A stretch of 35,126 nt of DNA, taken from a bacterium. GTDB taxonomy: Bacteria > SZUA-182 > DTGQ01. The DNA lies in the NCBI GenBank assembly GCA_040752695.1, contig JBFMGO010000056.1, positions 1-35,126 on the forward strand. The letters run 5' to 3'. A program made the translations under genes and the position numbers. Below are positions 1 to 35,126 of the stretch, piece after piece (the first letter of the stretch is position 1; the number at the start of each line of letters is the position of its first letter). The notes beneath the pieces are model-generated. The model ran no database searches, was not told where the DNA came from, and saw only the letters and a list, made by a program, of their open reading frames with translations.

Positions 1-114
1 AGAGATAAAATATATTTATAATATTTAATTTTTTATTTCTAAATAATCAATAAATGATAATATAAATTATTACTAATAAAATCATTTATACAGAATATCT
101 AAATAATACATTAA

Positions 115-131
115 TAGGCATAATATTTGCA
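115..131 (+). promoter_or_regulatory. Putative sigma-54 (-24/-12) promoter
   Basis: TAGGCATAATATTTGCA has GG at 117-118 and GC at 129-130, the exact GG-N10-GC spacing, with TTGCA at -12. It points into the EPS cluster, and PEP-CTERM/exosortase loci are known to be sigma-54 linked. Confidence 0.55.
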
Positions 132-742
132 AAATAATATTTGATAATTTTGAACAGTAAAAGTTTGACATAGATTCATTCCTCCTTTTGTGGAGGAAAA
201 GGTGGCGAACGGAGCGTCAAGCAATCGAAAAAGGCATCTTTTTCTCAATAATCGCTACTATAAATAAAATATATATTTAATTATATTATTAACTTATTAA
301 TTTATTTTTTTATATTTATAAAATAATATTATTGATTAGCAATAGATTCCAAAAACCTTTGTAGTCTAGGAGGCGAAGCTATGTCTTTTATCAGTAAGGA
401 GAACCTCAATGGATATTGACGTAAAATCATGGCTATTTTCCTTCAGGTGACGATTTGTGCTTTACAACGAAGACTTGTCGTAAATAACTGATAATCTGAG
501 TTATGACTCCATCAAGAGGAATTTTGTCCGGCAGTGTTGATGACCGGGAAAGAACCAAAGACAGGCAGCAGTTTGATAATATTAGCTTTAGCTAAATCGA
601 TTCATCCAATTACTGGAAAGATTTTTAAATCGAAATTAATCCCTCCTCTTTTTCCTGAAATATCGATTGTTGTCTGTGTTGTTTGTATAGGTAGCACGGT
701 AAGTATTCGTATGCCTTTGTTATCATGTTGAAGGGGTAGGCT

Positions 743-2092
743 ATGATAGATTACATGAAAAGGCATTTTTGCAGAATTCTTTTTTTGATGTCTTCGATTG
801 ATTTTTTAATATTGCTTCTTGTTGCAACCTTAGCATTAAGGGCAACCGGTAAGGTGGCCCCTTCGATCTTTTCATTCATCTTGATTAGCCAAATATTTCT
901 CTTTATTAATGATCTTTATCTTTTCAAAAAAAAATATCAAATAAAGAAAATGGTATACAAGTGCATTTCTTCTTTTGCCTGTGTTTCGGTAGGGTACTAT
1001 ATTTTATTTATACATCGCCTGCCATACCTTGATTGTTTTTTTATCTCGATCATTGCCTGTCTTTTAATCCTGGTTTGGAGATTTATATTTTATAATATTA
1101 TTATTAAAATAGACCTTCGTCATAGGATTTTATTTCTTGGGATTGATGAAGTCAGTAAAATGGTCGTTAATGAAATTTTAAGCGATGACCATCCTAAGTT
1201 TAAAGTTGTTGGATTTATAGCCAATGACCCCTCTCTCGTCGGGAAGGAAATAGTAAACTCCAGGATCCTGGGTCTGGCAAAAGACCTCGATTCTATCATA
1301 GGAAAAGAAAAAGTGACAAAGCTTATTGTCTCCTATCCTCAGGGCAGGGGAAATCTCCCTTCGGACGACCTTCTTAATTGCAAGTTCAAAGGTGTTGAAA
1401 TTGTAGAGTTACACACATTCTATGAAAGTTTTAAGGGGGGGATTTTAATTACCGGTTTGAGATCAAGTTGGTTAATATTTTCAGATGGGTTTAAGAAGAC
1501 AAGGCTCGTTATGATGTGGAAGAGGATTTTTGACATTATATTCTCGATTATTGGTTTACTGCTGACGTTGCCAATTTCGATAATCACTGGCCTGCTCATC
1601 AAATGGGAATCACCAGGGCCGGTAATCTATAAGCAAGAGAGAGTCGGTGAAAACGGTCGCGTCTTTATCCTGTATAAATTTAGATCCATGAGGAATGACG
1701 CCGAGAAGTTCAGCGGGCCAAAATGGGCTGAAGAGAACGATCCTCGGATAACCCGCGTTGGGAAATTTATCCGTATGGTGCGAATAGACGAAATACCGCA
1801 AATGATCAATGTCTTGAAAGGGGATATGAGCTTTATTGGTCCTCGCCCCGAGCGTCCTTTTTTTGTGCGAGAGTTAAGCCGGTTGATTTCATACTATGGC
1901 CAAAGGCATTCTATTAAACCGGGTATAACAGGATGGGCTGCTGTTAATTACCGGTATGGATCCTCGATAGAAGATGCCAGGGAAAAACTCCAGTATGATT
2001 TTTATTATATTAAGAATATGTCTATTTTCCTGGACTTGTTAATTATTTTAAAGACGATTCCTATAATCCTGGGGAGAAAGGGTGCACGGTAG
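743..2092 (+). CDS. Priming polyprenyl-phosphate glycosylphosphotransferase (WcaJ/WbaP-like, PEP-CTERM/exosortase-system sugar transferase)
   Basis: N-terminal TM helices, a Rossmann-like middle (ILFLG...VVGFI) and a C-terminal Bac_transf domain with KRIFDI, KFRSM and DPRITRVGKFIR..RIDEIPQ.INVLKGDMSFIGPRPER. Confidence 0.95.
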   Translation: MIDYMKRHFCRILFLMSSIDFLILLLVATLALRATGKVAPSIFSFILISQIFLFINDLYLFKKKYQIKKMVYKCISSFACVSVGYYILFIHRLPYLDCFFISIIACLLILVWRFIFYNIIIKIDLRHRILFLGIDEVSKMVVNEILSDDHPKFKVVGFIANDPSLVGKEIVNSRILGLAKDLDSIIGKEKVTKLIVSYPQGRGNLPSDDLLNCKFKGVEIVELHTFYESFKGGILITGLRSSWLIFSDGFKKTRLVMMWKRIFDIIFSIIGLLLTLPISIITGLLIKWESPGPVIYKQERVGENGRVFILYKFRSMRNDAEKFSGPKWAEENDPRITRVGKFIRMVRIDEIPQMINVLKGDMSFIGPRPERPFFVRELSRLISYYGQRHSIKPGITGWAAVNYRYGSSIEDAREKLQYDFYYIKNMSIFLDLLIILKTIPIILGRKGAR

Positions 2093-2205
2093 TCTTTGCG
2101 CCATACTTTTCCAGGCTGATAAAACCGATGGTGCATCGTATCATAGTGAATCTTTAGAATGGCCGCCAAGACAGATTCTTAACGGTGAGCGGCAGGTGGA
2201 AAAAG

Positions 2206-3036
2206 ATGAGTTTTAAAACATACCTATTGATATTTCTTACGCTTTTACTCATAGCAGCAGGAAAAATACAAAATGTGAATGCTGAAGACAGCTACAGGAT
2301 CGGAGCAGAAGATGTCTTATTTATTTCCGTCTGGGGAAATGAACAACTGACTAGGGAAGTTTTGGTACGGCCTGATGGCAAGATCTCGTTCCCTCTGGTA
2401 GATGATTTGCCGGTAGCCGGATTAACCTGTATGGAGGTCAAGGAGCTCATTACCAAAAAGCTCACTCCGTATATCCAGGTTATGTATCAGGTAACGGTAA
2501 TCTTACAAAGTATCAACAGCTATAAGGTCTATGTCATGGGTGCAGTGAAGTCGCCGGGGGCGGTGACTCTAAGAAGAAAAACTACGCTTTTGCATCTTTT
2601 GGCCATGGTTGGAGGCGATCAATTTTCTGAAAATGCAGACTTTGGGAAGTCTTACGTCTTAAGGGATGGAAAACAATTACCGGTAGCGTTCGAAAAATTG
2701 ATCGAGAAGGGCGATGTTAAGCAGGACATTGAGCTGCTTCCCAATGATTTTATTTACATACACGATAACTTTGATAAACGGATTTCGATTATAGGAGAAG
2801 TGGCAATCCCGAAAACAATGACCTTTAAAGACGGAATGACTATTCTTGACGCTCTCTTGATAGCCGGAGGCCCTACCCAGAGTGCACATTTAAATGGAAC
2901 CAGAGTTGTAAGAAGAGGAAAAGAGGATGTATCCATAGATGTTAGGTTAAAGGACTTGTTAAAAAAAGGCAAATTGGAATACAACCTGAAACTTCAACCA
3001 AAAGATTTGATCATTGTACCGGCCAGCTTTTTATAA
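2206..3036 (+). CDS. Polysaccharide export protein (OPX/Wza family; Poly_export plus two SLBB domains)
   Basis: YRIGAEDVLFISVW, VRPDGKISFPLV and AGLT motifs, plus SLBB repeats (VYVMGAVKSPG, ISIIGEVAIP). The ATG at 2206 after AGGTGG is preferred over the GTG at 2185. Signal-peptide-like N-terminus. Confidence 0.9.
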   Translation: MSFKTYLLIFLTLLLIAAGKIQNVNAEDSYRIGAEDVLFISVWGNEQLTREVLVRPDGKISFPLVDDLPVAGLTCMEVKELITKKLTPYIQVMYQVTVILQSINSYKVYVMGAVKSPGAVTLRRKTTLLHLLAMVGGDQFSENADFGKSYVLRDGKQLPVAFEKLIEKGDVKQDIELLPNDFIYIHDNFDKRISIIGEVAIPKTMTFKDGMTILDALLIAGGPTQSAHLNGTRVVRRGKEDVSIDVRLKDLLKKGKLEYNLKLQPKDLIIVPASFL

Positions 3037-3077
3037 AAAGAACGATGCACAGAGCAAAAGGTCCTTTGTGAAATAAA

Positions 3078-4655
3078 ATGATGGATATTAAAAAGCAAAA
3101 GAAACTGAGTATCTTCGGCTACGTATATAAGATTTACCGGGGGAAATACCTCTTTTTCGCTATTTTTACTTCAGTGACCCTGATACTCATTTCGTATAGC
3201 TACTTAGCGGGAAAAAAGTATGAGGCATCTTCCTTAATACTCTTTGAAGAGGAAAAAGTCGCCAACCCTTTGGAGCGGATAAGGCCAAAACAACAAGGTG
3301 CGGAGAAAATGACTGAAAAATTAAAAACGATCAGGCAAATTCTCTTGAGCAGAAGTAAGTTATTGGAGGTTATAAAGAAATTAGATCTCGACTTAAAGGT
3401 AAAAGATCCGCTCGAAATGGAAAAATTAATAGAAGATACGAAAAAGGCTGTAGAAATAACGATGGCAAGCGAGAGCCTTTTTCTTATCTCTTATGAAGGT
3501 GATGATCCCCATAAGGTGAGGGATTTTACCAATATGCTTTGTCAACTTTTTGTTGAAGAGAATATGGAAAGGCTGAGAGGTACGGCGAACGACGCTTTTT
3601 CTTTTATAGAAGGCCAACTGGCAGTCTATAAAAAGAAACTCGAAGAATCGGAAAATTCTTTACGGCTATTCAAGGAAAATAATATCGGACAAATGCCGGG
3701 AGAAGAAAATGCCAATCTCGGCAGGTTGGAGAATTACCGGAACCTGTTAACACAGGCTGAGATCGATCTTAAGGAAGCAACATTACAAAAATCCATCCTT
3801 GAGGAACAACTACTAAAGGAAAAGCCACTCATTGTAGCTTTCTCTTCCAGGAATGCTGATTCTTCTCTGGAAGCTCAACTTGCCAAATTGGAGGTTCAAC
3901 TCAGTTTTTTACTGACCAGCTACACCGATAAGTATCCGGAGGTTATCAGGGTAAAGGGCCAGATCGAGGAGATCAAAAAGGGGATTTTGAAGGAAAAGGA
4001 AAAGACTCAAGGTGAGAGTGAAGAGGATAAAGGGAGTGAGGAAACGATGCAAACTGAGGCTATAAACCCCAGTTACCAAAAGATAAAAGATGATTTAAGC
4101 CAGACAAACACCCGGATAAGCACGCTCCAGCTACGGTTGTCGGATTATGAACAGAAAATAGCGCAGTATCAACAGAAAGTCCAGAGTATACCGGAGGGAG
4201 AGCAAAAACTGGCTCAACTGAAGAGAGATTATGAGGTTAATAATCAGATTTATCAGACCCTCCTCAATAAACTGGAAGAGGCAAGAATCGCCAAGGAGCT
4301 TGAAATGAAAGAAAAGAGTATTAATTTTCAAATCATTGACCCTGCTCAACTGCCTCTTAAGCCAAGTAAACCGGACAAACCGAAGTTCATTCTGCTTGGT
4401 TTGGCTGCCGGTCTTAGCGCAGCTCTGGCGATCTTCTACTTACTCTATTACCTTGATAATCCAATTGTTGATCTGGAAGATGCCAAAAACTATTTTAACT
4501 ACCCTGTCCTGGTAACGATACCTCCCCTTATCTCCGAGGAAGAAAGAAAGAGGGAAAGAAGATCCAACTGGATCTTAGCTGCGGTGACAGGGATATTCTT
4601 TGCTGCCACCCTGGCATTGTTGATCGTCGAGGTTATAAACAGGTACATGATTTAA
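3078..4655 (+). CDS. Polysaccharide co-polymerase / chain-length determinant (Wzc N-terminal-like, GumC family)
   Basis: N-terminal TM, long coiled coil, YTDKYPEV motif, F.IIDPA.LP.KP..P motif and C-terminal TM segments. Confidence 0.92.
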   Translation: MMDIKKQKKLSIFGYVYKIYRGKYLFFAIFTSVTLILISYSYLAGKKYEASSLILFEEEKVANPLERIRPKQQGAEKMTEKLKTIRQILLSRSKLLEVIKKLDLDLKVKDPLEMEKLIEDTKKAVEITMASESLFLISYEGDDPHKVRDFTNMLCQLFVEENMERLRGTANDAFSFIEGQLAVYKKKLEESENSLRLFKENNIGQMPGEENANLGRLENYRNLLTQAEIDLKEATLQKSILEEQLLKEKPLIVAFSSRNADSSLEAQLAKLEVQLSFLLTSYTDKYPEVIRVKGQIEEIKKGILKEKEKTQGESEEDKGSEETMQTEAINPSYQKIKDDLSQTNTRISTLQLRLSDYEQKIAQYQQKVQSIPEGEQKLAQLKRDYEVNNQIYQTLLNKLEEARIAKELEMKEKSINFQIIDPAQLPLKPSKPDKPKFILLGLAAGLSAALAIFYLLYYLDNPIVDLEDAKNYFNYPVLVTIPPLISEEERKRERRSNWILAAVTGIFFAATLALLIVEVINRYMI

Positions 4656-4811
4656 GTGTGTGGCGGGCTTTTCCAGAAATGGAAGACAGGCAAAAGTCGG
4701 CTTCCATGCTCACTCATACGCAATCCGATAACCTGTATGTGATGCACCCTGAATCCCCTTAATTACCTTCCATACTAACTTTTCCAAACCCAAAAATGGA
4801 TCATCGCTACT

Positions 4812-5705
4812 ATGCAGTCTAAAAGACTAAAGTCACGGGAAATACCTCGTAAGAAAAAAAACGGCTTTTTGCAGGCCGGTCAGGTTAAAGACTTGCCATC
4901 TTGGGGAAAAGGTAAAAACCATACTGATGTATCAATCGCTCGCCAGCCGGAAAAGATCCCGGCTTTGCGGAACCTTCCGGCTTACGACAAATCTTTCGTT
5001 GCCCTTACAGAGCCGGATTCCATAGCTGCCGAACAATACAAGGTATTAAGAACCCGCATCTTAAGAGCGGGGAATACCAAAAGAGTTATTCTTGTATCCA
5101 GTGCGGCTCCGAGGGAAGGGAAAACAGTAACAGCCATAAATTTGGCTATTTCAATTGCCCAGGGATTGCATGAGACAACTTTGCTGATAGACGCAGACCT
5201 AAGAAACCCAACCCTGTCTCGCCTGTTCGGGATCGAAGGAGGCGAAGGCAGAGGGGGCTTATCAGGATACTTGACTTCGGGGGGTGATCTTGCTCATTTT
5301 CTCGTGAAAACCCCTGTTCCCAAGGTGAGTTTACTCCCCGCCGGCCCCCCCTCGCCAAATCCGTCGGAATTGTTAGGCTCAAAGCGAATGTCGGATTTGA
5401 TTCAAGAGGTAAAATCCAGGTATGACAACCGCTACATTATCATTGATTCACCACCGTTAATACCGATCACCGATTCCGTTATTCTCTCATCTCTCGCAGA
5501 CGCGGTTATTCTGGTGGCGAAAGCATCGGTTACTCCGCGCGATATCATCGATGAAGCCATCTTGAGAGTGGAGGATAACGACAAAATCATGGGTCTGGTC
5601 TTGACCAATTTTAAGGATCTCAGGCTTAAGCGCTATCAGAACTATGGCAAAGACGTTAAAGGCTCTCAAGACCTTCCTGGTGGCCCGGATGAAGATAAAA
5701 AATGA
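4812..5705 (+). CDS. BY-kinase (CpsD/CapB-type tyrosine autokinase)
   Basis: AEQYKVLRT, Walker A SAAPREGKT, A' LLIDADLR, PNPSELL and Walker B IIIDSPP. It directly follows the co-polymerase. Confidence 0.93.
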   Translation: MQSKRLKSREIPRKKKNGFLQAGQVKDLPSWGKGKNHTDVSIARQPEKIPALRNLPAYDKSFVALTEPDSIAAEQYKVLRTRILRAGNTKRVILVSSAAPREGKTVTAINLAISIAQGLHETTLLIDADLRNPTLSRLFGIEGGEGRGGLSGYLTSGGDLAHFLVKTPVPKVSLLPAGPPSPNPSELLGSKRMSDLIQEVKSRYDNRYIIIDSPPLIPITDSVILSSLADAVILVAKASVTPRDIIDEAILRVEDNDKIMGLVLTNFKDLRLKRYQNYGKDVKGSQDLPGGPDEDKK

Positions 5706-5755
5706 ATGCTTGTTCTTAGCTTACACAGCAGGAGGGGAAAAAGGTCCTTTTACTT

Positions 5756-6769
5756 ATGATGATAACAAATTTACTTACCATTGATGTTGAAGAATGGTTT
5801 CATATCCATGCTTTTAGCCGGGTAATCTCTCCAAAAGACTGGGGAATTTTTGAGACGCGAGTGGAAAGAACCATCTATCGTATTCTCGATCTTTTAGATA
5901 GCGCACCCCTTCCCCTGACTCCCAAAGCCAGGCGGAGGGCAACATTTTTCATTTTAGGGTGGGTAGCAGAGCGTCATCACGCATTAGTGAAGGAAATCCA
6001 CACAAGGGGTCATGAGGTGGCCTGTCACGGGTATAGCCACGCATGCATTTTCAACCAGGAATATGATGAATTCAGGCATGACATAAAGAAAGCGAAAACA
6101 ATTCTGGAAGACATCACCGGAAAAGAGGTGATCGGCTATCGGGCATCAACATTTTCCATAACCCCAAAAACCACCTGGGCTTTAAACATTCTCAGAGAAG
6201 AAGGGTTTCTGTATGACTCCAGTGTATTTCCGATCCGTCACGATTATTACGGCATGCCATCAGCGCCCCGGTTCCCGTTTATCTGGCATGTAGCAGAAAG
6301 TGGTCCTCAAATAAGGGAAATCGACCTGGAAAATATTCCTTCTTTTCTCTGCCGCTCGCCTGAGTATTCTCCCTGCCTGATTGAGTTTCCGATGAGCACG
6401 GCCCTGGTTGCAGGACGGCGCTTCCCGGTTGGTGGCGGAGGGTATTTTCGTCTCTACCCCTATTCTCTTTCAAAGTTTTTATTGCGAAAGATTCATAAAG
6501 AGGGGAAGCCTTTTATATTCTACCTTCATCCCTGGGAAATAGATCCCGGTATCCCAAAGCTTGGTAGTGCCAAAATACTTTCACGGTTGAGAACCTATAT
6601 TAACTTGGAAAAAACAGAAAAGATGTTTCAAGATTTATTATCGGCTTTTCCTTTTTATTCAATCGCTGATTTTATTCATGAACATAAGATTATCAACGAC
6701 AGGCGGATACACCATGAAACAAGTTCTCCTCTCCTTTCCTGCAAAGGAAACCGATCAGGATCAATCTAA
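5756..6769 (+). CDS. Polysaccharide deacetylase (CE4, exosortase-A-system type, DUF3473 C-terminus)
   Basis: LTIDVEEWFH, ATFFILGWVAE, HEVACHGYSH, GYRA, YDSSVFP, GGGYFRLYP and FYLHPWEIDP motifs. Confidence 0.93.
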   Translation: MMITNLLTIDVEEWFHIHAFSRVISPKDWGIFETRVERTIYRILDLLDSAPLPLTPKARRRATFFILGWVAERHHALVKEIHTRGHEVACHGYSHACIFNQEYDEFRHDIKKAKTILEDITGKEVIGYRASTFSITPKTTWALNILREEGFLYDSSVFPIRHDYYGMPSAPRFPFIWHVAESGPQIREIDLENIPSFLCRSPEYSPCLIEFPMSTALVAGRRFPVGGGGYFRLYPYSLSKFLLRKIHKEGKPFIFYLHPWEIDPGIPKLGSAKILSRLRTYINLEKTEKMFQDLLSAFPFYSIADFIHEHKIINDRRIHHETSSPLLSCKGNRSGSI

Positions 6770-7628
6770 AAGTCAAACTATCACCCCTCGTTTCTTAATC
6801 AGTAAAAAAATGCTTCTCCATCTTTCGATTTTTTCACTTGGTGTCGGTATCCTTTACTATTCAGTTTTTAAATCCCTGGTTTATGACTGGCTGCATTTGC
6901 CCGACTTTTCCCATGGATTTCTCGTCCCGATCCTGAGCCTGTTCTTTGTATGGGAACGGAGAGAAGATCTCGCTCAGTTACCTGTTCTGCCCAGGGATTC
7001 GGGACTTATTGTTATCTTTCTGGGCATCATCTTGCTTTTGGCAGGCAATCTGGGGGGTGAGAGCTTTACCATGCGGGTATCTTTCCTGGTCTTTCTCTTC
7101 GGCAGCGTTCTTTTCCTGTTGGGATGGCCGTTTATTCGAAAGCTCCTTTTCCCTCTTGGTTTTTTGCTGTTCATGATCCCCATTCCATCTCTTTTGATGG
7201 GGAAGATCACTTTTCCAATGCAGATTTTTGCCTCCCGGGTAGCGGCCTTTTCCATTGAACACCTTGGAATACCTGTTCTCAGGGAAGGAAATATCATTAT
7301 CCTTGCTCATGCTACGCTGGAGGTCGCTGAAGCGTGCAGCGGTCTTCGGTCTCTCATCTCCCTTCTGGCCTTAGGAACGGTATTTGCCTATTTCACGCAA
7401 AAGGGATTCTGGCAGAGGCTGATACTGGTGCTGTCATGTTTTCCCATTGCTGTTTTCATTAACGCCCTGCGAGTCACTGTGACCGGAGTCCTTGCTCATT
7501 ACTGGGGGAGCGCCGCGGCTGAGGGACTCTTCCATGAATTCATTGGCTTTGGCACCTTTTTCATGGCCTTTGTTCTCCTGTTTGGGTTGAACTGCCTTTT
7601 ATCCAGGATCATCAAGGTACAACACTGA
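6714..7628 (+). CDS. xrt: Exosortase (EpsH family)
   Basis: Multi-TM protein with FSHGFLVP, catalytic Cys in VAEACSGLRSL, Arg in INALRV and His in LFHEFIG. The start is uncertain; ATG 6714 follows AGGCGG. Confidence 0.95.
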   Translation: MKQVLLSFPAKETDQDQSKSQTITPRFLISKKMLLHLSIFSLGVGILYYSVFKSLVYDWLHLPDFSHGFLVPILSLFFVWERREDLAQLPVLPRDSGLIVIFLGIILLLAGNLGGESFTMRVSFLVFLFGSVLFLLGWPFIRKLLFPLGFLLFMIPIPSLLMGKITFPMQIFASRVAAFSIEHLGIPVLREGNIIILAHATLEVAEACSGLRSLISLLALGTVFAYFTQKGFWQRLILVLSCFPIAVFINALRVTVTGVLAHYWGSAAAEGLFHEFIGFGTFFMAFVLLFGLNCLLSRIIKVQH

Positions 7629-7629
7629 T

Positions 7630-8301
7630 ATGTCGAGCGCACAGGTCCGATCCAGCCTTTCTTCCGAGAGGCGCTTTATTATCATACTTGTTCTCGTAGG
7701 GCTTGCAATTATAGCTCGTTACGGTCTTTCCCGGTCGGAAACATCGATCAATCGAAAGCCCCTGACCCGATTTCCTCAGATTATCGAAGATTGGAAAGCC
7801 ATCGATGAGCAATACATAGATAAAAATTCCATGGCTGTCCTCTTGGTGGATGATTACCTCATGCGTACATACATGAACGAAGGATGCCAGACCAGCAGCC
7901 TTTACATTGGTTATTTCAAAACCCAGAGGGAAGGAAAACAGATTCACTCACCCCGCCAATGCCTTCCCGGTGCTGGTTGGACCCTTTTGGAACATACAAA
8001 GTATCAACTGCCTTTGATGCAGCATAATCCTTCCAGGATTCCTGTAAATCTTTACCTCATGAGAAAAGGTTCTGAAAAACTGTCGGTTGTCTGGTGGTAT
8101 CAGGGACGGGGGCGAATTTATAACAATGAATGGCTCAACAAGCTTTATATGACCCTGGACTCGGTCGTAAAAGGCCGGACAGACGGCGCCCTGGTGCGGG
8201 TGATTACGCCGGTTACCTGCTCGGCAGAACAGACAATTGAAGATCAAACCAGGTTTATTAATAACTTTTTTCCATTGCTGAGGGAATACATACCTGATTA
8301 A
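7630..8301 (+). CDS. epsI: EpsI family exosortase-associated protein
   Basis: Single N-terminal TM with LYIGYF..QREGKQIHSPRQCLPGAGW, WWYQGRGR and RTDGALVRV. It begins 1 nt after the exosortase stop. Confidence 0.93.
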   Translation: MSSAQVRSSLSSERRFIIILVLVGLAIIARYGLSRSETSINRKPLTRFPQIIEDWKAIDEQYIDKNSMAVLLVDDYLMRTYMNEGCQTSSLYIGYFKTQREGKQIHSPRQCLPGAGWTLLEHTKYQLPLMQHNPSRIPVNLYLMRKGSEKLSVVWWYQGRGRIYNNEWLNKLYMTLDSVVKGRTDGALVRVITPVTCSAEQTIEDQTRFINNFFPLLREYIPD

Positions 8302-8381
8302 CCTTCATTTCCACAAGGGGCAAGAATATGTGTATGCCTGACTAGGCGCTTAGAATCTTATGAGTGAAACGAGGATAAGGA

Positions 8382-9503
8382 ATGAAAAAAGTTCTTGCAG
8401 TAATAGGTACCCGACCTGAGGCTATCAAAATGGCCCCGGTGATCAAGATCTTGCGTGAGCGACAGAGAACTTTTGAAATACGGGTTTGCGTAACCGGTCA
8501 GCACCGTGAGTTGCTTGACCAGGTTATCCAATATTTACCTATTCTAGTAGACTACGATCTTGATATCATGAGAAAAGGGCAAAATCTCTCCCAACTAACC
8601 GCAATAATTTTAAACAGCTTTCACCGGGTTCTTGAAGATTTTGAACCTCAGATCATCTTAATTCAAGGAGATACAACTACCGCTTTGGTCGGGGCTCTGA
8701 CCGGCTACTATAACCGGATTAAAGTAGGGCATGTTGAAGCAGGCTTGAGAACCCTGCATAAGTACGCTCCTTTTCCTGAAGAGATAAACCGGAGACTGAT
8801 CGGTGTATTGGCTGATTATCATTTCGCCCCTACCGAACGTGCGAAGCAATCTCTCCTTTGTGAAGGGATCGACGAGAAGACTGTCCTCGTTACGGGGAAT
8901 ACGGTCATTGATGCACTGTTTCTCACCATTGAGAAAATTCGTCATTCTCCCCCCCCGATCGGAGAGATCGAATCGGTGATCACCAGCGACAGGAAAATCG
9001 TTTTAATTACCGGGCATCGTCGTGAAAACTTTGGCGAGGGCTTTAGAAACATCTGTGAAGCTATCCAGTTATTGGCTCGAAAGTTTCCGGGCATTGCTTT
9101 CATCTATCCAGTGCATCTCAATCCCAACGTCCAAAAGCCCGTATTTGAGTTCCTCGGCAATCTGGATAATGTTCACTTGATCCCGCCATTAGTATATCCT
9201 GCTTTTGTCCGGCTCATGAACCTTGCCTATATCATAATCACCGATTCAGGCGGCATCCAGGAGGAAGCGCCCTCGCTCGGAAAACCCGTCCTGGTAATGA
9301 GAAACGTAACCGAACGGCCCGAGGCTATTGAAGCAGGTACCACTCGTCTTGTCGGTGTGGACAAGGAAAGCATTGTCAACGAGGTATCCAGACTGTTAGT
9401 CGATCCAGGCATACGAAACGCCATGAGTCATCGTGGTAACCCTTACGGAGACGGAACTGCCGCTGTGAAGATAGCCGATTATTTGGAAAATGTTCTGGAT
9501 TGA
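8382..9503 (+). CDS. wecB: UDP-N-acetylglucosamine 2-epimerase (non-hydrolysing)
   Basis: GTRPEAIKMAP, TGQHRE, QGDTTT, HVEAGLR, PFPEE.NR, HRRENFG, TDSGGIQEEAP and NPYGDG motifs. Confidence 0.97.
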   Translation: MKKVLAVIGTRPEAIKMAPVIKILRERQRTFEIRVCVTGQHRELLDQVIQYLPILVDYDLDIMRKGQNLSQLTAIILNSFHRVLEDFEPQIILIQGDTTTALVGALTGYYNRIKVGHVEAGLRTLHKYAPFPEEINRRLIGVLADYHFAPTERAKQSLLCEGIDEKTVLVTGNTVIDALFLTIEKIRHSPPPIGEIESVITSDRKIVLITGHRRENFGEGFRNICEAIQLLARKFPGIAFIYPVHLNPNVQKPVFEFLGNLDNVHLIPPLVYPAFVRLMNLAYIIITDSGGIQEEAPSLGKPVLVMRNVTERPEAIEAGTTRLVGVDKESIVNEVSRLLVDPGIRNAMSHRGNPYGDGTAAVKIADYLENVLD

Positions 9504-9525
9504 CAGGGAAAGCGGTGATACCAAT

Positions 9526-10704
9526 ATGAAATATGAAATAATCGTCTTCTCAGACGAATGGAATGGATTACCGTTTAGCTGTAAACATCTGCTGAGCCAC
9601 TTTATCCCTGACAAGACATTAATTTGGGTTGAGACAATCGGCCTGCGGTCTCCACGGCTTAACCTGTATGATGTGAAACGCTCCATAGGGAGAATAAAGG
9701 AATGGCTGAACCCGCAACCCAAAGAGGAAGATCCTGGCCTTGAGGAATTGTTTATCTTGAATCCGTTCCAGATACCGTATAATCAATTTCCCTTCATCAG
9801 AAAGGTAAATAAACGGTTCATGACCTTAACGCTGGGGCGTTTTTATAAAAACCATCAGGGACGTGCGGGATATGAACGTGTTTTAATCACGACCTGGCCT
9901 TTTACGGGGAATATCGTCGGTTGTCTGGATGAGCGGTTGAGTATTTATTACAGGGTAGACGACTATTCGGAATTCCCCGGAGTTTGTAAAGGAGTCATTC
10001 GCCGCCTTGAAGAGGAGTTAATGAGAAAAGTGGATATGGTAGTTGCCACATCCGAGAGCCTCGCACAAACCGGTGAGAGATCGAAGGAGGTTAAATACCT
10101 TCCCCATGGAGTGAATTTTGAGCATTTCTCACAAAAATTCTCCGGTCATAAGAAGGACCTGCCCGTTCAATCGATTCCTTCGCCCAGAATCGGATTCTTT
10201 GGATTGATTGATTCCTGGGTAGATTTTGATTTGCTGGCACAGGTAGCGGAAAAGCATCATGAGTGGTCCTTTGTTTTTATCGGTCCATCCCAGATTCCGA
10301 TCAGTTCTCTTCCTCGGTTACACAATATGCACTTTCTCGGTCCTGTCTCCTATAAGGAACTCCCGCGTCATGCTCAGCATTTTGATGTGGGTTTGATCCC
10401 CTTCAAGGTCAATGAACTTACCAAGTCCGTCAATCCTCTTAAATTGATGGAGTATTTCTCTATAGGCTTCCCTGTGGTCAGTACCCCTCTTCCGGAAGTG
10501 ACAAAATATCGCGACCATCTTTTCATTGCTTCAGGCCCGGATGCCTTTTGTGCCGCCATACAATCCGCACTCGGCCAGGAAAGCCAGAATGGGCGTGACT
10601 TGAGGCAGGATATAGCCCGCTCCCATAGTTGGAAGCACAAATCCCTGACCCTCAGAGGATGGATCGAAGAAGCGCTCGGAAAGAAACAAGATGCATCGAA
10701 CTAA
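9526..10704 (+). CDS. GT-B glycosyltransferase (GT4-like, TuaH-like)
   Basis: YYRVDDYSEF, PHGVNFEHF, IGFFGLI and NPLKLMEY...G.PVVST motifs. ATG 9526 avoids overlap with wecB. Confidence 0.88.
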   Translation: MKYEIIVFSDEWNGLPFSCKHLLSHFIPDKTLIWVETIGLRSPRLNLYDVKRSIGRIKEWLNPQPKEEDPGLEELFILNPFQIPYNQFPFIRKVNKRFMTLTLGRFYKNHQGRAGYERVLITTWPFTGNIVGCLDERLSIYYRVDDYSEFPGVCKGVIRRLEEELMRKVDMVVATSESLAQTGERSKEVKYLPHGVNFEHFSQKFSGHKKDLPVQSIPSPRIGFFGLIDSWVDFDLLAQVAEKHHEWSFVFIGPSQIPISSLPRLHNMHFLGPVSYKELPRHAQHFDVGLIPFKVNELTKSVNPLKLMEYFSIGFPVVSTPLPEVTKYRDHLFIASGPDAFCAAIQSALGQESQNGRDLRQDIARSHSWKHKSLTLRGWIEEALGKKQDASN

Positions 10705-10726
10705 ACAGATGCCTTGAGCTGAACAG

Positions 10727-11875
10727 ATGCCTCGAATGAAAAAGAACTATACCATCATGCACCTTATTGCCACCAATTTTTACGGCGGGCCCGAAAAACA
10801 AATCCTTGAGCATTTAAAGCGGCTATCCAAAAACTGCTATCGGGGTATGGTGGCCTCCTTTATTGAAGGAAACAATCCGAATGAAATACTGGATTATGCC
10901 AAAAACCTCGGGTTGGAGCATGTCGGCATTACCCTGTCTCAGTCGTTGGATCTCGGAGCTTTTTGGAAATTGTATCACCTCTTGCGGAAAGGGGAAATAG
11001 ACCTTTTATGCACCCATGGATACAAGTCGACCATTTTGGGATGGCTGGCCTGCCGGCGGGTTAAGGTCCCTGTACTGGTTTTTTCCCGGGGATATACAGG
11101 CGAAAACCGGAAAGTCGCTTTCTTCGAGTGGCTGGAGCGTCGAATCCTGGGCAGGGTGGACGGCCTTGTCTGTGTGTCGGAGGGGCAATTGAGGAAGCTT
11201 GAATCTTTTGGCATTCAAAACCGGCGAAGCTGGATTGTCCATAATGCTATTACATCAAAGAGAAAAGACACGGAACAGACAAATGCATTACGCAAAGAGG
11301 TGGCCAAAAGATTAGCTATTCCGGATGAAGGTACTATGATCGTTTCAGCCGGAAGATTAAGTCCAGAAAAGGGACACAGGTTTTTACTCGATGCCGTAAA
11401 AATATTGGAGAGGAAGGCGGATAACACCTGTTTTATCTTTTGTGGTGAGGGTGCCTGCCGAGAATCTCTTGAAAATCAAGCCAAAAGACTTGGAATAGAA
11501 GAAAAATGCCGTTTTGTCGGCTTTCGGCGGGACCTGGATGAAATCTTTTCAGTCATGGACTTTATGGTGTTGCCTTCTCTGACCGAAGGACTTCCGAACG
11601 TAATCCTTGAGGCTTTTGCCTGTGCCCGGCCTGTAGTGGCTGCATCTGTCGGCGGGGTTCCGGAGGTTGTGGATAACGGAATAGACGGCTTTTTGGTGCC
11701 CCCCGGTCGCCCCGATCTTTTGGCTGAAGCGATCGGGAAATTTCTGTCTCACCCTGAGTTAAGACAGCCAATGGGACGGGCAGGTTATTTTAAAGTTAAA
11801 ACCAGGTTTACTTTCGAATCGCAAAACCAGAAGCTCGAAGCAGTTTATCATGAAATCCTGCTGGGACCAGGGTAA
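10727..11875 (+). CDS. Glycosyltransferase family 4
   Basis: GGPE, GRLSPEKG and the E-x7-E motif EGLPNVILEA, followed by VGGVPEVV. Confidence 0.93.
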   Translation: MPRMKKNYTIMHLIATNFYGGPEKQILEHLKRLSKNCYRGMVASFIEGNNPNEILDYAKNLGLEHVGITLSQSLDLGAFWKLYHLLRKGEIDLLCTHGYKSTILGWLACRRVKVPVLVFSRGYTGENRKVAFFEWLERRILGRVDGLVCVSEGQLRKLESFGIQNRRSWIVHNAITSKRKDTEQTNALRKEVAKRLAIPDEGTMIVSAGRLSPEKGHRFLLDAVKILERKADNTCFIFCGEGACRESLENQAKRLGIEEKCRFVGFRRDLDEIFSVMDFMVLPSLTEGLPNVILEAFACARPVVAASVGGVPEVVDNGIDGFLVPPGRPDLLAEAIGKFLSHPELRQPMGRAGYFKVKTRFTFESQNQKLEAVYHEILLGPG

Positions 11876-11957
11876 GGTCCCTGCGTTCAGCATAAAACCG
11901 TTCCAGAAGTTCCAAACGATTTATCGTAAAATTGCAAGACCGAAGGGAGGTGCCCCA

Positions 11958-13025
11958 GTGTCGGAATCTAATTTTCCCTTTATTACGGTTGTTATGCCGG
12001 TACGTAATGAGGAACTCTTTATTCAAGATACCATAAACGAACTCCTGAGTCAGAATTATCCACCCGACCGCTTCGAGATCATTGTGGCTGATGGAGAATC
12101 AACCGACCGGACAGGTGAAATCGTGAAAAAAATTGCAATTGCTTATCCGCAGGTTATTTTCATCTCCAACCCGAGCGGTCTTTCAAGCGCAGGGAGAAAC
12201 GTCGGATTTAAGAATGGCAGAGGAGACATTTTTATTGTCATTGATGGACATTGTTTAATTCATAATAACCGTCTGTTCAAAGATGTCGTAGACTGCTTTG
12301 CCAAAAGTGTCGCCCACTGTCTGGGACGTCCTCAACCCCTCGATCCTCCGGGAATTTCTCCCTTCCAGAAAGCTGTTGCCCTGGCCAGATCTTCATGGAT
12401 GGGACATAGCGGCAATTCTTATATTTATTCCAGTTTTGAAGGATATGTGAGCCCCGTCAGTCACGGTGCAATCTACAAAAAAGAGATTTTTCAAAAAATA
12501 GGGTACGTTGATGAATCTTTTGATGCCTGCGAAGATGTTGAATTTAATTATCGTGTGGAGAAAAGCGGCTTTAAGGCCTATATGAGCCCTTCCTTGGCAG
12601 TAAAGTATTTTCCCCGCGAAAGTGTATATGCATTATTTCAGCAGATGAAACGGTATGGGAGAGGCAGATTTAACTTTATCAGGAAACATCCGGAAGTATT
12701 CGATGTAACTACCTGTGTCCCGCCGGCTTTTGTAATCTGCCTTTTTCTTTATTCAGTTTTGCTTATGCTCCATTCCTTGTTTCACTTTCCCTTTTTTTCC
12801 CCTGGCCTTATAGCCTTTTCCGTTTTATACGGCTTGTACATCGTATTGATTCTTGCAGAATCCACGCGTCTTTCCATAAAAAACGGGGTGAGATATTTCT
12901 TCTACTTCCCTCCTGTTTTTTTTTCCATCCATTTTGGTTTGGGCTGGGGATTCCTTTCAAGTTTATTCCACAGCTCCATTCTCAAATTAAGTTCCGCGGC
13001 GAGGGTTCTTGGAACAGATGTCTAA
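11958..13025 (+). CDS. Glycosyltransferase family 2 (ExoA-like)
   Basis: VVMPVRNEE, DGESTDRT, IDGH and EDVEFNYR motifs with C-terminal TMs. GTG 11958 follows GGAGGTG, so the ORF-track start at 11850 is likely too long. Confidence 0.9.
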   Translation: MSESNFPFITVVMPVRNEELFIQDTINELLSQNYPPDRFEIIVADGESTDRTGEIVKKIAIAYPQVIFISNPSGLSSAGRNVGFKNGRGDIFIVIDGHCLIHNNRLFKDVVDCFAKSVAHCLGRPQPLDPPGISPFQKAVALARSSWMGHSGNSYIYSSFEGYVSPVSHGAIYKKEIFQKIGYVDESFDACEDVEFNYRVEKSGFKAYMSPSLAVKYFPRESVYALFQQMKRYGRGRFNFIRKHPEVFDVTTCVPPAFVICLFLYSVLLMLHSLFHFPFFSPGLIAFSVLYGLYIVLILAESTRLSIKNGVRYFFYFPPVFFSIHFGLGWGFLSSLFHSSILKLSSAARVLGTDV

Positions 13026-14166
13026 AGTGATAATCGCTTTTGTTATCGATACCATAGAATCTCCTACTGCAGGGACAGAGAAACAGCTGCTCCTGCTTTT
13101 GAGACACCTTGACCGAACCCGCTTTGAACCGTACCTGTGTTGCCTCCGGCCTTCAAAATGGCTGTCTACCGATTTTGATCTCTGCCCGCTTTTCGTAGCC
13201 GGGATCAAGTCTTTTAAAGAGCCATCCTCTTTTCGTAAGGTCTTGCGGCTCTCCTCTTTTTTTAAAAAAAAGGGCATTCAGGTTGTTCATACCTATTTTC
13301 GCGATGCCAATATTGCAGGCATTGTTGCTGCAAAAATTGCAGGGGTCAAAATCGTACTGTCTGCCAGGCGAAACCAGGGGTATTGGCACACTCCGCGAGA
13401 GCTTTTGATTTTGAAAGCGATCAACCTGTGGGTTACCCGTTTTGTCGCCAATTGCCAGGACACAGCCCGCTTTACGCATCAAACCGAGAAGGTCCCTTTA
13501 GAGAAAATCCACGTTATGTATAACGGGATCGATACCGAACTGTTTGTTGAAGACAGAATAAAAAGTCGCACCCAGTACCGGAATCGGCTGCACATTAGCG
13601 ATAATTCACCTTTAGTGGGAATCGTAGCCAACTTAAGGCCCGTCAAGGGAATAAATATATTCCTCAAGGCTGCCCATCTTGTTGTGCAAAAGGTGCCGGA
13701 GGCAAAATTCGTCGTTGCCGGAGAGGGAACAGAAAAGGAAAACCTCTTGAGAATAGTCAGGGAATCGGGCCTGAGTCAAAGCGTTACTTTTTTAGGTAAG
13801 GTGAACGATATTTCATCCCTGTTACAGGCAATGGATATCGGAGTATTATCTTCCTATTCTGAAAGTTTTTCTAACGCGATTGTCGAATATATGACTTTTG
13901 GATTGCCTGTAGTTTGCACTGCTGTTGGCGGTAACAGGGAGGCTATTACAGAGGGGGAAAATGGTTTCGTTGTTCCTTGTGGGAATTATGAGGTTATGGC
14001 CCATAGGATTATAAGAATTATAATGGATACCGATTTAGCCAGGGAAATGGGGAAAAAGAACAGGATCAAAGCCAAGGCCATGTTTTCCAGTCATGTGATG
14101 CTCAATTCATTTGAGAGCTTTATCCAGGATGTATATACATCCAAACTCCCTGTTGAAATACCATAG
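13018..14166 (+). CDS. Glycosyltransferase family 4
   Basis: AGTEKQL, VANLRPVKG, ESFSNAIVEY and VGGNREAI motifs. Confidence 0.92.
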   Translation: MSKVIIAFVIDTIESPTAGTEKQLLLLLRHLDRTRFEPYLCCLRPSKWLSTDFDLCPLFVAGIKSFKEPSSFRKVLRLSSFFKKKGIQVVHTYFRDANIAGIVAAKIAGVKIVLSARRNQGYWHTPRELLILKAINLWVTRFVANCQDTARFTHQTEKVPLEKIHVMYNGIDTELFVEDRIKSRTQYRNRLHISDNSPLVGIVANLRPVKGINIFLKAAHLVVQKVPEAKFVVAGEGTEKENLLRIVRESGLSQSVTFLGKVNDISSLLQAMDIGVLSSYSESFSNAIVEYMTFGLPVVCTAVGGNREAITEGENGFVVPCGNYEVMAHRIIRIIMDTDLAREMGKKNRIKAKAMFSSHVMLNSFESFIQDVYTSKLPVEIP

Positions 14167-14258
14167 CGGCGGCATACCAATTAAAAATTCAACAGCGGTT
14201 GTGAAAATTCAACATCATGGGCAAGCCCTGTGCAGAAAGCGCAGGGAGAGGAAAGCGG

Positions 14259-15587
14259 ATGCAAAAGGCAGGGATAAGGCAATACAGCCCTGGAGGAGAC
14301 CAGGCGCATGTCTGGCCTCGATCACTTGTTTTCCGGATGACGGCCATATATATGGCTCTTTTCGTCGTGCGTCCCTGGGAGAAATTATTCCCGTGGCTGG
14401 GGACAATACATTTTGAGAGAATGTACGCACTTTGTATGATTGTCGCTATTCTTTTCAGCGCCAGCCACGAATTTCAGATGAGTTTTCAAAGCGTAGTAGT
14501 TCTGCTTTTTTTAGGGGTGATTGGCTTATCAGGTGTTTTGGCCTGGAATCCGGCTTTTTCATGGGACCCTTTCTATAAGTACCTGACTCTTGTCGTGTTT
14601 TATTTTTCTCTTGTTTTGGTAATTCACACTCCCTATGAGATGGTATTTTTATTAGCCTGGTATATCGTCATAATGGCGATTTACCTGACAAAGTCTCAGT
14701 GGGAATATTTCGTGCATGGTTGTTATGAATACAGGATGGGAGTTTGTCGTTTAGTAGGCATTGAGACAAGTTTCGGACACCCGAACGAAGTGGCCGGGTC
14801 TATTGTCTTTTCATTACCGATATTATTGTTTCTTTGGTCATTTCACAAGGAAATCAGTGCCGGATGGCCGGAATTTTGGCGGAAATGCTTTTTTCTGCTT
14901 CTTATCGGCTATTCTATCCTGTCTCTGAGTTCGATTATCTTAACCAATAGCAGGGCTGGCATGATTACCTGTATTCTATTCTTTTTCCTTGCCTCTCTCA
15001 AGGGAAGAAGTTTCGGCAAAAAACTCATCCAGCTTTTCCTCTGCATGGCGTTCCTCGCTCTTTTGTGGCAAATACTGCCTCAGAGTACTCAGAACCGCTT
15101 TCGTTCCATCTGGGACAAGGACTATGCTCCGGTCAGTGCTTATACTTCCTCGATGGGACGAATTGAGGGTTTTAAGGCAGGGGTAGAAGCATTTAAAAAA
15201 TTCCCGCTTATCGGTATCGGTGTTGGAAACTTTATTCCTTACCGGGTGGCCCACCTGGATGGCGTTTCCTTAAACCCTCATAATTTGATTGGGCAGATGC
15301 TGGGGGAAACAGGCATTTTAGGATTAATAGGTTTTTCCCTTCTGGTCCTCACCATACTGGTGAACTGCCGGACAGTCAAGGATCTGGCGAGAGGTTCTTC
15401 CGATCTGACCCTGAATATGCTTTCCGGCGTTGCCGGTATTTGTGAGTTCATGATCATTTTACTCTTTGTCGAAGGGCTCAGCGGGCATAATCTGCTCCGT
15501 TTCTATTGGTTGTGGACAGCAGCTTTTTCAAGTCTTTCCCTGCAATTTACCAAGGAACGTTTAGGGCAACTGCAGCCCTGGAAATAA
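14259..15587 (+). CDS. O-antigen ligase / Wzy polymerase family membrane protein
   Basis: About 10 hydrophobic segments with FGHPNE, T.SRAG, P..G.G.G.F and NPHN...QMLGETGILG (Wzy_C signature). The start could be 14217 or 14259. Confidence 0.85.
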   Translation: MQKAGIRQYSPGGDQAHVWPRSLVFRMTAIYMALFVVRPWEKLFPWLGTIHFERMYALCMIVAILFSASHEFQMSFQSVVVLLFLGVIGLSGVLAWNPAFSWDPFYKYLTLVVFYFSLVLVIHTPYEMVFLLAWYIVIMAIYLTKSQWEYFVHGCYEYRMGVCRLVGIETSFGHPNEVAGSIVFSLPILLFLWSFHKEISAGWPEFWRKCFFLLLIGYSILSLSSIILTNSRAGMITCILFFFLASLKGRSFGKKLIQLFLCMAFLALLWQILPQSTQNRFRSIWDKDYAPVSAYTSSMGRIEGFKAGVEAFKKFPLIGIGVGNFIPYRVAHLDGVSLNPHNLIGQMLGETGILGLIGFSLLVLTILVNCRTVKDLARGSSDLTLNMLSGVAGICEFMIILLFVEGLSGHNLLRFYWLWTAAFSSLSLQFTKERLGQLQPWK

Positions 15588-15604
15588 CAGTGCGGATTAA
15601 ATCC

Positions 15605-16936
15605 ATGAAAATACATGAGAAAGGAATAGCTGAATTGTTTAAGGAAGTTACGGTATTTAGAAGAAAAAGCAGGAAAGAAGTTTCGGAATATCTCGATTTT
15701 TTACTGGAGTCTCAATATTGGCCATTGGATAAGTTAAAAAGGTATCAATGGGAAAAATTAAAAAAAATTTTAGAATATAGTTACGAAAATATTCCATATT
15801 ATCATGAATTATTTCAGAGAAAGAATATTAAACCTCAGGATATTCAAACTCCTCATGATCTTCACAAGATACCGATTTTAACAAAAAGTATTATCCAGGA
15901 AAACATCGATGATTTGGTCTCGAATTCGATCGATAAAAGCCAGATCATTTTGAATTCGACAGGTGGATCAACGGGGACGCCTTTGAATTTTTATCAGGAT
16001 CAAAGTTTTGTGGACTGGGCGGATGCGGCAAGAACCAGGGCATGGAAGTATTTCCCCGGATTAGAGAAAGATGAATTCGAAGCAGTTCTCTGGGGTTCGG
16101 AAAGAGACATAGGCAAAGGTCTGAATCTATCAAGGGTCCTCTATTACGCCTTACGGGAAGGTAATTTAAATTTAAATACCTTTGATCTGGATTCTCAGCT
16201 TATAAAGAAATATTTTCTTTACTTCTGGTTCATGAAACCCAGAATTCTCAGAGGGTATGCTTCTTCTTTATTTTATATAGCAAAATTTATCGAAGAAAAT
16301 AATATCAGGATCAATTACCCGCAATCCATAGTCTCCACAGCGGAGTGTTTATGGCCTTCCATGAGGGAAAAAATTGAGCAGGTATTTAACGCCAAAATTT
16401 ATAATTCGTATGGGTGTAGAGAAGTCAGCCAGATTGCTACAGAATGTGAAGAGCACAAGGGATTACATATCGTTATGGAAAATCAATATGTCGAGGTGAT
16501 AGATAACGATATTATCGTAACGAATTTGAATAACTATGCCATGCCCTTTATCCGTTATAAAATCGGAGATATGGCGCAGGGCATTTCTGAGGAGCCCTGT
16601 GCATGTGGAAGGAATTCATCCAGGCTGATAGACTTGATGGGAAGAGATAACGAAAACATTGTGCTGGAAGATAAAAAGGTTATTAATGCTATATTTTTTC
16701 AATACTTGTTTTTTGGAAATAAATCCGTTGAAAAATTCCAGGTTATTTATTTTAAAAAGGTGAATAAGTTGCAGATCAGATTACAACTCAGTAGTGAATC
16801 AGAAGAAATCCTTGAAATAATAAGAAAAAAAATATATAATAATTTTAAGTTCAATAATATTGAAATTGTGAAAACACGGGAATTTGTCAGTACACCCTCT
16901 GGCAAATTCAGGTTCGTATTTTCAATGGATGAATAA
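15605..16936 (+). CDS. Phenylacetate-CoA ligase-like / CapK-family adenylate-forming enzyme
   Basis: AMP-binding loop STGGSTGTP plus YGCREV, MPFIRYKIGD, GR and TPSGKFR. ATG 15605 lies just after the upstream stop. Confidence 0.88.
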   Translation: MKIHEKGIAELFKEVTVFRRKSRKEVSEYLDFLLESQYWPLDKLKRYQWEKLKKILEYSYENIPYYHELFQRKNIKPQDIQTPHDLHKIPILTKSIIQENIDDLVSNSIDKSQIILNSTGGSTGTPLNFYQDQSFVDWADAARTRAWKYFPGLEKDEFEAVLWGSERDIGKGLNLSRVLYYALREGNLNLNTFDLDSQLIKKYFLYFWFMKPRILRGYASSLFYIAKFIEENNIRINYPQSIVSTAECLWPSMREKIEQVFNAKIYNSYGCREVSQIATECEEHKGLHIVMENQYVEVIDNDIIVTNLNNYAMPFIRYKIGDMAQGISEEPCACGRNSSRLIDLMGRDNENIVLEDKKVINAIFFQYLFFGNKSVEKFQVIYFKKVNKLQIRLQLSSESEEILEIIRKKIYNNFKFNNIEIVKTREFVSTPSGKFRFVFSMDE

Positions 16937-16984
16937 TAAATGGACCTTACCAAGACCGCTTCCAAACAAAGGTGGAGGATGCCA

Positions 16985-19135
16985 ATGAGATACAAGATCT
17001 TATTAATGGTGATTTTGTCTTCAACAGTCTTGTGGATCCTGCAAGCCGCTGCCGAATACCGATTGGACCCTCTGTTAATAACATCATCTACGGTGATCGA
17101 TAGGGACTTAGAATTTGATCAGACAGCATTTGTAATCAAAGGAGATAATATATCCCTGGACTTAGGAGGTCATACGGTCACGTTCAACAATGGAAATACC
17201 GTTGAAGTGCCGAACAGGGATTTCGAGGACTGGATCGATGGCACCCCGAAAAACTGGACAGTATTATCGGGCATTCCACACCAAGAAAAGGCGATCTACT
17301 TTGGGTCTTATGACCTCGTGTTTCCCTCCGGCGGGGGAACAATCCTCTCGACTCCTGTTACCTTACGGGGAGGGAAAACCTACCTTGCTTTTGCTTTTGT
17401 AAAAAGTGCCTGGAAAGATGCAACAGTCAGACTCTCAATCCTTCGGTCTTCAGATGGACAGGTGCTGGCTGAATGGGAAAACACCGGACTTGACCGGGGT
17501 TTTGCCAGTAAAGGATCTCCCCAGAGTGATCTGAGATTTAAACCAAAATCCGATATTCAGGTAACGCTCCGGTTAGAATGCATCGGCTCTCCCAGTTTTC
17601 AGATTGGCATGGTTGATATAAAACCCGCCTTCGATTATGGGGTTGTCGCTTTTCATTATCCAGAAGAGACTATCGTTCCTGACATTCCACCGGACTATTT
17701 GCCATCTCGCTTACCCGTTCATGTTTGTATTATGAATGGAACGATTGCCCAGGGAGCAGGACGCGGTGTCCGCTGTGCCGGTATAAGGAGTGCCGGTAAG
17801 AATTGGAAAATGAAAAATATAACCGTTCTTTTAAATGGAATCAATACCGACGGGATTTACGTATCAAATTTTTCCGTCAATCCGGTTGTGGAAGACTGTA
17901 CTGTTTACAGCACCTCGGCAAGCGTCTTTAACCGGATGCACGGGACTGCCGGAATATTTTTAAGCAATCCGTCCGGGCAAGTGTGCGTCGAGGGCAATTT
18001 AATTGATAATGTTCCTCAGATAGGAATAGCTGTATTCTCAAGCCCGTCTTCGGATGCTTCTTTTGTAATTGACCGCAACACGATTAAGCAACATGCAAAA
18101 GTATCGAATGGGTTTGGTATCATACTCTGGGGGGGAGTTCAAAATTTTTCAGTAGCCAATAACCTGATTCTCCCCTATCGCGGACGGGGTATACTGCTCG
18201 ATGGTTCGAATGTAAAGACCACCTGTCGCAATGGGGTTATCAAATATAACCAAATTTTAAATGTTTATGAAGGAGGAAATTTCGAATACCCGGAAGAAAA
18301 GATTGGATGCTACGGTATCCGGGTGAGAGATGGAAACAATGGGGATGCATCCAGCTTTAAGAATATTAAAATTAAAAATAATATCATTTCTGTCCACACT
18401 GATGAAAAAGGTGTTCTTCATGCATGCGGTATGAGCATAACTTCCAGTGCAGCGGGTAATTCCATCGAAGTGTGTGACAATGTAATCGAGGCAACTGCGG
18501 AAGGAAAACAGCGCCTTGCTTCAGCAGTCATATTTCAAGATACCAAGCTGAAAAGTGGCAGTTTTCTCGGCTTTTACCGTAATGTTTTAAAGAGCAACGC
18601 CGAAATCTTATCATTCGGCGGTTCTAACGGAATGAGTTCAGAAGGAATAACTGTTTTATCCAATCAATTTACCCGTCTGGATAATCCCATTCCGGTCGCT
18701 AAACCCTTCGGCTATGGTTTCTATACCGGTGAGGAGAGAAATAATACTTTGGCTCTCAACACTGGTGTGGACCCTCATGAAACAGGTACTGTGTCTTTCA
18801 AAGGAACAGGGGCAAAAGATTTGATCATAGGGAAATATCAATTGAAGGTTTTCGTCACGCACCAAGGTGCTCCTGTGCCTTTGGCAGCAGTCTCCCTGAA
18901 GGACAAAAATGGCCTGCTCTTACTGGAGGGCAAGACAGGAACGGGTGGAGAAGTGACTTTCTACTCACCGGAAACACTCTACTGGGCCAGCGAGGGAGAG
19001 CCCCAGGGCACAATCCATTGCCGGCAATTCCCGGATGGCGAAGCTTTTTTCATCGAAGCCGTACTCGATGGTTATCAGCCCGCATCTATGGAGGTTGTCA
19101 TGGACGGGTCCCGGGTCGTTATGCTCTCTCTCTGA
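16985..19135 (+). CDS. Secreted right-handed parallel beta-helix protein (pectin-lyase-like fold) with a CBM-like insert and a C-terminal beta-sandwich
   Basis: Signal peptide MRYKILLMVILSSTVLWILQAAA after GGAGG, the DNISLDLGGHTV helix cap, and repeated GI..../N.I..N rungs. The C-terminal G.PV..A.V.LKD..G...G.T...G pattern resembles carboxypeptidase-regulatory-like domains. Confidence 0.7.
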   Translation: MRYKILLMVILSSTVLWILQAAAEYRLDPLLITSSTVIDRDLEFDQTAFVIKGDNISLDLGGHTVTFNNGNTVEVPNRDFEDWIDGTPKNWTVLSGIPHQEKAIYFGSYDLVFPSGGGTILSTPVTLRGGKTYLAFAFVKSAWKDATVRLSILRSSDGQVLAEWENTGLDRGFASKGSPQSDLRFKPKSDIQVTLRLECIGSPSFQIGMVDIKPAFDYGVVAFHYPEETIVPDIPPDYLPSRLPVHVCIMNGTIAQGAGRGVRCAGIRSAGKNWKMKNITVLLNGINTDGIYVSNFSVNPVVEDCTVYSTSASVFNRMHGTAGIFLSNPSGQVCVEGNLIDNVPQIGIAVFSSPSSDASFVIDRNTIKQHAKVSNGFGIILWGGVQNFSVANNLILPYRGRGILLDGSNVKTTCRNGVIKYNQILNVYEGGNFEYPEEKIGCYGIRVRDGNNGDASSFKNIKIKNNIISVHTDEKGVLHACGMSITSSAAGNSIEVCDNVIEATAEGKQRLASAVIFQDTKLKSGSFLGFYRNVLKSNAEILSFGGSNGMSSEGITVLSNQFTRLDNPIPVAKPFGYGFYTGEERNNTLALNTGVDPHETGTVSFKGTGAKDLIIGKYQLKVFVTHQGAPVPLAAVSLKDKNGLLLLEGKTGTGGEVTFYSPETLYWASEGEPQGTIHCRQFPDGEAFFIEAVLDGYQPASMEVVMDGSRVVMLSL

Positions 19136-19369
19136 TTGAGAGAAAAAGAAGCGATTGAGAGGGAAAAAGCCGCTGTCTTAGCAACCGCTTTTGGACTTTT
19201 AAGCCGGTTATTCATTTCATCGATTGCCCTGCATACCGTTATAGCGACGATATTCAACAATTGAGTGTTCCACCTTTCACTGCTATCTCTAGGTCGGTTA
19301 AAAGAAAATATATCTGCAAGATCCTGCTTTTTGAAAAAGATATATAACATAATAACAGGATAATGAAAA

Positions 19370-20899
19370 ATGCTTCATGAATCTCGGAAAATACTGTCTG
19401 GTTCTTTTTTACGGTCTTTTAACTTTTTTATGCAATTGGTAGTCTCTTTTTTTCTCATGCCTTTCATTGTTCATTCACTGGGGGATCGGCTCTATGGAGT
19501 ATGGAGTTTGATCAGTGTTTTTTTAGGATATTACGGTCTTATAGAATTTGGAATAGCTGCAGCTACTGAACGTTATTTATCCGCGGCTCTTGGTGCTCAG
19601 GACTATGAGGAATGTAACAGGGTTTTTAATTCAGCTTTACTCATCTTTATTGGTTTAGGGGGGTTCGCGTTTATGCTCAGTTGTATTTCAGCAGGCCTGG
19701 CGCCTCTGTTATTCAAGGAGTCGGAAGAAGCCTTTCTTTTTAGAAAGATTATTCTTATTCTGGGCATGAATACCCTGATCGACTTTCCCGGAAGGGCTCT
19801 TATTGGAGCAATAACTGCCCAGTTGCGTCACGATATTTTAGCGCTCGTAGAAATCGGGACGCTTGTTTTAAGAACAATTCTTATTGTCTGGGCGCTCAAT
19901 GCTGGCTATAAAATCCTTGGCCTGGCATGGATAACCTTTTTAGCTAACATACCCGAGAAGCTGCTGTTTATTTACTTTGCAAAAAAAAATCTCCCCTCGT
20001 TAAGGTTCGATGTTCAGTACTTTTTGGGAAAGACTACGAAAACCCTTTTCTCTTACAGTATATTTAAATTTATTTGCCAGATTGCAGAAATTTTAAAGTT
20101 TAAACTCGACGAGTTTGTGATTACCATCTCTATAGGGCTCACAGCGGTCACCCATTACCATATTGCCAGCCAGTTGTCTCTTTACTTTATTCAGTTGATA
20201 ACGTCCAGTATGGTGATGTTGAAGCCCATATTCAGTAAGTATGACGGAGCAAATGACAGGAAATCGATTCAAAAAACGTTTCTTTCCGGAACGAAACTAT
20301 CCGTTTACCTATCCAGTTTTATCAGTTTTTCCTTGATTACTCTGGGCAAGCCTTTTATCCATCGCTGGATGGGACAAGCATATCTTGATGCTTACCCTGC
20401 TTTGTTTTTGCTCTGTGTGGGCTGTACCTTTTCACTGTGGCAGATTCCGTCCGTTTTCCTTATGTATGGAATATCCAAACACCGATTCTATGCATTTTTA
20501 AGTTTAGCTGAAGGCGTATGTAATCTCTTGTTAAGTTTATTCTTTGTCAGGCATTTGGGAATTACCGGAGTTGCATTAGGTACTTTGATCCCCATGATAA
20601 TGGTAAAACTGGTTATACAGCCGATATACGTTTGCCGGATAATCTCTATCAAATACACCGATTATCTGCTTCTTATGGCCAAGTCGGTCATGATAGTGCT
20701 TCTCTCGTTAATTTTACCTTTCTTTATTTCCCTGCGGTATGCAATGCCGGACTACCTTTCTTTAAGTACTGCCGTAGTGACATCCGGTTTCTGTTATTGT
20801 TCATTCTTATGGCTTTGGGGATTAGAACCAAAAGAAAAAAACATTTTCCGTCAGGCGATTATTTCAAATTCATTGAGAAGAGAAAGCTGTATTACCTGA
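19370..20899 (+). CDS. wzx: Oligosaccharide flippase (Wzx/MOP family)
   Basis: About 12-14 TMs with P...HSLG...YG.W, EFGI..A..RY and LGITGVALGT motifs, inside an EPS cluster. Confidence 0.9.
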   Translation: MLHESRKILSGSFLRSFNFFMQLVVSFFLMPFIVHSLGDRLYGVWSLISVFLGYYGLIEFGIAAATERYLSAALGAQDYEECNRVFNSALLIFIGLGGFAFMLSCISAGLAPLLFKESEEAFLFRKIILILGMNTLIDFPGRALIGAITAQLRHDILALVEIGTLVLRTILIVWALNAGYKILGLAWITFLANIPEKLLFIYFAKKNLPSLRFDVQYFLGKTTKTLFSYSIFKFICQIAEILKFKLDEFVITISIGLTAVTHYHIASQLSLYFIQLITSSMVMLKPIFSKYDGANDRKSIQKTFLSGTKLSVYLSSFISFSLITLGKPFIHRWMGQAYLDAYPALFLLCVGCTFSLWQIPSVFLMYGISKHRFYAFLSLAEGVCNLLLSLFFVRHLGITGVALGTLIPMIMVKLVIQPIYVCRIISIKYTDYLLLMAKSVMIVLLSLILPFFISLRYAMPDYLSLSTAVVTSGFCYCSFLWLWGLEPKEKNIFRQAIISNSLRRESCIT

Positions 20900-20902
20900 A
20901 AA

Positions 20903-20959
20903 GTTGATGGGCTCTACAATGCGTGTTTCATACGCACGCTTGTAGTCCCGCCATACAAC
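20903..20959. repeat. Intergenic imperfect inverted repeat (long hairpin)
   Basis: Nested arms GTTG/CAAC, ATGG/CCAT, CTACAA/TTGTAG and GCGTG/CACGC around a short loop, with no U-tract. Confidence 0.6.
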
Positions 20960-21015
20960 ACCTTGAATAACGGGGGGCACGTTTAGACAACATTATAAAC
21001 CTTTGAGGTATTTCC

Positions 21016-22092
21016 ATGCAGGCTCTTCAGCAAGATGACAGCCAGTTCCTGGCCATTCTCAGGGCATTAGCGATATTTATGATTGTCTTTGGTCATTTAG
21101 GTGGGTTTTGGTTTTGGAGACCCTATTCAGAAGTGCTTAATGTTTTCGTACCAATTTTTTTCTTTATATCCGGGGCCGTTTCTTATTACTCATTTAAGAG
21201 AAGCGCCACTTCCTGGCAGTATATTAAGAAGAGAATAATCCAATTACTGGTTCCCTATTACGGCATATGCCTCTGTGCTCTTCTTGTCTTTATGATAACG
21301 CAAAGAACCTTCCCGGCACTCTCTGTCAGTAAACTGAGCGCCTGGCTTTTTATTATCCCTTATCATGCAATTATGCCGTTTCCATTGGGGCAGGTCTGGT
21401 TCCTGCATACCTTGTCCGTGATAACGATCATCTCGCCGCTTTACTTTTATGTATATGAACGAAAACCCCTTGCCTTGTACGCGCTTTTAGGTATCTCTCT
21501 TTGTATGGCCGGCATTCAGCTCAGGATTGATATAGCGCCCTTTTTTGTTGTGGGCGGCCACAATTTATTTAAGCCGCTCGTTCATATCCTGTTTTTCTGT
21601 CTTGGTTTCCTTGTCTTCGAGATTCCATCTTGGAGCAGACTTCGTGTTTCGTGGTCCATCATAAGCCTGTCGTTTATTCTGAGTATCTTTCTTTGGGCTG
21701 GTCTCAAACTCAATCCCGATTTTGCATTCCACACCTATTCCCCAACCCTGTACTATGTAGCCGGCAGTATATGCTCGATATGGATTTTCCTGCTTCTCCG
21801 GCGACCTCTTTTATTATTGTTTCGCAGTGTCCCTTTATTCTCCGTTATCGTAAAGTTTTTGTTTACTCACACCTTTGCAATCTATCTCATTCATTCTTTT
21901 TCTATTTACTTTGTAGAAGAAATATTTGGCTTAATACATCCTCAAAATCATTTAATTTTTTATGTCATAAGTAAAGTGACTCTGGTAATGCTTATCACTT
22001 TTGTTTTGGCTCCACCATTTACGCGGATCACTTCGTTGATCACGGGAACTTTCCTTGGAAAACGTCAATTGCACCGCCCAGTGACCGCATGA
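21016..22092 (+). CDS. Acyltransferase-3 (OafA-like) membrane O-acyltransferase
   Basis: LRALAIFMIVFGH, VPIFFFISG, KRIIQLLVPY, WFL and AIYLIH motifs; about 10 TMs. Confidence 0.9.
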   Translation: MQALQQDDSQFLAILRALAIFMIVFGHLGGFWFWRPYSEVLNVFVPIFFFISGAVSYYSFKRSATSWQYIKKRIIQLLVPYYGICLCALLVFMITQRTFPALSVSKLSAWLFIIPYHAIMPFPLGQVWFLHTLSVITIISPLYFYVYERKPLALYALLGISLCMAGIQLRIDIAPFFVVGGHNLFKPLVHILFFCLGFLVFEIPSWSRLRVSWSIISLSFILSIFLWAGLKLNPDFAFHTYSPTLYYVAGSICSIWIFLLLRRPLLLLFRSVPLFSVIVKFLFTHTFAIYLIHSFSIYFVEEIFGLIHPQNHLIFYVISKVTLVMLITFVLAPPFTRITSLITGTFLGKRQLHRPVTA

Positions 22093-22160
22093 TAAAATTT
22101 AGGTAATCTTCGAGGACTATAGATGAAGAGGTATTTTTACGCATTCTATGAGGGGTTTTT

Positions 22161-23072
22161 ATGGAAACGTTGTTACATCTGAAGGAATTTATCACAAGAC
22201 GCATTGTCTCTCTTCCCTTAACAAGTACCTTCTATTTGAAAAGGCGAGCTTATACATTCACTATGGATGAAAAAACTCTTCGAGGGAAGGTCCAACAAGT
22301 TGGACATCGCGTAGATGTAAACATAGCCAATAATCATCCGGTATCTCTGGCAACAATAAGGGAATTGGAGTTTCTTATCCATGAGATCCGGAAAAGAAAT
22401 ATAGCTCTCGATGAATCTCTTATCTGGGCATTGGGATTGTACACTATCGCCAAACATAAACTGCACAGACAATATATCCAGGGATTAAAAAAGGCCAGAC
22501 AGGAGGCTGAGTCCGTAATAGGTGAAAAAGAAGTAGTTGCCCTTTTCAAACAACGCCGCAGCATCAGGAAATGGACCCAGGAGCCTGTCGATGTTAAGCA
22601 TATTGAGGATATCATAGATGTTTCCAAATGGGCTCCCAGCTCCTGCAACCGGCAACTATGGAAAACGCTCCTTATTAACAGGCCAAAGGATAAAGAATTT
22701 CTGACACGCTACTTTAGCAATACCTTTTGGCTTTCCGCTCCACTTCTCATCGTTGTTCTCATGGATGCCGAAATCTATTGCAGCCACGAAAAACACTACG
22801 CTTACCTCGATGCAGGCGGATTTATCCAGAATTTATTACTTATGCTCGATCATCAAGGATACGGGGCCTGCTGGATCGGTTTTGCCCGATGGGATACTTT
22901 GGGCAATATCCATACCGAGCCCGCATTATGTGAGCGGTTTTATGAATACTTTCATCTTAAAAAAGGCTTGATTCCCGTGAGTATGATTGCCGTCGGCAGG
23001 CCTGACAGAAAACCCAAGTTACCACCACGCCAGGATATTTCAACGATAGTCATTAAGGATTTTATCGAATGA
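22161..23072 (+). CDS. Nitroreductase-family flavoprotein with an N-terminal extension of about 120 aa
   Basis: RRSIRKW, APSSCNRQ.W and DAGGFIQNLLL....GYGACW motifs. Confidence 0.88.
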   Translation: METLLHLKEFITRRIVSLPLTSTFYLKRRAYTFTMDEKTLRGKVQQVGHRVDVNIANNHPVSLATIRELEFLIHEIRKRNIALDESLIWALGLYTIAKHKLHRQYIQGLKKARQEAESVIGEKEVVALFKQRRSIRKWTQEPVDVKHIEDIIDVSKWAPSSCNRQLWKTLLINRPKDKEFLTRYFSNTFWLSAPLLIVVLMDAEIYCSHEKHYAYLDAGGFIQNLLLMLDHQGYGACWIGFARWDTLGNIHTEPALCERFYEYFHLKKGLIPVSMIAVGRPDRKPKLPPRQDISTIVIKDFIE

Positions 23073-24223
23073 AAAAAATCGGTTTACTTACCTATTTTTG
23101 GGATCATAACCCGGGGACTTTTCTCCAGGCTTATGCTACGCTTGAAGCCTTAAAAAAAAGATTTCCGAAAGACCATGTGGAACTTATTAACTACAAACTA
23201 AGAAAAGTCCCTTTTACAACGGCCTTGATGCATAGAAAACCTGCCGAGCTTATCGAGGACTTAAGAAGGCATTATAAATACAAGGATGCACAACGAAAGT
23301 ATTTACCTCTGGGCTCAAAAAGCCTGATTACCTGGGATTATCATGAAGCGTCACACTTTATCAAGAGCTTAAAATATGATCTTATCGTTGTCGGCAGCGA
23401 TACCCTTTTGGACTTTCGTCCGGACCATCTGAAAAGAGGTACCGCTCCTGTATATTGGCTGCACCCCGGGATCAATGCTAAAAAGATAATGTGCGGTTCT
23501 TCTGCCAAGGCATGGACGTATGAGGAATTGACGAAAGAGCAGCGAACTATTTTAAAAGGGTCCATAAAGGATTTCGACCTTTTGGGGGTGCGAGATGAAG
23601 CTACCTACAACCTGATGAAGGCATTGGGAGGAGATGATAGGTCAAGGCTCTATAAAATTCCCGATCCTACCTTCTCCTTTGAAATAGATTATTCATTTGC
23701 AGAATCTTTGGTTAAAAAGAGAAAGATAGACTTTTCCAAGCCATCTGTTATGCTGAGCCTGCCCGAATGGTATAAGCCTGTTCATGACCTGGCTTCCTAT
23801 TATAGATCCCGGGGCTTTCAAATCATAAAACTGGAATTTGCCCGATACCCGGACCTATGCTTGCATGGCATTTCTCCCTTCGAATGGGCAGGGGTGTACA
23901 GGTACTTTGACCTGGTCATTACGGACCGTTTTCATGGTACGGTATTCAGTTTAAAAAACGGTACTCCTGTGGTGTCGATTATCTGCCGGAAAGACCTGGT
24001 TACTTCGACGGGAAATTCCAAGTATTACAGCTTACTGGAGCCCTTTGGCCTTCACAGGACAAATATTGTCGATGGTATGAGTAACCTTCATCCGGATCAT
24101 ATCATCGAAGTCACAGAGAGAGTAAGGCAAAACTTCCCCAAAATTTTTGTACAACAAAAAGTCCAGGAGCTCAAAGGCGCTTATAATGCGTTTGTAGACC
24201 AAATACCCTCTATACTGGGGTAA
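23069..24223 (+). CDS. Polysaccharide pyruvyl transferase family protein
   Basis: KIGLLTY...N.G..LQAYA, VVGSD, GVRDE, PDPTF and TDRFHGTVFS motifs. ATGA overlap with the nitroreductase. Confidence 0.9.
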   Translation: MKKIGLLTYFWDHNPGTFLQAYATLEALKKRFPKDHVELINYKLRKVPFTTALMHRKPAELIEDLRRHYKYKDAQRKYLPLGSKSLITWDYHEASHFIKSLKYDLIVVGSDTLLDFRPDHLKRGTAPVYWLHPGINAKKIMCGSSAKAWTYEELTKEQRTILKGSIKDFDLLGVRDEATYNLMKALGGDDRSRLYKIPDPTFSFEIDYSFAESLVKKRKIDFSKPSVMLSLPEWYKPVHDLASYYRSRGFQIIKLEFARYPDLCLHGISPFEWAGVYRYFDLVITDRFHGTVFSLKNGTPVVSIICRKDLVTSTGNSKYYSLLEPFGLHRTNIVDGMSNLHPDHIIEVTERVRQNFPKIFVQQKVQELKGAYNAFVDQIPSILG

Positions 24224-24271
24224 GATCAAAAGGCAGGTTTTTGAATTTGTCACTTGTTTGAATTTATTACT

Positions 24272-26083
24272 TTACTGAATAAGGGGATGCGTTTTTTTCC
24301 GGTAGATAGTATAGCCGATCCTGGCTAAATACTTCGGCAGATTTCTAACGGGATTTCTATCTTCTTCCCTGATATCGTCATCCAGATCTTCCCACGAAAC
24401 AAGATAAGGAGTAATCTTCTTTTTAATGTCTTTTTCAGGACCAGGTTTCCAGCCGCTCCGGCGGCGTTCCTCCACCCAGCGCTCGTGTTCTTTCCTGGCG
24501 ATCGTTTCTATTTCCTCCTGGGTGAACTCGAACAGTTTTTCATCCCAGTCCGTCAGAGGAACAAGAGTGCAGCCCAATTCTCTCAGTTTTATCCCGATAT
24601 GATCTGCCTGCTGTCGATTCGATTCTTTCAAACTTTGTGGCAATTCCTCCCAGGCGACCATGGATGGATTGCTTTCTGGCGTCTGACCTTTTTTCCCCTG
24701 CCGTTCTTTGTAGTCCTCATGAATTGCCCGGGCAAGAATCTCATTGGTGCCAGAAAGAACCTGTTCAGGCTGACATGTCCGGTCCATCAGAGCGAAGGCA
24801 TGGAACATGGCCAAGCTCTCATCGACTTTTCTCCCGCCTCTGAGCAAGGTCGCAAGACCAGCATCACGGCCCATTCGGACCACAATCGGAACAGCATACT
24901 CTCTGGTGCGCCTGTGCAGCGCCAGAGCTGTGGAAAGGCCAAAAGAGTCATTGTCAAGACAGACAAAGATACTGGTGACAGTGCACGTGCCGTTCCTGTC
25001 AAAGAGAAAATCGGCTGCCTGAAAGGTGGAAGACTCTATTTCCATCTGTCGAGGCAGTAACTCACAGACCTTTGCCAACCGGGGATATCGCAGGAGTAAT
25101 AATTCTTTTTTCCTGACCGCTTCTTTGTCGATCAGGGTGATGTGAAGCTTTTCACCGGATTGATGAGGCATGTCTTTCCAGTTCCTGGCTGCGTTTATGA
25201 CCAGCCTTTCTCCCATCAGTCCTATGCCGACAATGAGAAGGCGGGGATTAAGAACGCGTTTTCCCCCGGCATCGGTGAAGGGAGAGTAATCCTCCAGCCA
25301 TGACCGGGCTCCGCTGTCAAAAATGTTGAAAAACTCCAACCTGCAATTATCCCTTCTTCCGGTTTCAAGTTCCTGCTCTTCGAGCAAATGGCAAAGATAT
25401 GGGTCAACGAGGTGAATAATACAGGTAAGAACATTTCCTCTGTGGTCTCTGACCAGTTCGCGGGCATGAACCGCAACATCCGCATTCACACCGTCGTCAC
25501 CACAGACAGAAATGAGATACTTCGCCTTATGGACGCGGGCCTTAAGGAGCATCTCCCGGTCCCGGGCATCTCCAGGCATCACAGATACTCCCTGATCCTT
25601 GCATTGATCGAGGAAAGTGTTTCCTTCATCCAGTTCGATCACTACCACCTGTTGATCGTGCTGACGGAACTTTTGACAAAGAAGCATACCCTTTTTTCCC
25701 AGTCCGCAAATTACGATGTGATCGGTAACACACTGTACATGAAGAAGGTTTATCTGCTCTCGAAAAATTGCCGTGAATGCTCTGACAGCCGCATATGCAG
25801 CTATCGCAGGGGAAAGAAACCGGGCCACCTCCAGTTCCCAGTTCATAGCCAGTGGTGGGGCTTTGGATACATCAAAACTCAGGGTAAACAGTTGCAGAAC
25901 GCAGTAAACGATATCCAGACGTGACCGAACTTCATAGCAGGCGCTAAAGTATTTACTGAGGCCGACAAACCCGATCCCCATGGCCACAATCGCAATTCCA
26001 CCGATAATGGGCCACTGGAAGTCCTGCCATACTTTGCGTATATGCTTTTTCCACGGATTCCTGCCCTTTAAATCAAACTTCAT
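24272..26083 (-). CDS. Channel-like membrane protein: 2 TM with pore-like segment, two RCK/TrkA-N domains and two RyR repeats
   Basis: TMs WPIIGGIAIVAMGIGFVGL and ARFLSPAIAAYAAVRAF; Rossmann motifs HIVICGLGKKG and LLIVGIGLMG. RyR repeats are LARAIHEDY...WEELPQSLKESNR and IARKEHERW...GWKPG...PYLVSWEDL. Confidence 0.85.
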   Translation of the reverse strand: MKFDLKGRNPWKKHIRKVWQDFQWPIIGGIAIVAMGIGFVGLSKYFSACYEVRSRLDIVYCVLQLFTLSFDVSKAPPLAMNWELEVARFLSPAIAAYAAVRAFTAIFREQINLLHVQCVTDHIVICGLGKKGMLLCQKFRQHDQQVVVIELDEGNTFLDQCKDQGVSVMPGDARDREMLLKARVHKAKYLISVCGDDGVNADVAVHARELVRDHRGNVLTCIIHLVDPYLCHLLEEQELETGRRDNCRLEFFNIFDSGARSWLEDYSPFTDAGGKRVLNPRLLIVGIGLMGERLVINAARNWKDMPHQSGEKLHITLIDKEAVRKKELLLLRYPRLAKVCELLPRQMEIESSTFQAADFLFDRNGTCTVTSIFVCLDNDSFGLSTALALHRRTREYAVPIVVRMGRDAGLATLLRGGRKVDESLAMFHAFALMDRTCQPEQVLSGTNEILARAIHEDYKERQGKKGQTPESNPSMVAWEELPQSLKESNRQQADHIGIKLRELGCTLVPLTDWDEKLFEFTQEEIETIARKEHERWVEERRRSGWKPGPEKDIKKKITPYLVSWEDLDDDIREEDRNPVRNLPKYLARIGYTIYRKKTHPLIQ

Positions 26084-28239
26084 CTCAATTCTGTCCTATC
26101 TATCTCTCTCCCCTGGCAAGTACCGGAAACCAGATTAAGAAATTTCTCATTGTCGACATGCAGATCGAGCTGATGGGATGCGGGGAGGCAGGAGCGTTCA
26201 AACATGAGCCTGCCAAAAAGAGAGCTCATGTCGATGATGCACTCCATGGAACGCGCTCCGTGCCTGTAGGAGTCTATCAGGAGAAAGGCTTGAAGAACTC
26301 CCTCATCGATATGGAGCACATTTCCCCTGTCAAAAAGCTGGCCTGCCTTTGTACTGAGCAGTGAACGCAGGAGTAATGCGCGCCTGATAATAAATCCTTC
26401 ATCCTGTTCTCCCTGCGGATTGGGGCCGAGAACATTCAGGAATCCGCGAAGACGGCTCAGGAAGTCTCTCCCCTTGGCTGCCGGATTCAATTGGGCCGTT
26501 TCCCTGAAACTCTCCATCGTCGAGTGAGTTCCACCGGCAAAGACAAATATGGCAGGTCCGAGTGGATGAGGGATGCCTCCATTGTGGAATTCACCATCCT
26601 GCATCGGAACGAGAAAATATCGCAGCCACCCCAATTCACTGCCCGAGAGTGGTGTATCGAATTCATCCCAGAAAACGAGCGGCAATTCATGCCGCAGTAC
26701 ACAATCCCGAACGCTCTGAAAGGCAAAAGGTAACTCCTGGTGAGATTCGAATTGCGAAAGATTGAATTCCAACGGAGTTAATCGGCCTGGCATGAGTCCT
26801 TTGGCGACTTGCTTGATGGCGAAAGATTTTCCAGAGCCTGGCGGTCCGAAAACCGCTATCGAAAGGGGCCGCAAAGGGCGGCTCTGGGCCACGTATTCGG
26901 TCATGATAGTGCACAGGCTGCGGATGTTCTCGATCTCGGTGCGATCAACGGAAGACCACTTTCCGATTCGCTCAAGCGGTATATCGCCAAGTGATTCCTC
27001 AGGACCGGCCCTCACGATATCTGCTGCCATCTTTTTCATGTCCAGATTTTGTCGAAGAGAGAGGATCGACCATTCCCTCTTCTTTAAATCCTGAAGTTTG
27101 ACAGAAGAAAAGGGTGTTTTCTCTGCCGTGAGAGCTTCGGTAACCGCTTTAACCGGGAACCGGAGGTCCACGAGCGTGTTTCCATCTCCCTGTGCATATC
27201 CTGCCAGGTGGATGGCCCGGGCAGCGTTGACGCCGCGCTTTAGTGCATCTTCCAAATCGGGCCTGCCTGAATTCTTCATGAATTGATGGACAAGAGCCGC
27301 AATAGAGCAGGATGCATAGCCGATGCAGGTGCCGGGATGGTCCCGCCTCCAGTTTTCCTCCTGAGCATACGGATCGAATATCAGGGTATTGCCCTTCTTA
27401 CGATCGATAATAACCGCACCGGTTGTACCCAGCAGCACGGCAACAGCCGATGGCTTTGACAGGTTCGGGTCATTGGTCACAGCCTGAATCACTTCACTCG
27501 AAATCTGCTCCCATGAAAGGGCATATCCGATATGCATACTGGCTCTTCTCAGGTCACTCACTGAGACTACTGCCACCAGCTTATCAGCAAAATGAGTTAT
27601 TACCTGCTCCCAGACAGGCCCCTTGGCAACAGGATGAGCAATCTTAATCACTACCCACTCTGTTTCCGCCGAAGGGCATTTTATACTTTCGGGCCATGTT
27701 TCCTGTTGATCCCGGATTCCCAGATTGGCATCATCCAGAACCACCCCCCATGCGTTTTTAGGAGATTCTGCGGATATGGGGTATGTCCTGGAGGCGGAAT
27801 CCGTGCCCCAGAACTCGGCAACTCTCCAAACCATCCCTTTGCCTTTTTCCCCCGTACTCCGAGGGTATGCCGACCAGATGGAATATGAGCGCGTATACTG
27901 ATTGTGAGCAGGGTTATTGAGAGCTTCAGGGGGGATAGTCGGACCGATAATCTCATACTCCGGCGGGCTATACCCGTACTTTGAAGAGCCATACTTGATG
28001 GAGCCATTCTCATAATCTGAAGGGCTGGGAGTGATTTCGCACAGGGCACCGAGCAATTCCGTTAACAGAGCAGCCCCTCCTGCCTGGCTGCACGCTCTGG
28101 TGGCGATATCGCTCCCCCAGATATATTGATAGGTGGTTAATTCACCCAGATGTGCACGAGCGCGGGCAATATTCCAATCTATGGTTACATCTCCGGCCAC
28201 GACAATGGTTTTGACATTCCGTTTCGACGCTTCAGGCAT
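26080..28239 (-). CDS. AAA+ P-loop ATPase with a degenerate PfkB/RfaE-like N-terminal domain
   Basis: Walker A GPPGSGKS, Walker B LVFWDEFD, DFLSRL and HGARSM; N-terminal IVVAGDVTIDW and AGGAALL. ATG 28239 follows GGAGGTGG. The stop overlaps the next gene's start (ATGA). Confidence 0.8.
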   Translation of the reverse strand: MPEASKRNVKTIVVAGDVTIDWNIARARAHLGELTTYQYIWGSDIATRACSQAGGAALLTELLGALCEITPSPSDYENGSIKYGSSKYGYSPPEYEIIGPTIPPEALNNPAHNQYTRSYSIWSAYPRSTGEKGKGMVWRVAEFWGTDSASRTYPISAESPKNAWGVVLDDANLGIRDQQETWPESIKCPSAETEWVVIKIAHPVAKGPVWEQVITHFADKLVAVVSVSDLRRASMHIGYALSWEQISSEVIQAVTNDPNLSKPSAVAVLLGTTGAVIIDRKKGNTLIFDPYAQEENWRRDHPGTCIGYASCSIAALVHQFMKNSGRPDLEDALKRGVNAARAIHLAGYAQGDGNTLVDLRFPVKAVTEALTAEKTPFSSVKLQDLKKREWSILSLRQNLDMKKMAADIVRAGPEESLGDIPLERIGKWSSVDRTEIENIRSLCTIMTEYVAQSRPLRPLSIAVFGPPGSGKSFAIKQVAKGLMPGRLTPLEFNLSQFESHQELPFAFQSVRDCVLRHELPLVFWDEFDTPLSGSELGWLRYFLVPMQDGEFHNGGIPHPLGPAIFVFAGGTHSTMESFRETAQLNPAAKGRDFLSRLRGFLNVLGPNPQGEQDEGFIIRRALLLRSLLSTKAGQLFDRGNVLHIDEGVLQAFLLIDSYRHGARSMECIIDMSSLFGRLMFERSCLPASHQLDLHVDNEKFLNLVSGTCQGREIDRTELR

Positions 28240-28254
28240 TACCACCTCCATTCC

Positions 28255-28683
28255 TTATTCCAGAGGAGGAGGGTTTTTTTGATCCATGTACCCCTGACTG
28301 ATTTCGATGATGTTGCCTTCGGGATCTGCGATCCAGACCGTGCGCCAGCCCGGAATAAAGCTGTCAAAATTCATCGGCCCCTGGGTAATTTCCGCCACGC
28401 CAGCCAATTCTTTCAATTTGGCATCGACATCATCTACCTGAAAGGCCAGATGACGCAATCCTGGATACAGCGGGCCATCCCCACCGGATTTCGGAGCGGG
28501 CAGTTCGTCCTTGGCTTTGAACAATTCAAGATATACATTGTCCGATTTGAGAAAGACGATTTGATCATCGCCAAGCGGAATCAGGCGGGCACGTTGAAAC
28601 CCGAAATATCTGGTATAAAATTTCTCGATGGCAACCGGATCATTACAATTCATCGCCACATGGGCAAATTTCAAAGAAGCCAT
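28255..28683 (-). CDS. VOC (glyoxalase/bleomycin-resistance/dioxygenase) family protein, 142 aa
   Basis: Metal-ligand motifs FAHVA, YLELF, LRHLAF.VDDVD and DPEGNIIEI. The start is ATG 28683 after AGGAGG, not 28914. Confidence 0.92.
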   Translation of the reverse strand: MASLKFAHVAMNCNDPVAIEKFYTRYFGFQRARLIPLGDDQIVFLKSDNVYLELFKAKDELPAPKSGGDGPLYPGLRHLAFQVDDVDAKLKELAGVAEITQGPMNFDSFIPGWRTVWIADPEGNIIEISQGYMDQKNPPPLE

Positions 28684-28745
28684 GAACTTCCTCCTGTTAC
28701 AGGCGCGAAACCCGAACCTCTTCCTTTTACAGGCGCGCAAATCCC
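28684..28745. repeat. Imperfect tandem duplication (30 and 32 bp) covering the upstream gene end and an RBS
   Basis: GAACTTCCTCCTGTTACAGGCGCGAAACCC (28684-28713) versus GAACCTCTTCCTTTTACAGGCGCGCAAATCCC (28714-28745). Confidence 0.75.
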
Positions 28746-29170
28746 GGTGCGTACCTGAAGGGTTCCGCCGTTGCATCGTAGGTAACAATTTCCAATCCAT
28801 AGGAATTTTTCCCCGAGCGGCGCACGGTCCATTTCTGGGTCGCGTCCAGGGAAATACGTTTGCTTTTCGGCGATGGCGGCTCCCACAAACTGGCTTGCCA
28901 TGAGACAACAACATCCAATTCGGCCTTATTGCTGCTGATCTTGCCTTCTATGCTTTGAACATAGTGACTCTCGTCAAAAAAGAGGTTGGTTACCCGGACA
29001 TACCATTTTTTGAAACTTTCAAAATCACGAATATCCCCATCAGGAAACTGCATATGTAACTCTTCATCCGCCAGAAGCTTATAACACTCCTCAATCGGAA
29101 CATGAAAATCTAATGCCTGGTACCAGGCAGCAACAAATCTTTCGATTTCGTTGAAGGTCAAATCAGCCAT
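28727..29170 (-). CDS. NTF2/SnoaL-like protein
   Basis: 147 aa with N-terminal helices (F...WY.ALD, LLADE) followed by beta-strands (FFDESHYV, VVVSWQA, QKWTV). RBS AGAGGAG. Confidence 0.75.
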   Translation of the reverse strand: MADLTFNEIERFVAAWYQALDFHVPIEECYKLLADEELHMQFPDGDIRDFESFKKWYVRVTNLFFDESHYVQSIEGKISSNKAELDVVVSWQASLWEPPSPKSKRISLDATQKWTVRRSGKNSYGLEIVTYDATAEPFRYAPGFARL

Positions 29171-29234
29171 TGTTTATCTCCTCTTAAACGGTTTTCTGAA
29201 TCAGTTCCAGTCAGTATGTTTCGTTTTTATCGAT

Positions 29235-30464
29235 TCAGTCAGTCCATTTTGTTCCTAATCTGTCGTAATCGACATCAGGAAGGAGGGTGAGTGCGATGTG
29301 CCGATAGATCTTCCCATCCTTCATATACAAGCCATTCAGTGCCTGGACGGTTCCCCTGCCTTCGCTCGTAATCGTGGCTCTGAAGATGATGACATCCTCG
29401 ATTTCGGCAAAGTATTCGGTTGCCATGAAAGTGATATTACGCATGATCTTCAGGGTATCCACGTAATATTTTTTGAGTTCCTCATGTCCCCGGCGCATTC
29501 CATCAAAGGTGACCATGACTGCATCACTGTGATAGTGTTTTTCAACTAATTCATCTATTTTCCCGCTGGACATCAACATGAGTTGCTCATTGTAGAAATC
29601 TTTGCCCCTGCCCGGTGTAAACATTCTTTTCTCGATGAGTTGCTGGATGGAGATATCCAACTCGTACGTCAACAGGAACAAGGTGGTTTCACTTGGCAAA
29701 TATCTTTGCATGTCTGCCGCTATTTTGTCTCGTGATTCCCTGCTTACCGGGACCGACCGGTCTTCGAGTGCGGCAACGGCATTGATAAAGGCATTGTTAT
29801 ATCCAGTCTGCCAATCCACACATTCCATCCCGACCGGAGATGGACCATGTCCGGTGTAAAAGCGGGTTGACCGTTCATCAAAATCCTGTTTGAGACGTTT
29901 GAGAATGTCCTGCCATTCAAATACGTGTCCGTCACGGAAAAAACAGTGACAGTTCAAAGTCGCTAGATCGCCGATAAAAGCATGCGTTATGCCGTTCTTG
30001 CGAAAGGTCCATATGCTATCGTCGTCAGATTCGCCAGGTCCCACACCGGTGAATGTAAACTTCACGCCGCCAAAGGTAAGGGAATCTCCATCCCTGACGA
30101 TCTCATTGGGGAAAAGACGTTTTCGCGGGTAATCCTCTCCCAGATAATTAATTGCTGTTGAAGATTTCGTCTCATCCTCTCGCTTCGCAAATTCCAGGCA
30201 GCCTTGCGAGGCGAAGCGGGGCAGATCCTCAAAAGCCACTAATCCTGTGTAATGATCGGGGTGCCCATGTGTCAAAAGTACCGCTTCAACCGGTTTGCCG
30301 AAAGAATTTGCTTTTTTGCGTAATTCCTGGGCGCTGGAAAGGGCAAGTGTGGTGTCTATCACCACGACACTGTTTTCCAACTCAACGATATATGCATTGA
30401 CGTGATCCCTGGGTAATTCCATAAACTTGCCCAATAACTTATGAATAACTGGAAATTCCAACAT
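29235..30464 (-). CDS. Metallo-beta-lactamase-fold protein fused to a C-terminal NTF2/SnoaL-like domain
   Basis: VNAYIV, VVIDT, THGHPDH, GDL and GHG motifs. The last ~130 aa are homologous to the adjacent 30503-30880 ORF. ATG 30464 follows AAGGAG. Confidence 0.88.
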   Translation of the reverse strand: MLEFPVIHKLLGKFMELPRDHVNAYIVELENSVVVIDTTLALSSAQELRKKANSFGKPVEAVLLTHGHPDHYTGLVAFEDLPRFASQGCLEFAKREDETKSSTAINYLGEDYPRKRLFPNEIVRDGDSLTFGGVKFTFTGVGPGESDDDSIWTFRKNGITHAFIGDLATLNCHCFFRDGHVFEWQDILKRLKQDFDERSTRFYTGHGPSPVGMECVDWQTGYNNAFINAVAALEDRSVPVSRESRDKIAADMQRYLPSETTLFLLTYELDISIQQLIEKRMFTPGRGKDFYNEQLMLMSSGKIDELVEKHYHSDAVMVTFDGMRRGHEELKKYYVDTLKIMRNITFMATEYFAEIEDVIIFRATITSEGRGTVQALNGLYMKDGKIYRHIALTLLPDVDYDRLGTKWTD

Positions 30465-30502
30465 AATCTCTATTCTCCTTATACTTTTTGCTTTCCTTAT
30501 TC

Positions 30503-30880
30503 TTACAATGACTTCATCGCCCATTCCTTTGTTTTTTCGGGAGATATGGTCAATGCGATATGACGGAAAATTTTTCCGTCTTTTAGATAGAACGCGTCAT
30601 CACCTTTAATAATTCCAAACTTTTCGGTCTGGACGCTGGCCTTATAGATGATCACGTCATCCGATTCCGCAAAGTAATCGGTAGACAGCCCCAGAATTTT
30701 GCCCGTAACTTTAGGTGCATCTTCTTTTAAATATTTTCCAATGGCTTCTCTTCCTTTCAGGACGAATTCAAAGGTGACCATCTGGGCATCTTCATGATAA
30801 TGGTCGCGTAACAAGCCATCGATATCACCTTTCCCTAAATAGGCAAGGTGTTCCTGATAAAATTTCTCACCTGGCGTCAT
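30503..30880 (-). CDS. NTF2/SnoaL-like protein
   Basis: GDIDGLL..HY.EDA, GREAI and a terminal FYLKDGKI strand. RBS AAGGAGG. Confidence 0.85.
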   Translation of the reverse strand: MTPGEKFYQEHLAYLGKGDIDGLLRDHYHEDAQMVTFEFVLKGREAIGKYLKEDAPKVTGKILGLSTDYFAESDDVIIYKASVQTEKFGIIKGDDAFYLKDGKIFRHIALTISPEKTKEWAMKSL

Positions 30881-30958
30881 GGTATGTCCTCCTTTTAATA
30901 TAATGTATGAATAGTATCTTTCTTATTTTGATCTTCATGTCATGCATCAGCTATACTG

Positions 30959-31399
30959 TCAATGTCCAGGATTAACGGATCCAGGTAAGGGGATGGGATT
31001 TTCGTTTACAAGGTAATATTCAGCACTCATAATCTTGCCATTTTTTATTTTGTATATATGTAACCTGTCCCCTTGGTAACTATCTCCAGCAGAAGGAGCA
31101 CCTTTCGCCCATACTCCCTTTTCAGTCAGGTAAACCATAACCTTATTTTCTTCAGACATGATTTCATGGGGATTGATTTCCGTAATATGTGCCCTGTTAA
31201 ATATCCCCTGGACTAATTCTAAGACCTCATAAATTCCTTCCCGCACTAACGAAGGTTTGTAAGAATTAACCACTAACCTGATGTCGTCAGTTAATAAATT
31301 TTTTATTCTCTTCAGATCTTCTTTCAGATAAGCATCGAATAATTTTAAAACTACCTCTTTTCTTTCATTACCAGTTGTGCTTGGTTGTCCCTTTTCCAT
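30959..31399 (-). CDS. NTF2/SnoaL-like protein
   Basis: V..LFDAY...D...I..LLTDD, E..SE.NKV.V and a terminal YKIKNGKI. Confidence 0.8.
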   Translation of the reverse strand: MEKGQPSTTGNERKEVVLKLFDAYLKEDLKRIKNLLTDDIRLVVNSYKPSLVREGIYEVLELVQGIFNRAHITEINPHEIMSEENKVMVYLTEKGVWAKGAPSAGDSYQGDRLHIYKIKNGKIMSAEYYLVNENPIPLPGSVNPGH

Positions 31400-31468
31400 A
31401 GCGGATCCTTTCCTCTGGTATACGTTTTTCCCCTTATTTCCTCATATTCCGGCATAGCCTGTTCTATT

Positions 31469-31852
31469 CTAACTAAGGTTTTGATCCGTAAAGGGTTTAA
31501 ATGGGACGGAATCATGAAAATTTGCCATATAGCTTATTTTTCCATTTCGAACAATAAAAAAATTTACCCCTTTTGCATCTATAGGCACTCCCTTGGCATT
31601 GGCTGCGTCAATATGCCATAAAACCATTGCCTTTTCACCCTCAACCAGGACTTCCAGCGGACGGTTAATAAATTTGGAATATCCTTTTTTTAGCCCGTCT
31701 ACCGCACCCCTTAAGGTTTCAATGCCTTCTAGATGTCCTGCTAATTGCTCATCCATAACAATGTCATCATCAAATAAAGTTACCCATTTATCCCAATTAC
31801 CCATATTTACTACATAAAAATAGGTTTCGATAACTTCTCTTGTATTCATCAT
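31469..31852 (-). CDS. NTF2/SnoaL-like (ketosteroid-isomerase-like) protein
   Basis: IETYF..N.G.WD.W..LF.DD, VEGEKA and F.VRNGKI..M..FHDS. RBS GAGGAGG. Confidence 0.88.
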   Translation of the reverse strand: MMNTREVIETYFYVVNMGNWDKWVTLFDDDIVMDEQLAGHLEGIETLRGAVDGLKKGYSKFINRPLEVLVEGEKAMVLWHIDAANAKGVPIDAKGVNFFIVRNGKISYMANFHDSVPFKPFTDQNLS

Positions 31853-31892
31853 ACTATTACCCTCCTCTTTTGCTTTTTTCTTGTCCTTACAT

Positions 31893-32258
31893 TCATTGGA
31901 AGGCCTTTGTAAAATGTGCGGAGTCGTGAAAGCTGGCCATATAGGTTATTTTCCCTCCTTTGATTTCATAATAATTCGCTCCTTTTGAAATTAAAGAAGT
32001 ACCCTTCCGGGTAGTGGCTTCAATTTCACATACCACCATGGCCTTATTTCCATCAACGACTATTTCTCTAAGGTGATTTTTGAATTTTGGCAAGGCTTGT
32101 TGGATTGTATCCACAGATTTTCTAATAGCCTCCTTCCCTTTTGAGATATTTGACATATCATCTACAATAGCATTATTATCAAATAAGTCTGCCCATTTAT
32201 CCCATTCTCCCGAATTCAAAAAAGTAAAATAGGCTTCGATAATTTCTCTTACATTCAT
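31893..32258 (-). CDS. NTF2/SnoaL-like protein, paralog of 31469-31852
   Basis: IEAYF..LNSGEWDKW..LFD, GKEAIR, VDGNKAMV and YEIKGGKITYMASFHDS. RBS GAGGAG. Confidence 0.88.
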   Translation of the reverse strand: MNVREIIEAYFTFLNSGEWDKWADLFDNNAIVDDMSNISKGKEAIRKSVDTIQQALPKFKNHLREIVVDGNKAMVVCEIEATTRKGTSLISKGANYYEIKGGKITYMASFHDSAHFTKAFQ

Positions 32259-32324
32259 TATAGAGATTTCTCCTCATCGTCATGCTTTCATGCCTTAAAA
32301 TTTACTATTATCTCCATTACAGGC

Positions 32325-32700
32325 TTATCTTCTTGCCAGGACAATGAAACCGTTTGCTGGAATGACCGTGTTGATCCGTCCGTTTGAAGAGAAGATATCC
32401 ATCCCATAATTTCCGCTCTTGTTCCCTCCAAAATCTTCGGCATCGCTATTGAAGACTTCCTGCCAGCGGGCATCTTCTATGCGCCTATTTTCAATGACAT
32501 AGCCGCCAGTAAAAGGATGGTTGTTGAGGCTGGCCGCAATGATGAATTCCTGCTGATCATCCCAGCGCCGGAATGCGATGACTCTATTGGTATTATGAAC
32601 ATGGAGAATCTCAACAGCATGGGAACGCAAACCCGGATTATTCAGGCGCAACTGAATTAAGTCCCGGTAAAACCGGAATAAAAATCTTCCATCCCTTTCC
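32325..32700 (-). pseudogene. Frameshifted C-terminal portion (alpha-amylase C beta-domain) of the upstream GH13 gene
   Basis: The alternate frame reads DGRFLFRFYRDLIQLRLNNPGL...NRVIAFRRW...WQEVFNSDAEDFGG...IPANGFIVL, a typical GlgB/TreZ C-terminus. It has no start/RBS of its own. Confidence 0.85.
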
Positions 32701-34801
32701 CTTGCCCGTAAAGGTCTTCTCTATTATCGGCAAAGTCACTGTATCTATAATCTTTTTGGGCACCCACCTCTTCACCCATAAGAAACAGGGGAGTCCCGGC
32801 AGAAAGCACAGACATGCCAAAAGCAAAGCGGCACCGGGCTTCGGCGACACGCCGGGTTTCACCGGAAAGAGATGCACGATTGACCGCTGCATGGATGGTT
32901 CGCATAGAATGCTCTGAATTCCCCGCTTCATCGTGAGACTCGTGATAAACAACTTTTTTATTGGCAGAGGCCAGCAGGACACCTGCGAAATAATCCATAT
33001 TGAGAGGCCGATCATCTCCATAGCCCGCAGTTGTTATCAGATTGGCATACTCCGGCCCCCTGCCTGTATCGCCACTGAGATGATGATAAAAATCCGCATA
33101 CCAGACTGCATCGAATCCCAATCCTCCTCTATCCGTTCCTTCAGTTACTTTATCCCAATTGGAGTGATCTTCGGCTGTGAGGATTACATCCGGTTTTATC
33201 ATCTTTAAGGTGCTGCACAGTTCTCTTAAAAATTTTACACCAAAAGCATTGACATTGCCCGCAGGTTTGCCATTTGCATGAAGTACATTATAGGCGTGGA
33301 TAGAGGTAGTCTGATCCATTCGGAAACCATCGATATGGAAATTTTCCATAAGGGTCACTGCACTGCTGATAAACAGCTTTCTGACCATTTCCTCATGATA
33401 GCGAGGAGCATAGCCAGTAGACATGTTATCTATATACCCTCCATGCCCTTTCTGATTATTCGTTGCAGCCTCATAAAAGCGGGGATAATCGGAAGGTCTT
33501 CCTTCATACCAGTAGTAAACATTGTGTTCCGGGACATCGGAATCGTAAGCCCATTCAGCCCTCTCTGCATCGTGGTGGTAATGGTTATAGACAACATCCA
33601 TGATCACGGCGATGCCCCGGCGATGACACTCCCGGATAAAATGCTTGAATTGATCCCTGCCTCCTGCGCTGTATTCAAGGGCAAAATAGTGGGAAGTCCC
33701 ATATCCCCATTGGGCCCAGCCCTCAAACTCGGAAATGGGTAACAGCTCTATGGCATTAACGCCAAGCTCGGTGAGATGGTCGAGGAGTTCTATGGCATCT
33801 TCAAAATTGCCGGGCCTGTTCTTACCAAAACCAAGAGCACCGATATGCAGTTCGTAAATAACAAGATCTTCAACGCGGCCGGGCAACCTTTTCCCTGAAG
33901 TGAATTCATCTTTCCAGAATTCTTCCTCTGAGATAAATTCATGTTCCGGCCAGACGTCTTCTTTAAAGTTTTTGGCTACCGTTTCAGGATCTATGACCAC
34001 GGAGCAGCTTTTTGTGCCGTCGAGCTCAGTTGTTCTGCCGCTAAAATGGCCTCCCCGTGGGTCAAAAGTGCCGCTTCCTATCTGGCAGCGGGAATACAAG
34101 TCCGTGCGGTACGAAGCTTCTCCCTGAGATGAGGTGTTTCTCCCTTCCTTCCAGATTCTGTACATATAGAGTCTGTGATCATACCGGGAAAAACGGGGAA
34201 TAATCTCAGTCATCCAGACACCATTTTTGGGGCGCATAGGGAGAGGAGAAAAATCGGATGACTCATTCATGCCGGCACCATCATCGGCAATGTATCCGGA
34301 CTCCCCTCCAAAAACAACATCAACTTTTTCCGCGTTCGGTGCCCAAACCGCAAAGCGAAGGCCAGCCTCATCCCTGCCTGCGATGCCCGTATCACCCCTA
34401 GCCGTGGTATATTGTTTATTGGCACCAAGCCACAGGCAGTGAATCAGGTGATAGATTTCTTCCTGTGGCCTGTCTGTGCCACCTGGTTCCAGGACAAAGG
34501 TTCGATAACGGTCGGCAGAAGCCGTGGAATTGATCTCCGTTAGGATGCCCCATTGATTGGGGCCCTGGGGGGCATCGAAGATGACCCCCCAGCGAAATTC
34601 TCTTCCTGCCTCTGCTTCATCCAATGCCACCGTGGCTGTAAAGCAGATTGAGCCATCTTCCAACACCCCCGGTTCCATCGTACTTTCTGTCCACTGTTCC
34701 GAATACCGGCCGCTCCTGTCCCAACTGCCAGTCAATCTGGCATTGTGAAACAGGTCCCTTTTCATGCCTGTCGAATACATAAACCGGACGGGAATACTCA
34801 T
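32657..34801 (-). CDS. GH13 alpha-glucan-active enzyme (branching enzyme / TreZ-like, CBM48 plus catalytic barrel), truncated by a 1-nt frameshift
   Basis: FAVWAPNA, IYELHIG, WGYG, DVVYNH and PLFLMGEE, with catalytic residues in GFRMD, AED and SHDE. The true end is at 32325 if the frameshift is repaired. Confidence 0.9.
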   Translation of the reverse strand: MSIPVRFMYSTGMKRDLFHNARLTGSWDRSGRYSEQWTESTMEPGVLEDGSICFTATVALDEAEAGREFRWGVIFDAPQGPNQWGILTEINSTASADRYRTFVLEPGGTDRPQEEIYHLIHCLWLGANKQYTTARGDTGIAGRDEAGLRFAVWAPNAEKVDVVFGGESGYIADDGAGMNESSDFSPLPMRPKNGVWMTEIIPRFSRYDHRLYMYRIWKEGRNTSSQGEASYRTDLYSRCQIGSGTFDPRGGHFSGRTTELDGTKSCSVVIDPETVAKNFKEDVWPEHEFISEEEFWKDEFTSGKRLPGRVEDLVIYELHIGALGFGKNRPGNFEDAIELLDHLTELGVNAIELLPISEFEGWAQWGYGTSHYFALEYSAGGRDQFKHFIRECHRRGIAVIMDVVYNHYHHDAERAEWAYDSDVPEHNVYYWYEGRPSDYPRFYEAATNNQKGHGGYIDNMSTGYAPRYHEEMVRKLFISSAVTLMENFHIDGFRMDQTTSIHAYNVLHANGKPAGNVNAFGVKFLRELCSTLKMIKPDVILTAEDHSNWDKVTEGTDRGGLGFDAVWYADFYHHLSGDTGRGPEYANLITTAGYGDDRPLNMDYFAGVLLASANKKVVYHESHDEAGNSEHSMRTIHAAVNRASLSGETRRVAEARCRFAFGMSVLSAGTPLFLMGEEVGAQKDYRYSDFADNREDLYGQGKGMEDFYSGFTGT

Positions 34802-35126
34802 CGTATCGCCTCCGGCTTATATTCTGGATTCGGTATATACTCCACGGCAATCTCATACCCTTCCGCTCCTTCTCTGGTCGAGGGGCCAAGTTCGATCTGA
34901 AAATTATCTTTATGGATACGGTTCCATTCCGCACCATTGACAAAGACCTGTCCCATTTTTAAACATCCCTTTGGCAGATAATCAGGCATAACGTTGATGA
35001 TATTGTTTTCTCTTGAGGGGCAGGGTTTGAAATAAAGTCTGAAAGGAATCTTGTTCACGAAGGTGCGGATGTAAAGCTGAGCAAGAAAATTAAGCTCAAA
35101 AACATGATACCCGGATTTTGAGTGGC
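34798..35126 (-). CDS. Partial gene (5' end outside window); probable C-terminus of an AGE-family (N-acylglucosamine 2-epimerase-like) protein
   Basis: The frame is open to the window edge: HSKSGYHVFELNFLAQLYIRTFVNKIPFRLYFKP...INVMPDYLP. The YH motif resembles the last catalytic His region of AGE epimerases (recalled, not searched). ATGA overlap with the GH13 gene. Confidence 0.6.
   Translation of the reverse strand, partial: HSKSGYHVFELNFLAQLYIRTFVNKIPFRLYFKPCPSRENNIINVMPDYLPKGCLKMGQVFVNGAEWNRIHKDNFQIELGPSTREGAEGYEIAVEYIPNPEYKPEAIR

Follow-up and report, generated by a model that had tools for sequence, protein, structure and literature searches.

An AGE-like/GH13 module and an NTF2-rich module joined in one bacterial gene cluster

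What are six NTF2-like domains doing beside a gene for an alpha-glucan enzyme? The question is raised by one end of a stretch of bacterial DNA 35,126 nucleotides long (the window; positions 1-35,126 make up an entire contig), where the original prediction saw a pathway acting on glucan-derived sugars. The source genome is a 239-contig bin, 96.6% complete, with 2.3% contamination. Table 1 gives the genes concerned.

Table 1. Genes at the distal end of the window, listed in the direction of transcription.
Feature	Position	Strand	Basis
AGE-like C-terminal fragment, 108 aa, open-ended	34798..35126 (ORF 34798-35124)	-	~630-aa Slr1855-type protein
GH13 alpha-glucan enzyme, ~820 aa, one frameshift near 32693	32325..34801	-	Pfam
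Sno1, SnoaL_2, 121 aa	31893..32258	-	Pfam 54.2 bits (cut-off 27)
Sno2, SnoaL_2, 127 aa	31469..31852	-	Pfam 54.1 bits (cut-off 27)
Sno3, SnoaL_2, 146 aa	30959..31399	-	Pfam 38.6 bits (cut-off 27)
Sno4, NTF2-like, 125 aa	30503..30880	-	SnoaL_2 18.7 bits, below cut-off 27
MBL-SnoaL fusion, 409 aa from Met at 30464	29235..30464 (ORF 29235-30524)	-	Lactamase_B 60.3 bits and C-terminal SnoaL_2 23 bits
U147, 147-aa NTF2-fold protein	28727..29170	-	no Pfam or NCBIfam family; modelled fold
VOC (glyoxalase-fold), 142 aa	28255..28683 (ORF 28255-28914, likely start 28683)	-	Glyoxalase 44.7 bits
Two co-oriented downstream genes (723 aa; 603 aa)	24272..28251	-	Pfam

The layout is much as had been claimed, with co-oriented genes separated by less than 80 bp or overlapping by ATGA. 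From the AGE-like fragment through VOC, the spacing runs -4 (ATGA), 66, 40, 69, 78, 38, 64, and 43 nt, and a GGAG-type ribosome site stands at each start codon. The count of six NTF2-like domains in about 3.5 kb also holds (3.53 kb, 28727-32258): three pass Pfam, and the others are recognized by paralogy, profile, or model. It is the bounds of the string that had to be redrawn. It was thought to end at 28255, but two more co-oriented genes continue it, the first of them 3 nt beyond VOC and the two overlapping by ATGA; they are probably co-transcribed with the cluster. One encodes a protein with weak STAND/AAA matches (723 aa), the other a protein with TrkA_N and RyR domains (603 aa). Apart from one weak match in L090, the related loci hold no homologs of either, and PADLOC gave 0 matches. 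No evidence points to separate transcripts, the scans for promoters and terminators being uninformative on this.

Nor does the string stop at 35126. The open-ended fragment there belongs to the C-terminus of a protein of the AGE superfamily, as the guess at a probable AGE epimerase had it, and the rest of the gene (N-terminal 504 aa) is placed at C129:1-1512(-), with about 19-20 residues absent between the two contigs. The join follows from the sole PF07221 match over cut-off in this genome (C129:13-606), from its compatible strand, from the complementary alignment of the two halves to the L003 protein (residues 1-509 and 529-631), and from the fact that the halves constitute a single gene in 13/13 related loci. 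Farther upstream on C129, on the same strand, are DJ-1/PfpI, ThiJ-like, and ThDP (BFD-like) genes, and the operon begins there, behind a 310-bp AT-rich divergent region. The full order is ThDP enzyme, ThiJ/Hsp31-like, DJ-1/PfpI, AGE-like, GH13, Sno1, Sno2, Sno3, Sno4, MBL-SnoaL, U147, VOC. The cluster is predicted to be a single-strand operon with 13 genes in about 12 kb, the end of the window carrying its distal two thirds. Catalytic motifs are preserved: GH13 regions I-IV, HGHPDH in the MBL domain, GDG..NN in the ThDP enzyme, the Cys-His pair of DJ-1, and the Cys elbow of the ThiJ-like protein.

How much of an epimerase is the AGE-like protein? It finds no match in NCBIfam and matches of 1e-4 to 1e-9 among PDB sequences. 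The modelled L003 homolog resembles cellobiose and glucose 2-epimerases and mannose isomerase, its core being an (alpha/alpha)6 fold (Foldseek E=1e-12, TMt 0.72-0.78). That core, PF07221, and a GH motif that aligns with the GH motif of a solved AGE are common to it and the AGE sugar 2-epimerases and isomerases, YihS and N-acylglucosamine 2-epimerase included. It differs from them in its length of about 630 aa, in two added beta domains (N-terminal, ~105 aa; C-terminal, ~70 aa), and in reading GHNLK for GHxxE, with Lys in place of Glu in all alignment rows of the family that cover the motif.

The GH13 gene is indeed GH13 by Pfam, but not the single ORF it was taken for. A one-base frameshift splits it into 32657-34801 (CBM_48 and Alpha-amylase) and 32325-32651 (Alpha-amylase_C), where tblastn frames -2 and -1 meet at 32693; in the relatives L003, L004, and L098 it is intact, one frame of 808 aa. 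The window copy may be inactive, or the frameshift may be an assembly error. The protein falls under every NCBIfam cut-off: the window copy scores best against TreZ (164 bits, cut-off 539) and reaches 76 bits against TIGR02100 (GlgX; cut-off 641). Its closest PDB match is GlgB 5gr1, at 115 bits. By these scores it is branching-enzyme/TreZ-like, not GlgX. The TreY/TreZ trehalose route shares with it a CBM48 on GH13 and that best score, but the score is far under cut-off and the cluster lacks TreY.

Then there are the small ORFs, whose supposed NTF2 fold is borne out by Pfam SnoaL_2 matches and by the model of U147. Sno2 is a paralog of Sno1 (42% identity). Sno4, whose relatives exceed the SnoaL_2 cut-off, is 44% identical to residues 302-417 of the fusion, the C-terminal domain, and the profile of that domain matches the SnoaL-like chain 7e85 at 1e-4. 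Sno3 has no tblastn match in the other loci searched. Among 26 natural MBL fusion proteins, 7 are built as Sno2-type-MBL-Sno4-type and 4 as Sno4-type-MBL-Sno4-type; the N-terminal domain resembles Sno2 in 7 natural SnoaL-MBL-SnoaL fusions (44-55% identity) and Sno4 in 4 natural fusions (56-59%). U147 was modelled with a pLDDT of 88.3, matches NTF2 folds at TM 0.75, and has 378 NTF2-type matches in a structure search at E<=1e-3. It resembles NTF2-fold dehydratases, its best fold matches including scytalone-dehydratase-like proteins, LinA, and a bile-acid 7-alpha dehydratase. Its relatives form 587 clusters and keep about 70% identity in other phyla; hhalign found no link between U147 and Sno1/2. 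VOC has homologs within the related clusters L020 and L101 (55% and 62% identity). The ThDP enzyme, with all three ThDP domains besides its motif, is encoded next to a ThiJ-like gene in every case among the loci surveyed. Benzoylformate decarboxylase (BFD) is its nearest solved structure (229 bits, 1.2e-66), but its 314 bits in NCBIfam compare with an equivalog cut-off of 493.

Do such genes keep company elsewhere? The original prediction depended on it, and they do, as two separately recurring modules that are joined here. Module A consists of DJ-1, AGE-like, and GH13: DJ-1 lies immediately upstream of the AGE-like gene in 13/13 genome loci, and GH13 lies at most about 2 kb downstream in 11/13, the remaining two contigs stopping sooner. 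The AGE-like gene is present in 4/20 genomes of the window's phylum, and two of the other three have the same arrangement (the L099 contig ends about 1 kb past the gene). Module B consists of ThiJ-like, ThDP, U147, and SnoaL genes, with or without MBL and VOC: in the 7 of 80 metagenome loci with an MBL at least 49% identical, U147 (7/7) and a Sno1/2-type gene (7/7) adjoin the MBL gene. In bacteria unrelated to this one the two modules meet again, in L020 (U147, Sno2, MBL, two Sno4, VOC, DJ-1, ThDP, ThiJ-like, AGE-like), in L025 (MBL, ThiJ-like, ThDP, a GlgX-type GH13, AGE-like, DJ-1), and on a cyanobacterial chromosome, L101 (ThiJ-like, ThDP, U147, five further SnoaL domains, OprB porin, NmrA, GMC, DJ-1, VOC, AGE-like). 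A GMC oxidoreductase, one of the partners that had been foreseen, is found in the L025 and L101 clusters. In a sample of 251 cyanobacteria the AGE-like gene occurs in 22 genomes and U147 in 10; the two coincide in four, against 0.9 expected (hypergeometric P=0.007, related genomes not being independent).

The modules are nonetheless separable, since U147 is absent from 4/4 genomes with loci L003, L005, L012, and L015, and since in L102 and L104 the ThiJ-like, ThDP, and U147 genes have no AGE-like neighbour within 10 kb. More distant relatives of U147 (38% identity) have lipoxygenase and MIF genes as neighbours in L105 and L106, so the NTF2 family is not bound to sugars. Within the phylum, MBL-SnoaL and U147 are each found in 1/20 genomes. 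This rarity, together with the low GC of Sno1-3 (36-37%, against 48% genome-wide), suggests that the NTF2 block was recently inserted.

What the original prediction missed is a published counterpart of the AGE-like/DJ-1/GH13 core: the enzyme part of the icfG cluster of Synechocystis PCC 6803, which is concerned with carbon regulation in that cyanobacterium. As far as the accessible parts of PMC8670252 and PMC12329169 describe that cluster (slr1852-slr1862), AGE-annotated Slr1855 adjoins a GH13 glycogen enzyme, and a mutant in icfG cannot grow on glucose when carbon is low (PMC12329169). The gene before it, slr1854, appears in the accessible part of PMC3726282 as 'General stress protein 18', induced by butanol. 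The likeness is one of annotation and layout: an AGE-annotated gene beside GH13, preceded by a DJ-1-type gene. 'General stress protein 18' is a name used for the DJ-1/PfpI family. An icfG-type layout is seen also in L100, from the window's own phylum, and in cyanobacterial loci with the AGE-like family, such as L015 (CMD, DJ-1, AGE-like, AhpC, STAS, GlgX, STAS, kinase, SpoIIE phosphatase). The window locus, in contrast, lacks STAS, kinase, phosphatase, and GlgX, and adds ThDP, ThiJ-like, MBL, six NTF2 domains, and VOC. There is no STAS, kinase, or phosphatase gene on C56 or C129, and the genome's STAS matches are confined to C6, C7, and C48.

A rival view is that there is no linear pathway, only a co-regulated defence set in which each enzyme removes reactive aldehydes or dicarbonyls arising from glycogen mobilisation: VOC as the glyoxalase-I fold, MBL as glyoxalase-II, DJ-1 and ThiJ/Hsp31-like as glyoxalase-III, joined by a ThDP carboligase and by NTF2 tautomerases. 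The cluster does contain all three glyoxalase folds, metal and Cys motifs kept; the core's cyanobacterial neighbours are of a stress type (AhpC, CMD, partner-switch regulators), and the name and induction of slr1854 and the growth failure of the icfG mutant fit as well. Accessory genes vary between lineages (EthD, ABM, MIase-like, SnoaL), as they would in a loose set. But every protein is far under its equivalog cut-off (GloB 20.5 against 200.8, PfpI 63.3 against 139, YaeR-type VOC 47.1 against 140), the MBL carries fused NTF2 domains, and the cluster has no thiol-cofactor genes. The tight SnoaL-MBL-SnoaL fusions and the identity of U147 across phyla speak for one specific substrate, not for general detoxification. 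I consider a defence set somewhat unlikely.

Less likely still is that module B acts on something other than sugar, be it an aromatic 2-oxo acid, a quinone-like compound, or an oxylipin, and lies beside glucan genes through shared regulation or island insertion. SnoaL, EthD, ABM, MIase-like, VOC, and MBL are the usual tailoring folds for aromatic polyketides. The nearness of the ThDP enzyme to benzoylformate decarboxylase would fit, as would the SDR, Zn-ADH, and [2Fe-2S] neighbours of L102 and L104, the lipoxygenase and MIF genes, and a low-GC NTF2 block unique in its phylum. Against this, modules A and B adjoin in four independent settings (window, L020, L025, L101), the AGE-like gene has a ThiJ-like companion in L003, L004, L098, L099, and L100, the top four cyanobacterial matches of U147 all come from AGE-positive genomes, and the L101 string includes a carbohydrate-selective porin and a GMC oxidoreductase. 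That the locus is decaying or mis-assembled, with a GH13 pseudogene in a binning chimera, is improbable: there is the frameshift, the fragmented bin, and an AGE-like gene lying across contig ends that share no k-mers, but its halves fit to about 20 residues and the genome has no other gene of the kind, the remaining genes are open with ribosome sites and motifs, and the same adjacency occurs on contigs from other sources.

Several observations bear against the pathway proposed below: the GH13 frameshift, the separable modules, Lys for Glu in GHxxE, the lipoxygenase/MIF neighbours, the suggested insertion of the NTF2 block, and the lack of an hhalign link from U147 to Sno1/2. As for known precedents, the fungal and algal anhydrofructose route employs a GH31 alpha-1,4-glucan lyase, a dehydratase, and a tautomerase. 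What the locus would have in common with it is a concept, in which cofactor-light dehydratases and tautomerases turn alpha-glucan into a reactive keto-sugar or enone. The enzyme folds differ, and a literal route of this type is not supported, because the window's own genome has no GH31 match over cut-off. Of the upstream partners that had been suggested, then, GH31 fails to appear, while ThDP and two DJ-1/PfpI genes are there on C129.

I propose, as a best guess to be held tentatively, that the cluster carries out redox-neutral processing of a glucan-derived sugar, with enediols or dicarbonyls as intermediates; what the substrate is, how the steps are ordered, and what they yield are all conjectural. 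GH13 would free or remodel alpha-glucan chains, and the AGE-like enzyme would epimerise or isomerise the reducing-end glucose through a cis-enediol. The resulting keto-sugar would be dehydrated, tautomerised, and hydrolysed by the NTF2 proteins, VOC, and MBL. The ThDP enzyme would cleave or ligate beside a carbonyl, and the two DJ-1-type proteins would convert the alpha-oxoaldehyde products. All of the gene products would be cytoplasmic, and none would require ATP, nicotinamide, or a flavin cofactor.

The genes at issue lie on C56, a complete contig of 35,126 bases in a 239-contig genome bin of 96.6% completeness, and their coordinates are collected in the table with those of their continuation on C129, a second contig of the same bin. 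Taken in order, they are separated by -4 (ATGA), 66, 40, 69, 78, 38, 64 and 43 nt, and a GGAG-type ribosome site precedes each start codon. Coordinates, spacing and ribosome sites therefore bear out the original prediction of co-oriented genes with gaps under 80 bp or ATGA overlaps. Two of its details do not hold. The GH13 gene is one gene with the ORF that carries Alpha-amylase_C, broken by a one-base frameshift near 32693 that falls inside the stretch GGGAAAGGGATGGAAGATTTTT and would be either an assembly error or the mark of a pseudogene; in L003, L004 and L098, three loci from other genomes, one frame of 808 aa encodes the homolog. Nor does the string of genes stop at 28255. A 723-aa gene begins 3 nt past the VOC stop and overlaps the TrkA_N/RyR-domain gene by ATGA. 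Neither is conserved with the cluster, related loci having no homolog apart from one weak match in L090, and PADLOC returned 0 hits for the two. On this null result and the conserved enzyme content, a reading of the whole string as a defence system is rejected. The start of the MBL-SnoaL fusion is most likely the Met at 30464, from which the product is 409 aa long. A scan of 23800-35126 for sigma-70 promoters and terminators found 13 and 10 sites, respectively, against 16.5 and 11.2 in shuffled sequences.

Features of the operon and its surroundings on contigs C56 (the window) and C129
Feature	Location	Strand	Evidence or remark
AGE-like fragment, open-ended, 108 aa	C56 34798-35124	minus	
GH13, CBM_48 and Alpha-amylase domains	C56 32657-34801	minus	Pfam
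108-aa ORF, Alpha-amylase_C domain alone	C56 32325-32651	minus	Pfam
Sno1, stand-alone SnoaL-type protein	C56 31893-32258	minus	SnoaL_2 54.2 bits (cut-off 27)
Sno2, stand-alone SnoaL-type protein	C56 31469-31852	minus	SnoaL_2 54.1 bits (cut-off 27)
Sno3, stand-alone SnoaL-type protein	C56 30959-31399	minus	SnoaL_2 38.6 bits (cut-off 27)
Sno4, stand-alone SnoaL-type protein	C56 30503-30880	minus	SnoaL_2 18.7 bits, under cut-off 27
MBL fusion, metallo-beta-lactamase domain and weak C-terminal SnoaL_2 (23 bits)	C56 29235-30524	minus	Pfam
U147, 147 aa	C56 28727-29170	minus	neither Pfam nor NCBIfam family
VOC/glyoxalase-fold protein	C56 28255-28683	minus	Pfam
723-aa protein, weak nSTAND_NTPase5/AAA matches, and 603-aa TrkA_N/RyR-domain protein	C56 24272-28251	minus	
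AGE-like, N-terminal part	C129 1-1512	minus	PF07221
DJ-1/PfpI, 200 aa	C129 1547-2149	same as AGE-like gene	directly upstream of AGE-like gene
ThiJ_like protein, 282 aa	C129, upstream of AGE-like gene	same as AGE-like gene	PF17124
ThDP enzyme, all three domains, 555 aa	C129, upstream of AGE-like gene	same as AGE-like gene	
Second GH13, 625 aa, closest to maltodextrin glucosidase/cyclomaltodextrinase	C129 5063-6940	plus	divergent from ThDP gene

On the plus strand, the window holds at 743-24223 an exosortase-type exopolysaccharide cluster. Encoded there are a sugar transferase, Poly_export/SLBB, Wzz/GNVR, a polysaccharide deacetylase, exosortase EpsH and DUF3485, together with UDP-GlcNAc 2-epimerase, five glycosyltransferases, a Wzy_C polymerase, a flippase, an acyltransferase, a nitroreductase and a pyruvyl transferase. 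An AAA_31 domain protein in it is possibly the chain-length tyrosine kinase. Two PEP-CTERM proteins are encoded on C129 at 7749-9336.

The sole match in the genome to PF07221 (the AGE family) is at the very start of C129 and runs off the contig end. In all 13 related genome loci a single gene spans this piece and, directly after it, the fragment in the window; the two align to residues 1-509 and 529-631 of the 632-aa protein of L003, with about 20 residues missing between them. The window ends share no k-mers (21-127 nt) with other contigs. The prediction had advised looking upstream for DJ-1/PfpI and TPP enzyme genes, and both are there, on the same strand of C129. These genes and the contig join would thus make an operon of about 12 kb and 13 genes. 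The ThDP gene is separated from the divergent second GH13 by a 310-bp AT-rich region, and a sigma-54 motif matched C129 7 times against 6.1 expected, at no point upstream of the ThDP gene. By eye, no operon protein has a signal peptide.

Was the partial gene rightly called a probable AGE epimerase? Membership in the AGE superfamily is upheld by the PF07221 score (cut-off 23.4; the C129 part reaches 41.4 bits, the L003 protein 47.7) and by the fold: the modelled L003 homolog (pLDDT 77, pTM 0.85) has an (alpha/alpha)6 core flanked by beta domains, a small one at the N-terminus and another at the C-terminus. The top Foldseek matches to the core are cellobiose 2-epimerase (E=1e-12), glucose 2-epimerase, mannose isomerase, YihS and AGE. 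AGE enzymes use a catalytic His pair with an associated Arg and Glu. In the HMMER alignment, GHAIE of a solved AGE corresponds to GHNLK in this family, the His being kept and the Glu replaced by Lys; SGYH, SRL and WWQQEQ are conserved across the family alignment by eye. One homolog (L025:11016-13160) is 714 aa long and has a C-terminal extension of about 90 residues with no counterpart in the others.

The GH13 of the window scores 74.4 bits on PF00128, its regions I-IV, which in this family supply the Asp nucleophile, the Glu acid/base and a further Asp, being DVVYNH, GFRMD, AED and HESHDE. On TIGR02100 (GlgX) it scores 76.3 bits against a cut-off of 640.9, as opposed to 699 and 698 bits for the GH13s of loci L005 and L015. 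A TreY/TreZ route can be set aside, with TreZ at 164 bits against 539 and TreY absent from the cluster. The analogy with the anhydrofructose route, put forward along with a search for GH31 glucan lyase, fails because its defining enzyme has no match over cut-off in the genome; the best PF01055 match, on contig C62, scores 22.6 bits, under cut-off.

The prediction of six NTF2-like domains fared better, the fold being found in all six by Pfam, paralogy, profile search and modelling. Sno4 and the C-terminal domain of the fusion (residues 302-417) are paralogs with 44% identity, and relatives of Sno4 in cyanobacterial loci are over the SnoaL_2 cut-off at 30.1-38.8 bits. The fusion-family profile matches the solved SnoaL-like PDB chain 7e85 at 1e-4. 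The nearest PDB sequence matches to Sno1 and Sno2 are an epoxide hydrolase, IdmH and limonene epoxide hydrolases (1e-6 to 8e-9). As a partner for any polyketide aldol cyclase activity of the SnoaL type, there is no PKS in the window, nor is there one on C129. The U147 family has no significant match to Sno1/2 by hhalign (E=0.056). The AlphaFold2 model of U147 (pLDDT 88.3, pTM 0.82) matched 378 PDB chains at E<=1e-3 in Foldseek; the matches listed are NTF2-type folds, the best being 3b8l, scytalone-dehydratase-like 3ef8 and LinA (TM 0.74-0.75), and on this model U147 is predicted to have the NTF2 fold. Longer, fused forms of U147 gave a weak negative, none appearing at E<=1e-5 among 591 candidates. 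U147 is about 70% identical across phyla, and the MBL of the cluster shares 55-67% identity with relatives that stand alone, among them some labelled Chloroflexota or Anaerolineae.

The original prediction named a failure of homologs to co-occur across genomes as grounds for abandoning it. They do co-occur: homologs of DJ-1, GH13, U147 and SnoaL are found beside AGE-like or MBL genes. It is convenient to speak of module A (DJ-1, AGE-like, GH13) and module B (ThiJ-like, ThDP enzyme, U147 and SnoaL proteins, with or without MBL and VOC). In 13 of 13 loci DJ-1 is directly upstream of the AGE-like gene, and GH13 follows it within about 2 kb in 11; in the other two the contigs end first. Two MAGs (68% identity) have ThiJ-like, ThDP, DJ-1, AGE-like and an intact GH13, followed by EthD, VOC, SnoaL-ankyrin, a muconolactone-isomerase-like gene and GDPD; Sno1-4, the MBL fusion and U147 are all missing from them. 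A metagenome scan with MBL gave 80 loci. The 7 loci with an MBL of 49% identity or more all have U147 (7/7) and a Sno1/2-type gene (7/7); among the other 73 (at most 40% identity) another cluster gene was matched in L025, L026, L032, L038 and L090 only.

Longer contigs bring both gene sets together, with the order shuffled. L022 has ThiJ-like, ThDP, MBL, U147 and Sno1/2; L020 has U147, Sno2, MBL, two copies of Sno4, VOC (55%), DJ-1, ThDP, ThiJ-like and AGE-like; L025 has EthD, two GMC genes, MBL, ThiJ-like, ThDP, a GlgX-type GH13, AGE-like and DJ-1. On one strand of a complete cyanobacterial chromosome (L101) there are ThiJ-like, ThDP, U147, five further SnoaL domains, an OprB porin, NmrA, a GMC oxidoreductase, DJ-1, VOC (62%) and AGE-like. 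The GMC oxidoreductase that the prediction would have sought nearby is thus present in two related clusters; in the genome itself the sole GMC_oxred_N match is on another contig (G000:C69:30085-30804), within a 4714-aa open frame. Natural fusions link genes that are separate in the window: a Sno2-type-MBL-Sno4-type architecture occurs in 7 of the 26 MBL fusion proteins, one of these with two Sno4-type domains, and Sno4-type-MBL-Sno4-type in 4. The AGE-like gene is found in 22 of the 251 cyanobacteria sampled and U147 in 10; 4 genomes of these 10 are AGE-positive, where 0.9 would be expected (P=0.007, related genomes not being independent).

Part of this arrangement has been seen before. 'General stress protein 18' is a name belonging to the DJ-1/PfpI family. 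In the icfG cluster of Synechocystis (slr1852-slr1862), slr1854 has that name in a published table (PMC3726282), and the operon is described elsewhere as containing 'Slr1855 N-acetylglucosamine 2-epimerase', an anti-sigma antagonist, a GlgX enzyme and IcfG (PMC8670252). A third source identifies slr1856/1859 as STAS proteins, slr1860 as a phosphatase, slr1861 as a kinase and slr1857 as isoamylase, reports carbon and glucose phenotypes in icfG and slr1859 mutants, and ties the cluster to cyanobacterial carbon/glucose regulation since the 1990s (PMC12329169). In the parts of this literature cited here, no reaction is assigned to its enzyme genes. The window locus shares with the icfG cluster an AGE-like gene with DJ-1 directly upstream, the likeness to Slr1855 being one of annotation and layout; the icfG layout itself is exactly present in cyanobacterial AGE-like loci (L015) and in one genome of the window's phylum (L100). 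There are two differences: beside its AGE-like gene the icfG cluster has a GlgX-type isoamylase, whereas the window GH13 is non-GlgX, and it has two STAS proteins, an RsbW-type kinase and a PP2C phosphatase, whereas Pfam finds none among the genes of the window or C129 (STAS matches in the genome are confined to C6, C7 and C48). For both reasons the locus is related to the enzyme core of icfG but falls outside the cluster as defined. As a gene cluster, that core has been described before; for the wider combination of genes, a full-text literature search found no paper.

The AGE-like gene is in 4 of 20 species genomes of the phylum and absent from both same-genus genomes (96-97% complete). The MBL fusion and U147 are each confined, among those 20, to this genome, and the GC of Sno1-3 is 36-37% against 48% for the genome, so the NTF2/MBL block looks like a recent acquisition. 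The slot it occupies is filled in relatives by EthD, VOC, SnoaL-ankyrin and a muconolactone-isomerase-like gene, and such different small cofactor-free folds in the same position suggest a shared kind of chemistry. In the closest relative, two phage-integrase-family genes (L003:4034-6008) lie just upstream of the ThiJ-like/ThDP/DJ-1/AGE-like/GH13 cluster, a hint that this cluster is mobile.

What might the operon do? The reaction of AGE enzymes passes through a cis-enediol, 2-oxoaldehydes are isomerised by enzymes of the VOC and DJ-1 types, and NTF2 enzymes are ketosteroid-isomerase-type tautomerases or scytalone/LinA/BaiE-type dehydratases. The folds would have in common proton-transfer chemistry beside carbonyls, and none of the genes would appear to require ATP, NAD(P) or flavin. 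Benzoylformate decarboxylase and glyoxylate carboligase stand closest to the ThDP enzyme, and related clusters add GMC oxidoreductases (two) and a carbohydrate porin (one). Catalytic motifs are intact (GH13 regions I-IV, HGHPDH, GDG..NN, the DJ-1 Cys-His and the ThiJ-like Cys elbow), as are, by eye, the VOC His/Glu ligands. On these grounds I tentatively favor a redox-neutral processing of an alpha-glucan-derived reducing sugar via enediol and dicarbonyl intermediates, while putting it at somewhat under an even chance.

An alternative view, to my mind rather doubtful, is that the genes form a non-linear set for defence against carbonyl stress. VOC, MBL and DJ-1 are the folds of glyoxalases I, II and III, and none of the three reaches an equivalog-level match: VOC scores 47.1 bits against 140, MBL 20.5 against 200.8 on GloB, and DJ-1 63.3 against 139 on PfpI. 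The ThiJ-like protein scores 33.5 against 365 on HchA.

It is also conceivable, if unlikely, that module B acts on a substrate other than sugar. The association of the modules has its limits, as they are separable: U147 is absent from 4 of 4 genomes behind L003, L005, L012 and L015; L102 and L104 combine ThiJ-like, ThDP, U147 and SnoaL with dehydrogenases but lack an AGE-like gene in the surrounding 10 kb; and L103 has U147 alone. Two cyanobacterial loci (L105:6664-11288 and L106:8159-13831) have a U147-like gene (about 38% identity) beside a lipoxygenase-like gene and a MIF-family tautomerase, in L105 with an SDR as well, which is a different setting for the NTF2 family of U147. That the locus is decaying or mis-assembled, which could be true alongside any other reading, is very improbable.

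The general idea of the original prediction, then, survives its own tests in co-occurrence and NTF2 fold. The same icfG-type enzyme core is joined to a second recurrent enzyme module, in strings of genes and in natural fusions, and about ten enzymes probably act on one metabolite. Returning to the processing of a glucan-derived reducing sugar, I propose, as a speculation with the odds well against it, that module B and the Slr1855-type AGE-like enzyme form a new ATP/NAD-free branch of glycogen catabolism, making or disposing of a small carbonyl or reductone, and that in cyanobacteria the icfG phospho-switch controls this branch. Such control would account for the glucose phenotype of icfG mutants, which has long lacked an explanation. 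The breadth of conservation and the natural fusions make the system a good experimental target. U147 and the cluster MBL are two strongly conserved proteins without described function, and identifying the reaction would close a gap, whether in glycogen metabolism or in the biology of carbonyl stress.
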